From Actinomycetota bacterium (GTDB lineage Bacteria; Actinomycetota; Acidimicrobiia; IMCC26256; PALSA-555): a stretch of DNA of 34,584 bases. The notes under the pieces are model-generated. The model did not search any database. It saw nothing but the letters and a program-made list of their open reading frames with translations, and had not been told where the DNA came from. The stretch is taken from positions 1 to 34,584 of the forward strand of contig JBJSXO010000355.1 of NCBI GenBank assembly GCA_046086425.1, in the 5' to 3' direction. The translations under genes and the position numbers were made by a program. The number at the start of each line of letters is the position of its first letter. Position 1 is the stretch's first letter. Below, piece after piece: positions 1 through 34,584 of this stretch.

Positions 1-2055
1 GATCGCGTAGTCCATGAGGTTCGCGGTGAGCGGGTTGCCGTCCTCGTCGTACACGATCTGCTCGTAGAGCGCCTGCGCGACGCCCTGCGCAATGCCCCCG
101 TGCTGCTGCCCGGCCACGATCAGCGGATTGAGGACACGGCCGCAGTCGTCGACCGCGACGTGGCGGACGAGCTCCACCGAACCGGTCTCCGTATCGACCT
201 CGACCACCGCGATGTGGGTGCCGAACGGGAACGTCGCCCCGTCCTGCTCGAAGTCGAGCGCGGCGAGCAGCGGGTCACCGTCCTCGATCGCGGCCTGGGC
301 GATGGCCGACCACTCGAGCGCCGACGTCGGCACCCCGGCCACCCCGAGCCCGCCCGTCTCCGACACCACGATGTCCTCGGGTGCCGCCTCGAGCAACCGG
401 GCCGCGATCGCCCGGGCCCGGTCCAGCACCGCGTCCGTGGCCTTGTCTACGGCGGAGCCGCCGAGCTGCAGCGACCGTGATCCGCCGGTGCCGCCACCGC
501 GCGGGATCAGCGCGGTGTCGGACTGCTCGAAGCGGATCCGCTCCATCGGGATGCCGAGCTTGTCGGACACGATCATGGCGAACGAGGTGGCGTGACCCTG
601 GCCGTGCGAGGACGTGCCCGCCCGCACGGTTGCGCTGCCGTCGGCGTGCACCTCCACGTACCCGTACTCGCTGGCGTTGCCGCCCCCGGTGATCTCGACG
701 TAGGCGGCGACGCCGATGCCCAGCTGAAGCCGGTCGCCGCGCTCACGCCGCGCCGCCTGCTCGGCGCGGAGTGCCGGGTAGTCGGCCACGCGCACGGCCT
801 CGTCGAGCGCGGCCTCGTAGTCACCACAGTCGTAGCCGGCCCCGGTGAGCGTGGTGAACGGGAAGTCTTCGGGCTGGAGGAAGTTGCGCCGACGCAGCTC
901 CACCGGGTCGATGCCGAGCTCGTAGGACGCCATCTCCATGATCCGCTCGAGGTAGGCCGCCGCCTCCGGCCGCCCCGCGCCGCGGTAGGCACCCATGGGT
1001 GTCGTGTTGGTGAGCGCAACCGCGACCTCAAAGGCGATCTTCGGCACGTGGTAGGTGCCCGTCGCCATCATGCGGGTGGTCGCCGCGGGCAGCATCCCCC
1101 CGAACCCCCCGTAGGCGCCCGCGTCGCCGACGATGCGGCAGCGCAGGCCCGTGATCATGCCCGCGCGGGTGAAGCCCATCTCGATGTACTGGACCTGGCC
1201 CCGGCCGTGGGGCATCGCGACCATGTTCTCCGAGCGGGTCTCGACCCACTTCACCGGACGCCCGAGCTTCATGGCTGCCGCCGCGACCACGTAGTGCTCC
1301 GCGCTGGCCGACCCCTTGGCGCCGAACGCGCCGCCCACGTCGGGCACCACGACCCGAACCCGGTCCTGCTCGAGCCCGAGCGCGCCGGCGATCTCTCCCC
1401 ACACCCGGTGGGGCATCTGCGTCGCCGGGTAGACGGTCACCACGTGACCCTGCCCGTCGTCGCCGGGCACCACCGCCACCGCTCCGCCTTCCATCGGCAC
1501 CGCGGCGACGCGCTGGTTCTCGATACGGGCCCGCACCACGACCTCGGCGTCGGCGAGGACGCCGTCGCCCTCCCCCTCGCGCCGGCCGATCGCGAGGTTC
1601 GAACCCATGGCCTCGATCTGCACCGGCGCGCCTGGCGCCAGCGCGGCCTCCATGTCGGTGACGGCCGGGAGCGCGTCGTAGTCGACGACGACGGCCTCGG
1701 CGGCGTCGACCGCGGCGGTACGGGACTCCGCGATCACCACGGCAACCGGGTCGCCGACGAACGCGACCTTGCCGTCGGCGAGGGGCTGGCGGGCTTCCGC
1801 GGGGTGGATGGGGAAGAAGACCCAGTACGGGGCCAGTCCGAGATCGGACGCGGTGTACACCGCCACTACGCCGGGCATCGCCTGCGCCTCACGGGTGTCG
1901 ACGGACACGATCCGGCCGTGCGCGACCGGGGACCGGACGAAGTGGGCGTGCAGCGCGCCCGGGAGGGGAAGGTCGTCGACGTAGCGGCCGCGGCCGGCGA
2001 GCAAGGCCGGGTCTTCGACCCGGGGGACGGCGTTGCCGAGCAGCGAACCGGTCAT
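1..2055 (-). CDS. Xanthine dehydrogenase-family molybdopterin-binding large subunit (form II CoxL/CutL-like); 3' end runs off the window
   Basis: Missing from the ORF track because it has no stop in the window. Hand translation from ATG 2055 gives MTGSLLGNAVPRVEDPALLAGRGRYVDDLPLPGALHAHFVRSPVAHGRI, the typical family N-terminus. Internal VGGAFGAK and the active-site loop AYRGAGRPEA (~961-990) are present. Confidence 0.9.
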   Translation of the reverse strand, partial: MTGSLLGNAVPRVEDPALLAGRGRYVDDLPLPGALHAHFVRSPVAHGRIVSVDTREAQAMPGVVAVYTASDLGLAPYWVFFPIHPAEARQPLADGKVAFVGDPVAVVIAESRTAAVDAAEAVVVDYDALPAVTDMEAALAPGAPVQIEAMGSNLAIGRREGEGDGVLADAEVVVRARIENQRVAAVPMEGGAVAVVPGDDGQGHVVTVYPATQMPHRVWGEIAGALGLEQDRVRVVVPDVGGAFGAKGSASAEHYVVAAAAMKLGRPVKWVETRSENMVAMPHGRGQVQYIEMGFTRAGMITGLRCRIVGDAGAYGGFGGMLPAATTRMMATGTYHVPKIAFEVAVALTNTTPMGAYRGAGRPEAAAYLERIMEMASYELGIDPVELRRRNFLQPEDFPFTTLTGAGYDCGDYEAALDEAVRVADYPALRAEQAARRERGDRLQLGIGVAAYVEITGGGNASEYGYVEVHADGSATVRAGTSSHGQGHATSFAMIVSDKLGIPMERIRFEQSDTALIPRGGGTGGSRSLQLGGSAVDKATDAVLDRARAIAARLLEAAPEDIVVSETGGLGVAGVPTSALEWSAIAQAAIEDGDPLLAALDFEQDGATFPFGTHIAVVEVDTETGSVELVRHVAVDDCGRVLNPLIVAGQQHGGIAQGVAQALYEQIVYDEDGNPLTANLMDYAI

Positions 2056-3437
2056 CCCCGCAACCTACGCGCACTCGCCGTGGGACCGGTACCCGTGAAG
2101 GCCTGCACGGGGTTGTGCCGGGTCATCGCCGACCCGGCGGGCCCGAGCATCTGGTGCGCCCGCCACAGGCGGCGGTGGAACAGCGGCACGAGCGCCTCGT
2201 CGAGACGCCCGTCGTCGGCGCGCACCAGCGCCTCCAGCGCGGCATCTCCCTCGGCCGCGGTGTCGGGGCGCCGGCCCAGGACCGCGTGGAGGTCGTCGAG
2301 GTCGGCGGCCACGCAGGCGTCGCCGATCTCGTCTACCCGCTGGAGGTGGCGCGCCAGGCGGAACGCCGTGCGCAGTCGGTAGCGCGCGAACTCGTCGGGC
2401 ACCTCGATCGAGCGGAGCTCCCCGACGAGGTGCACGAAGGCCACGATGCCGACGCCACCCCGACCCTCGGGGAGCTCGACGGCCGGCAGCTCGACGCCGA
2501 GGATCTCGGCGAGCGCCTCCACCGCGAAGAGGTTGGTCTCACAGCACCACTGGAGGTTCGTCATGTAGTCGGATCCAGGGGCCGGCGCGGCCAGCGCGGC
2601 GTGGAAGGCCAGTTGGTTGCTGAGGGTGAAGGCGAAGTTGTGGTGCTGGACGGCCCCGAGGTCGACCGCCACGCCGCCGCGCGCCTCGTACTCCGCGTAG
2701 AGCCGGTGCATGTCGCCGTAGTGGAGGATCGAGTCGCGCTGGCGAAAGCCCGCGAGGTCCATCATCGGGTCCCCCACGTGGGCGAGCTCGACGTCGAGCA
2801 CGGCGACGAGGCGCCCGCCGTCGTGGTGGAACTGGCCGGAGTCCCACAGGACCACCGACTCGCGTTCCTTGGGGTCGAGCGGGTTGCGGGCGAGCCAGGC
2901 GAGGCAGAACTCGAGGAACGGGTCGGGACGGCGCTTCTGCTGCCGGTAGACGTGCTCGTACCGGCGCAGCCCGACGGTCGCCGGGGTGGCGTCACCGGTG
3001 GCGTGGTCGATCCCGGCCGCGACGAACGGGCCCACGTCGAGCCGGTGCACGGCGGCGAGCACCCCCATGTACTCGTCCATCACCGCGTCGCGCTCGGCCT
3101 CGGTCGACCGCGCGAAGTCCGCGCGTCCGGGCACCCGGTCGGTGACGAAGGCCGCGGGCTCGTCGCACCAGCCGTAGACCTTCGGCACGGGGATCCCGCC
3201 CACCTCGAGCAGCGCCTGTGCGGTCATCTCGTGGCGCAGGGGCCAGACGCCGGGGATGTCGACGCGCTCGCCGCGCACGCACAGCTCCAGACGCTCACCG
3301 TCGCGGTCGACGTCGGCGAACCACACGGGACGCCAGCGGGGTTGGCGCGCCAACGCGACGACCCGGCCGCCGACGTTGGCCTCGATCCAGCGGGTGATCC
3401 GTGGCTCCGGACGCGTGTCGTCGGAGGGCTCGGGCAC
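2052..3437 (-). CDS. Aminoglycoside phosphotransferase (APH/choline kinase-like) family protein
   Basis: 461-aa ORF with IPVPKVYGW and VLDVELAHVGDPMMDLA kinase-like motifs. Its stop overlaps the next ATG (ATGA). Confidence 0.8.
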   Translation of the reverse strand: MPEPSDDTRPEPRITRWIEANVGGRVVALARQPRWRPVWFADVDRDGERLELCVRGERVDIPGVWPLRHEMTAQALLEVGGIPVPKVYGWCDEPAAFVTDRVPGRADFARSTEAERDAVMDEYMGVLAAVHRLDVGPFVAAGIDHATGDATPATVGLRRYEHVYRQQKRRPDPFLEFCLAWLARNPLDPKERESVVLWDSGQFHHDGGRLVAVLDVELAHVGDPMMDLAGFRQRDSILHYGDMHRLYAEYEARGGVAVDLGAVQHHNFAFTLSNQLAFHAALAAPAPGSDYMTNLQWCCETNLFAVEALAEILGVELPAVELPEGRGGVGIVAFVHLVGELRSIEVPDEFARYRLRTAFRLARHLQRVDEIGDACVAADLDDLHAVLGRRPDTAAEGDAALEALVRADDGRLDEALVPLFHRRLWRAHQMLGPAGSAMTRHNPVQAFTGTGPTASARRLRG

Positions 3438-3536
3438 GAGGTCACCCTAGGACGCGCCCTTCCTCGCGCACACCTGGGCCCGGAGGGTCCCGTCGGGAAA
3501 CCGCCCCCGCCCACTCGGGCGTCCTAGTCTCCCGGC

Positions 3537-4508
3537 GTGGCTCGTGACCCGGTTCGGCTCCGCGACGTCGCCGAGCACGCAGGCGTCACGATCTCCACCG
3601 CCTCCCGCGCCCTGCGCCGGCCGGAGATGGTGCGCGCCGAGACCCGTAGTCGGGTCGAGGAGGCCGCGCGCGTGCTGGGGTACACCCCGAACCGCATGGC
3701 CCAGGCCGTCGTCACCGGTCGGTCGCGCACGATCGTCTTCATGGTCCTCGACCCGACCAACCCGATCTTCGCGATCCTCGCTCGTGCGGCACAGGCCGAG
3801 GCCCGCCAGCGAGCGTTCGACGTGCTCGTCGTCGACTCGATGCTGGACGTCCGACGTGAAGCGCAGTTGCTCGAGCAGGCTCAGCACTACGCCGAGGGCA
3901 TCATCATGTGCATCCCTCAGGGCACCTACCCGCTGGATCCCGACGGCCCACCGATCGTCGCCATCAACCGGCGTCTGCGCGGGTCGCATGCCGTGCTGCT
4001 CGACCAGGCCAACGTGATCGAGCAGCAGCTGGCGCATCTCGTCGCGCTGGGCCACCGGCGCATCGCCTATCTCGACGGGCCCGACCAGTACTGGGCCGCC
4101 GTCGAGCGCCGGCGCCACGCCGAGCGGCTCGCCGGGGACCACCCGATCGAGATCATCGGCCCGGTGCTCCCGACCTTCCCCGGCGGGTACGGGGCAGTGG
4201 ACCGGATCGACCCTGCGGTCACCGCCGTCATCGCCTTCACCGACCACCAGGCCGCCGGGGTGGTCGTGCGTCTGGCCGAGCTCGGCCGTCGGGTACCCGC
4301 AGAGGTGAGCGTGATCGGGTCCAACGATCTGCCGCTCGCGCGCATGTACAACCCGCCGCTCACCACCATGCACACACCCTTCGACGCGATGGGCCGGGCC
4401 GCGGTGAGTCTGCTCCTCGACGCGGTGGACGGCGCGAACGGAGGCTGGATCACCCAGGTCATGACGTCCGAGCTGGTGGTGCGGAGCTCGACCGCGGCGC
4501 GCCGGTGA
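3537..4508 (+). CDS. LacI-family transcriptional regulator
   Basis: N-terminal HTH LRDVAEHAGVTISTASRAL, hinge LGYTPNRMAQA, and C-terminal VPAEVSVIGSND...PPLTT sugar-binding domain. Confidence 0.95.
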   Translation: MARDPVRLRDVAEHAGVTISTASRALRRPEMVRAETRSRVEEAARVLGYTPNRMAQAVVTGRSRTIVFMVLDPTNPIFAILARAAQAEARQRAFDVLVVDSMLDVRREAQLLEQAQHYAEGIIMCIPQGTYPLDPDGPPIVAINRRLRGSHAVLLDQANVIEQQLAHLVALGHRRIAYLDGPDQYWAAVERRRHAERLAGDHPIEIIGPVLPTFPGGYGAVDRIDPAVTAVIAFTDHQAAGVVVRLAELGRRVPAEVSVIGSNDLPLARMYNPPLTTMHTPFDAMGRAAVSLLLDAVDGANGGWITQVMTSELVVRSSTAARR

Positions 4509-5353
4509 CGCCGCAGCCACCGGCCTGGGCACCGGGGGATCCGCTGCTCGAGGGATCCGTCGCGCTCGTCGCCGGAGGAGGCCGCGGCATCGGTGCGGCG
4601 ACCAGCCGGATCCTCGCCGCCGCCGGCGCCACCGTGGCCGTCCTCGACCAGGAGGCCGAACGCGCCGAGGCCGTCACTGCGCAGCTGCGGGCCACCGGCG
4701 CGCACGCGATCCCCGTGGTGTGCGACCTCCGCGACGAGGACGCGAGCGCCGCGACCGTGACGCGCGTGGTCGACGAGCTCGGGGGCGTGGACGTGCTCGC
4801 CAACGTGGTCGGCGGGATGATGCACGAGGCCGAGTGGCGACACCTCGAGCACTGGACGACCGACGAGTGGGACCGGGTCCTGCACCTCAACCTGCGCTAC
4901 GTGTTCTGGCTGTGCCGTGCGGTGCTGCCGTCGATGGTCGCGCGCGGAGGCGGCTCGATCGTGAGCGTCACGTCGATCAGCGGCGTCTTCGGGGCGCCCA
5001 ACCACTCGGCGTACGGCGCGGCGAAGGCGGGCCTGATCCACCTGACCAAGACCCTGGCCGTGGAGTACGGCCGCCACGGCGTGCGGGTCAACGCCGTGTC
5101 GCCGGGCGCGGTCGTGACCCCGGCCATGGCCACCACGATGTCCCCCGAGCGCCAGGCCACCCTGGCCGCCGCCACCCCGCTGCAGCGACCGGGCTCGGCC
5201 GAGGACATCGCCCGGGCGGTGCTGTTCTTCGCGTCACCCCTCGCCGGCTACGTGACCGGGCAAATGCTGCTGGTCGACGGCGGCATCGGGTCGAAGTTCC
5301 CCCTCGGCGGCGTCGGCACACACGGCTCGGAGGCGGCGCTGCCGACCGGGTGA
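4505..5353 (+). CDS. Short-chain dehydrogenase/reductase (SDR)
   Basis: GTG 4505 overlaps the LacI stop (GTGA). Motifs AGGGRGIG, YGAAK, VRVNAVSPG and YVTGQMLLVDGG; 282 aa. Confidence 0.92.
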   Translation: MTPQPPAWAPGDPLLEGSVALVAGGGRGIGAATSRILAAAGATVAVLDQEAERAEAVTAQLRATGAHAIPVVCDLRDEDASAATVTRVVDELGGVDVLANVVGGMMHEAEWRHLEHWTTDEWDRVLHLNLRYVFWLCRAVLPSMVARGGGSIVSVTSISGVFGAPNHSAYGAAKAGLIHLTKTLAVEYGRHGVRVNAVSPGAVVTPAMATTMSPERQATLAAATPLQRPGSAEDIARAVLFFASPLAGYVTGQMLLVDGGIGSKFPLGGVGTHGSEAALPTG

Positions 5354-5458
5354 CCGACCACCCGGCGCAGCGAGGCAGCGCCACCGACCATCGGGCCGGA
5401 GGCGGCGCGGCCGACCGGGTAACCCTCCACTCGGCCGGAGGCGGCGCGGCCGACCGGG
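5328..5458 (+). repeat. Degenerate short direct-repeat cluster, consensus GGAGGCGGCGCGGCCGACCGGG (4 copies)
   Basis: GAGGC cores at 5330, 5372 (degenerate), 5399 and 5438. The copies at 5394-5419 and 5433-5458 are identical over 26 bp. Confidence 0.8.
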
Positions 5459-5477
5459 GGTGCGTAGGCTCACGGCG

Positions 5478-5819
5478 ATGGACATCGAGCAGTTCTACGA
5501 CGCCGATCCCCGACGGCGTGCGTCCGAGGAGGTCGCCTTCGGGCACGAGTGGACCGACGCCGACGGCGGCCGTTACGAGGTCATGTGGGTGGCCGACACC
5601 GGCGAGGTCTACGCGATGTTCGAGCCCGTGGAGCCGATGGCCTCCGACGGGATCGGCGACATCTTTCCCCAGCACATGCCGACCGAGGCCGTGACCGTCG
5701 AGGTGCTCGGCGTTGTCGCCGACCGGGCGACCATCGACGCCGCGCTCGCCGGGTGGGCCGACGTCATGCCCCAGCCCGGCAGCGTCGCCTGGGTGCGCGA
5801 GCGCGTCGCCGGCGCCTGA
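5478..5819 (+). CDS. Hypothetical acidic protein (113 aa)
   Basis: MDIEQFYDADPRRRASEEVAFGHEW... has protein-like composition, and TAGGCT lies 7 nt upstream of the ATG. Confidence 0.75.
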   Translation: MDIEQFYDADPRRRASEEVAFGHEWTDADGGRYEVMWVADTGEVYAMFEPVEPMASDGIGDIFPQHMPTEAVTVEVLGVVADRATIDAALAGWADVMPQPGSVAWVRERVAGA

Positions 5820-5839
5820 GCCGTCGCCCCGGGGCACCG

Positions 5840-6844
5840 ATGCAGCACACGCGCCTCGGCCGCACCGGTCTCCGCGTCTCTGGCCTGTGTCTCGGCACGA
5901 TGACGTTCGGGTTGCAGTGCGACGAGGATACGTCGTTCGCCGTGCTCGACACGGCCTTCGACGCCGGGATCACCTTCCTCGACACCGCTGACGTGTACCC
6001 GATCGGCGGCGGCCTCGAGACCGTGGGCCGCACCGAGGAGATCATCGGCGCCTGGCTTCGCAGCGGACGGCGCAGCGCCCGACGCGACGACGTGGTGCTG
6101 GCGACGAAGTGCTTCGGGCCGATGGGTCCCCACCCGTGGGACGCCGGCAACTCGCGCAAGCACGTGATGTCGGCTGTCGACGCGTCGCTCCAGCGCCTCG
6201 GCACCGACTACGTCGATCTATACCAGCTCCACTTCCACGACGGGGGTACGCCGATCGACGAGACCCTCGGCGCGCTCGACGACCTCGTGCATGCGGGCAA
6301 GGTGCGCTACGTCGGCTGCTCCAACTTCCTCGCCTACCAGCTCGCCCGAGCCCTCGGCCGGAGCGAGGTGCGCGACCTCGTGCGCTTCGAGAGCGTGCAG
6401 CCGCGCTACAACCTCCTGTTCCGCGAGTTCGAGCGCGAGCTGTTCCCCCTCTGCGCCGAGGAGCAGATCGGGGTGATCCCCTACAACCCCCTCGCGGGCG
6501 GGCTGCTCACGGGCAAGCACGCCCGCGGCACCCCCACCCCGGGCACCCGGTTCACCCTGGCCTCGGCGTCGCGGACCTACCAGGACCGCTACTGGCACGA
6601 GCGTGAGTTCGCCACGGTCGACGCCCTGGCGACGCTCGCCGACGCGGCCGGTCTGCCACTGACCACCCTGGCCGTTGCGTGGGTGCTGGCCAACCCGGTG
6701 GTCACTGCGCCGATCATCGGCGCCAGCCGGCCGGAGCAGCTCGCCGACAACGTCGCTGCGCTCGAGGTCACCCTGGAGCCCGACCTGCTCGCGGCCTGCA
6801 ACGACCTCACCGCCGAGTACCGCCGGGGCGACGCCGCCCGCTGA
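5840..6844 (+). CDS. Aldo/keto reductase
   Basis: LGRTGLRVSGLCLGTMTFG, FLDTADVY, LATK, SLQRLGTDYVDLYQLH, GKVRYVGCSN and PIIGASRPEQL. Confidence 0.95.
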   Translation: MQHTRLGRTGLRVSGLCLGTMTFGLQCDEDTSFAVLDTAFDAGITFLDTADVYPIGGGLETVGRTEEIIGAWLRSGRRSARRDDVVLATKCFGPMGPHPWDAGNSRKHVMSAVDASLQRLGTDYVDLYQLHFHDGGTPIDETLGALDDLVHAGKVRYVGCSNFLAYQLARALGRSEVRDLVRFESVQPRYNLLFREFERELFPLCAEEQIGVIPYNPLAGGLLTGKHARGTPTPGTRFTLASASRTYQDRYWHEREFATVDALATLADAAGLPLTTLAVAWVLANPVVTAPIIGASRPEQLADNVAALEVTLEPDLLAACNDLTAEYRRGDAAR

Positions 6845-6905
6845 GTCCCTGCTCCCGGCCGCCTCCCGGGCCCCGCCGGAGCGATGCTCGCTACGCTCCG
6901 GGGCT

Positions 6906-8702
6906 ATGCCGTTGCGGATCGAGGACTACGCGCTCATCGGGGACACCCAGACCGCGGCGCTGGTCGGCATCGACGGCTCCATCGACTGGCTGTGCGTGCC
7001 GCGGTTCGACTCCGGGGCGGTGTTCGCCTCGATCCTGGGAACCTCCGACCACGGCCGGTGGCAGATCGCGCCGGCGGGCGGGATCCAGCGGGTGGAGCGC
7101 CAGTACCACGGCGACACCTTGGTGCTCGAGACCACCTTCCTTACCGACGACGGTGTGGTGCGCGTCGTCGACCTGATGCCCATCCGCACGAAGGCCGTCG
7201 AGCTGGTCCGGATCGTGGAGGGGGTCTCGGGTCGGGTGCCGATGCACATGGACCTGCGCATCCGCTTCGACTACGGGTCCATCGTTCCCTGGGTCCACCA
7301 GGACGACGGGCGTCTCCACGCGATCGCCGGTCCCGACGCGCTCGTCCTCACCACGCCGGTGCTGCTCGAGGGCGCAGGGGTGGGCCCGAGCACCGTCGCC
7401 GAGTTCGTGGTCGAGGCGGGCGACCGGGTGCCGTTCGTCATGGCGTGGCACGCGTCGCACGAGCCCGCGCCGCGTGCCGGCGACGCCCAGCGACTCCGCA
7501 AGGACACCGTCACGTGGTGGAACCGGTGGTCCGGCGCGGCGAAGTGCCACCCCGAGACCCGTGAGCACATCATGCGCTCCCTGATCACGCTGAAGGCACT
7601 GACGTACATGCCCACTGGCGGGATCGTCGCCGCGCCCACCACGTCACTGCCCGAGTGGATCGGGAGCGTGCGCAACTGGGACTACCGGTTCTGCTGGCTG
7701 CGCGACTCCGTGCTCACCCTCGGCGCGCTCATGGCCGGCGGCTACAAGGACGAGGCGTTCGCGTGGCGGGACTGGCTGCTGCGCGCTGCGGCCGGCGACC
7801 CCGCGGACCTCCAGATCATGTACGGCGTCCAGGGCGAGCGCCGGCTCACCGAGTTCGAGGTCGACTGGCTCCCCGGCTACATGGGCTCGGCCCCCGTGCG
7901 GGTCGGCAACGCGGCCCACGGCCAGTTCCAGCTCGACGTGTACGGCGAGACCCTCGGATCGCTGCACCTCATGCGGACGATGTTCCCGCCCGACGGCGAC
8001 GAGGAGACGACCGACTCGTGGCCGCTCGAGGCGGCGCTGCTCGAGTACCTCGAAGGGGCGTGGCACCACCCCGACGACGGCATCTGGGAGGTGCGCGGCG
8101 AGCGGCAGCACTTCACCCACTCGAAGGTGATGGCTTGGCTGGCCTTCTCGTGCGCGGTGGCGTCGGCCGAGCGGTTCGACCTGCCCGCACCGGTCGAGCG
8201 CTGGCGCCAGGCCCGCGACGAGATCCACACGCTCGTGTGCGCCGAGGCTTACGACGCCGACCTCGGATCGTTCACGCAGGCCTTCGGCTCGAAGCAGCTC
8301 GACGGTGCCCTGCTCCAGCTCCCCATCGTCGGCTTCCTGCCGCCCTCCGACGAGCGGATCCGGGGAACCGTCGCCGCCATCGAACGCGACCTGCTGCACA
8401 ACGGGTTCGTCCTGCGCTACCGGTCGGACCAGACCGACGACGGCCTGCCCGCCGGGGAGGGTGTCTTCCTGCCCTGCTCGTTCTGGCTCGTCGACAACTA
8501 CGTGATGCAGGGGCGCATGGACGACGCACGCGCGCTGTTCGACCGCCTGAGCGGCCTCGCCAACGACGTCGGGCTCTACTCGGAGGAGTACGACCCCGCG
8601 TCGGGACGGATGCTGGGCAACATCCCGCAGGCGTTCACGCACCTCGCCGCAGTGCGCGCAGCCCAGATGGTCACCGGAGCACCACGGCATACGATGCACT
8701 GA
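6906..8702 (+). CDS. Glycoside hydrolase family 15 (trehalase/glucoamylase-like)
   Basis: IEDYALIGD, SIDWLCVPRFDS, APTTSLPE, RNWDYRFCWLRD, GIWEVRG, LYSEEYD and GNIPQAFTH. Confidence 0.93.
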   Translation: MPLRIEDYALIGDTQTAALVGIDGSIDWLCVPRFDSGAVFASILGTSDHGRWQIAPAGGIQRVERQYHGDTLVLETTFLTDDGVVRVVDLMPIRTKAVELVRIVEGVSGRVPMHMDLRIRFDYGSIVPWVHQDDGRLHAIAGPDALVLTTPVLLEGAGVGPSTVAEFVVEAGDRVPFVMAWHASHEPAPRAGDAQRLRKDTVTWWNRWSGAAKCHPETREHIMRSLITLKALTYMPTGGIVAAPTTSLPEWIGSVRNWDYRFCWLRDSVLTLGALMAGGYKDEAFAWRDWLLRAAAGDPADLQIMYGVQGERRLTEFEVDWLPGYMGSAPVRVGNAAHGQFQLDVYGETLGSLHLMRTMFPPDGDEETTDSWPLEAALLEYLEGAWHHPDDGIWEVRGERQHFTHSKVMAWLAFSCAVASAERFDLPAPVERWRQARDEIHTLVCAEAYDADLGSFTQAFGSKQLDGALLQLPIVGFLPPSDERIRGTVAAIERDLLHNGFVLRYRSDQTDDGLPAGEGVFLPCSFWLVDNYVMQGRMDDARALFDRLSGLANDVGLYSEEYDPASGRMLGNIPQAFTHLAAVRAAQMVTGAPRHTMH

Positions 8703-9573
8703 ACGCGTCACCGGGTTCGACCGACGGCACGCCACCGTCGACCAGCGCGTTCGTCGGCACGGTCATCGGCTCGAGCGCGGCGAACGGCCGGCCCGGCGGC
8801 ACCCACACCTGCGCGAACGGGTACGCCGCGTCGGCGTGCACCGCCACGGCGGCATCGTCGGTCTCGAGCGCGAGCACCCGTCGGCGCCCGAGGGCGAACA
8901 GGTCGTCGACGGTGCGCCGGCCGATGGGCGCGGACTCCGGGGCCGCCGGGCGGCGATCGCCGGTCGGGAGGCCGCGGGCGTCGAGGAGCAGGTGGTCGCG
9001 CCGGGGCAGGGTCAGACGCCACCGGGACCGGGGCGCGCCCGGCACCCGGAGGTAGGGGTGCCACCCGAAGGCGATCGGGACCGGGCGGGCCCCGGTCGGC
9101 ACCACCGTCGTGCGCACCGCGAGGCGACCGGGCCGCAGCCCGACCCGCAGCTCGATCCGGTGCGGGAACGGGAACGCCGGGGTGTCGACGGCGATCACGG
9201 CCCGCAGCCGCGCGTCCCCGGACCGGGTGGTGGCTTGCTCCACCCGCCACCCCGGCGCGCCGACCAGGACCCCGTGGATCGGCAGCCCGTTGCCGTCGGT
9301 GTGGATCCGCCGTCGGCTCAGGTCGACCGCGACACGGCCGACGCGGTAGCGGCGGCGACCGAGCCGGTTGGCCCACGGGGCGAGGAGCGGGAGCCCGAGG
9401 GTGTGCCCGGCCCGCAGCGCGTCGGGGCCGCCCGGGGCGGCCAGGTACTCCCGGCCTTCGTGGCGCAGCGACACCCCGGTCATGCCCAGCCCGGGCAGGA
9501 AGGTGACGGCGGTGGGCCCGGACCGCAACCGCAGGGCCGGCTCGCCCCGCCAGCGGGTCTCCTCGATCGCCAT
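8671..9573 (-). CDS. Aldose 1-epimerase (galactose mutarotase-like) family protein
   Basis: LLAPWANRL, PIHG, FGWHPY and FAALEPMT motifs; overlaps the GH15 3' end convergently. Confidence 0.85.
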   Translation of the reverse strand: MAIEETRWRGEPALRLRSGPTAVTFLPGLGMTGVSLRHEGREYLAAPGGPDALRAGHTLGLPLLAPWANRLGRRRYRVGRVAVDLSRRRIHTDGNGLPIHGVLVGAPGWRVEQATTRSGDARLRAVIAVDTPAFPFPHRIELRVGLRPGRLAVRTTVVPTGARPVPIAFGWHPYLRVPGAPRSRWRLTLPRRDHLLLDARGLPTGDRRPAAPESAPIGRRTVDDLFALGRRRVLALETDDAAVAVHADAAYPFAQVWVPPGRPFAALEPMTVPTNALVDGGVPSVEPGDAFSASYAVVLR

Positions 9574-9627
9574 GGCCCCAGCATGCACGCGTCGCGCCCG
9601 GGTGCCGGGATGTGGTCAACTGCCCGG

Positions 9628-11049
9628 GTGCGCTCCCTCTGGATCCTCGCCGTCGACCCGGTCCCCTGGGCCCGGGCCCAGATGGCGTTCACGCTCGCCA
9701 CCCACATCGTCCTGGTGCCGCTCGGCGTGGCCTGGGCCTTCATGGCCCTCGTGGCCAACTACAAGGGCATCAAGCACGACGACCCCGACGCCCTCCGGCT
9801 CGCCCAGCGCTGGTCGAAGTACATGGCGGTCACCTTTGCGGTGGGGGCCGTGACCGGGACCGTCCTCAGCTTCGAGTTCGGCCTGCTCTGGCCCAACTTC
9901 ATGAACCGGTTCGGGGCCGCGTTCGGCATCCCGTTCGCAGTCGAGGGCCTCTTCTTCTTCACCGAGGCGATCTTCCTCGCCATCTACATCTACGGGTGGA
10001 AGCGGCTGCGGCCCTGGCCTCACTTCTGGACCGGCGTCCCCATCGTGATCGCCGGCATCGGCGGCACCGTCGCGGTGGTCTCGGCCAACGCCTGGATGAA
10101 CGAGCCGGGCGGGTTCACACTGAACGACGCGGGCCGGGTCGTAGACGTGGACCCACTCGCGGTGATCTTCAACAAGGCGATGCCGCTGCAGTCCCTGCAC
10201 ATGCTCATCGCCGCGTACATGGTGGGCGGGTTCCTGATCGCGTCGGTGTACGCAGTCTCGCTCCTGCGCGGTAAGCGCGACCGCTACCACCGCCTCGGCT
10301 TCCTCATCCCGTTCACGATCGCCGCGATCGCCACGCCGGTGCAGATGTTCGTGGGCGACGAGCTTGCGCGATGGGTCTACAACAACGAGCCGATCAAGTT
10401 TGCGGCGATCGAGCTCGTCCCCAAGACGAGCACCGACGTGCCCGAGACGCTGCTCGGCCGCCTCGACCGCGACGGCAACGTGGTGGGCGGGATCCCCATC
10501 CCGGGCTTCGCGTCGATCCTGTCCGACCCGTCCGAGGGCACCGCCACCGAGATCCAGGGTCTCGACGCGTTCCCCGAGGAGGATCGGCCCACGATCCGTG
10601 AGGTCAACACGGTGCACCTCGCGTGGGACGTGATGATCGGCCTCGGCACTGCGTTGCTCCTGCTCGCCGCGTGGTTCGGCGTCGTCTGGTGGCGTCGACG
10701 CGACCTCCCCAAGACCCGCTGGTTCCTTCGTGCCGCTGCGGTGGCCGGGGTCGGCGCACTCCTCGCGATGGAGGCGGGCTGGGTGGTGACCGAGGTGGGT
10801 CGCCAGCCCTGGATCGTCTTCGACTACATGAAGGTCTCCCAAGCCGCGACCGAGAACACCGGCGTATGGCTGACGTTCCTCGTGATCGCCGCCGTATACG
10901 CGGTGGTCGCGGTCACCCTGGTGCTCGTCCTGCGCCTCATGGCCCGGCGCTTTGCGGCCGCCGACGAGCACGAGCACGAGGGCGGCCCGTACGCGCCCCC
11001 AGAGCCCCCCGACCGGATGCCCGCACGCGAGGAGGTGGGCGCCCGGTGA
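9628..11049 (+). CDS. cydA: Cytochrome bd ubiquinol oxidase subunit I
   Basis: ARAQMAFTLATHI, FAVGAVTGTVLSFEFG, EGLFFFTEAIF, LHMLIAAY and GWVVTEVGRQPW. Start uncertain (GTG 9628 or ATG 9610). Confidence 0.93.
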   Translation: MRSLWILAVDPVPWARAQMAFTLATHIVLVPLGVAWAFMALVANYKGIKHDDPDALRLAQRWSKYMAVTFAVGAVTGTVLSFEFGLLWPNFMNRFGAAFGIPFAVEGLFFFTEAIFLAIYIYGWKRLRPWPHFWTGVPIVIAGIGGTVAVVSANAWMNEPGGFTLNDAGRVVDVDPLAVIFNKAMPLQSLHMLIAAYMVGGFLIASVYAVSLLRGKRDRYHRLGFLIPFTIAAIATPVQMFVGDELARWVYNNEPIKFAAIELVPKTSTDVPETLLGRLDRDGNVVGGIPIPGFASILSDPSEGTATEIQGLDAFPEEDRPTIREVNTVHLAWDVMIGLGTALLLLAAWFGVVWWRRRDLPKTRWFLRAAAVAGVGALLAMEAGWVVTEVGRQPWIVFDYMKVSQAATENTGVWLTFLVIAAVYAVVAVTLVLVLRLMARRFAAADEHEHEGGPYAPPEPPDRMPAREEVGAR

Positions 11050-12083
11050 GCGAGGCGGTCGCCGTCGTGCTGTTCCTGGGGATCACCGCGTACGCAGTGT
11101 TCGGCGGTGCCGACTTCGGGGCGGGGTTCTGGGACCTCGTCGCCGGGGGCGCGACGCGCGGCGCACGGCCCCGATCGGTGGTCAACCACGCGATCGGACC
11201 GGTGTGGGAGGCGAACCACGTGTGGCTGATCTTCGTGCTCGTGGTGTTGTGGACGGCGTTCTCCGAGGCGTTCGCGTCGATCATGCTCACGCTGTTCGTC
11301 CCCCTGTCGATCGCCGCGCTCGGGATCGTCCTGCGCGGCTCGAGCTTCGCGTTCCGAAAGGAGGTCACCCGGGTCTCGTCGCAGCGCAACTTCGGCGTCG
11401 CGTTCGCGACCTCATCGGTGCTGGTCCCGTTCTGCTTCGGCGCGGTGGCCGGGGCGATCGCCTCGGGCCGGGTCCCCGCCGGGGGCGTCGCCGGTGACAC
11501 CTGGGCGAGCTGGCTCAGCCCCACGGCGATCCTCGGAGGCGTCCTCGCCGTGGTCGTCTGTGCCTACCTCGCGGCCGTCTACCTGGTGTGGGACGCGCAC
11601 CGCTTCGCCGGACCCGACATGGAGGAGTACTTCCGCCGGCGGGCCCTGCTGACGGCCGGGGCCGCCGGGCTCGTCGCCGTCGTCGGCATCTTCGTGCTGC
11701 GCGCCGACGCCGAGTACGTGTTCGGCCGGCTCACCGGCGTCGCGCTGCCGCTGGTGATCCTCTCCGGGCTCTGCGGACTCGGCTCGATCGCGCTGCTGGT
11801 GCGCCGGAGCCACCGCCTCGCGCGATTGCTCGCCGTGGGCGCCGTCGCGAGCGTGATCTGGGCGTGGGGCGTGGCCCAGTGGCCTTACCTGCTGCCCGAG
11901 ACGATGAAGGTCGCCGCGAGCGCGGCTCCCGACGCGACCCTTGCGGCGGTGCTCGTGGTGTTCGTGCTCGCCGCGCTGATCATCGCGCCTTCGCTCGGGC
12001 TCCTCTACTACCTCGACCAGCACAGCCTGCTCGCCGCCGACGGCGCCGAACCCGGCGGCGGCCTGCCCCCGAGCACTCCCTGA
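11046..12083 (+). CDS. cydB: Cytochrome bd ubiquinol oxidase subunit II
   Basis: GTGA overlap with cydA; GGADFGAGFW and IGPVWEANHVWLIF; multi-TM. Confidence 0.92.
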   Translation: MSEAVAVVLFLGITAYAVFGGADFGAGFWDLVAGGATRGARPRSVVNHAIGPVWEANHVWLIFVLVVLWTAFSEAFASIMLTLFVPLSIAALGIVLRGSSFAFRKEVTRVSSQRNFGVAFATSSVLVPFCFGAVAGAIASGRVPAGGVAGDTWASWLSPTAILGGVLAVVVCAYLAAVYLVWDAHRFAGPDMEEYFRRRALLTAGAAGLVAVVGIFVLRADAEYVFGRLTGVALPLVILSGLCGLGSIALLVRRSHRLARLLAVGAVASVIWAWGVAQWPYLLPETMKVAASAAPDATLAAVLVVFVLAALIIAPSLGLLYYLDQHSLLAADGAEPGGGLPPSTP

Positions 12084-12188
12084 GAGCCCCTCAGCCGGTG
12101 CCGCCCCACCGGGAACCCACCGCCGCCACGGGGTCGTTCCCGTCCCGTGACCACGAATCCCCGAAGGCGGAGGCGCATCCGGCGCCGG

Positions 12189-13490
12189 ATGCGGCGGGCC
12201 ACCGCCCTGACCCTGGCCCTGGCCCTCTCCGCCGCCGCCCTGCTCGTCCTCCCGGCCGGCGCGGCGTCGGGCGACCACTACACGGCCGACGCCGACGAGT
12301 CGCTCGCCGACATCCAGGCCTTCTGGGCCGAGGCGCTACCTGCGACCTACGGGCGCACGTACCGACCGATCCCGACCACCCGCGTGCACCCCTACTCGTC
12401 GGACGACCCGCCTCCGGGATGCGGGACGAACCGGCCCACTCCGTACCGGGAGGTCGCGGGCAACGCCTTCTACTGCACCGAGGGCGACTCCATCGCCTAT
12501 GACGTCGAGCGCCTCGTCCCGGCACTGCGGGAGCGGTACGGCGACGTGGCCGTGGGCCTCGTGCTCGCCCACGAGATGGGCCACGCGGTCCAGGCTCGCG
12601 TCGGTGCGCCCGACGACGCGTTCGTGACGATCGAGCTCCAGGCCGACTGCTTCGCCGGCGCATGGGCCGCGCACGTCGCCGCGGGCGGCAGCGACCTCCG
12701 CCTCTCCGAGGACGACATCGACCGCGCGATGGCGGGGTTCCTCGACCTGCGCGACCCGTCGGGAACCGACGGTCGCACCGACGGGGCCCACGGCAACGCG
12801 TTCGATCGTGTGAGCGCGTTCCAGGACGGCCTCACCGACGGCGCCACTGCGTGCCGGGGCTACGAGCAACGCCCACCTGAGGTCACCGAGTCGCCCTTCG
12901 TCTCCGCACGGGACCAGGCCGTCAACGGCGACCCGCCACTCGACGAGTCGCTGCCCCTGCTCACCAAGAGCCTCGACGCCTTCTGGTCGGCCACCGCCAA
13001 GCGCTACGCAGACGCGCCCGAGTTGGTGGCCGCGCCGTCGGGCGTCTCGTGCCCCCGCGGGTCAGACGGCGGCGTGCTCAGCGACTCCGTGATCTACTGC
13101 GCGGCCACCCACCGCATCGTGTACCGGCCCCGGGCCCTCCAGCAGGCGTCCGACGAGATCGGCGACATGGGCGCTGGTGTGTTCGTGGCCGCAGCGTGGG
13201 CGTCGGCGGTCCAGCACGCGGTGGGGTACCCGATCGGGACCGGACGGGCGCGTGCGGTCTCCGACTGTCTCACCGGCGGCTGGGCCGGGGCGGTCGAGCG
13301 GGGCACCGCCGCGCCGGCGGGCACCCGGGGCGCGATCACCTTCTCGCCCGGTGACCTCGACGAGATCGTCGCGGCCTTCGTGGCGACCGACAAGACGCCG
13401 TCGGCCGTCGACCGCGGCTCGGTGTTCGACCGGATGCGGGAGTTCCGCCGCGGCTTCGACGGCGGTCCGTCCGCCTGTGTCAGCGCCTGA
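12189..13490 (+). CDS. Secreted neutral zinc metallopeptidase (YpfJ/LpqM-like)
   Basis: Signal peptide MRRATALTLALALSAAALLVLPAGAA; NAFYC, HEMGHAVQ (HExxH), ELQADCFAG and AHG. A degenerate second repeat lacks HExxH. Alternative start at 12147. Confidence 0.85.
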   Translation: MRRATALTLALALSAAALLVLPAGAASGDHYTADADESLADIQAFWAEALPATYGRTYRPIPTTRVHPYSSDDPPPGCGTNRPTPYREVAGNAFYCTEGDSIAYDVERLVPALRERYGDVAVGLVLAHEMGHAVQARVGAPDDAFVTIELQADCFAGAWAAHVAAGGSDLRLSEDDIDRAMAGFLDLRDPSGTDGRTDGAHGNAFDRVSAFQDGLTDGATACRGYEQRPPEVTESPFVSARDQAVNGDPPLDESLPLLTKSLDAFWSATAKRYADAPELVAAPSGVSCPRGSDGGVLSDSVIYCAATHRIVYRPRALQQASDEIGDMGAGVFVAAAWASAVQHAVGYPIGTGRARAVSDCLTGGWAGAVERGTAAPAGTRGAITFSPGDLDEIVAAFVATDKTPSAVDRGSVFDRMREFRRGFDGGPSACVSA

Positions 13491-13638
13491 CCGGCTCCGA
13501 GGGCCGGCCGAGCCATCGGTGCGCGACGCCCTCGGCGCGGTGACCCACGGGCCGTGAGAATACGATGCCGGGGGCCAGTGCGGGCCGCCACGCCGTGACA
13601 CCGCACCGGCACCGTCCCGACCGACCCCCGGGGAGCCG

Positions 13639-14418
13639 ATGACCGACGACCGCTTCTCTCTCGACGGTCGGGTCGCCATCGTCACCGGGGGCGGGACCGG
13701 GATCGGCCGGGCCACCGCCGGGGTTCTCGCGCAGCACGGGGCCCACGTGGTGCTCGCCGCGCGCCGGGAGTCGCTGCTGGAACGCACCGCCGGTGAGATC
13801 GAGGCCCGGGGGCGCCGCGCCCTCGTCGTTCCGACCGACGTGACCGACCCGGCCCGGTGCGAGGACCTCGTGGACGCCGCGGTCCGGGCCTTCGGCCGGC
13901 TCGACGTGCTCGTCAACAACGCCGGGGGGGCGCTCAAGAAGCCGCCCGAGGACTGGACCGTGCGCGACTGGCACCAGGTCGTCGACCTCAACCTCGCCAG
14001 CGTCTGGTTCCTCGCCCGTCCCGCGGCGCGGGCGATGATCGCCGGGGGCGCCGGGGCGATCGTGAACATCTCGTCGGGCGCGAGCTTCCTCGCGCTCCCG
14101 GACGTCGCACCGTACGGCGCGGCCAAGGCCGGGATGAACAGCCTCACCCGATCGCTCGCCGCCGCGTGGACACCACACGGCGTGCGGGTCAACGCCGTGG
14201 CGTGCGGCGCCGTGCGCACCGAGGGTTACGGCACTTCGACGGCGCGCGAGGGCGTCCCCGACGACACCGTCCTCGGACCGGGCAACGCGATGGACCGGGT
14301 CGGCGAGCCCGACGAGATCGCCCACGCAGTGCTGTTCTTCGCGTCGGACGCGTCGAGCTACTGCTCGGGTCAGACGCTGTGGGTCAACGGTGGTCCCAAG
14401 GCCCCTACCCTCGTCTGA
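13639..14418 (+). CDS. Short-chain dehydrogenase/reductase (SDR)
   Basis: TGGGTGIG, LVNNAG, YGAAK, VRVNAVACG and SGQTLWVNGG. Confidence 0.93.
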   Translation: MTDDRFSLDGRVAIVTGGGTGIGRATAGVLAQHGAHVVLAARRESLLERTAGEIEARGRRALVVPTDVTDPARCEDLVDAAVRAFGRLDVLVNNAGGALKKPPEDWTVRDWHQVVDLNLASVWFLARPAARAMIAGGAGAIVNISSGASFLALPDVAPYGAAKAGMNSLTRSLAAAWTPHGVRVNAVACGAVRTEGYGTSTAREGVPDDTVLGPGNAMDRVGEPDEIAHAVLFFASDASSYCSGQTLWVNGGPKAPTLV

Positions 14419-14450
14419 CCTTCCGGCACGCGTCTGGTAGGAAGACCGGC

Positions 14451-15596
14451 ATGAGCGACCAGCCGATGCGCGACTTCGCGGCCAACGCGCCGATGCCCGA
14501 GATGGGCGAGACGCCGTTCACGCCTCTCACCAAGGCCCTCTCGGAGTGCCGCGTCGCGATCGTCACCACCGCTGCGCTGCACACGCCCGACGCGGAGGGC
14601 TTCACGCCCGACGACGTGTCGTTTCGCGTGCTGCCCGCCGACCGGCGTGATCTCGTCCTCGGGCACTGGAGCCCGAACTTCGACCGTTCCGGCTTCGTCG
14701 CCGATCTCGACGTGGTGTACCCGATCGACCGGCTCGACGAGCTCGCGGCCGACGGAACCATCGGGAGCGTGGCCGCCCACCACTACTCCTTCGCAGGAAA
14801 CCAGGAGGACACGCTCGCCGGGATCCGCCTCGACACCGGACCGGCCGTGGCTCGCCGCCTGCGCGACGAGGACGTCGACGTCGTCCTGCTCACGCCCGTC
14901 TGACCGCTCTGCTCGCGCACCGTGTGTGTGCTCGCTCGCGTGCTCGAGGCGCATGGCCTCGCCACCATTGCGCTGATCTCGGTCCGCGGCGTCGCCGAGC
15001 GGCTCCCACCGCCGCGGGGCCTGTACTGCGAGTTCCCGCTGGGGCGGCCGTTGGGGCGGCCCGACGACCCCGAGTTCCAGCGGGCCGTGCTCCGGCGGGC
15101 CTTCGCCCTGCTGGAGCGCCACGACGGCCCGGTCCTCGAGGACTACCCGGTCGTGATCACATCGGACACGAGCGCGCTCGCGTGCCCGATGCCACCGCGC
15201 TTCGACGCGAACGTCCCCGAGGCCGTGGACGAGGCCCGGGGGCTACGCGCCGCGTACGACCGCACGCTCGCCCGCCGGGGCGTCACCTCCATCGGCCGCG
15301 TGCTCGACGCCGACCAGGTGCCCGACGCACTCGGGGTCCTTGCTGCGATCGCCGAGGGCGCCGACTGGAAGGACGCCGGCTTCGTCGGGGACCCCGTGCA
15401 GACCTGTCACGACATCCGCACCTACTACGAGGAGGCGGCTGCCGCGCTCGTGGACACGGTCCCGGCCGGGCAGGGGGAGTCGTGGTTCTACGAGCAGACC
15501 GCGGCCGGCCACACGATGCTCGCCGCACGCGCGCGCATGCGCGAGCAGGGCGCGCCGGTGATGATCTGGCTCTACATGGCCCGCGCCACCCGCTGA
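14451..15596 (+). CDS. Selenoprotein B-like protein (glycine/betaine/sarcosine/D-proline reductase selenoprotein B, PrdB/GrdB-like) with in-frame UGA (Sec151); 381 aa
   Basis: ATG 14451, TGA 14901-14903 and the downstream ORF 14922-15596 share one frame. Read-through gives DVVLLTPV-U-PLCSRTVCVLARVLEAHGLAT (UxxC). PrdB-like RVAIVTTAALH, DLDVVYPIDRLDELAADGTIG and FPLGRPLGRPDDPEFQRAVL motifs flank the UGA. Confidence 0.85.
14901..14931 (+). promoter_or_regulatory. Putative bacterial SECIS element
   Basis: Stem GCGCAC (14915-14920) pairs with GUGUGC (14926-14931). Loop CGUGU starts 18 nt after the UGA, with G at loop position 2. Folded by eye only. Confidence 0.55.
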
Positions 15597-15653
15597 ACCG
15601 GGCGGGCCCGGCCGAGTAGCGGCACTACCGGCGGGGCGACTTCACTCACAGCG

Positions 15654-16871
15654 ATGGACTTCGACGAGACCCCCGAGGAGATGGCGTTCCGCAGGGAATG
15701 CCGGGCCTTCCTGGAAGCCCACGCGCCCGCCCACGCCGACGACTCCGCCCCGGTCTCGGTCTACATCCGCGACCCGGCCGAGGAGCGCCGTCACCTGGCG
15801 CGTGCCCAGGCCTGGCGGGCCGAGAAGTACGACCACACCTGGGCCGGGATCACCTGGCCGGCCGAGTACGGCGGGCGGGGCGGCACACCCGGCCAGGACG
15901 CCATCTTCCGCAGCGAGGAGGCCCGGTTCCTCAGCACCGGCGGCGTGTTCGCGGTCGGCATCGGGATGGCCGGCCCGACGATCATCGCCCACGGCACCGA
16001 CGCGCAGAAGCAGCGCTTCCTGAAGCCGATGCTGCGCGGGGAGGAGGTCTGGTGCCAGCTGTTCTCGGAGCCCAACGCCGGCAGTGACCTCGGTGGCCTG
16101 TCCACGAGCGCGGCACGAGACGGTGACGAGTGGGTCGTGAACGGACAGAAGGTCTGGAACTCGGGTGCGCACTACTCCGACTGGGGCATCCTGCTGGCGC
16201 GCACCAACCTGGACGCCCCGAAGCACCGCGGCATCACCTACTTCCTCGTCGACATGCACTCGCCCGGCATCGAGGTGCGTCCGCTCCGGCAGATCACCGG
16301 GGCAGCCCACTTCAACGAGGTGTTCCTCGACGACGTGCGCATCCCCCACGCGCACGTGCTCGGGGAGGTCGACGGCGGCTGGGGCCCGATGATGACCACG
16401 CTCGCCACCGAGCGCACGCTGATCGGGAGCTCCCCGCGGAACGCGTTCCCGGCGACGATCGCGCTCGCCCGTCGGATGGGCGTGGCCGACGACCCCGTGA
16501 TGCGCCAGCGGCTGGCCCAGAGCTACACCCGCACCCGGATCCTCGAGTACCTCGGCTACCGCGTGCGGACGGCGGCCACCAAGGGCATCGCGCCGGGACC
16601 GGAGAGCTCGGTGATCAAGCTGTTCCTGTCGCAGCACCTGTCGCTCGAATCCGACATGCTCCTCGCGATGCTCGGGCCCCACGCCACGCTCTGGGACGCC
16701 GACGCGCCCGACGACGGGCGCGGGCAGATGGACTTCCTCGGCCAGTGGAACCCGAAGATCGGCGGGGGCACCGACCAGATCCAGCGCAACACGATCGGCG
16801 AGAAGGTCCTCGGCCTCCCGTCCGAGCCGCGGGTCGACAAGGGCATCCCGTTCCGCGAGATCCCGCGGTGA
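15654..16871 (+). CDS. Acyl-CoA dehydrogenase (FadE-like)
   Basis: WPAEYGGRG, WCQLFSEPNAGSDL, VNGQKVWNS, FNEVFLDDV and IGGGTDQIQRNTIGEKVLGLP. Confidence 0.95.
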   Translation: MDFDETPEEMAFRRECRAFLEAHAPAHADDSAPVSVYIRDPAEERRHLARAQAWRAEKYDHTWAGITWPAEYGGRGGTPGQDAIFRSEEARFLSTGGVFAVGIGMAGPTIIAHGTDAQKQRFLKPMLRGEEVWCQLFSEPNAGSDLGGLSTSAARDGDEWVVNGQKVWNSGAHYSDWGILLARTNLDAPKHRGITYFLVDMHSPGIEVRPLRQITGAAHFNEVFLDDVRIPHAHVLGEVDGGWGPMMTTLATERTLIGSSPRNAFPATIALARRMGVADDPVMRQRLAQSYTRTRILEYLGYRVRTAATKGIAPGPESSVIKLFLSQHLSLESDMLLAMLGPHATLWDADAPDDGRGQMDFLGQWNPKIGGGTDQIQRNTIGEKVLGLPSEPRVDKGIPFREIPR

Positions 16872-18061
16872 CCAGCGGTCACGACGGCGTCCGGGTCGCG
16901 GTGGGCCTGACCCGGCGGGCCGGCGGGCGGGTGCGGCGGACCGCCACGGTGACCTCACCGGCGCTGGGCGCCCCGGACCTGTGGGTCGAGGTCGACGAGG
17001 CCCACGCCGCCGAGGTCACGGACCGGGCCGACCCGTTCCTGCTCCTCACGCTCACACTGGCCATGCGGGAGGGCCGGGACCTCACGGTCACCGGGGCCCC
17101 GGTCGACGGGGAGCTGCTGCGCCGCCTGGTCGAGTTCCAGCGCATCTGGCACGCCTGGTTCGACCTGACGCCGGTGGAGGTCCACGCCGAGGCGAGCACC
17201 ACCCGCGGCGACCGCGACGCTGCGGTCGTCGCGTTCTCGGGGGGCGCGGACTCTGCGTTCAGCGCGTGGTCCCACACGGGCGGTCGCGGCCGGCAACCGC
17301 TACGGGGCGCGATGATGATCCACGGGATGGACGTCCCACTGTCGGACCCCGAGGGCTTCGCCCGGGCGATGGGCCGCGCTCGCCGGATGACCGACAGCCT
17401 GGACCTCGACCTCACCGTGGTGTCCACCAACGCGTGGACGCTGCCCGTGCCGATCAGGCAGTACACGGGGATGGGGGTGGCCGCGGCCCTCCACGTCCTC
17501 GGGGGCCGCTACGGGGCGGGCCTGATCCCCTCCACCGCGACCTACCGCGGTCTCGTCGTGCCGCTCAACAGCAGCCCGGTCAGCGACTGGCTGCTCGGGG
17601 GTGACGGATTCGCCATCGTCCACGACGGCGCGGCCGCGAACCGGTTCGAGAAGCTCACGGCCCTCTGCGCCTGGCCCGAGGCCATGGAGTCCCTCCGCGT
17701 CTGCCTCGTCGACCCGCGCCACGACCGCAACTGCGGCACCTGCCACAAGTGCATGATGACCCTCGCCGCCTTCCGGGTGCTCGGCGTCGACGCGCCGTGC
17801 TTCGACGCCGTGCCCTCGGCTGCGCAGTTCACCGACTGGGCCCGGCGCTGGCCGAGTGGCCGGTACCACCGGCAGGAGGGCCTGGTGCTGGTCGACGCGG
17901 CCCGGGAGCGCGGGGTGGACGAGCCCTGGGTGCGGGCGTTGCGCAACCGGATCCGGGTCGCGCAGCTCAAGGACGGCGTGCGCGCCGCGTGGCCCGGTCT
18001 GGCCGACGGCGTCGCGTCGGCCCATCGGCGGGTGCGGGCAATGGGCTCCCCCCGGGGCTGA
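16868..18061 (+). CDS. QueC-like PP-loop (adenine nucleotide alpha-hydrolase) protein with Cys-rich Zn site
   Basis: GTGA overlap with the ACAD stop; FSGGADS PP-loop; LRVC-x8-CGTCHKC; 397 aa with an N-terminal extension not present in canonical QueC. Confidence 0.75.
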   Translation: MTSGHDGVRVAVGLTRRAGGRVRRTATVTSPALGAPDLWVEVDEAHAAEVTDRADPFLLLTLTLAMREGRDLTVTGAPVDGELLRRLVEFQRIWHAWFDLTPVEVHAEASTTRGDRDAAVVAFSGGADSAFSAWSHTGGRGRQPLRGAMMIHGMDVPLSDPEGFARAMGRARRMTDSLDLDLTVVSTNAWTLPVPIRQYTGMGVAAALHVLGGRYGAGLIPSTATYRGLVVPLNSSPVSDWLLGGDGFAIVHDGAAANRFEKLTALCAWPEAMESLRVCLVDPRHDRNCGTCHKCMMTLAAFRVLGVDAPCFDAVPSAAQFTDWARRWPSGRYHRQEGLVLVDAARERGVDEPWVRALRNRIRVAQLKDGVRAAWPGLADGVASAHRRVRAMGSPRG

Positions 18062-20615
18062 CCCGACCACCCGCGCCCGCTCGGCGCAGGCACTCGTCGA
18101 GCCGGGCCGCGAGCACGTGCACGTGGGGCTCACCGATCATCGAGTCGTGGTCGCCCGGCACCTCGATGCACTCGATCCCCGCGGTCGCCACCCGGGCCCA
18201 CCCCAGGTCGGCCGATCCGGCCGTGCGGCGGACGGGCTCGGCGGAGAACACCGTCACCAGCGCAGGTGCGGGCCCGGGGGTGAACCCCCGCTCACGGGCG
18301 AACGCGGCCGCCCAGTCCAGGACCGCTCCGGTCCCGGGGAGGTGCTCGACCGGCCGGGGCGGGTTCCGCCCGAAGAGCTGGCGGACCCGCCACGCCACGA
18401 TGCTCGGGCCCCGGCGACTGCACAGCTTGCGCACCCGGTACCAGAGGGAGTGCCGCTGCGCCCACCGCGCCCGCACCAGATCGGGGTGGATGGCGTCGGC
18501 GATGCCGACGAACTCGACCGCGTGACCCTCGGCGGCGAGCCGGCACGCCGTCTCGTACGCCACCATCGCACCGAGCGAGTGCCCGAACAGGCGGTACGGA
18601 CCGTCGGGGGTCACCTCCCGCACCAGACGCGCGCAGGTCGTGGCGATCTCCTCGATCGAGCCGGCTGCGTCCGCGGGCCCGTGCATCGACGGCATCCACA
18701 CCCCGAAGACCGGCTGGTCCCGGCCCAGGGTCGCCGCGAGGTGGCGGAGCGTCACCACCGAGCCGGCCCGCATCACGCAGAAGAGCGGCGGCCGGGTTCC
18801 GTCGGGCTGCACCGGGACCACGAACGACGCCGACGGGTCCGCCGGCTCGGCCCGCAGCAGCGCCGCCATCCGGCGCACGGTCGCGCCGTCGAAGAACACG
18901 GTGGCCGGCAGCGGCCGGCCGAACGCCCGCTCGAGGTCGAGGAGCAGCTCGGTCGCGTGGAGCGAGTCACCCCCGAGATCGAAGAAGTCGGCGTCGATGC
19001 TCGGGAGCTCGTCGTCACCGAGCACCCGCTGCCAGATCGCGGCGATCTCCCGCTCGAGGTCGTCGGCGGGGGCGGCGCCCGGAGCCGCGCGCGTCGACGC
19101 GGTGAACCCGAGCCGGTCGGCGAGACCCGTCCGGTCGAGCTTGCCGGTCGCGCCCCGCGGGATCTCGTCGACGGCGACCACGCGTCGCGGCACCTTGTAG
19201 GGCGCGAGCCGCTCGGCCGCGTACCGGCGCAGCTGCGGTGCGGTGACGGTGGCGTTCGCCTCCAGTACGACCGCTGCGCCGACCTCCTCCCCCAACCGCG
19301 GATGGGGCACCGCGAACGCCACTGCGTGCTTCACCTGGGGATGGGTCAGCAGCACGTCGTCGATCGCGCGCGGGGCCACCTTCTCGCCGCCTCGGTTGAT
19401 GATCTCCTTGAGGCGACCGGTGAGCGTGACGACGCCGTCGGCGTCGACGAGCCCCTGGTCGCCAGTCCGGAACCAGCCGTCCTGGAACGCCGCCGCCGTG
19501 GCCTCGGGCGCGTCGAGGTACTGCGTCGCGACCGACGGCCCCCGGATCGCCAACTCCCCGACCGCACCCGGGGTGAGAACGCGCCCGTCCTCACCGAGGG
19601 CCACGACCTCGCAGCCGACCGCGCGGCCCACCGACCCTGGCGTGCGCACACCGGGTGGGCGGGCGTTGCTCGCGATCTGGTGCGCGGCCTCGGTCATCCC
19701 GTAGGCCTCGATCACCGGCACCCCGAGCACCCGCTCGAGCTCCTCCATCAGTCTCGCGGGCAACGGGGCCGACGAGGAGCGGACGAAGGTGAGCGACGAC
19801 CGGATCGGTCGATCCGCGGTTGCGCGCGGACGGCTGACGTCGAGCATCGCCTGGTGGATGGTGGGCACCGCGGTGTACCAGGTCGGTGACATCGTGTCGA
19901 TCCACTCCCACACCGACGCCGCGTCGAATCCCGGTGCGCAGATCACGCTGCCGCCCTGGCTCAGCGGCGCGAGCAGTCCGGCCACGAGGCCGTGGATATG
20001 GAACAGCGGCATTACGTCGAGACACCGGTCCCGGGGCGTGAGCCCGAGTGCGGCGGCCACGTTGGCGGCCGAGGCCACGAGCGCGTCCTCGCACAACGGT
20101 ACGAGCTTCGGGCGGCTCGTGGTCCCCGAGGTGAAGAGCAGGAGCGCAGCGTCACCCCGGTCACGCGATGGCGCAGGGGCCGGCGCGTCGTCGGGCACGA
20201 CCAGGTCGAAGGCCCCGGCCCCCGCACCGGGAACCAGCTCGAGCACCGGGATGCGCAGCGCCGTCGCCGCGTCGCGAGCGGCCGTGTCGTGACCCTGCTG
20301 GACGATCACGGCGCGCGCCCCCAGGGCCTCGAGATCACGCGCGTGCTCCGCCTGGGGTCGGTCGGTCGCGAGGGGGGCGCACACTGCAGCCGCCGTCACG
20401 CCGAGGAACGCCACCGCGAGGTCGGCCCCGTTGGGCAGGGCCAGCGCAACCGGCGCGTCGGGCCCCAGACCGGCGGCGCCGAGGCGGTCCCCCACCCCCA
20501 CCACCTGATCGAACAGCTCGCGGTGCGTCGCGTCGCGACGTCCCGGCGCCAGGAGCGCAGGTTGGTCACCGGACGACGTCGCGCCGGCGCGCAGCAACTC
20601 GAGGAGCGACGCCAT
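17967..20615 (-). CDS. NRPS-like A-T-TE enzyme (acyl-CoA-ligase-type adenylation domain + carrier protein + thioesterase)
   Basis: A domain: FTSGTTSRPK, MPLFHIHG, EAYGMTE, FRTGD, GRLKEIINRGGEK, PRGATGKL. Carrier: FFDLGGDSL. TE: FGHSLG and VPGDHDSM. ATG 20615; 882 aa. Confidence 0.9.
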   Translation of the reverse strand: MASLLELLRAGATSSGDQPALLAPGRRDATHRELFDQVVGVGDRLGAAGLGPDAPVALALPNGADLAVAFLGVTAAAVCAPLATDRPQAEHARDLEALGARAVIVQQGHDTAARDAATALRIPVLELVPGAGAGAFDLVVPDDAPAPAPSRDRGDAALLLFTSGTTSRPKLVPLCEDALVASAANVAAALGLTPRDRCLDVMPLFHIHGLVAGLLAPLSQGGSVICAPGFDAASVWEWIDTMSPTWYTAVPTIHQAMLDVSRPRATADRPIRSSLTFVRSSSAPLPARLMEELERVLGVPVIEAYGMTEAAHQIASNARPPGVRTPGSVGRAVGCEVVALGEDGRVLTPGAVGELAIRGPSVATQYLDAPEATAAAFQDGWFRTGDQGLVDADGVVTLTGRLKEIINRGGEKVAPRAIDDVLLTHPQVKHAVAFAVPHPRLGEEVGAAVVLEANATVTAPQLRRYAAERLAPYKVPRRVVAVDEIPRGATGKLDRTGLADRLGFTASTRAAPGAAPADDLEREIAAIWQRVLGDDELPSIDADFFDLGGDSLHATELLLDLERAFGRPLPATVFFDGATVRRMAALLRAEPADPSASFVVPVQPDGTRPPLFCVMRAGSVVTLRHLAATLGRDQPVFGVWMPSMHGPADAAGSIEEIATTCARLVREVTPDGPYRLFGHSLGAMVAYETACRLAAEGHAVEFVGIADAIHPDLVRARWAQRHSLWYRVRKLCSRRGPSIVAWRVRQLFGRNPPRPVEHLPGTGAVLDWAAAFARERGFTPGPAPALVTVFSAEPVRRTAGSADLGWARVATAGIECIEVPGDHDSMIGEPHVHVLAARLDECLRRAGAGGRVSPGGSPLPAPADGPTRRRRPDRATRRARRP

Positions 20616-20625
20616 CGGGAGGAGT

Positions 20626-21606
20626 CTACGAACGGGTCCGGAGACGGCGGCGCAGATCCTCGAGCCGCCCGGTCGCGTCCCCCACTGCTGCGGCCGGGTC
20701 GGCGCCGTGGCGCAAGCGCCACGCCGGGAGCCGGGCCAGCGCGCCGCATACGCCGAACAGGTCGGGACGGACATCGGCGTCCACGAGCGCGAGGCTGGCC
20801 CCGAGCAGCTCGCGCATCACGTCGGGACCGGGCAGCGGGGTGACCCCCGGGCCGTCGGCCGAGCCACCCGAGGTGACGGCGACCGCGACCACCGGGCGCT
20901 CCCCGGAGGCGAGCGTCCCGGGCGGGAGCTCGACGCGCTGGCGCAGGTCCTCGGGCACGCCCCGGCCCCCGGCGATCGACCCGGCGACCACGTCGGCTGC
21001 GACCGCCACGGGTCGGGGTACGCCGCGCGCGAGCACGCGGTCGTCCCGACGCTCGAGCAGCACCGCGTCGTCGGCGAGCACGGGCCAGCCGAGCAGGTGC
21101 GCAGCGTACGCAAGTGTCGACTTCCCCGTCCCCGTGCCGCCCACCACGAGCAGCACTGCGTCGTCGACGACCAGCGCCGCACCGTGGAGCAGGTGGCGCC
21201 CCCGCCGGGCGAGCACGTGGGTGAGGCAGACCAGCGCGACGAACCGGAACTCCCGAGCGAGGCCGGGCGCGTCACCCCCCACCACGATGGCGTGCGGCGT
21301 GCACCGCGCGGTGAGCCCGGCGGAGCTGCGGACCGCGAGCTCCCCCGGGCCCGTCCACCAGAGGTCGACGTAGTCGAGGGCACGATCGGGGTCACGGTCC
21401 GGCACCGCAACCGCCGCCGCGTCGAAGCGAAGGTGGCACGCCGGCGCGCCGGCCACAGTGGCTGCGTGACGGAAGAGCGACGCCCCCGCGTCGGCCCGCA
21501 CCCCGTCGGCGGCACCGAGCCCGACGGGGACACCGCCGACCTCCACCACGGTGCCGGCGCGTACGTCGGCCGCGTCGACCTCCGCGACGGAGGGCGGTCC
21601 GCTCAC
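20626..21606 (-). CDS. HPr kinase-like P-loop kinase (RiPP/lasso-cluster type)
   Basis: LLHGAAL...VGGTGTGKSTLA...VLADDAVLL. GTG 21606 overlaps the upstream stop (GTGA); 326 aa. Confidence 0.85.
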   Translation of the reverse strand: MSGPPSVAEVDAADVRAGTVVEVGGVPVGLGAADGVRADAGASLFRHAATVAGAPACHLRFDAAAVAVPDRDPDRALDYVDLWWTGPGELAVRSSAGLTARCTPHAIVVGGDAPGLAREFRFVALVCLTHVLARRGRHLLHGAALVVDDAVLLVVGGTGTGKSTLAYAAHLLGWPVLADDAVLLERRDDRVLARGVPRPVAVAADVVAGSIAGGRGVPEDLRQRVELPPGTLASGERPVVAVAVTSGGSADGPGVTPLPGPDVMRELLGASLALVDADVRPDLFGVCGALARLPAWRLRHGADPAAAVGDATGRLEDLRRRLRTRS

Positions 21607-23159
21607 CGGCGCGCCCCCGCACCGAGACGCCGGGCCAGCCGGACGGCCCCGGCCACGGTCGTCCGGGGAACCCGCTGCACCGCCCCGGCGGCGGGACCCC
21701 AGCGCACATACGGTCGCGACGGGGAGACGGCCGTCACCCGGCCGATGAGCGCCGACGGCGCGACCGGCGGGTCGGCGCGCACGCAGGTATCCCCCTGGAA
21801 CCGGTGCCGGGCGCCTACCGCGCCCCGGTGCCGGTGCACCACGATCTCTCCCTGCGGGCCGCAGAACGCCCACACTTCTCCGCGCGCCGGTCCGGTCGCC
21901 CGGGCCTCGATCCGCACGCGGGTGCCGCTCGGGAGCGACCAGCCCATCGACCGGCCTGACACGTCCAGCCACAGCGGCTCCTGCTCGGCCCGGGTCCGGA
22001 GGAGTCGCGCGGTGGCGTCGGCGTCGCAGTGCGGCGCGGGCCTCGGGTCGCCGGTGATCCGTGCCCGCAACGCAGCACGCCGCCGGTGCATCGTGCGGAC
22101 CCTCCCGCGCAGCAGGCGCACCGGATAGGGCCCGGGCAGGTCGGCGTACCAGACCGCGACCGCGGCCGGCGGCGGGACCGGGACTCGCCTGGTGGCGCCG
22201 ATCGCGTCGCGGAGCCGACCCCGCACGAGGAAGGGCAGCGCCTCCTGGCGGCGCGAGCGGGCCGTGCCCGCACTACCGAGCAGGGTCACGCGCTCGGGCC
22301 AGACGGCTCGCCACACCCGCGCGCGTGGCCCCGAGGGGACCGGTCCCGCGGGTCCGCTGAGACCGAGCGCGGCGGTGACCCGTGCCCGCGCGCCGGCCAC
22401 GATGATGTCGAGCCCCTCGGCGCGCGTGTAGCGATCGACGAACCCCCAGTCGATCTCCTCGCGCGCGAGGACGCGCGCGACGTCGGCGTAGCCGAGGAGC
22501 GCGGGGAAGCTGTCCTTGTTCATGTGCACGAGGAAGTGGACGAGCGCAACCTCGGGGTCGAGCACCCGCACCGAGGACCCATCCGGCAACTCGTGCCCAC
22601 GGGTCCGCTCCCACACCAGGTCGGGCCGACGCGCCGGGAACCCGAGCTTGTAGAGGTCGAGGTGGAGGTCGACCGGCACCCCGTCGACCCGTGCGCCCAC
22701 GGACTGCAGCACGTTGACGCGGGCCAGGGCACCGGCGTCGGTCCCGAGCGGATGGCCCGGTGCGAGCACGGCGAGGATCTCGTCGAGGCGGCGGGCCGCG
22801 CCCGGCTCGAGCAGGACGTCGACGTCGGTGCACGGCCGTTCCCCCCTGCGCCGGTACCACCGGGCCTCGGCGGTGACCCCCTTGATCGCAGCGACCTCGA
22901 CCCCGATCGCCGCAAGGTCGTCGCGCACCCGCACCAGGGCCGCCTCGAGCCGGCCGTGGCGGTGGCGGACCGCGGCGTCGAGGCCTGCGAGCCGCACGCG
23001 CGCGGGGGCGTCGGGCGCGTGCTCGCGCACCCAGCTCCACAGCAGGCCCGTCATCCCGTGGCCGTTCGCGGCGTCGACGAGGCCGTCGTCGCCGTGCGGG
23101 AACACGCCGGGCGCGCGACCGGCCGCCAGATCCAGGAGCGCCGGATGGGGTCGGGTCAC
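21603..23159 (-). CDS. Nucleotidyltransferase (NTP_transf_5-like) fused to a C-terminal S24/S26 signal-peptidase-like domain
   Basis: N-terminal part: AIKGV...R.CTDVDVLL, VDLH, PEVALVHFLVH. C-terminal part (~22020-21603): VSGRSMGW...GEVWAF...VVHR...FQGD...DPPV...LIGRV. Confidence 0.82.
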   Translation of the reverse strand: MTRPHPALLDLAAGRAPGVFPHGDDGLVDAANGHGMTGLLWSWVREHAPDAPARVRLAGLDAAVRHRHGRLEAALVRVRDDLAAIGVEVAAIKGVTAEARWYRRRGERPCTDVDVLLEPGAARRLDEILAVLAPGHPLGTDAGALARVNVLQSVGARVDGVPVDLHLDLYKLGFPARRPDLVWERTRGHELPDGSSVRVLDPEVALVHFLVHMNKDSFPALLGYADVARVLAREEIDWGFVDRYTRAEGLDIIVAGARARVTAALGLSGPAGPVPSGPRARVWRAVWPERVTLLGSAGTARSRRQEALPFLVRGRLRDAIGATRRVPVPPPAAVAVWYADLPGPYPVRLLRGRVRTMHRRRAALRARITGDPRPAPHCDADATARLLRTRAEQEPLWLDVSGRSMGWSLPSGTRVRIEARATGPARGEVWAFCGPQGEIVVHRHRGAVGARHRFQGDTCVRADPPVAPSALIGRVTAVSPSRPYVRWGPAAGAVQRVPRTTVAGAVRLARRLGAGARR

Positions 23160-23180
23160 GGCGGGGATGGGCGCCCGGGC

Positions 23181-23459
23181 TCAGCCGGCGATGCCGTCGC
23201 CCGGCACGACGAGCCCCGCGGCCTCGACCTCGTCGAGGAACGCGGCGATGTCCCGGGCCACGGTCTCGACGGGGACGTCGTCGAACCGGTCGGCGAGATC
23301 CGCCGCCAGCTCCGCTGGCCCCCGCTGCCCGTCGAGGGCCAGCCAGACCAGGGTGCCGACCTCGTTCAGGGTGAGCAGCTCCTCGCCCCGGGGGTCGACG
23401 AGCACCGCCTGACCGTCGACGACCTCGGAGACGACTCGGGGCGACCGCTGCCACGCCAT
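23181..23459 (-). CDS. PqqD-family RiPP recognition element (RRE)
   Basis: 92 aa: VVDGQAVLVD...LLTLNEVGTLVWLALDG...LADRFDDVPVETVARDIAAFLDEVEAAGLV, the characteristic stand-alone PqqD pattern. Confidence 0.92.
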   Translation of the reverse strand: MAWQRSPRVVSEVVDGQAVLVDPRGEELLTLNEVGTLVWLALDGQRGPAELAADLADRFDDVPVETVARDIAAFLDEVEAAGLVVPGDGIAG

Positions 23460-23465
23460 CGGGTC

Positions 23466-23471
23466 AGGTTA
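23466..23471 (-). promoter_or_regulatory. Putative -10 box (TAACCT) of a leaderless pqqD-operon transcript
   Basis: TANNNT hexamer 6 nt upstream of ATG 23459, with no SD. Confidence 0.55.
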
Positions 23472-23526
23472 GGCCCCGGGATGCGGGCCCCGGGACGAGA
23501 ACCGCCGGTCCGGTGCCGCCCGGACC

Positions 23527-23607
23527 TATCATTCGGGGCCGGCGTCGAGGACCCCGAAGCGCCGGGGACCGTCGAAGACCATCACCACCCACGAAGACGA
23601 CTGGGAG
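23527..23607 (+). promoter_or_regulatory. Putative -10 (TATCAT, 23527-23532) and SD (GGGAG, 23603-23607) for the small peptide gene
   Basis: AT-rich hexamer in otherwise very GC-rich DNA; GGGAG lies 5 nt before ATG 23613. Confidence 0.5.
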
Positions 23608-23612
23608 CAGCA

Positions 23613-23699
23613 ATGCGCTACGAGCCACCGACCATCGTGCGCCGGGACCGGCTCGCCGGCCTTCTCATCGCCAAGAGCGACATCCCCGCCCCCACCTGA
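23613..23699 (+). CDS. Putative RiPP precursor peptide, 28 aa: MRYEPPTIVRRDRLAGLLIAKSDIPAPT
   Basis: SD-preceded ATG, an N-terminal YxxP(xI) RRE-binding motif, and a position divergent from the PqqD gene. The ORF track shows it only as the tail of shadow ORF 22029..23699. Confidence 0.75.
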   Translation: MRYEPPTIVRRDRLAGLLIAKSDIPAPT

Positions 23700-23729
23700 G
23701 CTCGATCATCTGAGCTCGATCATCTGAGC
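23696..23729 (+). repeat. Tandem repeat of CTGAGCTCGATCAT (14 bp x 2.4)
   Basis: Exact copies at 23696-23709 and 23710-23723, plus CTGAGC at 23724-23729; overlaps the precursor stop codon. Confidence 0.9.
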
Positions 23730-23947
23730 CCGGACACCCGAGCCCGGGCGCACGCGTCGGGAGCGCCGCACCCGTCCGGGCGACCCGCATCGGCTAGCCT
23801 GTGGGCGAGTCCACCACGGGTGGGCCGGGTCCCGGGCCGTGGCGCTTCGTCGCCTCCGGCCGGCCGGCGTGAGCCGGCGCTCCATCTGGGGCCGACTCCG
23901 AGGACTGCGGTCCTCCAGACCCGCTCAGGCGGAAGATCGATGCACCG

Positions 23948-26900
23948 ATGACGACATCGCCCGCGCCGACCGTGCCGGCGTGGCAATTCGAGCTCGCGGT
24001 GGAGGACGATGCCGACGGCAACGCCTCGCCCGAGCAGCACTCCCTCCTCGAGGCCGACCGGCCCCGCTGGCAGGCGACCCTCAACACGTTGCTGCGGGCC
24101 GCCGAGCAGCACCTCGCCGCCGCCCGCCGACTCCAGGGCCCCGAGCGAAGCCAGGTCCTCGCCGATGCCGAGGCCGACCGCCAGCGCCTCCTCCTCGCGT
24201 GGTCCCGGCTGACCGGCATCGAGATCGAGGTCACGGCCCCCCGCGCCGGCGCGTCGGGCCCGGCCGAGCGCGAACCCGACGCCGACAGCCTCGCGCCCGC
24301 CGTCGTCGCGCTCCAGGTCTCGTGGGAGCCGGGACGGGTGGTCGCCTGGGCCGGCGGCCCCCGCTGCGAGCCGGGCGCGGCCGCCGCGGTTCTCGCGATG
24401 CTCGCGGAGGCCGAAGCCCCCGAGGCGCCGTGGACCCCCCACGCAGGCGTGACGCTCCCCGACGGCGGGCGCGCCGAGGCGTTCAGCGCGCCCGTGGGTG
24501 AGGTGCTCGGCTGGCTGGTGGCCGCCGGCGCCGGCCAGGTCGACGCCGAGGTCGGGGCCAGCGTCCGGTGGCTCGGCCGGGTCGCGATCTGGGCGGTCGA
24601 GCTCACCGCCCGCGGCGCCATGGTGCCGCTCCTCCGCCAGCGGCGGAAACGCAACGGGAGCAGCCGCAGCACCTCCGCGTCGTACTCCGTGCGCTGGACG
24701 CCGGCGCTCGTCGACGCCGACCGACTGGCCGACGTGGTCGCCGCGATGCCCGGCAGCGTGCGCGCCCTCGACACCCGCGTCGACGCCCGCGCGCTGACCC
24801 GCTCGGCCCTCACCGGGATGGTCGACGCCATCTGCCGGGACAGCGCGCGTCGCATCGAGGTGCCCGCACCCCCGCCCGTGGTGCGCTCGGCCACCGACGT
24901 CACCGAAGCCTTCCTCGCCCGCCTCGACGGCAGCGCGTTCGACGCACCGATGCGGGTCGCCGACGACCTCGTCACCAAGGCCGAGCGTTGGGCGCGCGGC
25001 GTGACGCGTGAGCAGCGTCCCCTGCTCGTCCGGCTCGAGGCCCCGCCCGCCGGTGACCCGGCCTGGGACCTCGCCGTGTTCGCCCCGAGCCCCGACGGCA
25101 CCCTCGTCCCGATCGAGCGGGCCATCGTCGACGCGCGCAGCGAGCGTGCGGAGCTCGAGGACGAGATCGGGCGCATCGAGCGCATGGTCCCGGCGCTCGC
25201 CCGCCCGAGCACACGCCGCGGGCACACCGTCGTCGACCAGGCGGAGGCGTGGGAGCTGATGGTCGACATCGGGCCGCGTCTGGCGGCCGCGGGGTTCGCC
25301 GTGCAGGTCCCGGCGCTCAGCCTGCGCCGGCCCGCGCCGTCGCTGCGGGTGTTCGCCGAGCAGACCGAGACCGCGGTCGGCGCGAGCCAGCTCGCCGACG
25401 TCCGGTGGTCGGCAGTGTTCGACGACGTCGAGCTCACCGCCGCCGACATCGCCCGGCTCGCCCGGGAGGCCCGGCCGCTGATCCACTCGCGTGGCCGCTG
25501 GGTCGCGCTCGACAAGGCCGACCTCGACGCCGCGGCCGCGGCCCTCGCGGAGCGGGCCCAGACCACCCAGCTCTCCGGGGCCGACATGCTGCGCCTCGCG
25601 CTCGGCCTCGACGGATCGCCGCTGGCCGGCGGCATCACGGTGGCGGGCGGCGGCTGGGCGGCGGAGCTGCTCGCGGCGGCGGCCGCGGTGGACGGCACCC
25701 CTGCGACCGAGCCCGACGGCTTCGTCGGGGAGCTGCGCACCTACCAGGCCGACGCGCTGGCGTGGCTGGGCTTCCTCGAGTCGGCCGGCATCGGCGGCTG
25801 CCTCGCGCTCGACATGGGGCTCGGCAAGACCCCCACGATGCTCGCGCACCTCACCGAGGCCGCCGACCGGGGGCCGGCCCTGGTGATCGCGCCTCCTGCG
25901 GTCGTCGGCAACTGGGCGTCCGAGGCCCACCAGTTCGTCCCCGGCCTGCGGGTCAAGGTCCACCACGGGGCCAACCGGGCCGACGCCGACGAGATCGCCG
26001 CCGAGGTGGCGGGCGCCGACGTCCTCCTCACCACCTACGGCACCGCGGTGCGCGACATCGAGGCCATCGAGAAGGTGGACTGGGCGACGCTCGTGCTCGA
26101 CGAGGCCCAGGCGATCAAGAACGTCGCCAGCGACACCGCCCAGCAGCTCCGGCGGATCCCGGCCCGCGTGCGCGTCGCGCTCACCGGCACGCCCATCGAG
26201 AACGGCCTCGGTGATCTCTGGGCCATCCTCGACTTCACCAATCCGGGGCTCGTCGGCCCCCGGCCCCAGTTCGTCGCCAGCCTGTCGGGCGACGAGTCGT
26301 CCAAGGCCCAGTCCGCGGAGCACGCGCTCCGCGCGCTCAACGGCATCCTGGTCTTCCGGCGGACCAAGGCCGAGCCGGCGATCGCGGCCGAGCTGCCCGA
26401 CCGCATCGACGAGCTCGACCACTGCTCGATGACACCGGAGCAGATCGGCCTCTACCAGGCCGTGCTCGACAAGCTCGTGCTCACCACCGATCTTCCCGAC
26501 GGCGAGGAGCCCCGCAAGGGCCAGATCCTCGCCGCGATCACCGCGCTCAAGCAGATCTGCAACCATCCGGCGGCGTACCAGGATGACGACGGGCCGCTCG
26601 GGGGCCGGTCCGGAAAGCTCGCGCGCCTCGAGGAGATCGTGGACATCGTCTACGCGGCGGGCGAGCGCGTCCTGATCTTCACGCACTTCGCCGAGTGGGG
26701 CATGAAGCTCGCCACCCATCTCACCGAGCACACCGGCACGCCGGTGGAGTGCTACCACGGCGGCCTCTCCCGGACCGCGCGCGACAAGATCATCGAGGAC
26801 TTCCAAAACGGTGAAGGCCCGGGCGCGCTGGTGCTGTCGCTGAAGGCCGGCGGGACGGGCCTGAACCTCACCGCCGCGAACCACGTCGTGCTCTACGACC

Positions 26901-27202
26901 GGTGGTGGAACCCCGCGGTGGAGGACCAGGCGCGCGACCGCGCGTGGCGCATCGGCCAGACCCACACCGTCATCTGCCACCGGCTGGTGTGCCCGGGCAC
27001 CGTCGACGAGCGGGTCGAGGAGGTCGTCGAGGGCAAGCGTCGCATCGCCGATCTCGTCCTGCCCAAGTCGAGCTCGCTCGCCGACCTCGACCAGGCGCAG
27101 CTGAGCATGGCCCTGGGCATCCGCCCCGACGCCCTGCTCACCGAGGACGTCGCCGATCTCGGCGCCACCCCGCCCGATCCCGGCGAGGAGGCCGCCGCAT
27201 GA
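23948..27202 (+). CDS. SNF2-family (DEAD/DEAH-box) helicase/ATPase
   Basis: LRTYQ, LDMGLGKT, VLDEAQAIKN, ALTGTPIENGL, LKQICNHP, SLKAGGTGLNLT and DRWWNPAVEDQARDRAWRIGQ. Confidence 0.95.
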   Translation: MTTSPAPTVPAWQFELAVEDDADGNASPEQHSLLEADRPRWQATLNTLLRAAEQHLAAARRLQGPERSQVLADAEADRQRLLLAWSRLTGIEIEVTAPRAGASGPAEREPDADSLAPAVVALQVSWEPGRVVAWAGGPRCEPGAAAAVLAMLAEAEAPEAPWTPHAGVTLPDGGRAEAFSAPVGEVLGWLVAAGAGQVDAEVGASVRWLGRVAIWAVELTARGAMVPLLRQRRKRNGSSRSTSASYSVRWTPALVDADRLADVVAAMPGSVRALDTRVDARALTRSALTGMVDAICRDSARRIEVPAPPPVVRSATDVTEAFLARLDGSAFDAPMRVADDLVTKAERWARGVTREQRPLLVRLEAPPAGDPAWDLAVFAPSPDGTLVPIERAIVDARSERAELEDEIGRIERMVPALARPSTRRGHTVVDQAEAWELMVDIGPRLAAAGFAVQVPALSLRRPAPSLRVFAEQTETAVGASQLADVRWSAVFDDVELTAADIARLAREARPLIHSRGRWVALDKADLDAAAAALAERAQTTQLSGADMLRLALGLDGSPLAGGITVAGGGWAAELLAAAAAVDGTPATEPDGFVGELRTYQADALAWLGFLESAGIGGCLALDMGLGKTPTMLAHLTEAADRGPALVIAPPAVVGNWASEAHQFVPGLRVKVHHGANRADADEIAAEVAGADVLLTTYGTAVRDIEAIEKVDWATLVLDEAQAIKNVASDTAQQLRRIPARVRVALTGTPIENGLGDLWAILDFTNPGLVGPRPQFVASLSGDESSKAQSAEHALRALNGILVFRRTKAEPAIAAELPDRIDELDHCSMTPEQIGLYQAVLDKLVLTTDLPDGEEPRKGQILAAITALKQICNHPAAYQDDDGPLGGRSGKLARLEEIVDIVYAAGERVLIFTHFAEWGMKLATHLTEHTGTPVECYHGGLSRTARDKIIEDFQNGEGPGALVLSLKAGGTGLNLTAANHVVLYDRWWNPAVEDQARDRAWRIGQTHTVICHRLVCPGTVDERVEEVVEGKRRIADLVLPKSSSLADLDQAQLSMALGIRPDALLTEDVADLGATPPDPGEEAAA

Positions 27203-27522
27203 CCGAGGGCGGAGGCAACCGGCGGCGGCGGTCGCGGTCGGCCGCGCGTCGCAAGGGCTCGGCCCGGCCGTTCTGGGGCGACGCCGAGACCGCAGCAGGA
27301 CCCGAGCACGGGATCGAACCGGTCGACCACCCGACGGCGCTCATCGACTCGCTCGGGACCCCCCCCTTTCCCCGCGCCGACCCCGCGCCCCACTACTTCG
27401 CCGCCGTCTACAACCGGGCTACCGGCATGGCCCTGGCCCTCGCGCACGCGTACGGCATCGTCGAGACCGGCGACCCCGACGACACGCCCACCGAGACCGG
27501 CCCGGGTGGCGAGACGGGCTGA
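27199..27522 (+). CDS. Hypothetical protein (107 aa), translationally coupled to the helicase
   Basis: ATGA overlap at 27199-27202; Arg-rich N-terminus followed by FWG...PTALIDSLGTPPFP...HYFAAVYNRA. Confidence 0.7.
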   Translation: MTEGGGNRRRRSRSAARRKGSARPFWGDAETAAGPEHGIEPVDHPTALIDSLGTPPFPRADPAPHYFAAVYNRATGMALALAHAYGIVETGDPDDTPTETGPGGETG

Positions 27523-27540
27523 TCCCCGCAGGCGACGCGC

Positions 27541-29184
27541 TCAACCGTCGTCCGACACCATGCCTGCGTCGACCCGCAGCACGCGGTCGAAGGCCACGGT
27601 GTCGAGCAGCCGGCGGTCGTGGGTGACCAGCAGGACCGTGCCGGGGAACTCCGCCAGCGCCTGCTCGAGCTGCTCGATCGCCGGCAGGTCGAGGTGGTTC
27701 GTCGGCTCGTCGAGGACCAGCGTGTTGACCCCGGTGGTCTGGAGGAGCGCGAGCGCAGCACGGGTGCGCTCCCCCGGCGAGAGCATCGCCGCGGGCCGCT
27801 CGACGTGCGCGGCGCCGAGCCCGAACTTGGCCAGGACGCTGCGGGCGTCGCTGATCGTCACCCCCGTCGCCGCGATGAACGCGTCGACCAGCGCGGTCGT
27901 CCCGGCAAACGTGGCCCGGGCCTGGTCGATCTCGCCGACCACCACGCCGGGGCCGAGCCACTGCGTCCCCGCGTGCAGTTCGACCCGGCCGAGCAGGGCA
28001 TCGAGCAACGTGGACTTCCCGGCACCGTTGGGACCGACGATGCCCACCGTCTCCCCCCAGCCGATCTCGAGGGTCACCGGGCCGAGCGAGAAGCGGTCGC
28101 GCGCCACCACCGCCTGGTCGAGGCGCGCCACGACCGCGCCGGCGCGGGGGGCGCACGCAATGGAGAACTGCAGCTCCCACTCCTCCCACGGCTTCTCTAC
28201 GACCTCGAGCCGCTCGAGCGCGCGCTCGCTGCGCCGGGCTCGCGACGCAAGTTGCTCGGTCTGCTCCTTGCGGAAGCCCCGCCCGGCACGATCGGCGTCC
28301 TTCGGGCTCGCTTTGCCCTTGGCGACCCCACGGTGTGCCCACTCCCGCTCGCGCTGGGCCCGGGCGGTGAGCGCGCCACGCTGGCCCTGGTACTCCTCGT
28401 ACGCGGCCTCGGCACGCCGTCGGGACACGTCGCGCTCACGCAGGTACGCCGAGTACCCACCCGCGAACGTCGTGATCGTGTGGTCGTGCGCGTCCAGATC
28501 GGCGACGTCGGTGACGACCCGGTCGAGGAACGCGCGGTCATGGCTCACCACGACCAACGGTCCCGTGAACCCGAGCGCGAAGCGCTCGAGCTGGTCGAGA
28601 CCGTCGAAGTCGAGGTCGTTCGTCGGCTCGTCGAGCAACAGGACGTCGAAGCGCGCCAGCAAGATGGCGGCCAGCCCGACCCGCGCGGCCTGACCTCCCG
28701 AGAGCGTGGGCATCGTGGCGTCGAGCAGCGAGCCGGCCGCGAGCCCGAGCGTCTGCACCACCTCACCGGCACGAGCGTTGAAGTCGGCCGCCCCGAGCGC
28801 CAGCCACCGTTCCAGCGCCGCGCTGTAACGGTCGTCGGCACCCTCGGCACCGTCGGCGAGCGCAGCCGTCGCCGCGTCGAGCGCGTCCTGCGCGTCGGCG
28901 ACACCGGTCCGGCGCGCAAGGTAGGCCATGACCGACTCACCCGCCCGCCGCTCCGGCTCCTGGCGCAGCTCACCCACGGTCGCCGTCGGCGGCGCCGTCT
29001 CCACCGACCCGGACTCGGGGTGCAGCCGGCCCGCGAGAACGCCGAGGAGCGTCGACTTCCCCGAGCCGTTGGGCCCGAGGACGCCGAGACGCTGGCCGGG
29101 CGGGACCACGAGGTCCACGTCCTCGAGCACGGGGTGGGGGCCGTAGGCGAAGGTGACGCCCCGGGCTCGCAGCGTCGCCGGCAT
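27541..29184 (-). CDS. ABC-F family ATP-binding protein
   Basis: Two ABC domains (GPNGSGKST/LSGGQ/LLDEPTND and GPNGAGKST/LSPGE/VLDEPTNH), an interdomain linker, and no TM segments. Confidence 0.93.
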   Translation of the reverse strand: MPATLRARGVTFAYGPHPVLEDVDLVVPPGQRLGVLGPNGSGKSTLLGVLAGRLHPESGSVETAPPTATVGELRQEPERRAGESVMAYLARRTGVADAQDALDAATAALADGAEGADDRYSAALERWLALGAADFNARAGEVVQTLGLAAGSLLDATMPTLSGGQAARVGLAAILLARFDVLLLDEPTNDLDFDGLDQLERFALGFTGPLVVVSHDRAFLDRVVTDVADLDAHDHTITTFAGGYSAYLRERDVSRRRAEAAYEEYQGQRGALTARAQREREWAHRGVAKGKASPKDADRAGRGFRKEQTEQLASRARRSERALERLEVVEKPWEEWELQFSIACAPRAGAVVARLDQAVVARDRFSLGPVTLEIGWGETVGIVGPNGAGKSTLLDALLGRVELHAGTQWLGPGVVVGEIDQARATFAGTTALVDAFIAATGVTISDARSVLAKFGLGAAHVERPAAMLSPGERTRAALALLQTTGVNTLVLDEPTNHLDLPAIEQLEQALAEFPGTVLLVTHDRRLLDTVAFDRVLRVDAGMVSDDG

Positions 29185-29246
29185 CGGTCGACGCTACCGG
29201 CAGGCGGACGCGCCCACAGACCGGCGCGCGGCCCGGGCCACGCCGA

Positions 29247-29705
29247 TCACGCCGGTGCGGCGAAGGGCGGGACCAGCGACGGGGTCGGGGGCCCCGTGAG
29301 CACGATGATCGACGCGTGCTCGAGGCCGGCGCGCCGGTGCACGAGGGCGTCCCGGTACCAGTCCAGACCGAGCATCCCGAGGAACGCGTTGCGGCTCGGG
29401 TACCACACCGCGAGCGCCTCGTCGTAGGTGTCGTGGTCACACCCCGAGAACACCTGCTCGGCGGGGGCCAGCCAGAGGATCTGCGCCCCCACCTCGGCCA
29501 TCGCCCGGATGGCCACCTCGCCGTAACGCCGGTACGCGTCCCGCCCGGAGACCGCGTCGTCCGGACCCGGGGCCTCGTACTCCGCCCGGTCGCGGTAGCG
29601 GTTGAGGTTGAGCATCACGATCGGGGTGGTGAGGTCCTCGCCCGCGAAGGCACCCAGCTGGGCGTCGGTCGGGTCGATGTGGGTGCTTACGGGCTGCGTG
29701 ATCAC
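29247..29705 (-). CDS. DUF1330-like dimeric alpha/beta barrel protein (152 aa)
   Basis: GGAGG SD before GTG 29705; PIVMLNLNRYR, SGRDAYRRYG, VWYPSRNAFLGM and HRRAGLE. Confidence 0.8.
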   Translation of the reverse strand: MITQPVSTHIDPTDAQLGAFAGEDLTTPIVMLNLNRYRDRAEYEAPGPDDAVSGRDAYRRYGEVAIRAMAEVGAQILWLAPAEQVFSGCDHDTYDEALAVWYPSRNAFLGMLGLDWYRDALVHRRAGLEHASIIVLTGPPTPSLVPPFAAPA

Positions 29706-29756
29706 GGGTCCTCCCGGTTTCGACAATGTGTTCCCAGGTCGTTCAGACTGCCGCCC

Positions 29757-31337
29757 ATGGGCCGCAAGATCCTCTTCGTCACCACCGACCAGCAACGCTA
29801 CGACGCACTGGGCTGCAACGGCGGCACCATCGCCCGGACTCCGGTGGTCGACCGCCTCGCGGCCGACGGGATCGTGTACCGCCGGGCCTACAACCAGAAC
29901 ACGGTCTGCATGCCCGCGCGGTCCACCATGCTCACCGGCCAGTACGTCCGCACCCACGGCGTAGTGGCCAACGGAGTCGCCCTCCCCGAGGACGCCCCGA
30001 GCGTCGCCGCTCATCTCCACGAGCGCGCCGGTTACCGGACGGCACTCATCGGCAAGGCCCACTTCGAGCCGGCCTTCGACCCCGCGGGTCGCTGGGAGGA
30101 GAACGCCCGCTGGATGCGAGGCGACACCGGCCCGTGGCGGGGCTTCGAGTACTCGATCCAGGCCGCGCACATCGCCGCGTTCAACGGGCGAGCGATCCAG
30201 CACTACGGGCGCTGGCTCGAGGCCACCCACCCCGAGCACCTCGAGAGCTTCGCGCCGCTCCTGGGCGCGGTCCCCGGCGGCGACACCATGGCACCCGAGA
30301 CCAAGCACAACCCGATCCCGCGCGGTTGGTACCACACCGACTGGACTGCGGAGCGCGCCATCGACTGGCTCGACTCGCTCGACGCCGACGACGACTGGTT
30401 CTGCTGGCTCAGCTTCCCCGACCCCCACCATCCGTGGGACCCGCCCGAGGAGGAGATGCACCGGGTGCGGTGGCAGGACCTCGACCTGCCGCCCGGCCAC
30501 CCGGGGTCGCCCGACGCGATCCGGGCCGTGCTCGCCCAGAAGCCGGCGCACTGGCTCGCGTGGTGGGAGGGCCGCTTCCTCAACGCGGAGGGCGGGCCGC
30601 TGATGTTCTCCCCCGGGACCCTCACCGACGACCAGATCCGCGAGGTCAACGCGCGCGTCCACGTCATGAACGAGCTGATCGACGAGGCGACCGGACGCGT
30701 GCTCGCCGCGATCGAGCGGCGGGGGTGGCTCGCCGATACCGACGTCATCTTCACCACCGATCACGGTGAGCTCCAGGGCGACTTCGGACTGCTCTACAAG
30801 GGCCCGTACCACACCGAGGCGCTCATGCGGCTGCCGTTCGTGTGGCGGCCGGCGCCCTCGGCCGGCATCCCCGCGACCGAGATCCACGATCCGGTCGGTC
30901 AGGTGGACCTCGCGCCCACGTTCTGCACGATCGCCGGCATCGAGCCTGCGGAGTGGATGGAGGGGCGCACGCTGCCGACCGCCCCGGACGCGGGTACGCA
31001 CGAGCGGGCGCTGTGCGAGTGGGACAGCCAGTTCCCGGGTTGGGGCATGCACCTGCGGTCGATCGTGCGTGACGGGTGGCTGTGCACCGTCTACGAGGAG
31101 AGCACCGACGGCCAGCCCAATGGGCTCGAGGCGTGGAGCGAGCGGGTGCTCATCCCGTGCGGCATCCACTACGACGGGACCGAGGGCGAGCTCTACGACC
31201 TCGAGGAGGACCCGTTCCAGTTCCGCAACCGCTGGGACGACCCGGGCGCGCGCGCGGTCCGGGCCGACCTGGTCGCCGACCTCTACGACGCTCTCCCGAA
31301 GCACCGCCGCGTCCTCCCCGTCGACGCCCCCGCCTGA
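29757..31337 (+). CDS. Formylglycine-dependent sulfatase
   Basis: ILFVTTDQQR, CMPARSTMLTG (CxPxR), GYRTALIGKAH, PDPHHP, FTTDHG and ELYDLEEDP. Confidence 0.93.
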   Translation: MGRKILFVTTDQQRYDALGCNGGTIARTPVVDRLAADGIVYRRAYNQNTVCMPARSTMLTGQYVRTHGVVANGVALPEDAPSVAAHLHERAGYRTALIGKAHFEPAFDPAGRWEENARWMRGDTGPWRGFEYSIQAAHIAAFNGRAIQHYGRWLEATHPEHLESFAPLLGAVPGGDTMAPETKHNPIPRGWYHTDWTAERAIDWLDSLDADDDWFCWLSFPDPHHPWDPPEEEMHRVRWQDLDLPPGHPGSPDAIRAVLAQKPAHWLAWWEGRFLNAEGGPLMFSPGTLTDDQIREVNARVHVMNELIDEATGRVLAAIERRGWLADTDVIFTTDHGELQGDFGLLYKGPYHTEALMRLPFVWRPAPSAGIPATEIHDPVGQVDLAPTFCTIAGIEPAEWMEGRTLPTAPDAGTHERALCEWDSQFPGWGMHLRSIVRDGWLCTVYEESTDGQPNGLEAWSERVLIPCGIHYDGTEGELYDLEEDPFQFRNRWDDPGARAVRADLVADLYDALPKHRRVLPVDAPA

Positions 31338-31350
31338 CCCCCGGCGTTTG

Positions 31351-31400
31351 GTGCGTATCTGACCGTCGTCTTCTGACGAAGAAGAAGGTCAGATACGCAC
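31351..31400. terminator. Long inverted repeat between convergent genes (putative bidirectional terminator or REP-like element)
   Basis: Perfect 14-bp arms GTGCGTATCTGACC (31351-31364) and GGTCAGATACGCAC (31387-31400), plus an imperfect inner stem around a TGAC loop. Confidence 0.7.
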
Positions 31401-31432
31401 GATCGGTGGGGAGTGGGGAATGCGGGTGGGGG

Positions 31433-33379
31433 TCAGGTGAAGGTGTAGTCGGCGGGGTCGGCGGCGCGGGTCCAGGTCCAGTAGGTGGGGATGGGCCACG
31501 GTGACAGGGTCCAGACCTCGCCACGGGCGTTCTTGTAGTGCGAGTGGGTAACCGACGGGTGGGCCCAGACCATCTGCGAGATCTCGTGCTGGTAGCGCTC
31601 GACGTACCGGTCGTGCGCGTCCGTGCGCACCTCGATCGTACGGTGACCGCTGCGGAGCGTCTGCCCGATGGCATCCATGACGTAGTGCACCTGGCACTCG
31701 GACTGGAAGATCAGGCTGCCGCCGTGCGCCAGGTTGGTCCCCGGGCCGTAGACGCAGAACAGGTTCGGGAAGTCGGGGACCGTGATGCCGAGGAACGCCG
31801 ACGGCCGGTCGCCCCACTGGTCGCGCAGGCTGCGCCCGCCCCGGCCGGTGATGTGCATCGGCCACAGGAACTCGGTGTGGCGGAAGCCCGTCGCGTAGCA
31901 GATGACGTCGGCCGGGTGGTGGGTGCCGTCCTCGGTGACGACGCCGTCGGCCACGATGCGGGCGATCCCCGTGCGCACCAGCTCCACGTTGTCCTTCTTC
32001 AGGCAGGTCAGCCACGACCCGTTGTCCTGGAGCGTGCGCTTGCCGGTGGCCGGGTAGTCGGGCATGACCTTCGCGAGCAGGTCGGGATCGTCCCCCACCT
32101 GGCTCTCGATCCAGCCGGTGAACAGCTGGCGGGTGATCTCGTTGCCCGCACTCACCGCCTGTCCCTGCCCGTCGTCGTACGCGGGGTCGACGCGCGAGTT
32201 CTCGATCGACAACCCGGCGCCCGGATAGAAGGTCAGGAAGCGGAACCACCGCGCGTAGAAGGGCACGTGGCGCATGGCCCACCGCTCACCGTCGGGCACC
32301 GGGAGGTGGTAGCCGGGGTTCGGGAACATCCACTGTGCCGTGCGCTGGAACACCGTGAGCCGCTCCACCTGGTCGGCGATCGTCGGTGCGATCTGGAAGC
32401 CGCTCGCGCCGGCACCCACGAGGGCGAAGCGTGTCCCCCGATGGTCGACGGAGTGGTCCCAGCGGGCCGAGTGGAACGACGGGCCGGCGAACTCGTCCCG
32501 GCCGGGGATGTCGGGGAGCTTCGGCCGGTTCAGCGAGCCCACCGCGCTGATCACGAACCGAGCGTCGATCGTGTCCGTGACGCCGTCGGCGGTGCGCACC
32601 GCGACCGACCAAAGGCCGGTCGTCTCGTCGTAGGTCGCGTCGGTGACCTCGGTCCCGAAGCGGATCCGCGGGCGGAGCGCGTGGTGGTCCATCACCCGCA
32701 CGAAGTACTCCTGGAGCTCGGGCTGCTGCGAGAAGTACTCCGTCCAGTGGTCGGCCGGCTCGAACGAGTAGCAGTAGAAGTGGCTGCCGACGTCGACACG
32801 CGCACCGGGGTAGCGGTTCTCGTACCAGGTGCCCCCGGGACCGGCGTTCTTCTCGACGATCGTGAACGGCAGCCCGGCCTCCTGGAGCCGGATCCCAGCC
32901 AGCAACCCCGCCTCGCCGCAGCCGATGACCACCACCGGCGAGTCGGCCTTCACGTCGTCGGGGATCTCCGCCCCCCAAGTGATCGCCCCGGAGTCGGCGC
33001 CGTCGAGGTGGAGGTCGTCCACGAACATGGGCTCCACCGCGCGGTCGACCTCGGCGCAGGCCAGGTAGCTCATCATCTCGTGGAGCACCTCGGCCGACGG
33101 CGCGGGCGGGAGCACGCAGCCGCCGTCGCGGTACGCGGCCAGCGCCGGGAGCGCCCGCCGGCGCGCCTCGGCCTTGGTGTCCACGTCGAGGTAGCCCTGG
33201 TACTCGTTGAGGAACAGCCCGGCCGGGCGGATGTCGCCACGGACCCACGCGGGATCGCCGGTCACGTGGACCATCGCGCACATCAACGCCGGGATGCTCA
33301 CGTCCTCGAGGGCTGCGGCGATGGTCGCGTCGTCGTCGGTGAACGGGCGTCCTGCGTGCGGGTTGCGGGTGGTGGCCAT
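31433..33379 (-). CDS. Baeyer-Villiger/flavin monooxygenase (4-hydroxyacetophenone monooxygenase-like)
   Basis: VIGCGEAG, GGTWYENRYPG, BVMO fingerprint FAGPSFHSARWD, VGAGASG, ATGF and PNLFCVYGP; long N-terminal extension. Alternative start at 33397. Confidence 0.9.
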   Translation of the reverse strand: MATTRNPHAGRPFTDDDATIAAALEDVSIPALMCAMVHVTGDPAWVRGDIRPAGLFLNEYQGYLDVDTKAEARRRALPALAAYRDGGCVLPPAPSAEVLHEMMSYLACAEVDRAVEPMFVDDLHLDGADSGAITWGAEIPDDVKADSPVVVIGCGEAGLLAGIRLQEAGLPFTIVEKNAGPGGTWYENRYPGARVDVGSHFYCYSFEPADHWTEYFSQQPELQEYFVRVMDHHALRPRIRFGTEVTDATYDETTGLWSVAVRTADGVTDTIDARFVISAVGSLNRPKLPDIPGRDEFAGPSFHSARWDHSVDHRGTRFALVGAGASGFQIAPTIADQVERLTVFQRTAQWMFPNPGYHLPVPDGERWAMRHVPFYARWFRFLTFYPGAGLSIENSRVDPAYDDGQGQAVSAGNEITRQLFTGWIESQVGDDPDLLAKVMPDYPATGKRTLQDNGSWLTCLKKDNVELVRTGIARIVADGVVTEDGTHHPADVICYATGFRHTEFLWPMHITGRGGRSLRDQWGDRPSAFLGITVPDFPNLFCVYGPGTNLAHGGSLIFQSECQVHYVMDAIGQTLRSGHRTIEVRTDAHDRYVERYQHEISQMVWAHPSVTHSHYKNARGEVWTLSPWPIPTYWTWTRAADPADYTFT

Positions 33380-33383
33380 GGCC

Positions 33384-34584
33384 TCAGGCTCGCCCATGGG
33401 CCGGCGCCGCTTCCAGTCGGCCCCGTAGGTCGTCGAGGAGCCCGGGGCTCGCCTTCATCGCGGTGCGGGTCGCCCCGCTGAGCAGGCCCAGGCGCAGCCG
33501 CAGGGCCGCGTCGACCAGGGCGTCCCGGCCCACCACCGCCTCGGCCACCGCCACCGCCCGGTCGGGGCCCACCACCGTGGTGGACGAGGCGAGGAGCTCG
33601 GCGACGTCGGTGCGCAGCAGGAGGTCGGAGGCCGCGAGCTCGCTGAACCCGAAGTCGATGATCCAGGGCTGGCCGTCGTCCCCGAGGAACACGTTGGCCA
33701 GGCGCAGGTCGCGGTGGGCGACCCGGTGCCTGCGCATGTGCGCGACCTGCTCCCAGATCCCGCCGAGCGCGGCATCGGTCATGTCTGCGGGCGGCACGCG
33801 GTCGAACGACTTGCCCGCGATCTGCTCGTAGGCGAGCACGAACCCGTTGGGCTCGGCCTGGGCGAAGGCGACGAAGCGCGGCGTGCACACCCCGAGGTCG
33901 CGCACGGCGAGGGCCACGAGCGCCTCGTGCTCGACGGTGCGCCGGAGCGACGCGTCGGCCTTCTCGTCGCCGAGGTCGCGGGGCATGAGCCGTCGGTAGG
34001 TCCGGAACATGAGGTCGGCGCTGCGCTCGTCGGCACCGAGGGCCTTCACGAACAGCGGTGTGCCGTCGGCGGCGGTGCCGAAGTAGGGCGAGGATCCCCG
34101 GGCGTCGACGTCGGCCCGGCGCAGGTCGCGGAGCGGGACCCCCACCGCCGCGAGCCCCGCCGAGATCGCCTCGATCGACGGGCGCATCGACGGCGCCCCG
34201 AGGACGACCACCGCGAGCGCGCCACCGAACCATCCGCAGAGGAGCGCGATCACCACGTCGAACTCGATCGGCGACCCGACGAACCACACCACAGCGACCA
34301 ACACGACCAGGGTCCACGCGAGCCGGCGCCAGCGTCGCGACTCCCACGGCGCGGCCGCCGTCACGATCGCCGTGACCACCGCGACACTGCTCGGCAGGTC
34401 CTCGGGGTCGACCGGGGTGAGCGACCGGTTCAGGTCGGTGACGCGCACCCGAGCACCATCGGCCAGCGGCGCCAGCACGAGGAACAGCACCACCGCGACC
34501 GCGACGGCCACCACGATCCCGAGGAGGAGCCGCCACTGCCGCTGTCCCAGCGCCACGGCCAGCCCGGCGACGACGAGCACGAGC
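33384..34584 (-). CDS. Membrane protein with a kinase-like domain; 5' end outside the window
   Basis: Several TM helices, then DARGSSPY, LFVKALG, EHEAL, AHRDLRLANV and WIIDFGFSE. Confidence 0.75.
   Translation of the reverse strand, partial: LVLVVAGLAVALGQRQWRLLLGIVVAVAVAVVLFLVLAPLADGARVRVTDLNRSLTPVDPEDLPSSVAVVTAIVTAAAPWESRRWRRLAWTLVVLVAVVWFVGSPIEFDVVIALLCGWFGGALAVVVLGAPSMRPSIEAISAGLAAVGVPLRDLRRADVDARGSSPYFGTAADGTPLFVKALGADERSADLMFRTYRRLMPRDLGDEKADASLRRTVEHEALVALAVRDLGVCTPRFVAFAQAEPNGFVLAYEQIAGKSFDRVPPADMTDAALGGIWEQVAHMRRHRVAHRDLRLANVFLGDDGQPWIIDFGFSELAASDLLLRTDVAELLASSTTVVGPDRAVAVAEAVVGRDALVDAALRLRLGLLSGATRTAMKASPGLLDDLRGRLEAAPAHGRA

Follow-up and report, generated by a model that had tools for sequence, protein, structure and literature searches.

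A predicted PrdB/GrdB-like selenoprotein with an additional helical domain, encoded apart from Stickland genes in Acidimicrobiia

The gene described here is carried by contig JBJSXO010000355.1 of an Actinomycetota bacterium (assembly GCA_046086425.1; Acidimicrobiia, IMCC26256, PALSA-555), and the 34,584 nucleotides analysed are hereafter called the window. Gene calling with translation table 11 cuts the coding sequence (CDS) into a 150-codon N-terminal part and a 224-codon C-terminal part, and the corresponding open reading frames (ORFs; 13857..14903 and 14922..15596) share the same frame, split at an internal TGA. An earlier note, made from the DNA letters, had read them as a single frame broken by one TGA in a TPV-U-PLC motif. 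This is indeed what is found, with the TGA as codon 151 of a 381-residue product (Table 1). The termination codon of the gene is TGA too, so that recoding of UGA-151 depends on its context. The gene is present in a single copy in its own genome, which is 82% complete. A scan of positions 13400-17000 returned no promoters or terminators, and no RNA run holding the gene is listed.

Table 1. Features of the selenoprotein locus and of its surroundings in the window.
Feature	Position	Strand	Description
Predicted selenoprotein CDS	14451..15596	+	381 codons plus TGA stop; read with TGA as U
UGA codon 151	14901..14903	+	sole internal TGA; motif LLTPV-U-PLC-SRT
Cys154 codon	14910-14912	+	C of the U-P-L-C motif
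SECIS-like hairpin	14911..14935	+	comparative pairing, covariation, frozen synonymous sites
PrdB/GrdB-like alpha/beta domain	14508..15116	+	residues 20-222, U151-x-x-C154; TIGR04483, PF07355
C-terminal all-helical domain	15156..15593	+	residues 236-381; conservation, own model
SDR	13639-14418	same as selenoprotein gene	32 nt before the gene
Acyl-CoA dehydrogenase	15654-16871	same as selenoprotein gene	57 nt after the gene
Cytochrome bd subunits I and II	within 8836-12083		
Flavin-monooxygenase-like gene	31433-33397	-	

The flanking genes are the SDR and the acyl-CoA dehydrogenase that the earlier note had named. It had also reported O2-using enzymes (cytochrome bd, BVMO), and the window encodes cytochrome bd and a flavin-monooxygenase-like protein, a gene set that fits an oxygen-using host.

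In order to collect orthologues, we scanned one genome per prokaryotic species and retrieved 80 related loci from genomes of other species, each of which aligns by tblastn to query residues ~3-381 across the stop. Both tblastn and HMMER matches to query residues 1-381 span the TGA in related genomes. The loci are mostly labelled Acidimicrobiia, Ilumatobacteraceae, Iamiaceae or Microthrix, and two of them Chloroflexota or Dehalococcoidia. The homologous codon is TGA in all 81 sequences (the window and the 80 loci), at protein identities of 55-78%, and both halves of the gene are under purifying selection. With a stricter motif pattern the TGA was recovered in 79 of the 80 loci, the sole miss (L060) being a motif variant with Leu in place of Arg three residues downstream of the TGA. 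Among database proteins, those most similar to the query (62-85% identity) are without exception C-terminal fragments of 223-231 residues cut at the TGA, and uninterrupted sequences of 380-400 residues are encountered only from 55% identity downwards.

We also analysed 301 genomes spread evenly over the class, 46 of which harbour a match at E <= 1e-30 (these tallies include the unpublished genome G212 and, for selA, also G254 and G275). Exactly one TGA is found in 39 of the 41 full-length matches and none in the other two. A selA match is present in 205 of the 301 genomes, including all 38 that have a TGA-form orthologue. In genome G255, the sole copy of the gene is a Cys form with the codon TGC, and this genome has no selA match.

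The genes for Sec incorporation, a search for which the earlier note had proposed, are all encoded in the genome of the window. selA (449 bits) adjoins selB (305 bits) on one contig, selD (400 bits) is found on a second one, and a third carries a tRNA-Sec gene (68.7 bits with Rfam) that ARAGORN also reports as SeC with the anticodon tca. All four exceed their curated cutoffs.

The presence of a SECIS-like hairpin 3' of the TGA, also suggested from the single sequence, was borne out by comparison between species. Counting the T of the TGA as 1, the outer pairs are 11-35 and 12-34 (14911-14912 with 14934-14935), and a 6-bp inner stem joins positions 15-20 with 26-31 (14915-14920 with 14926-14931). 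The 5-nt apical loop (14921-14925) reads CGUGU in 18 of the 81 sequences, the window among them, and CGUGA in 61. Over the 78 distinct sequences, 99.4% of the 624 hairpin cells are paired, a share that falls to 1.6-72% in controls with a shifted 3' arm. Pair 18-28 is C-G in 47 cases, U-A in 29 and U-G in two, with no mismatch, and when this pair switches, a synonymous change of an Arg codon (CGC/CGU) goes along with one of a Val/Thr codon on the other side of the loop. In none of 500 shuffles did the covariation score, or the fraction of cells paired, come up to that of the real alignment. The four-fold third positions of codons 155, 157, 158 and 160 show zero entropy, compared with a gene mean of 1.46 bits (201 columns), and codons 155-162 form the most constrained stretch of the whole gene. 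The minimum-free-energy fold of one 81-nt stretch is no better than those of shuffles (z = -0.27); in such G+C-rich DNA the hairpin is visible only by between-species comparison. Rfam holds no model for this hairpin and gave 0 matches on positions 14700-15200 at E values up to 10. In the Cys form of G255, a single genome, six of the eight hairpin pairs can still form. The covariation, the slid and shuffled controls and the freezing of synonymous sites indicate that the predicted hairpin is a real SECIS-like element.

Could the TGA nevertheless be a true stop, with the locus being a pseudogene, the product of a sequencing error or a pair of distinct genes? Gene callers do split the CDS, and public records contain hundreds of ~225-residue 'hypothetical protein' fragments. 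Against this, the TGA is retained in all 81 sequences over the identity range given above, with purifying selection on both sides of it, which also speaks against the fresh nonsense mutation considered in the earlier note. The TGA is also spanned by contigs from three other freshwater samples of the same metagenome study, with no difference listed at this site (one of the three contigs differs by one unlisted letter at some place in its 523 bases). Homologues lacking the TGA are contiguous, the structural model is confident across the junction, and the hairpin and the Sec machinery are present. Because of the conserved TGA, the machinery, the hairpin and the independent assemblies, the pseudogene, error and two-gene readings are excluded as far as sequence data can tell, and we regard a true stop as extremely improbable. 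The invariant TGA, the hairpin, the machinery and the occurrence of Cys in relatives instead argue for a genuine selenoprotein gene that gene callers have wrongly split.

The identity of residue 151 in the homologues gave a more nuanced picture. The earlier note had anticipated Sec or Cys at this position and had listed other residues as contrary to its reading. In addition to the invariant TGA of the 81 loci, we compared 28 full-length homologues that lack the TGA: Cys occupies the position in 21 of them, in keeping with the expectation, but Gly is found in four, Ala in two and Ser in one. The protein has thus persisted in some lineages although residue 151 is not a redox residue there. Cys154 is invariant in all 28 aligned sequences. 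These substitutions do not overturn the predicted Sec in the present protein, but they complicate a catalytic story for the family.

By its profile matches, the protein is predicted to be a member of the PrdB/GrdB superfamily, closest to PrdB and outside the curated D-proline reductase family. The PrdB model TIGR04483 is matched over positions 17-219 of 238 (E 3.4e-38), at 131.4 bits for an equivalog cutoff of 300. Pfam GRDB (PF07355) matches residues 7-148 with 34.5 bits, above its gathering cutoff of 22. The GrdF, GrdH and GrdB models yield 35-48 bits (41 bits for TIGR01918), compared with cutoffs of 602-800. We modelled the entire protein with AlphaFold2 from an alignment of 51 sequences, and the resulting model has a pLDDT of 95.7 and a pTM of 0.93 and shows one compact body. 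In this model the N-terminal domain is a generic Rossmann-like three-layer sandwich, which resembles LacI-type and SDR folds (Z 7-8.7); its best Foldseek E value is 2.4e-3, and none of the matches is specific. Sequence and profile searches of the PDB returned no solved PrdB or GrdB structure (best E 0.27-0.68).

The earlier note had also pointed to a C-terminal extension of about 130 residues. The extension is present and conserved, but it is longer than stated, with ~146 residues (236-381). An ordered linker (residues 232-256), which contains the near-invariant Cys245 in the motif LAC-P-MPPR, is followed in the model by seven helices spanning residues ~257-381. Modelled alone from 61 sequences, the domain folds confidently (pLDDT 90.1, pTM 0.86), which answers the call of the earlier note for a structure prediction. 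Glu261 is invariant in both alignments (51 and 61 sequences), and Trp345 is invariant in the 61-sequence alignment and conserved in at least 90% of the other one. Cys245, Arg323, Tyr326 and Glu328 reach at least 90% in both, and Tyr325 does so in the 61-sequence C-domain alignment only. Homologues of 380-400 residues as a rule show the complete two-domain form.

The modelled C-domain matches no Pfam family or known structure. None of 48,161 structure chains reached a Z score of 5 (best 3.9), and the best Foldseek E value was 0.99, with nothing worth naming. Pfam analysis of the 61 C-domain sequences revealed no recurring family, only nine families with one member each, and we found no case of the domain fused to another domain; one longer match is without Pfam family. 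In a protein atlas, residues 240-399 of the Cys homologue P0003 matched only unnamed 'hypothetical protein' clusters, with scores of at most 0.88.

We then analysed the genetic environment of the gene. A Pfam census of the 111 ORFs located within 600 nt of the gene at 80 loci identified sulfatase (7), AMP-binding (6), DUF2855 (5), acyl-CoA dehydrogenase (4) and SDR (3) domains, but no Prd or Grd component and no thioredoxin. Clustering of the neighbours at 81 loci gave AMP-binding ligases (15), SDRs (13), enoyl-CoA hydratases (10), DUF2855 proteins (8), proteins of metallo-beta-lactamase fold (7) and acyl-CoA dehydrogenases (6). The arrangement with an SDR and an acyl-CoA dehydrogenase is common only to the window and its nearest relative (L021); since this context is not conserved, it says little about function. 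A conserved partner gene was rejected, as tblastn, ORF clustering and the Pfam census revealed no neighbour common to more than 15 of the 81 loci. DUF2855, the sole recurrent neighbour without known function, was considered as an obligate partner and rejected: of the 301 class genomes, 41 encode it, yet it occurs in no more than 14 of the 38 TGA-form carriers, and it was not found in the genome of the window or in the five other genomes of the genus.

No Prd or Grd components are encoded in the window. The PrdA/GrdE signature PF09338 gave no match in the genome of the window, in a search that was also silent in 14 control genomes and had no positive control, or in five relatives that carry the gene (completeness 96-99%; three consist of one contig each), again without a positive control. 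Within these bounds, the description of the gene as orphaned from Stickland genes in the earlier note is supported.

We compared the protein with its closest characterized relatives. PrdB of Clostridioides difficile and Clostridium sticklandii is homologous to the orphan protein over essentially the whole PrdB length. Both have a U-x-x-C motif with Sec at residue 151, according to the portions of the C. difficile work available to us (PMC11229817), and recoding of UGA by a downstream hairpin is common to them. In contrast to PrdB, a single-domain protein of ~240 residues, the orphan protein carries the helical C-domain, and it scores under half the PrdB equivalog cutoff. No prdA, prdC, prdH or other prd gene was identified beside it, and its hosts are Acidimicrobiia of oxic habitats rather than Stickland-fermenting Firmicutes. 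In the same portions of that work, C. difficile PrdB is described as a 25.7-kDa monomer whose catalysis requires the pyruvoyl group of PrdA and which is bound by the C-terminal segment of PrdA (PMC11229817). This pyruvoyl group appears to be missing for the orphan protein. With GrdB, GrdF and GrdH (PF07355; TIGR01917/01918), the orphan protein has in common the superfamily domain and the position of the UxxC motif. However, the match to the GrdB profile is confined to its C-terminal half (~200-345 of 347), the N-terminal domain of GrdB being absent, and unlike in Grd systems the ORFs that flank the orphan gene include no PF09338, Grd or Prd gene.

These comparisons bear on the possibility that the protein is a conventional B subunit of D-proline, glycine, sarcosine or betaine reductase, whose partner would be encoded elsewhere or in the unassembled 18% of the genome. 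PrdB is its best family match, homologues carry the label 'D-proline reductase (dithiol) PrdB' from JGI pipelines, and the searches for a PF09338 partner were run without a positive control. Nevertheless, the score falls far below the PrdB cutoff and the GrdB, GrdF and GrdH cutoffs are also missed, PF09338 was found neither in the genome of the window, nor in the five nearly complete relatives, nor among the 111 flanking ORFs, and the 146-residue domain has no counterpart in PrdB as described (PMC11229817). We consider a conventional subunit very unlikely; the protein probably does not belong to a D-proline or glycine reductase complex, and the public label of D-proline reductase for its homologues is probably wrong.

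Sec-containing PrdB homologues of oxic waters are already known as a catalogue entry. In the consulted part of the Sargasso Sea selenoproteome, 'Proline reductase PrdB' (UxxC), represented by 42 genes, ranks third in abundance among the known selenoprotein families (Zhang et al. 2005, PMC1088965), and the corresponding part of the GOS survey counts 235 Sec and 110 Cys forms of pfam07355 (Zhang and Gladyshev 2008, PMC2398784). An excerpt of a later ocean study attributes 6.4% of selenoprotein genes to proline reductase (PMC9402790). Like the orphan protein, the Sargasso and GOS sequences are PrdB homologues of pfam07355 with Sec in a UxxC motif, from aerobic surface waters. These surveys use the name of the Stickland enzyme and, in the sections available, are silent on the arrangement of domains, on the lack of PrdA and on the hosts (PMC1088965, PMC2398784). 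Reviews of 2022 and 2026 give the Stickland function only, in their accessible passages (PMC9312934, PMC13188914). As shorter PrdB-only Sec forms also occur in the same class, the ocean sequences may correspond to the two-domain family or to such shorter forms.

In the full-text literature outside subscription journals and supplements, we found no paper that distinguishes the two-domain family, remarks on the missing PrdA or puts forward a function, and none that examines what PrdB homologues do outside Stickland metabolism. The protein is less unprecedented than the words 'cryptic selenoprotein' of the earlier note suggest, because Sec-containing 'PrdB' homologues of oxic waters were catalogued in 2005 and 2008, as seen in the parts of those reports cited here (PMC1088965, PMC2398784). 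The novelty is the two-domain orphan architecture within a known class of PrdB-like selenoproteins. The orphan PrdB-like family is widespread in freshwater and marine actinobacteria. We think it likely that it forms a branch of the PrdB/GrdB superfamily with a patchy distribution in Acidimicrobiia, also represented by records labelled Solirubrobacterales and Chloroflexota.

Given Sec coding, the SECIS-like element, the domain architecture and their conservation, as the sequence comparisons indicate, and with no partner gene found in searches run without a positive control, we propose by analogy with PrdB and GrdB that the protein is most likely a self-contained two-domain selenol/thiol (U151/C154) reductase, in line with the stand-alone Sec redox enzyme that the earlier note had inferred, which might act on a different substrate. 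SelB and tRNA-Sec would read UGA-151 as selenocysteine, as directed by the short hairpin starting 8 nt after the codon. The product would be a 381-residue, probably cytoplasmic protein, in which the PrdB-like domain with its Sec151/Cys154 pair is capped by the family-specific helical domain. Following the chemistry of PrdB and GrdB as outlined in the available parts of two reports (PMC11229817, PMC13188914), Sec151 would attack an electrophilic atom of the substrate, Cys154 would resolve the selenium adduct to yield a selenenyl-sulfide, and a cellular thiol system would re-reduce the latter. More speculatively, the C-domain might supply the substrate site, as PrdA does in the Stickland enzyme, perhaps with the participation of Cys245, which we would guess to be close to Sec151.

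As the main alternative, the protein might serve in redox buffering or sensing and not in the reduction of C-X bonds in a specific substrate. It would then be either an antioxidant enzyme that reduces, for instance, peroxides, disulfides or sulfoxides, or a thiol switch, with a UxxC motif acting like that of thioredoxin-fold selenoproteins. UxxC motifs with Cys homologues are a signature of thiol-oxidoreductase selenoproteins in the one table consulted for this point (Table 3 of PMC1088965), no conserved metabolic operon surrounds the gene, and the genomes, which originate from oxic environments, contain genes for cytochrome bd and for flavin monooxygenases. The loss of the redox residue in seven of 28 homologues would also fit a dispensable protective role, and it is partly on this account that we keep such a function in consideration, although as an unlikely one. 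The predicted fold is a PrdB-like alpha/beta fold and not a thioredoxin fold, the many invariant polar and aromatic residues of the conserved helical domain suggest a specific ligand pocket, and no regulator domain or partner is attached to the orphan family.

In the parts of the ocean surveys available, 'proline reductase PrdB' has figured among the most abundant selenoprotein classes of oxic surface waters since 2005, which is odd for a strictly anaerobic Stickland enzyme, and no function is offered for it there. Public records cut the gene at the UGA, giving rise to the hundreds of ~225-residue 'hypothetical proteins' mentioned above. The locus provides a concrete and well-supported member whose hosts are defined (Acidimicrobiia and relatives), together with a SECIS-like element, a confident two-domain model and evidence of a missing Stickland partner, so that what orphan PrdB-like proteins reduce becomes directly testable. 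It is conceivable, if doubtful, that the helical domain of unseen fold replaces PrdA and that the protein carries out the Sec-dependent reductive cleavage of a bond in a non-Stickland substrate in aerobic freshwater and marine actinobacteria. If so, this would represent a new enzyme activity, and it might explain the abundance of 'PrdB' selenoproteins in oxic waters.

In the window's own genome, the selA and selB genes adjoin in the same direction on one contig (C237, loci L001 and L002), with selA ending at position 1168 and selB starting at about position 1205, and the tRNA-Sec gene is located on a separate contig (C198, locus L013). The selD gene of this genome has no in-frame stop, so its product is not a selenoprotein itself.

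G255 is the sole carrier genome without a selA match, and its form of the main gene harbours a Cys codon at the Sec site (see table). Six of the eight base pairs of the SECIS-like hairpin are retained in this Cys form, a single genome being too few to judge SECIS decay after Sec loss. Among the 28 full-length, TGA-free homologues, 7 keep Cys154 and have one of three other residues at position 151 of the protein alignment: Gly in four, Ala in two and Ser in one. Because GGA and TCA are single-base neighbours of TGA, it is conceivable that these residues arose as fixes after Sec decoding had been lost.

Matches to residues ~20-233 of the query in the 301-genome sample revealed at least one further subfamily of PrdB-like selenoproteins in the same bacterial class (8 rows, 36-40% identity), with a single TGA codon in a PGU-PMC-H or PVU-PVC-H motif. 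These proteins are devoid of the C-terminal domain of the main protein; one form stops shortly past the PrdB-like part, and another harbours a different, Cys-containing tail.

The window and the locus of the nearest relative (L021) have in common a stand-alone NRPS-like protein, at 61% identity. Several long ORFs near the main gene lack a Pfam family at E <= 1e-6; with DNA of 70+% G+C, many of them may be shadow ORFs.

Features of the window and of related loci
Feature	Location	Strand	Remarks
NRPS-like protein, 935 aa (AMP-binding, carrier domain, thioesterase)	window 17967-20774	-	~2.4 kb downstream of main gene, opposite strand
Long ORF without Pfam family	window 16879-17466	-	
Long ORF without Pfam family	window 20817-21533	-	
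Long ORF without Pfam family	window 33298-34536	-	
Further PrdB-like selenoprotein	L103:3805-4743	+	one TGA; only PrdB-like part matched
Further PrdB-like selenoprotein	L102 ~3970-4600	+	one TGA; only PrdB-like part matched
Cys form of main gene, G255	L104:3614-4741		TGC at Sec site

In all four metagenome runs, short unrelated contigs matched only the 39 nt at window positions 14851-14889, in the region coding for DVDVVLLTPV, with three mismatches, a 1-nt insertion behind 14863 and unlike flanks beyond. These contigs probably stem from conserved segments of homologous genes of other organisms rather than from variants of the main gene.

Finally, the GrdB-like relative P0216 weakly matches the UGSC family of Pfam (PF24696, E 9e-4), the other abundant class of UxxC selenoproteins in the ocean. 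This one weak match hints at a distant relation between the GrdB-like/PrdB-like and UGSC families.

Follow-up and report, generated by a model that had tools for sequence, protein, structure and literature searches.

A probable gene cluster for a linear, leader-dependent modified peptide in a freshwater Acidimicrobiia-like bacterium

Four co-oriented genes on the minus strand, divergent from a small gene for a YxxP peptide, raise the question of which ribosomal peptide is made at this locus and whether it is a lasso peptide. In the window (the whole stretch of 34,584 nucleotides that was analysed) they encode a PqqD/RRE protein (23181-23459; 92 aa, stop codon TGA), a fusion of an NTP_transf_5 domain to a domain of the S24/S26 fold (21603-23159; 518 aa, GTG start), an HPr-kinase-like protein (20626-21606; 326 aa) and a protein with adenylation, carrier and thioesterase domains (A-T-TE; 17967-20615; 882 aa from the ATG at 20615). 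Recomputed coordinates reproduced the gene order and the gaps of 21, -4 and 10 nt given in the initial annotation: 21 nt separate the PqqD gene from the GTG of the fusion gene, the kinase-like gene starts with a GTG at 21606, inside a 4-nt overlap (GTGA) with the end of the fusion gene, whose stop codon is TGA, and 10 nt lie between the kinase-like gene and the ATG of the A-T-TE gene. Third-position GC in the minus-strand frames of the cluster is 0.90-0.94. A convergent QueC-family gene (16868-18061, plus strand; 397 aa, GTG start), which overlaps the A-T-TE gene by 95 nt, had not been noted before; nor had the multi-unit precursors of relatives or the nature of the window peptide as a shortened unit. 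Carriers of the cluster are Acidimicrobiia-type freshwater MAGs. The region is likely to be a biosynthetic gene cluster through which a freshwater Acidimicrobiia-like bacterium makes a modified ribosomal peptide of the LPP type (see below), dependent on a leader and linear instead of threaded into a lasso.

The same core set of genes appeared in print in May 2026, for linear polyphosphorylated peptides (LPPs) from Bacillota (Popov et al., Nat Commun 2026, PMC13381572). The article describes a core of RRE and YxxP leader, HprK-like kinase, NTP transferase and a leader peptidase resembling archaeal-type signal peptidases, the genes lppA-K-B-S-D-N of Paenibacillus alginolyticus, polyphosphorylation of one Ser, RRE-dependent cleavage by the signal-peptidase-like enzyme, linear products and an MsbA-like pump in the clusters; its Discussion calls LPPs restricted to Bacillota. 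Because its gene set matches, the cluster is a variant of this known kind and not a new class, and the distinct RiPP class proposed earlier was not borne out. Shared with LPP systems are a discrete RRE with equivalent Asn/Asp leader contacts, a YxxPx[V/I] leader, an HprK-like kinase, an NTP_transf-type enzyme and a Ser/His/Asp peptidase of the signal-peptidase-I kind (LppS and LppK were compared by description), the lack of a cyclase and a B2 protease, kinship with phosphorylated lasso clusters, and precursors that in relatives reach about 150 aa, inside the paper's 35-200 aa. Unlike those LPP clusters, the present one belongs to Actinomycetota (Acidimicrobiia-type MAGs), has its transferase and peptidase fused into a single protein and lies in a window without an MsbA-like pump. 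Its leader comprises about 16-18 residues, with the start 1-8 residues before the Tyr, compared with 27 in LppA, and is unlike in its second half; conserved A-T-TE and QueC-family genes and tandem leader-core units are additions. No exporter gene was found in the window; ABC-2 pumps are present at related Acidimicrobiia loci.

The PqqD/RRE protein matches PF05402 in Pfam (E 7.7e-18). Among solved structures, the lasso RREs TfuB1 and TbiB1 score best (20.9 and 19.4 bits), followed by LppB (9x8z; 16.3 bits). Asn32 and Asp70, invariant in 19 relatives, correspond to N33 and D70 of LppB, which hold the Pro and Tyr of the leader (PMC13381572). For the kinase-like protein the matches are weak (PF07475, E 6.6e-4; TIGR04352, E 1.2e-8) and below both curated cut-offs. 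A profile built from 18 relatives retrieved HPr kinase (1jb1/2qmh) as top hit in the PDB (E 1e-6), and all 18 kinases match TIGR04352 and TIGR04355, again under the cut-offs. The combination of an HprK-like kinase and a PqqD-family protein is shared with the NCBIfam families 'HprK-related kinase A' (TIGR04352) and 'HPr-rel-A system PqqD family peptide chaperone' (TIGR04353); however, TIGR04352, the best-scoring family of the window kinase, gives 35 bits against a cut-off of 200, and the RRE scores 19.8 bits against TIGR04353 with a cut-off of 35.

The NTP_transf_5 domain of the fusion protein (22398-23087, minus strand; residues 25-254 of 518) was recognised by Pfam with an E value of 4.5e-24, and 22 fusion proteins share D112, D114 and D164/H166/D168 without exception. 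Residues 371-518 (21606-22049, minus strand) form a signal-peptidase-I-like domain of the S24/S26 fold with a putative triad Ser404, His442 and Asp463 (spacing 38 and 21 residues), conserved in relatives as G-x-S-M, V-H-R and Asp; in LppS, S29, H68 and D93 are each reported as essential (PMC13381572). The S26 assignment made earlier is upheld by relatives, conserved residues and fold, but the window's own copy stays below every curated threshold and is unrecognised by PF00717 (E 0.14-0.28). All 13 peptidase-domain relatives match PF00717 at E up to 5, six match the archaeal-type signal peptidase I family TIGR02228 (best E 5.5e-9) and four match SipW. Among the 120 homologues listed, about 35 have the same length with the C-terminal domain covered, five of these with a precomputed PF00717 match. 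The best Foldseek matches of the domain model (pLDDT 82) are the C-domains of lambda cI and LexA, human SEC11A/C and SpsB.

A predicted complex of the RRE, the peptidase domain and the 28-aa peptide scored 0.66, compared with 0.30 for the best control. Of 80 solved complexes, 58 attained this mark, as did 2 of 110 mismatched pairs; the calibration set held only chains of at least 30 residues and was built without the present alignments. The runs share at least 50% of contacts, with a partner pLDDT of at least 74. Peptide residues 10, 12 and 14-21 are predicted to touch residues 26-36, 68-72 and 86-93 of the peptidase domain, stretches which take in the Ser, the His and the Asp.

Non-fused homologues of the NTase (43-46% identity) reside in genuine lasso clusters that encode Asn_synthase, Transglut_core3 and PqqD; the cluster of one homologue (L013) also has an HprK-like gene. 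This is a parallel to the lasso/LPP kinship reported in Bacillota. In lasso clusters of the paeninodin/pseudomycoidin type, as outlined in a review (PMC8498205), a homologue of HPr kinase modifies the linear precursor by phosphorylating a Ser, the phosphate is the target of an NTP_transf_5-type enzyme, with hexose transfer in pseudomycoidin, and the transferase is in some clusters fused to the leader peptidase, there B2. Those clusters have an Asn-synthetase-like cyclase and a B2 cysteine protease, and their C-terminal Ser is phosphorylated, whereas the present cluster lacks both genes and its conserved Ser is internal. The idea of a nucleotidylated core is unsupported; no activity of the homologous LppN was observed in the work cited (PMC13381572), and the pseudomycoidin homologue is described as adding hexoses to the phosphate (PMC8498205).

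Synteny was counted over 11 non-redundant lineages with the fusion. The kinase gene follows the fusion gene in nine of them and the QueC-like gene adjoins the cluster in seven; among nine informative lineages, PqqD precedes the fusion in six, and A-T-TE follows the fusion or kinase gene in eight, in differing chromosomal settings. Conserved small YxxP ORFs and co-occurring A-T-TE genes, for which the initial annotation had suggested a test, were seen around fusion homologues. The predicted core, an RRE-dependent linear pathway without cyclase but with kinase, NTase-fold enzyme and S26-type peptidase, draws support from homology, from the conservation of both catalytic residues and synteny, and from a complex prediction that passed the mark; this part of the original proposal stands, whereas new class and nucleotidylation do not.

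The A-T-TE protein, scanned with Pfam on a 935-aa frame, contains on the minus strand an adenylation domain (~19140-20582; AMP-binding, AMP-binding_C), a carrier domain (~18855-19049; PP-binding, with GGDS) and a thioesterase (from ~18788; Thioesterase, with GHSLG). The best solved relatives of the adenylation domain are oxalate-CoA ligases (Arabidopsis AAE3, PDB 5ie0; 358 bits, full length), with the next family at about 200 bits; the best NCBIfam match is the mycobacterial FadD7 family (440 bits, cut-off 650). In contrast to these ligases, the adenylation domain shares its chain with a carrier domain and a thioesterase, and the acyl group would therefore go onto the phosphopantetheine of the same protein and not onto CoA. 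The product of 16868-18061 is a QueC-family PP-loop ATPase with a QatC-like architecture. It had no match in Pfam or NCBIfam; SGGxDS and four cysteines (C275, C285, C288, C291) are invariant in 27 QueC-like relatives. Its model (pLDDT 92.8) matches QatC (9y01_B; Z 15.3, rmsd 4.7, 300 aligned residues, model residues 1-357), and further QueC (3bl5; Z 12.6) and Cap9 (9nto_B; Z 12.3). With QatC of QatABCD and Cap9 of type IV CBASS it shares the PP-loop SGGxDS and the four-Cys zinc motif, and as in QatC, N- and C-terminal extensions flank the QueC core. Identity, however, is 14%, PF06508 is not matched, and the zinc motif, spaced C-x9-C-x2-C-x2-C, comes closer to that of canonical QueC than to that of QatC.

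That the A-T-TE protein, the QueC-like enzyme or both have a small-molecule role outside the peptide pathway, as mere neighbours of the RiPP genes, seems rather unlikely. Oxalate-CoA ligase does belong to primary metabolism, and the GTG start of the QueC-family gene shares nucleotides with the stop codon of an acyl-CoA dehydrogenase gene upstream of it, which suggests co-translation with a metabolic gene; however, the dehydrogenase is also present at two loci lacking the QueC-like gene (L009, L033) and is therefore chromosomal context. L008, L009 and L033 retain fusion and A-T-TE without RRE, kinase and precursor. Conversely, QueC-like-containing loci of another layout (L063, L064, L082) combine RRE, peptidase and QueC-like gene, with a kinase in L063 and L082, and have no A-T-TE. 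The QueC-like gene is missing from four of eight other genomes with a strong peptidase-domain match; given this scattered absence, neither gene is obligatory for the family. A function within the pathway is favoured by the recurrent position of A-T-TE behind the fusion or kinase gene and its gap of about 10 nt in the window. Members of the QueC-like family, moreover, are few (55 at E up to 1e-3) and all lack a Pfam domain; several come from contigs equal in length to those of fusion homologues. The QueC-like gene always adjoins a kinase or A-T-TE gene, even in a system split over two loci (L080, L081). Its presence also tracks a core motif: [ST]D occurs within the first 14 core residues in 20 of 20 units from 11 loci with the QueC-like gene and in 1 of 16 units from 11 informative loci without it, the loci being related and not independent.

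The 28-aa peptide, MRYEPPTIVRRDRLAGLLIAKSDIPAPT, is encoded at 23613-23699 on the plus strand, facing the four minus-strand genes, and consists of a single leader unit (YxxPxI...R..L.GLL) and a short core with one Ser-Asp motif. The ORF is preceded by GGGAG 5 nt upstream of its ATG and has a GC1/2/3 of 0.68/0.54/0.93. As homologous small ORFs adjoin homologous clusters at many loci, it is not a chance frame, and its earlier description as a divergent YxxP peptide gene was confirmed. Precursor-like ORFs with the same leader were found at 25 non-redundant loci. Their cores are hypervariable, and relatives' precursors consist of two to three tandem leader-core units ending in a conserved tryptophan motif; SD..K.N..PV.W closes every unit of the L005, L026, L027, L048 and L070 precursors, and in L031 four residues follow the last motif.

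The window peptide ends ahead of this motif, and a 14-nt tandem direct repeat (23697-23729; two copies and a partial third) starts inside its stop codon and ends where the initially annotated region ended. In a sister lineage (L008/L009/L032/L033), PqqD, kinase, QueC-like gene and precursor have been lost from the same chromosomal site, so that the window copy could be heading for decay. That it is already a decaying, non-productive cluster with a truncated remnant as precursor is nevertheless doubtful: none of the five enzyme frames is disrupted and their catalytic residues are conserved, the ORF retains coding-type composition and a ribosome-binding site, and contigs of runs X2 and X3, two further samples of the study, carry ORF, stop codon and repeat with no differences. 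In L007, too, a full cluster is accompanied by a 28-aa single-unit peptide. On another contig (C198), an orphan ORF that has a GAGGAG site of its own encodes a full 61-aa unit, and the physiological substrate may include this unit.

An ordinary split lasso cluster, with cyclase and B2 protease elsewhere in the genome, is very improbable. Neither the lasso cyclase nor the B2 protease (Transglut_core3) was found in a search of the whole 2.7-Mb assembly, which is 82.4% complete and to that extent leaves room for them; their absence, first claimed for the window, thus extends to the assembly. PF13471 gave one match under the cut-off (16.9 bits), and PF00733 two PP-loop-only matches (28 and 21.7 bits), the weaker in NAD synthase. 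No cyclase was seen within up to 10 kb on either side at eight Pfam-scanned loci (L005, L007, L021, L023, L024, L025, L027, L031). Lasso rings span 7-9 residues, and the distance from the conserved Gly/Ala at the leader end to the Asp of the Ser-Asp motif is mostly 8-10 residues in the listed units; together with an RRE nearest to lasso RREs and non-fused NTase homologues in lasso clusters this would suit a lasso peptide. Against it stand a dedicated leader peptidase of a different fold, present and fused, and the linear products described for the published homologous LPP system (PMC13381572).

A protein-modification or defence module in which the QatC-like enzyme tags the N-terminus of a small partner is brought to mind by the fold match over the whole length, by the modification of partners' N-terminal glycines by QatC and Cap9 (PMC13279940, PMC13329287) alongside the conserved Gly at the leader end, and by the SNF2-family helicase (Pfam) next to the cluster, but is highly unlikely, as QatA, QatB, QatD, CD-NTase and Cap10 were not found beside the cluster, the helicase is chromosomal context shared with loci lacking most of the cluster, RRE, YxxP leader, leader peptidase and hypervariable cores are RiPP hallmarks, and canonical QueC plus QueD, needed for the deazaguanine substrate, were found in one of five cluster-bearing genomes and not in the other four.

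The genes, their domains and conserved residues, the conserved neighbourhood, the precursor family and, within the assembly searched, the lack of cyclase and B2 protease are established here. For the LPP-type linear peptide pathway the following sequence of steps is proposed, its chemistry being inferred from homologues. The small RRE would bind YxxPxI at the extreme N-terminus of the precursor, and the HPr-kinase-like enzyme would phosphorylate the Ser of the Ser-Asp motif a few residues past the leader. The Ser404/His442/Asp463 domain would then remove the leader under RRE presentation, with a predicted cut near peptide residues 16-21, and the transferase domain would decorate the phosphate. 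The peptide is thus probably phosphorylated and leader-cleaved without formation of a lasso ring. Co-occurrence suggests that the A-T-TE protein, with its oxalate-CoA-ligase-like adenylation domain, might act on the peptide, probably by transfer of a small acyl group, and the QueC-family enzyme may serve as a QatC-like ATP-dependent carboxylate ligase, probably with formation of an amide, either at a carboxylate or at the newly exposed N-terminus.

The likeness to LPPs may reflect either parallel assembly from lasso parts or common descent with the LPPs of Bacillota. New here are the occurrence in Acidimicrobiia-type MAGs, the transferase-peptidase fusion, the conserved A-T-TE protein with an adenylation domain most like oxalate-CoA ligases, the conserved QatC-like enzyme and the tandem-unit precursors.

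Frame-specific GC3 and an ORF listing were used to call genes in the window. The minus-strand cluster comprises genes for a PqqD-type RRE (23181-23459), a transferase-peptidase fusion of 518 aa (21603-23159), a kinase-like protein of 326 aa (20626-21606) and an adenylation-carrier-thioesterase (A-T-TE) protein of 882 aa (17967-20615). The gaps of 21, -4 and 10 nt given in the initial annotation for these four co-oriented genes were reproduced exactly on re-measurement. On the plus strand, a 28-aa precursor-like ORF (23613-23699) with coding-type composition and a GGGAG sequence 5 nt upstream is separated from the PqqD gene by a spacer of 153 nt. A fifth enzyme gene, absent from the initial list, encodes a QueC-like protein of 397 aa (16868-18061, plus strand) and is convergent with the A-T-TE gene, the two overlapping by 95 nt (17967-18061); this 3' overlap measures only 8 nt in the related loci L005, L027 and L054. 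At its other end, the QueC-like gene begins with a GTG that shares nucleotides with the TGA stop of the preceding acyl-CoA dehydrogenase gene (GTGA, 16868-16871).

Between this dehydrogenase gene and an SDR gene sits a gene (14922-15596) for a conserved 224-aa protein that matched no family and is 75-76% identical to its copies in loci L009 and L033. Beyond the precursor-like ORF are genes for an SNF2-family helicase with a DUF3670 domain (23948-27202), which matches the NCBIfam SCO1167/SCO6262 family below the cut-off, and for an ABC-F protein (27541-29184) scoring 365.9 against the cut-off of 380 of the NCBIfam ribosomal-protection-like ABC-F model. Helicase and ABC-F protein are chromosomal neighbours of the cluster, and the helicase is also found in loci without most of it. 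The sequencing runs that contain the region are freshwater metagenomes, no RNA dataset being listed among them, and the closest named relatives of the window proteins come from Acidimicrobiia MAGs.

Pfam thresholds were passed by the PqqD, NTP_transf_5, adenylation, carrier and thioesterase domains. In the RRE (PF05402, E 7.7e-18), residues N32 and D70 show no variation among 19 relatives; the corresponding Asn and Asp hold the Pro and Tyr of the leader in the crystal structure of LppB, the RRE of linear polyphosphorylated peptides (LPPs), as described in PMC13381572. LppB (9x8z) was a weak sequence match to the window RRE (E 0.079), and against NF033530, the model for lasso RREs (B1), the window RRE reached 40.6 bits, below the cut-off of 70. 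The kinase matched weakly as a single sequence. When a profile of 18 relatives was searched against the PDB, HPr kinase/phosphorylase structures ranked first (E 1e-6; P-loop and following Asp-Asp), and all 18 kinases matched the NCBIfam models for HprK-related kinases A (TIGR04352) and B, each below the curated cut-offs. The kinase frame of a metagenome contig (L031:5589-6539) contains one in-frame stop; this stop is genuine in that contig, and the sequence was left out of the alignment (A4).

The transferase part of the fusion protein scored 85.8 bits with PF14907 (NTP_transf_5; cut-off 31.2), and the C-terminal 148 residues of the window copy gave no significant family match in Pfam or NCBIfam. 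In this C-terminal part, G402, S404, M405, H442, R443, G456, D457 and D463 are invariant in 22 full-length fusion relatives, and the Gly-x-Ser-Met and Val-His-Arg motifs and the last Asp are still conserved when 12 more copies, fused or free-standing, are included. Six of 13 peptidase copies matched the archaeal-type signal peptidase I model TIGR02228 (best E 5.5e-9) and four of the 13 matched SipW. An AlphaFold model of the domain (pLDDT 82) matched the C-domains of lambda cI and LexA, human SEC11A/C from the signal peptidase complex, and SpsB. The archaeal-type subtype is marked by a His where bacterial S24/S26 enzymes have a Lys. The His also agrees with the triad S29/H68/D93 of the LPP peptidase LppS, and the Ser-His and His-Asp spacings of 38 and 21 residues are close to those in LppS (39 and 25). 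The domain is classified, on conserved residues and model matches, as a predicted archaeal-type (SipW-like) signal peptidase I with S404/H442/D463 as putative triad. The fusion gene of L031 has a long N-terminal frame that was considered as a carrier of a PqqD domain; none was found, and the extension appears to be non-coding.

Complex prediction with the RRE, the peptidase domain and the 28-aa peptide gave a score of 0.66 (runs 0.63, 0.66 and 0.75), compared with 0.30 for the best control. In a calibration in which all chains had at least 30 residues and which was run without this study's own alignments, 58 of 80 solved complexes attained this mark, as did 2 of 110 mismatched pairs; part of the score may stem from likeness to RRE-leader complexes already solved. 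The runs agreed in at least 50% of contacts, with a partner pLDDT of at least 74. Peptide residues 10, 12 and 14-21 are predicted to contact residues 26-36, 68-72 and 86-93 of the peptidase, stretches that contain the Ser, His and Asp, while the first strands of the RRE contact the helix preceding the peptidase core. The prediction supports a model in which the RRE would assist cleavage near peptide residues 16-21.

The gene set of the window equals that of the LPPs minus the pump: it includes a discrete RRE, a YxxPx[V/L/I] precursor, an HprK-like kinase, an NTP_transf_5 protein and an SpI-type Ser/His/Asp domain. LPPs were reported from Bacillota, without a cyclase, by Popov et al. (Nat Commun 2026; PMC13381572), who state that they are restricted to that phylum. 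According to the same report, LppK was shown experimentally to add up to four phosphates to Ser3 of the core, cleavage by LppS requires LppB as well as S29, H68 and D93, deletion of the transferase LppN caused no change, and a missing partner enzyme was suspected outside the core cluster (PMC13381572). An MsbA-like pump is missing from the window, where no membrane-domain transporter was detected among the scanned ORFs and the sole ABC protein is the ABC-F protein, whereas remoter Acidimicrobiia loci possess an ABC ATPase and an ABC-2 permease. The second half of the published leader motif, HQxIxFET, is not shared, save for an aliphatic residue at equal distance from the Tyr. The initial view of a cyclase-less RiPP system was thus right in outline, but its proposal of a distinct class does not hold, as the family had already been published (PMC13381572). 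Literature searches on linear polyphosphorylated peptides, LppS and SpI-like enzymes returned that paper only, and a search combining HPr kinase, PqqD, nucleotidyltransferase and lasso returned lasso papers only. The main texts of RRE-Finder (PMC7470986) and of a 2025 RRE paper (PMC12710340) name no kinase, nucleotidyltransferase or signal peptidase.

With lasso clusters the window cluster has the RRE (B1) and the YxxP leader in common; the C protein and the B2 leader protease were not found. Their absence, noted initially for the window, extends to the whole assembly (2.7 Mb in 404 contigs, GC 72-77%), which is 82.4% complete: the Asn-synthase family gave only PP-loop-only matches of 28 and 21.7 bits, the weaker one being NAD synthase, and PF13471 (B2) gave a single match of 16.9 bits against a cut-off of 26. 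A cyclase was likewise not detected among the scanned ORFs of related loci, with flanks of up to 10 kb. Non-fused homologues of the nucleotidyltransferase (43-46% identity; L043, L045, L047 and L013) are located inside canonical lasso clusters that encode Asn_synthase, Transglut_core3 and PqqD; the L013 cluster also includes an HprK-like gene together with a lasso precursor of classical type. The cyclase-less system therefore has lasso relatives within its own phylum, as is also the case in Bacillota. By sequence, the window RRE is somewhat closer to TfuB1 and TbiB1, lasso RREs of actinobacteria, than to LppB, and the LPP sets of the two phyla may therefore either have one shared origin or have been built twice from lasso parts. 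A parallel to the window fusion exists in some Firmicutes lasso clusters, in which, as described in PMC8498205, the transferase is fused to B2. The lasso clusters of L013, L043, L045 and L047, and also of L012, combine an ABC pump with NTP_transf_5 on Nitriliruptoraceae-type and other actinobacterial contigs, and NeuB and a cytidylyltransferase are encoded near that of L043. These five loci suggest that phosphorylated, perhaps sugar-decorated lasso peptides occur outside Firmicutes and Proteobacteria.

The expectation that small YxxP ORFs would be conserved beside homologous clusters was borne out, as a precursor family could be traced across related loci. Its short leader starts nearly at the initiator with Tyr-x-x-Pro-x-aliphatic followed by a basic or acidic stretch, and ends with an aliphatic residue at Tyr+11, mostly Gly or Ala at Tyr+13, and then x-Leu. 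The cores are hypervariable between clades. In the clade of the window the precursors are tandem arrays of units in a single frame without stops, with three units in L005 (146 aa), L026 (147 aa) and L027 (141 aa), two in L031 (94 aa), L048 (99 aa) and L070 (103 aa), and at least three in L054, where the contig end cuts the gene. Each unit contains the leader motif and a first Ser-Asp, the Asp mostly nine residues past the Gly or Ala of the leader end, and closes after a variable linker with a conserved Ser-Asp-x-x-x-Lys-x-Asn-x-x-Pro-Val-x-Trp.

The window peptide (MRYEPPTIVRRDRLAGLLIAKSDIPAPT, beginning M-R-Y-E-P-P-T-I) and the L007 peptide each consist of one 28-aa unit and terminate ahead of this Ser-Asp...Trp end. 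A 14-nt tandem repeat (23697-23729; two copies and a partial third) starts in the stop codon of the window ORF, and the sequence of peptide ORF and repeat is identical in contigs assembled for two further samples of the same study. No remnant of the missing motif was detected downstream in the three plus-strand frames up to the helicase gene. Given the shortness of the in-cluster peptide and the lack of a nearby exporter, the window copy may be less than fully productive. Elsewhere in the same genome, an orphan 61-aa ORF (C198:1198-1380, plus strand, locus L079; GAGGAG site, GC3 0.95) encodes one complete precursor unit (MAPETPTETRYAPPRIVTRDRLDGLLFTPKSDPGGMVSDAHLKEHVTPVVWAHDSGDGARP) with leader, Ser-Asp, the C-terminal motif ending in Pro-Val-Val-Trp and a 10-residue tail. 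Its neighbours are housekeeping genes for a nitroreductase, an old-yellow-enzyme-type reductase, GlnE and NAD synthase. Among five genomes of the same genus, this peptide was present only as the in-cluster precursor of G196.

Two scans of the collection yielded 21 and 49 loci, which after merging of near-identical copies represent 11 fusion-bearing lineages (window; L005; L006/L030; L007; L008/L009/L032/L033; L026/L054; L027; L028/L029; L031; L034; L041). The kinase gene follows the fusion gene in nine of the 11, the exceptions being L006/L030 and the L008 group. The proposed co-occurrence of the A-T-TE with fusion homologues was upheld in this census: the gene lies downstream in eight of nine informative lineages and is absent from 955 nt downstream in L006/L030, while the contigs of L028/L029 and L034 end too early to be informative. 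PqqD is encoded upstream of the fusion in six of nine informative lineages, and the QueC-like gene is adjacent in 7/11. In the L031 locus, which lacks PqqD, an HNH/DUF222 gene precedes the QueC-like gene.

The L008 group (L008, L009, L032 and L033) occupies the same chromosomal site as the window cluster, between the SNF2 helicase and acyl-CoA dehydrogenase genes, and retains only the fusion and A-T-TE genes there. In one of its genomes (G136) and in G080 of the same genus, the kinase and QueC-like genes are found on other contigs (L080, L081); in G136 a precursor ORF adjoins them (L080), and a single PqqD gene is present on yet another contig. The region between helicase and fusion in L009, inspected for remnants of PqqD and precursor genes, holds an unrelated minus-strand gene. 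Remoter Acidimicrobiia loci (L015, L020-L025, L058, L068 and others) encode a free-standing peptidase, kinase, RRE and nucleotidyltransferase in addition to the ABC proteins, with one or more precursor ORFs directly behind the peptidase gene. When 301 sampled genomes of the class were searched with a peptidase-domain profile, 20 matched at E <=1e-8; nine of them, including five of six from the genus of the window, matched strongly (E <=5e-29), and the 11 weak matches (frames of 168-553 aa) may be other S24 proteins. The distribution is patchy and covers at least five families. At L024 (1342-6946), genes for a C-A-T-TE NRPS of 1408 aa and a phosphopantetheinyl transferase are 2-3 kb away from an RRE-kinase-peptidase cassette of the free-standing kind. 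This is another case, distinct from that of the window, in which the RiPP core is paired with a thiotemplate enzyme. At L068 (5627-7100), a JmjC/cupin-type gene adjoins three precursor-like units in an RRE-peptidase-nucleotidyltransferase-ABC locus whose kinase gene is 6 kb away.

The QueC-like protein matched no Pfam or NCBIfam family; with PF06508 it gave E 1 (9.3 bits), over the zinc-motif stretch only. None of the 55 relatives found has a domain annotation, and several of them are encoded on contigs whose lengths equal those of contigs with fusion homologues. SGGxDS (S120, G122, D124) and four cysteines (C275, C285, C288 and C291; spacings 9, 2 and 2) are invariant in 27 sequences. A structural model (pLDDT 92.8) matched QatC over its whole length (Z 15.3, rmsd 4.7, 300 aligned), followed by QueC (Z 12.6, rmsd 3.3, 178 aligned) and Cap9 (Z 12.3, rmsd 3.1, 169 aligned), with other PP-loop enzymes at 10.9 or lower; the protein is thus predicted to have a QueC fold with QatC-type N- and C-terminal extensions. 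The canonical substrate motifs YxQxHxxE, VPxRN and YPDC, as described in PMC13329287, were not noticed when the sequence and conserved columns were read by eye. In contrast to QatABCD, Pfam matches of the scanned ORFs in the window and related loci include neither QatA (KAP NTPase) nor QatD (TatD nuclease); QatB has no Pfam model, so the Pfam scan beside the QueC-like gene says nothing on its absence. As described in PMC13279940 and PMC13329287, QueC uses ATP to turn a carboxylate first into an amide and then into a nitrile, and Cap9, by inference also QatC, ligates 7-carboxy-7-deazaguanine (CDG) to a partner protein at its N-terminal glycine. Such deazaguanylation was considered for the QueC-like enzyme and is disfavoured: of five cluster-bearing genomes, which are incomplete or of completeness not known, only G002 yielded canonical QueC and QueD, and CDG is therefore an unlikely substrate here.

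The QueC-like gene always adjoins the kinase or A-T-TE gene. A Ser/Thr-Asp motif early in the core is present in all 20 units of 11 loci with the QueC-like gene, versus five of 20 units in 14 loci without it. Four of these five units belong to L010, L059 and L070, short window-type contigs that end before the usual place of the gene, which reduces the latter count to 1/16 units in 11 informative loci. The near-identical loci L023, L029, L030, L032, L033, L050, L051, L054 and L073 were left out of the counts. Since the loci are related, the association is a lead and not a statistic. Among the best matches of a literature search combining QueC with RiPP, PqqD, PP-loop or precursor peptide, none contained QueC.

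The A-T-TE protein contains PF00501, PF13193, PF00550 and PF00975 domains with the carrier Ser (GGDS) and the thioesterase Ser (GHSLG) in place. Over its entire length, the adenylation domain can be aligned with oxalate-CoA ligases of plants and yeast (358, 341 and 313 bits; all others 219 or less), and the best NCBIfam model is the FadD7 family. From these likenesses and the co-occurrence with the cluster, our guess is that the enzyme might load oxalate or a similar small acid and transfer it to the peptide. A literature search returned no description of an oxalate-CoA-ligase-like adenylation/carrier/thioesterase fusion.

What is new compared with the published LPPs is the phylum, the transferase-peptidase fusion, two extra carboxylate-activating enzymes and the tandem-unit precursors with a tryptophan end. 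It is conceivable, though on balance doubtful, that the Acidimicrobiia clusters form a new LPP-type RiPP subclass in which tandem precursors are phosphorylated at Ser-Asp and tailored by the QatC-like ligase and the A-T-TE. The two carboxylate-activating enzymes, not previously seen in RiPP pathways, would act after phosphorylation, the A-T-TE transferring an oxalyl-like group and the ligase forming an amide. The ligase would do so by tagging the N-terminus that the peptidase exposes, in the way that proteins are tagged by Cap9 and QatC. Alternatively, the ligase would activate the conserved Asp; it could then even stand in for the lasso cyclase, which is likewise a PP-loop enzyme, by forming a ring between the conserved Gly and an Asp mostly 8-10 residues further on.

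The core of the LPP family, described only in 2026, is now placed in a second phylum, in compact clusters that carry two candidate partner enzymes. The tandem leader-core precursors offer a natural test bed for the processing of repeated units by one RRE and a signal-peptidase-like enzyme. If the QueC-family enzyme acts on the peptide, the protein-tagging chemistry recently discovered in QueC homologues of phage defence would be linked to natural-product biosynthesis.

Follow-up and report, generated by a model that had tools for sequence, protein, structure and literature searches.

The window, i.e., the whole stretch of 34,584 nucleotides analysed here (contig JBJSXO010000355.1), carries on its reverse strand an operon encoding, in this order, a PqqD-family RiPP recognition element (RRE), a nucleotidyltransferase (NTase) joined to a predicted peptidase, an HprK-like kinase, and an adenylation-PCP-thioesterase protein (A-PCP-TE), a gene order common to the window and loci L001 and L005 (Table 1). 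The fused gene starts with GTG, 21 nt past the stop codon of the PqqD gene, and its own stop codon overlaps the GTG start of the kinase gene (GTGA). Both matches of the kinase are below the family cut-offs (PF07475, E 4.1e-4; TIGR04352 HprK_rel_A, E 1.2e-8), and kinase homologs are syntenic in L001, L005, L011, L016-L021, and L027. The A-PCP-TE has Pfam matches to AMP-binding (9.3e-66), PP-binding (1e-16), and Thioesterase (7.4e-22), and we infer that it belongs to the pathway. The convergent PP-loop gene, for which GTG codons at 16868, 16901, or 16931 may serve as start, has homologs in L001 and L005. Its product matches nothing in Pfam at 1e-3 and has no relative in the PDB, its nearest ESM Atlas clusters bear no family, and it resembles QueC weakly (E 0.83 in the window and 0.053 in L005) and asparagine synthase not at all. 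The operon of the window contains no transporter; the ABC protein whose gene lies at 27541-29184 carries a pair of ATPase domains but lacks a membrane domain. Neither a sigma-70-like promoter nor an intrinsic terminator was found in 23400-24000. Genes of the compared loci were called with a greedy ORF picker, which gave 126 ORFs, of which 103 were scanned with Pfam; L018 and some distal rows were omitted.

Table 1. Coordinates of genes, domains, and predicted catalytic codons in the window.
Feature	Position	Strand	Remarks
Fused NTase::peptidase gene (LppN-like + S26B-like/LppS-like)	21603..23159	-	518 aa
Nucleotidyltransferase domain PF14907 (residues 25-254), containing G94 and D112-x-D114	22398..23087	-	Pfam, conservation
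Helical middle region, residues 255-375	22035..22397	-	homolog coverage, AlphaFold secondary structure
Predicted S26B-like peptidase domain, residues 376-518	21606..22034	-	N-terminal helix, beta core, C-terminal basic helix
Ser404 codon	21948-21950	-	
His442 codon	21834-21836	-	
Asp457 codon	21789-21791	-	
Asp463 codon	21771-21773	-	
PqqD-family RRE	23181..23459	-	92 aa; PF05402, E 7.7e-18
HprK-like P-loop kinase	20626..21606	-	326 aa; PF07475 and TIGR04352 below cut-off
A-PCP-TE, FadD-like A domain	17967..20615	-	likely ATG at 20615
PP-loop (SGGADS) protein	16868..18061	+	weak QueC-like Cys cluster; convergent with operon
Candidate precursor peptide MRYEPPTIVRRDRLAGLLIAKSDIPAPT	23613..23699	+	28 aa; YxxPxI leader motif; divergent from operon

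A family of candidate precursor peptides was found by alignment of upstream regions and by pattern searches. The ORF in the window is preceded by a Shine-Dalgarno site (GGGAG) five bases 5' of its ATG and has G or C at 26 of its 28 third codon positions. In a six-frame translation of 293,813 bases, all matches to the precursor pattern (11/11 strict, 15/15 relaxed) adjoin genes for PqqD or S26-like proteins, and YxxPx[IV] is present in each of the 15 candidates. The leader seems to end in L-A-G in the window and in L-E-G in relatives with split genes, and in some relatives several leader-core cassettes are found within one ORF. An earlier reading of this DNA, made from the sequence alone, did not include the precursor ORF among its genes. 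A profile of 12 homologs of the RRE matches the structures of lasso TbiB1 (5v1u, 1.8e-14) and of the LppB complex (9x8z_B, 3.2e-9; 9x90_B, 1.6e-7) of Popov et al. (Nat Commun 2026, PMC13381572). Residues N32, V34, D70, and F74 are invariant in the RRE, and N33, V35, D70, and F74 of LppB are described as contacts to Tyr and Pro of the leader (PMC13381572). Judged by these positions, the RRE keeps the Tyr/Pro-binding residues of the lasso B1 and LppB structures.

The 518-aa ORF is a genuine single gene in which an NTase is joined to a soluble signal-peptidase-like protease. The third-position GC content is 0.87-0.95 in a single phase across 21640-23139, with no frame change at the junction of the domains, as the sequence-only reading had claimed in describing one continuous ORF. 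That reading had also proposed to check read support at the junction (~22000-22100) and to count fused and split homologs. Contigs from three sequencing runs cross the junction, from run X2 (21500-22821; 8 substitutions, 0 gaps), X3 (21722-22147; 0 gaps), and X4 (21923-22073), and no indels or joints are listed for them there; the four runs compared belong to one study, and the source sample of the window is possibly among them. The fused architecture occurs in 36 of the 120 homologs listed, which come from many assemblies and are collinear along 88% or more of the length, a separate peptidase gene is present in six loci, and the five full-length fused loci each come from a different named MAG. 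It is true that the source genome was assembled from a metagenome and is fragmented (404 contigs, 82.4% complete), and an assembly or frameshift artefact uniting two genes would be the corresponding explanation, yet the unbroken coding phase, the contigs spanning the junction, and the recurrence of the fusion in different MAGs leave it a negligible probability. The AlphaFold model of the whole protein has a pLDDT of 87.1 and a pTM of 0.73, and the linker between the domains (around residues 366-378) varies in length and sequence.

The N-terminal part matches PF14907 (NTP_transf_5) at residues 25-254 with E 4.5e-24 and 85.8 bits at a cut-off of 31.2, in agreement with the earlier assignment as an NTase, and PF14907 is matched by all 34 fused homologs. 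NTases of the pol-beta type have a catalytic pattern consisting of G[GS], DxD, and a third carboxylate, and this pattern is provided here by G94, D112-x-D114, and D164/D168; no variation occurs at K93-G94, R108, D112-x-D114, or D164/H166/D168 across the 34 fused sequences. Foldseek searches with the model of the whole protein retrieved the nucleotidyltransferase folds of MenT1 and TM1012 (E 5e-4 to 5e-3), and a profile of the whole protein gave no match to PDB sequences at E<=1. The helical middle region is assigned to the NTase part because unfused NTase homologs carry it too: they span 58-76% of the fused query, and in tblastn searches this region was also matched in the NTase-only loci L007-L015.

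The C-terminal part contains the motifs G402-R-S404-M405, V441-H442-R443, G456-D457, D463, and L471-x-G473, whose residues are invariant in the 34 fused sequences, except for D463. Fused and standalone forms of the peptidase all share Ser, Met, His, and Arg, and D463 is nearly invariant, being retained in at least 90% of each, whereas D457, invariant in the fused forms, is replaced by Val in three of the six standalone ones. The window protein itself reaches no threshold of an S24/S26 family: its C-terminus matches PF00717 at E 0.14 (12.3 bits, below cut-off), there is no match of the C-terminus to any NCBIfam model, and the only PDB match of the single C-terminal sequence is a chance one to an alcohol dehydrogenase. 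Because this match is weak, the S24/S26 assignment rests on homologs, a profile search of the PDB, the AlphaFold model, and fold searches. Among the 34 fused homologs, 19 match PF00717 at E<=0.01 (best 2.5e-8), three match TIGR02228, the archaeal/ER-type signal peptidase I (best E 3.7e-6), and one matches SipW NF046067 weakly (E 0.22); no LexA or UmuD family is listed among their NCBIfam matches. A profile of 12 domains retrieved signal peptidase I (4me8_A, E 1.8e-4) from the PDB sequences, placing S404-M405 on GSSM of 4me8_A and of SpsB, Ser404 likewise on the Ser of LexA, and His442 on the Lys of VAKR (4me8_A) and YVKR (SpsB) and on the mutated K156 position of LexA. The domain was modelled confidently by AlphaFold (pLDDT 89.6), and the model has as its top five fold matches members of the LexA/signal-peptidase clan only, i.e., the LexA C-domain (Z 9.5), SipA (9.4), lambda cI (8.3), E. 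coli signal peptidase (8.2), and human SEC11C (8.0), over 85-92 residues, followed by unrelated Tudor-like folds with Z<=7.0 over about 50 residues; Foldseek recovered the same families (E 5.5e-4 to 1e-2). The highest mean hydropathy in any 19-residue stretch is 1.23 on the Kyte-Doolittle scale, for which the usual transmembrane threshold is about 1.6, and no hydrophobic segment exists at either terminus. Since no membrane anchor is predicted, the protein is not a canonical signal peptidase, and the domain is best explained as a soluble, cytoplasmic Ser/His peptidase of the SipW/Sec11 type (S26B-like) with predicted activity. The sequence-only reading had anticipated much of this: its call of a C-terminal S26 domain agrees with the fold searches and the PF00717 matches of homologs, its statement that a membrane anchor is lacking with the hydropathy scan, and its interpretation of the SM...HR motifs with the position of His442 as general base in the profile alignment.

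The peptidase domain belongs to a family of 742 cluster representatives at E<=1e-10, the best 150 of which are mostly standalone proteins of about 100-190 aa, and elsewhere the same domain occurs in fusions with PqqD, with HprK-like and Asn-synthase-like enzymes, and with ATP-grasp enzymes. Separate S24/S26 genes in PqqD cassettes had been expected from the sequence alone, and six such split loci were found. There, the peptidase is encoded by a gene of its own (about 140-190 aa), which is followed after about 45-90 bases by one or two genes for peptides that share the leader motif; neighbors are genes for PqqD, an ABC transporter (a pump of the ABC-2 type), and an HprK-like protein, and PF14907 is present in five of the six loci. 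The fused loci L002 and L003 keep the NTase::peptidase gene and the A-PCP-TE gene with catalytic residues intact, and PqqD, the HprK-like gene, and the precursor are all absent from them, a different gene occupying the upstream space. The fused enzyme may therefore not strictly need these three. A search of genomes G002 and G004 for a relocated module of RRE, kinase, and precursor found only a lone PqqD homolog on another contig. In the 17-kb stretch around it, nothing matched the HprK-like kinase, the NTase part, the peptidase part, the A-PCP-TE, the PP-loop protein, ACAD, the 14904 ORF, or SNF2, and a scan of 3.2-kb loci around it for the precursor motif found nothing. More distant NTase homologs adjoin Transglut_core3 (B2) genes (L014, L015).

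These features match the linear polyphosphorylated peptide (LPP) clusters of Bacillota, a type of pathway whose first description, in 2026, concerned relatives of Bacillus, described for Paenibacillus alginolyticus as lppA-K-B-S-D-N (Popov et al., PMC13381572). In that system, experiments are reported to show RRE-dependent removal of the leader by the SipW-like LppS, for which S29, H68, and D93 are essential, and polyphosphorylation by the kinase, and LppN is described as having no detectable activity; clusters without a cyclase give linear products (PMC13381572). The same article, of May 2026, is the first report of a SipW-like serine peptidase as RiPP leader protease. LppS, as given in its Supplementary Data 1, is by eye collinear with the domain studied here (N-terminal helix, GTSM, VAHR, and KGD-5 residues-D), and S29, H68, and D93 fall on S404, H442, and D463, an equivalence judged by eye without a computed alignment. 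For the gene in the window, a fusion LppN::LppS is the best reading, and it is probable that the ORF combines a PF14907 NTase of the LppN/PsmN kind with an S26B-like peptidase of the LppS kind in an LPP-type RiPP pathway. Most likely, the cluster matures a small phosphorylated peptide. The analysis itself establishes which domains are present, how well the catalytic residues are conserved, the neighborhood of the gene, and the family of precursors; for this protein, each step, the cut site, the phosphorylation site, and any role of the NTase are proposals. The YxxPxI motif near the N-terminus of the precursor would bind to the PqqD-type RRE, and the HprK-like kinase might then phosphorylate a core Ser, a candidate being that of a conserved Ser-Asp a few residues past the predicted cut. 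The RRE would bring the leader end to the peptidase domain, whose N-terminal helix is the probable point of contact, so that Ser404, His442, and Asp463 could cleave it, and the NTase domain might finally decorate the phosphate or the peptide. Through the fusion, a single polypeptide would combine cleavage of the leader with tailoring by the NTase. The two might even be coupled, as the sequence-only reading proposed for leader removal and nucleotidylation, although the NTase LppN was silent in the published system (PMC13381572).

The C-terminal domain might instead be a LexA/UmuD-like self-cleaving switch of the NTase or a non-catalytic chaperone like SipA, and indeed the LexA C-domain and SipA are its two top structural matches. 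However, the position of the base is occupied by His and not Lys, and the domain has kept Ser, His, and Asp, in contrast to SipA, a protein without catalytic residues. Furthermore, the standalone forms possess nothing to release, the linker is variable, and LexA/UmuD is absent from the family matches listed, so that a switch or chaperone seems very unlikely. Another view is that the fused enzyme has the A-PCP-TE as its main partner and acts on a product that is non-ribosomal or acylated, or else on a peptide whose gene lies elsewhere, PqqD, kinase, and precursor being an accessory module lost in some species. It would fit that the A-PCP-TE gene lies downstream of the fused gene in all five fused loci with adequate flanks (window, L001, L002, L003, and L005), whereas PqqD and the HprK-like gene accompany it in three, and that L002 and L003 preserve Ser, His, Asp, and the NTase residues and have a different gene in the upstream space. 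Against this, standalone peptidase genes lie directly upstream of precursor genes, most split loci lack an A-PCP-TE, and no pathway is known in which an S26 peptidase acts on a substrate bound to a carrier protein. In the published system, LppS has a ribosomal precursor as its substrate (PMC13381572). We therefore hold this view to be rather unlikely.

A lasso pathway was favored by the sequence-only reading, which had the S26 domain replace the B2 protease; ring closure would then fall to a cyclase whose gene lies elsewhere or to the PP-loop protein. Leader motif and RRE are indeed of the lasso type, distant NTase homologs occur with B2 and Asn-synthase (L015), one representative fragment (P0207) joins an Asn_synthase domain to the same peptidase domain, and conservation of the PP-loop protein extends from the window to L001 and L005. 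Nevertheless, no PF00733 protein is present among the window genes scanned, PF13471 (B2) has no match in the source genome, 82.4% of which is covered, and the PP-loop protein does not resemble Asn synthase. In addition, no Asp or Glu obviously suited to ring formation occupies positions 7-9 of the core, which has about 11 residues, Asp being at +7 only if cleavage occurs after Gly16, as we infer, and published clusters without a cyclase yield linear products (PMC13381572). Replacement of the leader protease is plausible, given that a SipW-like RRE-dependent peptidase is known (PMC13381572) and that B2 genes lie beside distant NTase homologs; the lasso part of the proposal is not supported, and we judge a lasso pathway improbable.

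Returning to the LPP-type reading, one may go further and speculate that freshwater Acidimicrobiia-like actinobacteria have rebuilt the LPP machinery as a hybrid. The NTase::peptidase would act as a checkpoint that frees only fully decorated peptides, and the A-PCP-TE, perhaps with the PP-loop ATPase, would then acylate or join the peptide, giving a ribosomal/non-ribosomal hybrid phosphopeptide, in some species from multi-cassette precursors. We consider this scheme possible, with the chances rather against it. The wider implications are that an LPP-type module extends to uncultured freshwater actinobacteria, beyond the Bacillota range published by Popov et al. (PMC13381572), and that the peptidase domain represents a large family repeatedly fused to other tailoring enzymes. 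Fusions of an NTase to a leader peptidase now involve two proteases that are unrelated to each other, namely B2, in the lasso clusters of firmicutes, and, here, the S26-like domain. This argues for a functional tie between the NTase step and the removal of the leader. As both activities share one polypeptide, the fused protein would be a convenient handle on the function of LppN-type enzymes, a role that the published work could not establish (PMC13381572).

Compared with LexA, UmuD, and lambda cI (S24), which belong to the same clan and give the best structural matches, the domain has His at the position of Lys in their self-cleaving Ser-Lys dyad, and in its standalone relatives an N-terminal domain that could be cleaved is absent. 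With the SipW, Sec11, and archaeal type I signal peptidases, which we take to be MEROPS S26B, it shares the fold, the Ser nucleophile in SM, His in place of the bacterial Lys, and an Asp past the GD motif. It differs from them in having no membrane anchor, so that it is expected to act in the cytoplasm, in its predicted substrate, an RRE-presented leader rather than a Sec signal peptide, and in being a domain of about 140 residues that is fused to another enzyme and stays below the thresholds of the family models. Similarly, an NTase joined to or adjoining a leader peptidase, alongside an HprK-like kinase, is found in paeninodin-like and pseudomycoidin clusters. NTase-B2 fusions are described from firmicute lasso clusters, and PsmN attaches hexoses to phospho-Ser (Zhu et al., 2016; Zyubko et al., 2019; both as summarized in PMC8498205). 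In contrast, the leader peptidase of those clusters is B2, a cysteine protease resembling transglutaminases, and a lasso cyclase is present in them, whereas a non-homologous Ser/His peptidase is present here and a cyclase was not found among the window genes.

The likeness to the LPP system as published (PMC13381572) comprises a precursor with a YxxPx[V/I] leader, a discrete PqqD-type RRE in which the N, V, D, and F contacts are kept, an HprK-like kinase (a sub-threshold match), a predicted SipW-like soluble Ser/His/Asp peptidase and a PF14907 NTase in one cluster, the lack of a macrolactam cyclase (no PF00733 among the window genes scanned), and the order N-terminal helix, G-x-SM, V-x-HR, and GD-5 residues-D in the peptidase. 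The host, however, is a freshwater actinobacterial MAG, and LPPs are called restricted to Bacillota in the discussion of PMC13381572. The LPP leader motif is given as YxxPxVLxHQxIxFETxxS and the clusters as carrying an MsbA-like exporter (PMC13381572), whereas the operon in the window has no such exporter and its leader lacks the FET-xxS end, which in the candidate precursors is replaced by [LI]-[AE]-[GA]; Ser at +3 of the predicted core is absent from these candidates as well. Some relatives differ further in having multiple leader-core cassettes per ORF. New with respect to the LPP system are the fusion of LppN and LppS homologs into one polypeptide, the actinobacterial host, and the A-PCP-TE and PP-loop genes linked to the cluster.

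The fused protein's C-terminal part carries the motifs G-R-S404-M405, V-V-H442-R443, G456-D457, D463, and I-G473-R-V, so that every element of the GRSM...VVHR...GD...IGRV pattern claimed for it in a sequence-only reading is found. Membrane segments in Kyte-Doolittle plots usually exceed a threshold of about 1.6, and the highest 19-residue window of the whole protein scores 1.23; a membrane anchor is therefore not predicted, as that reading had also held. Taken alone, the C-terminal sequence of the window matches the Pfam family PF00717 at E 0.14, has no NCBIfam match, and gives nothing meaningful against PDB sequences. Among 34 fused homologues, 19 match PF00717 at E ≤ 0.01 (best 2.5e-8) and three match TIGR02228, a model for archaeal/ER-type signal peptidase I (best 3.7e-6); models for NiSOD maturation protease, bacterial signal peptidase, and SipW are matched by single sequences, and the family-model matches listed for these homologues include no LexA/UmuD model.

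With the homologue alignment as input, AlphaFold models residues 374-518 confidently (pLDDT 89.6). In a Foldseek-independent structure search over 48,161 chains, the model matches best the C-domain of LexA (Z 9.5, rmsd 2.9, 85 residues aligned), followed by SipA (Z 9.4, rmsd 2.9, 88 residues aligned), the C-domain of lambda cI (Z 8.3), E. coli signal peptidase (Z 8.2), and human SEC11C (Z 8.0). Behind these five come unrelated small β-barrels (Z ≤ 7.0) with only about 50 residues aligned, and Foldseek recovers the same families. S24 and S26 peptidases are not separable by fold alone, but a profile of 12 peptidase domains, six fused and six standalone, does separate them at the level of aligned residues. 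This profile matches the signal peptidase I 4me8_A (E 1.8e-4), placing Ser404 on the Ser of GSSM and His442 on the Lys of VAKR; SpsB (YVKR) and LexA (position K156) likewise align with His442. The general-base position is thus taken by a His, which is reportedly the hallmark of SipW/Sec11-type enzymes (Tjalsma et al. 1998, cited in PMC13381572), and the alignment bears out the earlier interpretation of SM plus HR as a SipW/ER-type sign. The motif residues Ser, Met, His, and Arg do not vary between fused and standalone proteins, and at least 90% of both sets retain D463. All fused forms have D457, but three of six standalone forms have Val there. The domain interpretation first proposed, an S26-type Ser/His peptidase, is correct.

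At the N-terminal end, PF14907 (NTP_transf_5) matches residues 25-254 with 85.8 bits against a cut-off of 31.2, and K93-G94, R108, and D112-x-D114 correspond to the predicted KG...R..DxD motif, the catalytic residues of the nucleotidyltransferase (NTase) domain being intact. The fusion of both domains is not an artefact. In a window with about 73-77% G+C, third-position G+C stays at 0.87-0.95 in one phase across the ORF, domain junction included, in keeping with the single continuous frame of 518 residues that had been described. Logan contigs from three sequencing runs cross the junction without indels or joints: the contig of run X2 spans 21500-22821 with eight substitutions and no gaps relative to the window, and those of X3 (21722-22147) and X4 (21923-22073) are gap-free. 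Since all of the runs come from a single study and possibly include the source sample, independent homologues are the stronger argument for a real fusion. In a collection of 5.8 billion proteins, 36 of the 120 relatives listed align over 88% or more of the query (43-68% identity, 469-839 residues) and have the fused architecture, one covers 80%, and 83 cover 58-76%, corresponding to the NTase part only. Among species-representative genomes, the full fusion is present in five loci (L001-L005) of differently named MAGs, and a sixth fused-type locus is broken off by a contig end. Within the genus of the window, four of seven other genomes encode the full-length form, one has a match broken off by a contig end, G007 has an NTase without peptidase domain, and one has no match; none turns up in 33 genomes belonging to other genera in the same family or order.

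The peptidase-domain family extends well beyond this fusion. At E ≤ 1e-3 the domain profile matches 11,460 cluster representatives; a limit of 1e-10 leaves 742, and one of 1e-30 leaves 54. Of the best 150, 133 have at most 192 residues, seven have 200-299, and ten have at least 300. Of 18 proteins checked against Pfam, P0003 came from the homologue search and the other 17 were among these representatives; the partner domains are NTase (P0164, and from the homologue search P0009 and P0044), HprK-like (P0191), NTase plus HprK-like (P0003, 839 residues), PqqD (P0197), Asn_synthase (P0207, a fragment), ATP-grasp (P0265), and GMC oxidoreductase (P0218), and six of the 18 have no Pfam family.

The fused gene lies among closely spaced minus-strand genes for PqqD, an HprK-like protein, and an adenylation-PCP-thioesterase (A-PCP-TE) protein; this gene order recurs in L001 and L005, and the operon of the window contains no exporter gene. 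A-PCP-TE is encoded 3' of the fused gene in all five fused loci with enough flank, including those missing PqqD and kinase, and PqqD is linked to the fusion more loosely, in three of five. The A-PCP-TE linkage may point to peptide acylation or to a separate role. A PP-loop (SGGADS) protein with a CxxCxxC-like cluster is conserved in the window, L005, and L001; it has neither a Pfam family nor a PDB relative and matches QueC weakly. L002 and L003, from the genus of the window, keep the fusion with all catalytic residues and A-PCP-TE, and PqqD, kinase, and precursor are absent at the locus, an unrelated gene upstream of the fused gene occupying the place of PqqD and precursor. The only PqqD homologue in these genomes is on another contig, and the 17-kb stretch around it has no match to any of the other proteins queried.

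Coordinates of the features discussed, in the window and in related loci
Feature	Locus	Position	Strand	Remarks
Candidate precursor MRYEPPTIVRRDRLAGLLIAKSDIPAPT	window	23613-23699	+	GGGAG five bases 5' of ATG
14-bp unit gctcgatcatctga	window	23700-23727		two tandem copies directly after precursor stop codon
PqqD	window	23459-23181	-	PF05402, E 7.7e-18
Fused NTase-peptidase gene	window	21603-23159	-	518 aa; starts 21 nt after PqqD
HprK-like P-loop protein	window	21606-20626	-	family matches sub-threshold; GTG start overlaps fused-gene stop (GTGA)
A-PCP-TE	window	17967-20615	-	FadD-like A domain
PP-loop protein	window	~16868-18061	+	converges on operon
A-PCP-TE	L001	10437-13181
A-PCP-TE	L002	7253-9634
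A-PCP-TE	L003	6714-9200
A-PCP-TE	L005	10555-13104
PP-loop protein	L005	6461-7492
PP-loop protein	L001	13228-13536
Unrelated gene	L002	4676-5479
Unrelated gene	L003	4178-5059	-
Precursor ORF	L001	~7056-7500	-	three leader-core units
Precursor ORF	L033 (G007)	81-603	-	multi-unit
Lasso-like gene set	L015	4853-9192
NRPS-type neighbours	L020	2-4949		split-type locus

Six split loci (L016-L021) encode PqqD, an ABC ATPase, an ABC-2 permease, an HprK-like protein on the opposite strand, and a standalone peptidase of about 140-190 residues in this order, with a PF14907 gene farther along in five of them, and so supply the separate S24/S26 genes stated earlier to occur in PqqD cassettes. In one of them, L020, an NRPS (C-A-PCP-TE), a second thioesterase, and a phosphopantetheinyl transferase adjoin the PqqD/ABC/kinase/peptidase set, echoing the A-PCP-TE linkage of the window. 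On contig C54 of G007 (L027/L033), NTase, HprK-like protein, PqqD, and precursor occur in another order, and a weak S26-like match (E 1.1e-9) lies inside an 829-residue open frame on another contig. Distant NTase-only homologues adjoin genes for Transglut_core3 (lasso B2-type) in L014 and L015, the latter also with Asn-synthase and PqqD, so in these relatives the lasso cysteine protease occupies the place next to the NTase. The L015 set consists of Asn_synthase, an unknown protein of 308 residues, Transglut_core3, and PF14907, the NTase being split in two ORFs, perhaps by a frameshift.

When the sequences upstream of PqqD from the window, L001, L005, and L006 are aligned, a conserved element emerges, which on the opposite strand opens with ATG-CGC-TAC-GAG, and a search for small ORFs starting M-x-Y-E-x-P-x-[IV] gives peptides of 28-39 residues, a family of candidate precursors that adds to the features first described. 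L005 has one such ORF, and the six split loci have one or two each, about 45-90 bases 3' of the standalone peptidase gene. In six-frame translations of 293,813 bases, all 11 strict and all 15 relaxed matches fall within these clusters, which serves as an internal control. The N-terminal consensus is Y-x-x-P-x-[IV]-x-[RQK]-[RK]...[LI]-[AE]-[GA], the C-termini are variable, and fused-type relatives have in common a Ser-Asp 5-9 residues farther along. Tandem ORFs with two or three cassettes in one frame repeat YxxPx[IV]xRR in every cassette. The PqqD profile matches the lasso recognition element (RRE) TbiB1 (1.8e-14), 9x8z_B (3.2e-9), and 9x90_B (1.6e-7), the latter two being the LppB and PbaB1 leader complexes (PMC13381572). 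N32, V34, D70, and F74, invariant in 12 PqqD sequences, correspond to N33, V35, D70, and F74 of LppB, described there as holding Tyr and Pro of the leader.

Judged from these sequences, the fused gene is most likely an LppN::LppS fusion. The parts list and its conservation are directly established, and for the fused protein itself we infer the following steps. The RRE would bind the YxxPxI leader of the candidate precursor, and the kinase would then phosphorylate a core Ser. The RRE would hand the leader end to the peptidase domain, which keeps the N-terminal helix of LppS (residues 380-393 here). Ser404, His442, and Asp463 would cleave the leader, probably after L-A-G16, and the NTase domain would modify the phosphorylated peptide. 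Counted against this scheme are the gene absences in L002 and L003, the tighter link to A-PCP-TE, the leader end, the missing exporter, and the sub-threshold kinase. The proposal that the fusion replaces the lasso B2 protease seems right in spirit; the pathway, by its gene content, is most likely of the cyclase-free LPP type and not of the lasso type.

According to a review (PMC8498205), firmicute lasso clusters carry an NTase gene between B2 and transporter, the NTase is fused to B2 "in several cases", and in the pseudomycoidin cluster it adds hexoses to phospho-Ser. Closer to the window are the cyclase-free LPP clusters of Popov et al. (Nat Commun 2026, PMC13381572), which encode a precursor, the HprK-like kinase LppK, the RRE LppB, the SipW-like peptidase LppS, an exporter, and LppN, an "uncharacterized NTP transferase" that showed no activity. 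In that account, LppK polyphosphorylates core Ser3, LppS removes the leader only with LppB present, its N-terminal helix contacts LppB, and cleavage is abolished by S29A, H68A, or D93A. By eye, the peptidase domain is collinear with LppS (WP_029196374.1), from the N-terminal helix over GTSM/GRSM and VAHR/VVHR to KGD-x5-D/QGD-x5-D (LppS first), which would equate S29, H68, and D93 with S404, H442, and D463. In contrast to the published leader consensus YxxPxVLxHQxIxFETxxS, the window leader lacks the FET-xxS end, and its operon lacks the exporter encoded in LPP clusters. The discussion of the same paper restricts LPPs to Bacillota, although its Supplementary Data 1 contains two Actinomycetota signal-peptidase homologues; a literature search for other LPP/SpI-like work found nothing beyond this paper. 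The cyclase-free LPP pathway type is already known, published in 2026 (PMC13381572); new here are the fusion, its occurrence in an actinobacterial host, the linked genes for A-PCP-TE and PP-loop proteins, and the multi-cassette precursors.

Follow-up and report, generated by a model that had tools for sequence, protein, structure and literature searches.

The linear polyphosphorylated peptides (LPPs) of Bacillota were described in May 2026 (Popov et al., Nat Commun 2026;17:6633, PMC13381572), in the only paper on polyphosphorylated peptides that we found in the RiPP literature. The proteins LppA, LppB, LppK, LppS, LppN and LppD come from Paenibacillus alginolyticus, and the main text of that paper terms LPPs Bacillota-restricted. 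According to the same text, the precursors have 35-200 aa, vary at the C-terminus and share the N-terminal motif YxxPxVLxHQxIxFETxxS, with conserved offsets 0, 3, 5, 6, 8, 9, 11 and 13-15 from the Tyr and a Ser at +18. In structure 9x8z, LppB residues N33, D70 and F74 hold the YxxP motif and L83 contacts the leader, while LppK phosphorylates an internal Ser located three residues past the leader cut. Deletion of LppN changed nothing, and the final LPP product is not known (PMC13381572).

Two further systems share components with the locus studied here. In phosphorylated and phosphoglycosylated lasso peptides such as paeninodin and pseudomycoidin, as described in PMC8498205, a PqqD/B1-type RRE is found together with an HPr-kinase homologue and a nucleotidyltransferase, the linear precursor is the substrate of the kinase and the leader carries a [Y/W]xxP motif. 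In the case of PqqA and PqqD of pyrroloquinoline quinone biosynthesis, the likeness lies in the PqqD-fold chaperone and in a bound peptide with a lasso-like docking motif (PMC13381572).

Here we analyse a 28-codon gene in a stretch of 34,584 nucleotides from an Actinomycetota bacterium (contig JBJSXO010000355.1), the whole of which is called the window hereafter. An earlier note on this DNA had taken the gene for a hidden, non-lasso precursor. We consider its product likely to be an LPP-type precursor, from which a linear RiPP phosphorylated on serine is made. Our literature searches gave no paper on this actinobacterial peptide family. The supplementary taxon list of PMC13381572 may hold members from outside Bacillota.

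A 28-codon gene divergent from a packed operon

The precursor gene is located at 23613..23699 on the forward strand, with the ATG at 23613-23615 and the TGA at 23697-23699, and its translation, read directly from the sequence, comprises 28 aa (MRYEPPTIVRRDRLAGLLIAKSDIPAPT). As the earlier note had stated, the ORF has its own Shine-Dalgarno-like sequence, GGGAG (23603-23607, forward strand), 5 nt 5' of the ATG; purine-rich boxes of this kind precede four of the five homologues whose start codon is in view (those of the window, L018, L034 and L017, not that of L009). The TATCAT mentioned in the same note is also present (23527-23532, forward strand), about 80 nt upstream of the ATG, and TACGAT (L018) and TACCAT (L034) are found at comparable distances upstream of homologues. 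Since a scan with the simple sigma-70 consensus detected neither a promoter nor a terminator, we regard TATCAT only as a -10-like hexamer (TANNNT); its presence was confirmed, a promoter role is not backed by the scan. No Rfam family was detected in 23300-24100, and the RNA fold 3' of the precursor stop is not unusual (z -1.33).

The GC content of the ORF by codon position is 0.66/0.55/0.90, like that of real genes of the window, which has 73% GC. Over 17 aligned codons, the gene and its 28-aa homologue in L009 differ 2, 4 and 10 times on codon positions 1, 2 and 3, respectively, and the family profile described below recognizes the ORF with an E-value of 4.2e-10 per genome. A 14-bp tandem duplication (CTGAGCTCGATCAT, 2.4 copies; 23696..23729, forward strand) starts at the precursor stop, and the three TGAs within it leave no forward frame open. 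The ORF, the stop and the duplication are identical in contigs of runs X1 and X2, which belong to one study that is possibly the window's own source, and a run of a second study matches 23470-23642; these contigs show only that the DNA is reproducible. On the evidence of the sequence, the 28-codon ORF is real and not due to chance.

Distribution and conservation of the peptide family

Neither Pfam nor NCBIfam has a family for the window peptide or its long relatives. Using a profile of the repeat unit, 76 representatives at E <= 1e-3 and 37 at E <= 1e-10 were retrieved from a library of 1.84 billion proteins, which are cluster representatives. Family peptides were present in 9 of 401 genomes of the same class, and none of 400 other genomes of the phylum gave a match at E <= 0.001. 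Three class-level matches (L023, L025 and L026) were false positives, being LuxR-type HTH proteins, and were discarded. When the surroundings of the NTase genes of G002, G004, G005 and G007 were searched by tblastn with the 28-aa peptide, the 1.5-kb flanks yielded no homologue; the peptides of G002 and G004 sit elsewhere, beside the kinase.

The family consensus is M-R-Y-E-R-P-x-I-V-R-R-E-x-I-A-G-L-L-x3-K-S-D, in which Y3 and P6 never vary; for I8, R11 and the Ser, conservation is at least 90%. This Ser is followed by Asp or Glu in 119 of the 123 units and is placed 19 to 21 residues after the Tyr in 93 of them, while Thr28 is not conserved. Family precursors have 28-50 aa per unit, with one to four tandem units and an optional conserved follower, SDxxxKxNIxPVxW, which was found in 97 of the 123 units; these relatives are longer than the window peptide. 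Short forms of 28-33 aa, ending 5-9 residues past the first SD, are found in L009, L018, contig C150 of the same genome, P0180-P0184 and P0191. Five precursors are dispersed in the genome, which has a single enzyme set, and the window peptide is the only family member adjoining that set. The four others are on contigs C198, C150, C98 and C347, the one on C198 being a long form.

The follower S-D-x-x-x-K-x-N-I-x-P-V aligns with the start of the Peptidase_S74 domain (PF13884, the intramolecular chaperone and autoproteolytic domain of phage tail spikes) in P0192, a protein with two copies of a unit in which a leader-like YEKPSLLRREKL precedes the complete S74 domain (Pfam 2.9e-22; hhalign probability 95.5%, E 1.6e-8). 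S74 cleaves just before the corresponding Ser by means of a Ser-Lys pair five residues apart. Long family members have about 14 residues of this domain and the window peptide has none; searches with PF13884 and the rest of Pfam gave no match for the window peptide, the long members or the short follower, the whole domain being detected only in P0192.

The enzyme set of the operon

The precursor is divergent from a packed operon with the order pqqD-type RRE, NTase-peptidase fusion, HprK-like kinase and A-T-TE, all on the reverse strand. The RRE (92 aa; 23181..23459) matches Pfam PqqD at 7.7e-18, above the cut-off, and its best NCBIfam match is lasso_PqqD_Strm (2.2e-10, below the cut-off). The PqqD profile also matches TbiB1 (3.9e-13) and LppB (9x8z_B, 3.4e-9), and the gene is the only one of the PqqD family found in the genome (one PF05402 match, G000). 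A leaderless pqqD transcript is suggested by the sequence, since a TAACCT box of the -10 type (23471-23466, reverse strand) ends 6 nt before its ATG. The block CAGGTTAGG is common to the window, L002 and L009, which would fit the remark of the earlier note that many neighbours appear leaderless.

The second gene (21603..23159) encodes a fusion protein of 518 aa that matches PF14907 at 4.5e-24, above the cut-off. Its N-terminal part (about 22080-23159) is an NTP_transf_5 nucleotidyltransferase, with G94, D112, D114, D164, H166 and D168 invariant in 23 homologues. The C-terminal domain (21606-22079) is signal-peptidase-like, of the S24/S26 fold, with invariant S404, H442 and D457/D463; the motifs GxSM, VVHR and F-x-G-D do not vary among 9 homologues or among 23 fusion proteins. 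PF00717 was matched by homologues at 2.5e-8 and 6.9e-6, and the window's own domain gave only an E-value of 0.18 with Pfam S24. Its AF2 model has a pLDDT of 79.7, and the top Foldseek matches were the LexA CTD (4.7e-4), lambda cI and SEC11 (7p2p, 1.7e-3). For stand-alone peptidase homologues, the model with the best scores is TIGR02228 (sigpep_I_arch; 3.5e-6 and 2.1e-7, below the cut-off). The His occupies the position of the catalytic Lys of SPase I, in a weak alignment of the NTase-peptidase profile with PDB chains (4me8, E 0.6). One homologue, P0001, combines NTase, peptidase and kinase in a single protein of 839 aa.

The GTG start of the kinase gene (326 aa; 20626..21606) overlaps the TGA of the fusion gene (GTGA). 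The protein has the Walker A sequence GGTGTGKST of a P-loop kinase, and TIGR04352 (HprK_rel_A, 7.1e-9) and Hpr_kinase_C (3.9e-4) match it below their curated cut-offs and over the P-loop region only; its AF2 model (pLDDT 89.9) has PEPCK and HprK/P chains as top Foldseek matches (2.3e-8 and 2.9e-7). A 238-aa gene of unknown function considered at 20817-21533 on the reverse strand is in the wrong frame, and the real gene is that of the kinase in the frame 20626-21972. The probable ATG of the A-T-TE gene (17967..20615) is 10 nt past the kinase stop, in the same operon. Its product matches AMP-binding, PP-binding and Thioesterase of Pfam and consists of a FadD-like adenylation domain, a carrier domain and a thioesterase. 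The A-T-TE gene also follows the NTase-peptidase gene in L002, L004, L005, L009, L010 and L011.

Among the ORFs scanned from 12147 to 34580, no membrane ABC exporter, MsbA-like or other, was detected; the only ABC protein nearby (27541-29184) is of the ABC-F type, with two ABC_tran domains and ABC_tran_Xtn. An ABC-2 exporter pair does occur at L012, an NTase locus that is more distant.

Linkage between peptides and enzymes was followed across genomes. In several different arrangements, 7 of the 9 peptide-positive genomes have an HprK-like, peptidase or PqqD gene no more than about 3 kb from a family peptide, and kinase genes are directly beside family peptides in G002, G004, G132, G402 and L015. 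A full-length peptidase match was obtained in 8 of the 9 peptide-positive and in 6 of the 392 peptide-negative genomes, related genomes not being independent. Linkage is not universal, because separate contigs carry the NTase-peptidase gene, pqqD, and the kinase together with its peptides in G002 and G004.

Docking of the peptide to the RRE

The earlier note had read the N-terminal Y-E-P-P-T-I as an RRE-docking motif of the YxxPxL type. This reading agrees with the conservation of Y3, P6 and I8 and with the RRE itself, in which N32, D70, F74 and L83 align with N33, D70, F74 and L83 of LppB. The check by complex modelling that the note had proposed gave for the RRE with the peptide a score of 0.78, versus 0.02 for the best control, which, as a model, shows likeness to known complexes and not binding by the window copy, and which may reflect solved RRE-leader complexes already known to the modelling program. 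Of 80 solved complexes, 58 attain the mark of 0.78, as do 2 of 110 mismatched pairs. The runs share at least 93% of the contacts, with a partner pLDDT of at least 67, and the modelled contacts join peptide residues 1-15 and 17 with RRE residues 25-35, 70-71, 73-74 and others.

Comparison with LPP and lasso systems

Apart from the exporter, the gene set of the window is, as far as can be read from the DNA and from the main text of PMC13381572, the LPP gene set. [quoted passage not shown] Each also has an uncharacterised NTP transferase, and the two, NTP_transf_5 (PF14907) and LppN, are likely of the same family; the main text of PMC13381572 gives no Pfam accession for LppN. The precursors share an N-terminal YxxPx[VI] docking motif, the same conserved offsets from the Tyr, at which most residues nevertheless differ, and a conserved Ser a few residues past the leader end. 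The peptide-family profile gave no match with PDB chains, so that the proposed homology between the precursor and LppA rests on motif positions and not on a score.

There are also differences from LPP as described in that text. The present system belongs to Actinomycetota, in the class of Acidimicrobiia-labelled relatives, and not to Bacillota; the NTase carries the peptidase as a C-terminal fusion, which one homologue extends to the kinase; an A-T-TE gene is part of the operon; and the window lacks a nearby MsbA-like exporter, whereas the LPP cluster has one. The leader reads RYERPxIVRRExIAGLL instead of YxxPxVLxHQxIxFET, with G-L-L instead of F-E-T at the predicted cut, and the Ser is at +19 to +21 from the Tyr instead of +18, i.e. 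1-3 residues further. Finally, the window precursor has 28 aa versus 35-200 aa, and here one to four tandem units and several dispersed precursors are found.

With respect to lasso peptides, Pfam results for the window ORFs include no lasso cyclase and no B2 protease, and PF13471 had 0 matches in G000, an 82%-complete genome, which bears out the non-lasso reading of the precursor. Within its 28 residues there is no arrangement of Thr at -2, Gly, Ala, Ser or Cys at 1, Asp or Glu at 7-9, and tail. Unlike in paeninodin-type systems, where cyclase and B2 protease are present, the conserved Ser is internal and not C-terminal, and a serine peptidase with the signal-peptidase fold would cut off the leader. 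The window also differs from the PqqA/PqqD system, since it has no PqqB/C/E, the peptide has no Glu-x3-Tyr core and the PQQ_PqqD model scores below its cut-off on the window PqqD.

Discussion

Observed for this locus were the set of genes, the conservation, the folds, the conserved contact residues of the RRE and a model of the complex that passed its controls. By analogy with the Paenibacillus LPP system we infer that Ser22 is phosphorylated, where the leader is cut and in which order the steps occur. The stand-alone PqqD-type RRE would bind the N-terminal Y3-x-x-P6-x-I8 as an added beta-strand and present the peptide to the HprK-like kinase, by which Ser22 would be (poly)phosphorylated, and also to the NTase-fused Ser/His/Asp signal-peptidase-like domain, which would remove the leader. 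A positional match to the LPP motif places the predicted leader at M1-L18 (23613-23666), with a cut after L18 of the G-L-L block, and the predicted core at I19-T28 (IAKSDIPAPT, 23667-23696), the putative phosphosite being the AGC codon of Ser22 (23676-23678), all on the forward strand. The product would thus be a phosphopeptide of about 10 residues, IAKS(P)DIPAPT. The NTP_transf_5 domain, and possibly also the operon-linked A-T-TE, may add a further group, the nature of which is not predictable.

Ser22 and Thr28 are indeed the only hydroxyl residues after the Y-E-P-P-T-I motif, and one or the other had been suggested as the modification site. The near-invariant S[DE] argues for Ser22; the Thr28 alternative falls because this residue is not conserved. 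The hydrophobic LAGLLIA had been considered as the cleavage element, which would fit, as LAGLL stands where the leader of LPPs ends (F-3, E-2, T-1). As a precedent, the C-terminal Ser rule of paeninodin gives way to LppK, which is closer and acts on an internal Ser (PMC13381572). The earlier interpretation is supported, and each of its testable parts held.

Some doubt concerns the chemistry. The peptide could be bound by the RRE and have a defining modification other than Ser phosphorylation, with NTP_transf_5 nucleotidylylating or glycosylating it or the A-T-TE acylating it, and with the kinase acting on another substrate or in priming. This is consistent with the NTase-peptidase gene adjoining the A-T-TE in G002 and G004 although kinase and pqqD are elsewhere, with the invariant NTase motif residues in 23 homologues, and with the lack of effect of the LppN deletion in a system whose final product is not known (PMC13381572). 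We find it unlikely, however, since kinase genes directly adjoin family peptides in five cases, a Ser with Asp or Glu after it is the only position beyond the docking motif that hardly varies, and in LPP and paeninodin-type systems the primary modification comes from an HprK-like kinase, as described in PMC13381572 and PMC8498205. That the gene is a decayed copy, the remnant of a unit of about 45 aa cut off by the 14-bp duplication and no longer processed, appears distinctly improbable. The duplication begins exactly at the stop, relatives carry longer units with the follower, and the Lys found after SD[IV] in most other short forms is missing from the window peptide; but short forms recur independently, no follower remnant is found downstream in any frame, the third-position GC is 0.90, the Shine-Dalgarno-like box is intact, and this is the very member that lies beside the enzyme set.

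Even less credit is due to two further explanations. For a lasso or PQQ-type precursor with its cyclase or PqqE/B/C elsewhere, one can invoke the lasso-type YxxPx[LI] motif, the lasso_PqqD_Strm match (below its cut-off) and the incomplete genome. Such a precursor is very improbable, given that the residues past the docking motif are too few for a ring and tail and include neither a Thr at -2 nor a Gly/Ala1 with a ring-forming Asp/Glu7-9, that no Asn-synthase-like or transglutaminase-like gene was detected among the window ORFs scanned and PF13471 was not matched in G000, that the same family is beside kinase and peptidase genes and not beside cyclases in other genomes, and that an E-x-x-x-Y PqqA core is missing. 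Equally hard to credit is a chance open frame in GC-rich intergenic DNA or a 5' UTR, with no product: the frame stays open over 556 upstream codons, a common situation in DNA of 73% GC, and the consensus scan gave no promoter or terminator, but the amino acids are conserved while divergence is biased to third positions, the profile match is found here and not in the 400 control genomes of the phylum, and Rfam has no match for the region.

With a serine-phosphorylated LPP-type peptide as the preferred reading, what is new here is the phylum, the NTase-peptidase fusion, the operon-linked A-T-TE, the tandem cassettes with a Peptidase_S74-like follower and the five dispersed precursors for one enzyme set. 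We speculate, with considerable reserve, that freshwater Acidimicrobiia hold a separate, cassette-built branch of phosphopeptide RiPPs, with up to four leader-core-follower units, each with its RRE site, and with one RRE/kinase/peptidase set for five scattered precursors. The follower would be an S74 relic that marks a C-terminal cut; therefore, if this cassette reading is true, phosphopeptides of one kind, with 9-16 residues, would come from long and short genes alike. The NTase-peptidase would work with the A-T-TE, maybe the 'missing partner' for want of which LppN was inactive in the Paenibacillus study, to yield a hitherto unseen kind of phosphopeptide with an acyl or nucleotide cap.

A second, distant branch provides independent constraints on LPP structure, on the role of the nucleotidyltransferase and on function, the physical NTase-peptidase fusion and the natural multi-unit precursors being such constraints, and the co-transcribed A-T-TE may point to a missing co-substrate or partner. 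Cores of about 10 residues lend themselves to easy analysis by mass spectrometry. A gene of 28 codons, under the size limit of most gene callers, would be the substrate gene of a four-gene operon in freshwater actinobacteria, a group of abundant, uncultured lake bacteria.

A short putative precursor gene between divergent pqqD and helicase genes

The earlier note had claimed a hidden precursor of non-lasso type with an RRE-docking motif, in which Ser22 or Thr28 would be modified and the LAGLLIA stretch might serve as an S26 recognition and cleavage element. The ORF lies where it had been placed, with its ATG at 23613 and a TGA at 23697-23699 (+ strand), and its product is MRYEPPTIVRRDRLAGLLIAKSDIPAPT. 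The Shine-Dalgarno sequence GGGAG was found at 23603-23607, 5 nt 5' of the ATG, and the TATCAT hexamer at 23527-23532. The ORF is contained in the 488-bp gap separating the divergent genes for the 92-aa PqqD-type RiPP recognition element (RRE; pqqD, 23181-23459, - strand) and an SNF2 helicase (23948-27202, + strand). Since the GC content of the window is 73%, it holds many long spurious ORFs, and the frame of the precursor itself runs without a stop for 556 codons upstream, on the strand opposite to real genes. In the codon-position GC test by which real genes were told from spurious frames in the window, the 28 codons show a coding pattern (GC 0.66/0.55/0.90 by codon position).

Two features flank these genes. 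A perfect 14-bp tandem duplication (CTGAGCTCGATCAT, 2.4 copies) at 23696-23729 begins at the last base before the precursor stop codon, contains three TGAs, one in each forward frame, and is unchanged in contigs from two public runs; it was not seen after the homologues in loci L009 or L018. Directly upstream of the pqqD start there is a conserved block, CAGGTTAGG (window 23460-23473, about 1140-1150 in locus L002 and about 5680-5690 in L009), and a TAACCT on the pqqD strand ends 6 nt before the ATG, an arrangement which, judged from the sequence, would be that expected for a leaderless mRNA.

A family of single- and multi-unit peptides

Homologues were sought by tblastn in six genomes from the window's genus, in the DNA flanking the NTP_transf_5 nucleotidyltransferase (NTase) gene. 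Matches were obtained in two: G001 has a 146-aa ORF of three tandem units of about 48 aa, divergent from pqqD, and G003 has a single unit at the same position. A profile of these units retrieved two further members, one in L009, a MAG labelled Acidimicrobiaceae, where a 28-aa gene (MRYERPKIVRRERIAALADISNSDVKSN) is again divergent from pqqD, and a weaker one in L015. When the unit profile was run against 1.84 billion cluster representatives, 76 proteins were found at E <= 1e-3 (37 at <= 1e-10 and 11 at <= 1e-30), comprising 123 units, with one unit in 42 proteins, two in 23, three in 9 and four in 2. No Pfam or NCBIfam family was found for any of them, and all 36 matches of a second search were unnamed or 'hypothetical protein', one being labelled Acidimicrobiia.

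The units share the consensus [MV]-R-Y-E-R-P-x-I-V-R-R-E-x-I-A-G-L-L-x3-K-S-D; 4-13 variable residues come next and then, in 97 of the 123 units, a follower S-D-V-x-x-K-x-N-I-V-P-V-x-W, whose Trp is the protein end in 36 of the 76 proteins. The Tyr and Pro are invariant, and conservation is at least 90% for I8, R11 and the first Ser. Short forms of 28-33 aa that end 5-9 residues past the first S-D recur (P0180-P0184, P0191, L009, L018 and contig C150 of the window's own genome, G000), so that the window peptide appears to be a normal short member of the family and not a wreck. Short forms stop about where the follower starts in long forms (for example P0183 versus P0150), and the follower thus looks like a removable module. 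Its S-D-x-x-x-K-x-N-I-x-P-V aligns with the first residues of the Peptidase_S74 domain in P0192, a metagenomic protein of 233 aa in which a leader-like YEKPSLLRREKL segment occurs twice, each time ahead of a complete domain of this intramolecular chaperone type (Pfam 2.9e-22; hhalign probability 95.5%, E 1.6e-8). S74 domains cleave immediately before this Ser. On this alignment, P0192 may be an ancestor or a cousin of the follower motif.

In genome G333, four dispersed small genes (loci L024, L031 at C4:217152-217533, L035 at C3:530715-530777 and L038 at C2:1181849-1181914) share the leader KYEAPAIERREDVKGLL and have a different, Cys/Trp-containing tail (HTQQGSWCPPKTF and similar), and a full-length peptidase homologue is present on a separate contig. 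They may represent a sister family with a different core.

The operon downstream of pqqD

On the minus strand, pqqD is followed by genes for a 518-aa NTase protein, a P-loop kinase and a FadD-like adenylation/carrier/thioesterase (A-T-TE) protein (17967-20615). The four genes form a packed operon: the NTase gene is separated from pqqD by 21 nt, its stop codon and the start codon of the kinase gene overlap in a GTGA, and the probable A-T-TE ATG, at 20615, comes 10 nt past the kinase stop. The ORF 20817-21533 was rejected as the gene at the kinase position since it is in the wrong frame; the true frame carries GGTGTGKST. Several of the family assignments rest on sub-threshold sequence scores combined with folds and invariant residues. 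The kinase matches TIGR04352 HprK_rel_A (7.1e-9) and Hpr_kinase_C (3.9e-4) below both curated cut-offs, and its model (pLDDT 89.9) has the PEPCK/HprK-P fold. Two more kinase-like genes are located in the window 10-20 kb away from the cluster, at 33384-34580 (-) and 2052-3437 (-). One resembles Bud32/Pkinase in weak matches, the other is a member of the APH phosphotransferase family, and neither showed a link to the cluster.

The first ~260 residues of the 518-aa protein match PF14907 NTP_transf_5 (4.5e-24) and the last ~160 are a signal-peptidase-like domain. Pfam Peptidase_S24 is matched by the homologues P0004 (6.9e-6) and P0009 (2.5e-8) and by the window's own domain only at 0.18; the motifs GxSM, VVHR and F-x-G-D do not vary among 23 fusion proteins and 9 domain sequences, the His falling, in a weak alignment (4me8, E 0.6), at the place of the catalytic Lys of bacterial signal peptidase I. 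The AlphaFold2 model of the domain (pLDDT 79.7) matches LexA, lambda cI, the human signal peptidase subunit SEC11, SipA and SpsB, and stand-alone homologues from other genomes have TIGR02228, the archaeal-type signal peptidase I, as their best match. In the homologue P0001 (839 aa), NTase, peptidase and kinase are fused in one protein. Many NTP_transf_5 homologues of ~370-400 aa have no peptidase domain, and P0103 and P0107 are fused to a PqqD domain instead; as read from these sequences, the NTase occurs in several different fusions with RRE, peptidase and kinase. In a distant NTase locus (L012:590-2184), a pair of ABC-2 exporter genes lies immediately upstream.

The A-T-TE gene accompanies the NTase-peptidase gene even in genomes such as G002 and G004, from whose locus pqqD and the kinase gene have moved away, and the enzyme may be a partner of the nucleotidyltransferase. 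The A-T-TE gene is translationally close-coupled to the kinase gene in the window and neighbours the NTase-peptidase gene in six related loci.

Distribution and linkage

In the class sample, the peptide profile matched 12 of 401 genomes at E <= 0.01, of which three were dropped as LuxR-type false positives, leaving 9. None of the 400 other genomes of the phylum sample, which doubles as a negative control for the profile, was matched, only the window's own. In 7 of the 9 positive genomes, no more than about 3 kb separates a family peptide from an HprK-like kinase, peptidase or PqqD gene, in varying arrangements: divergent from pqqD (G000, G001, L009), divergent from the kinase gene (G002, G004), kinase-peptide-peptidase-PqqD (G132), kinase-peptidase-peptide (G402) and PqqD-NTase-kinase-peptidase-peptide (L015). 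Full-length peptidase-domain matches occur in 14 of the 401 genomes, namely in 8/9 peptide-positive and 6/392 peptide-negative ones, the Fisher value being descriptive only because related genomes are not independent. All five peptide-positive genomes examined have a PqqD gene.

G000, which is 82% complete, contains five family members, one PqqD gene and one NTase/peptidase/kinase set. Besides the window gene, the members are located at C198:1222-1350(+), a long form with the follower motif, C150:2526-2615(+), C98:3563-3643(-) and C347:5297-5374(-) (loci L041-L044). None of these four is anywhere near a PqqD, kinase or peptidase gene, and they have unrelated neighbours (nitroreductase/OYE, formyl transferase, epimerase, sulfatase), which suggests that a single enzyme set serves dispersed precursors.

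Predicted docking to the RRE and relation to linear polyphosphorylated peptides

When the RRE was modelled together with the 28-aa peptide, each entered as an alignment, the score was 0.78 versus 0.02 for the best control. Of 80 solved complexes 58 attained that mark, as did 2 of 110 mismatched pairs. Since complexes of this kind have been solved before and the calibration contained nothing as short as this peptide, the pass shows likeness to them and not binding by this copy. The runs had at least 93% contact agreement and a partner pLDDT of at least 67, and peptide residues 1-15 and 17 contact RRE residues 25-35, 37-38, 58-62, 67, 70-71, 73-74, 77-78 and 81. The PqqD profile matches the lasso RRE TbiB1 (3.9e-13), LppB (9x8z_B, 3.4e-9) and TfuB1 (1.9e-7). 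N32, D70, F74 and L83 of the window RRE align with N33, D70, F74 and L83 of LppB (once the 18 tag residues of the PDB chain are allowed for, as checked on T30, L32, N33, V35 and C39), and three of the four, N32, D70 and L83, do not vary among 12 family RREs. According to PMC13381572, these are the LppB residues that hold the Pro kink in place, form a hydrogen bond with the Tyr, flank the Pro on both sides and make up the wall of the second pocket.

That paper (Popov et al., Nat Commun 2026;17:6633) introduces the linear polyphosphorylated peptides (LPP) as a class from Bacillota and states that they are restricted to this phylum. Among their core genes are those for a discrete RRE (LppB), the HprK-like kinase LppK, the NTP transferase LppN and an MsbA-like pump, and the precursors have 35-200 aa and an N-terminal YxxPxVLxHQxIxFETxxS motif. 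LppK adds several phosphates to core Ser3, LppS cuts after T-1 only on LppB-presented peptide, and LppN was without effect in the heterologous host (PMC13381572). The window operon corresponds to the LPP gene set minus the pump, its NTase being likely of the same family as LppN, and the conserved offsets from the Tyr coincide in a positional, not statistical, match: Y at 0 and P at 3 in both, V versus I at 5, L versus V at 6, H versus R at 8, Q versus E at 9, I in both at 11 and F-E-T versus G-L-L at 13-15. The Ser lies at +18 in LPPs and at +19 to +21 in 93 of the 123 actinobacterial units (+19 in the window). However, the genomes here belong to Actinomycetota, with Acidimicrobiia, Acidimicrobiaceae or 'actinobacterium' as the labels of the named relatives. 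In addition, the peptidase forms part of the NTase protein, the A-T-TE gene is probably co-transcribed, and the precursors are built from repeated leader-core-follower units. Unlike in LPP clusters, no exporter was found close to the window's operon.

By the positional match of the leaders, the leader would end after L18, leaving the core IAKSDIPAPT; by this analogy, the G-L-L block is the likely leader end, and Ser22, one of the two residues put forward earlier, is likely the phosphorylation site. The observation of the ORF is confirmed, and its interpretation is supported and sharpened to a precursor of LPP type: the 28 codons most probably encode the starting peptide of an LPP-type system, a kind known since 2026.
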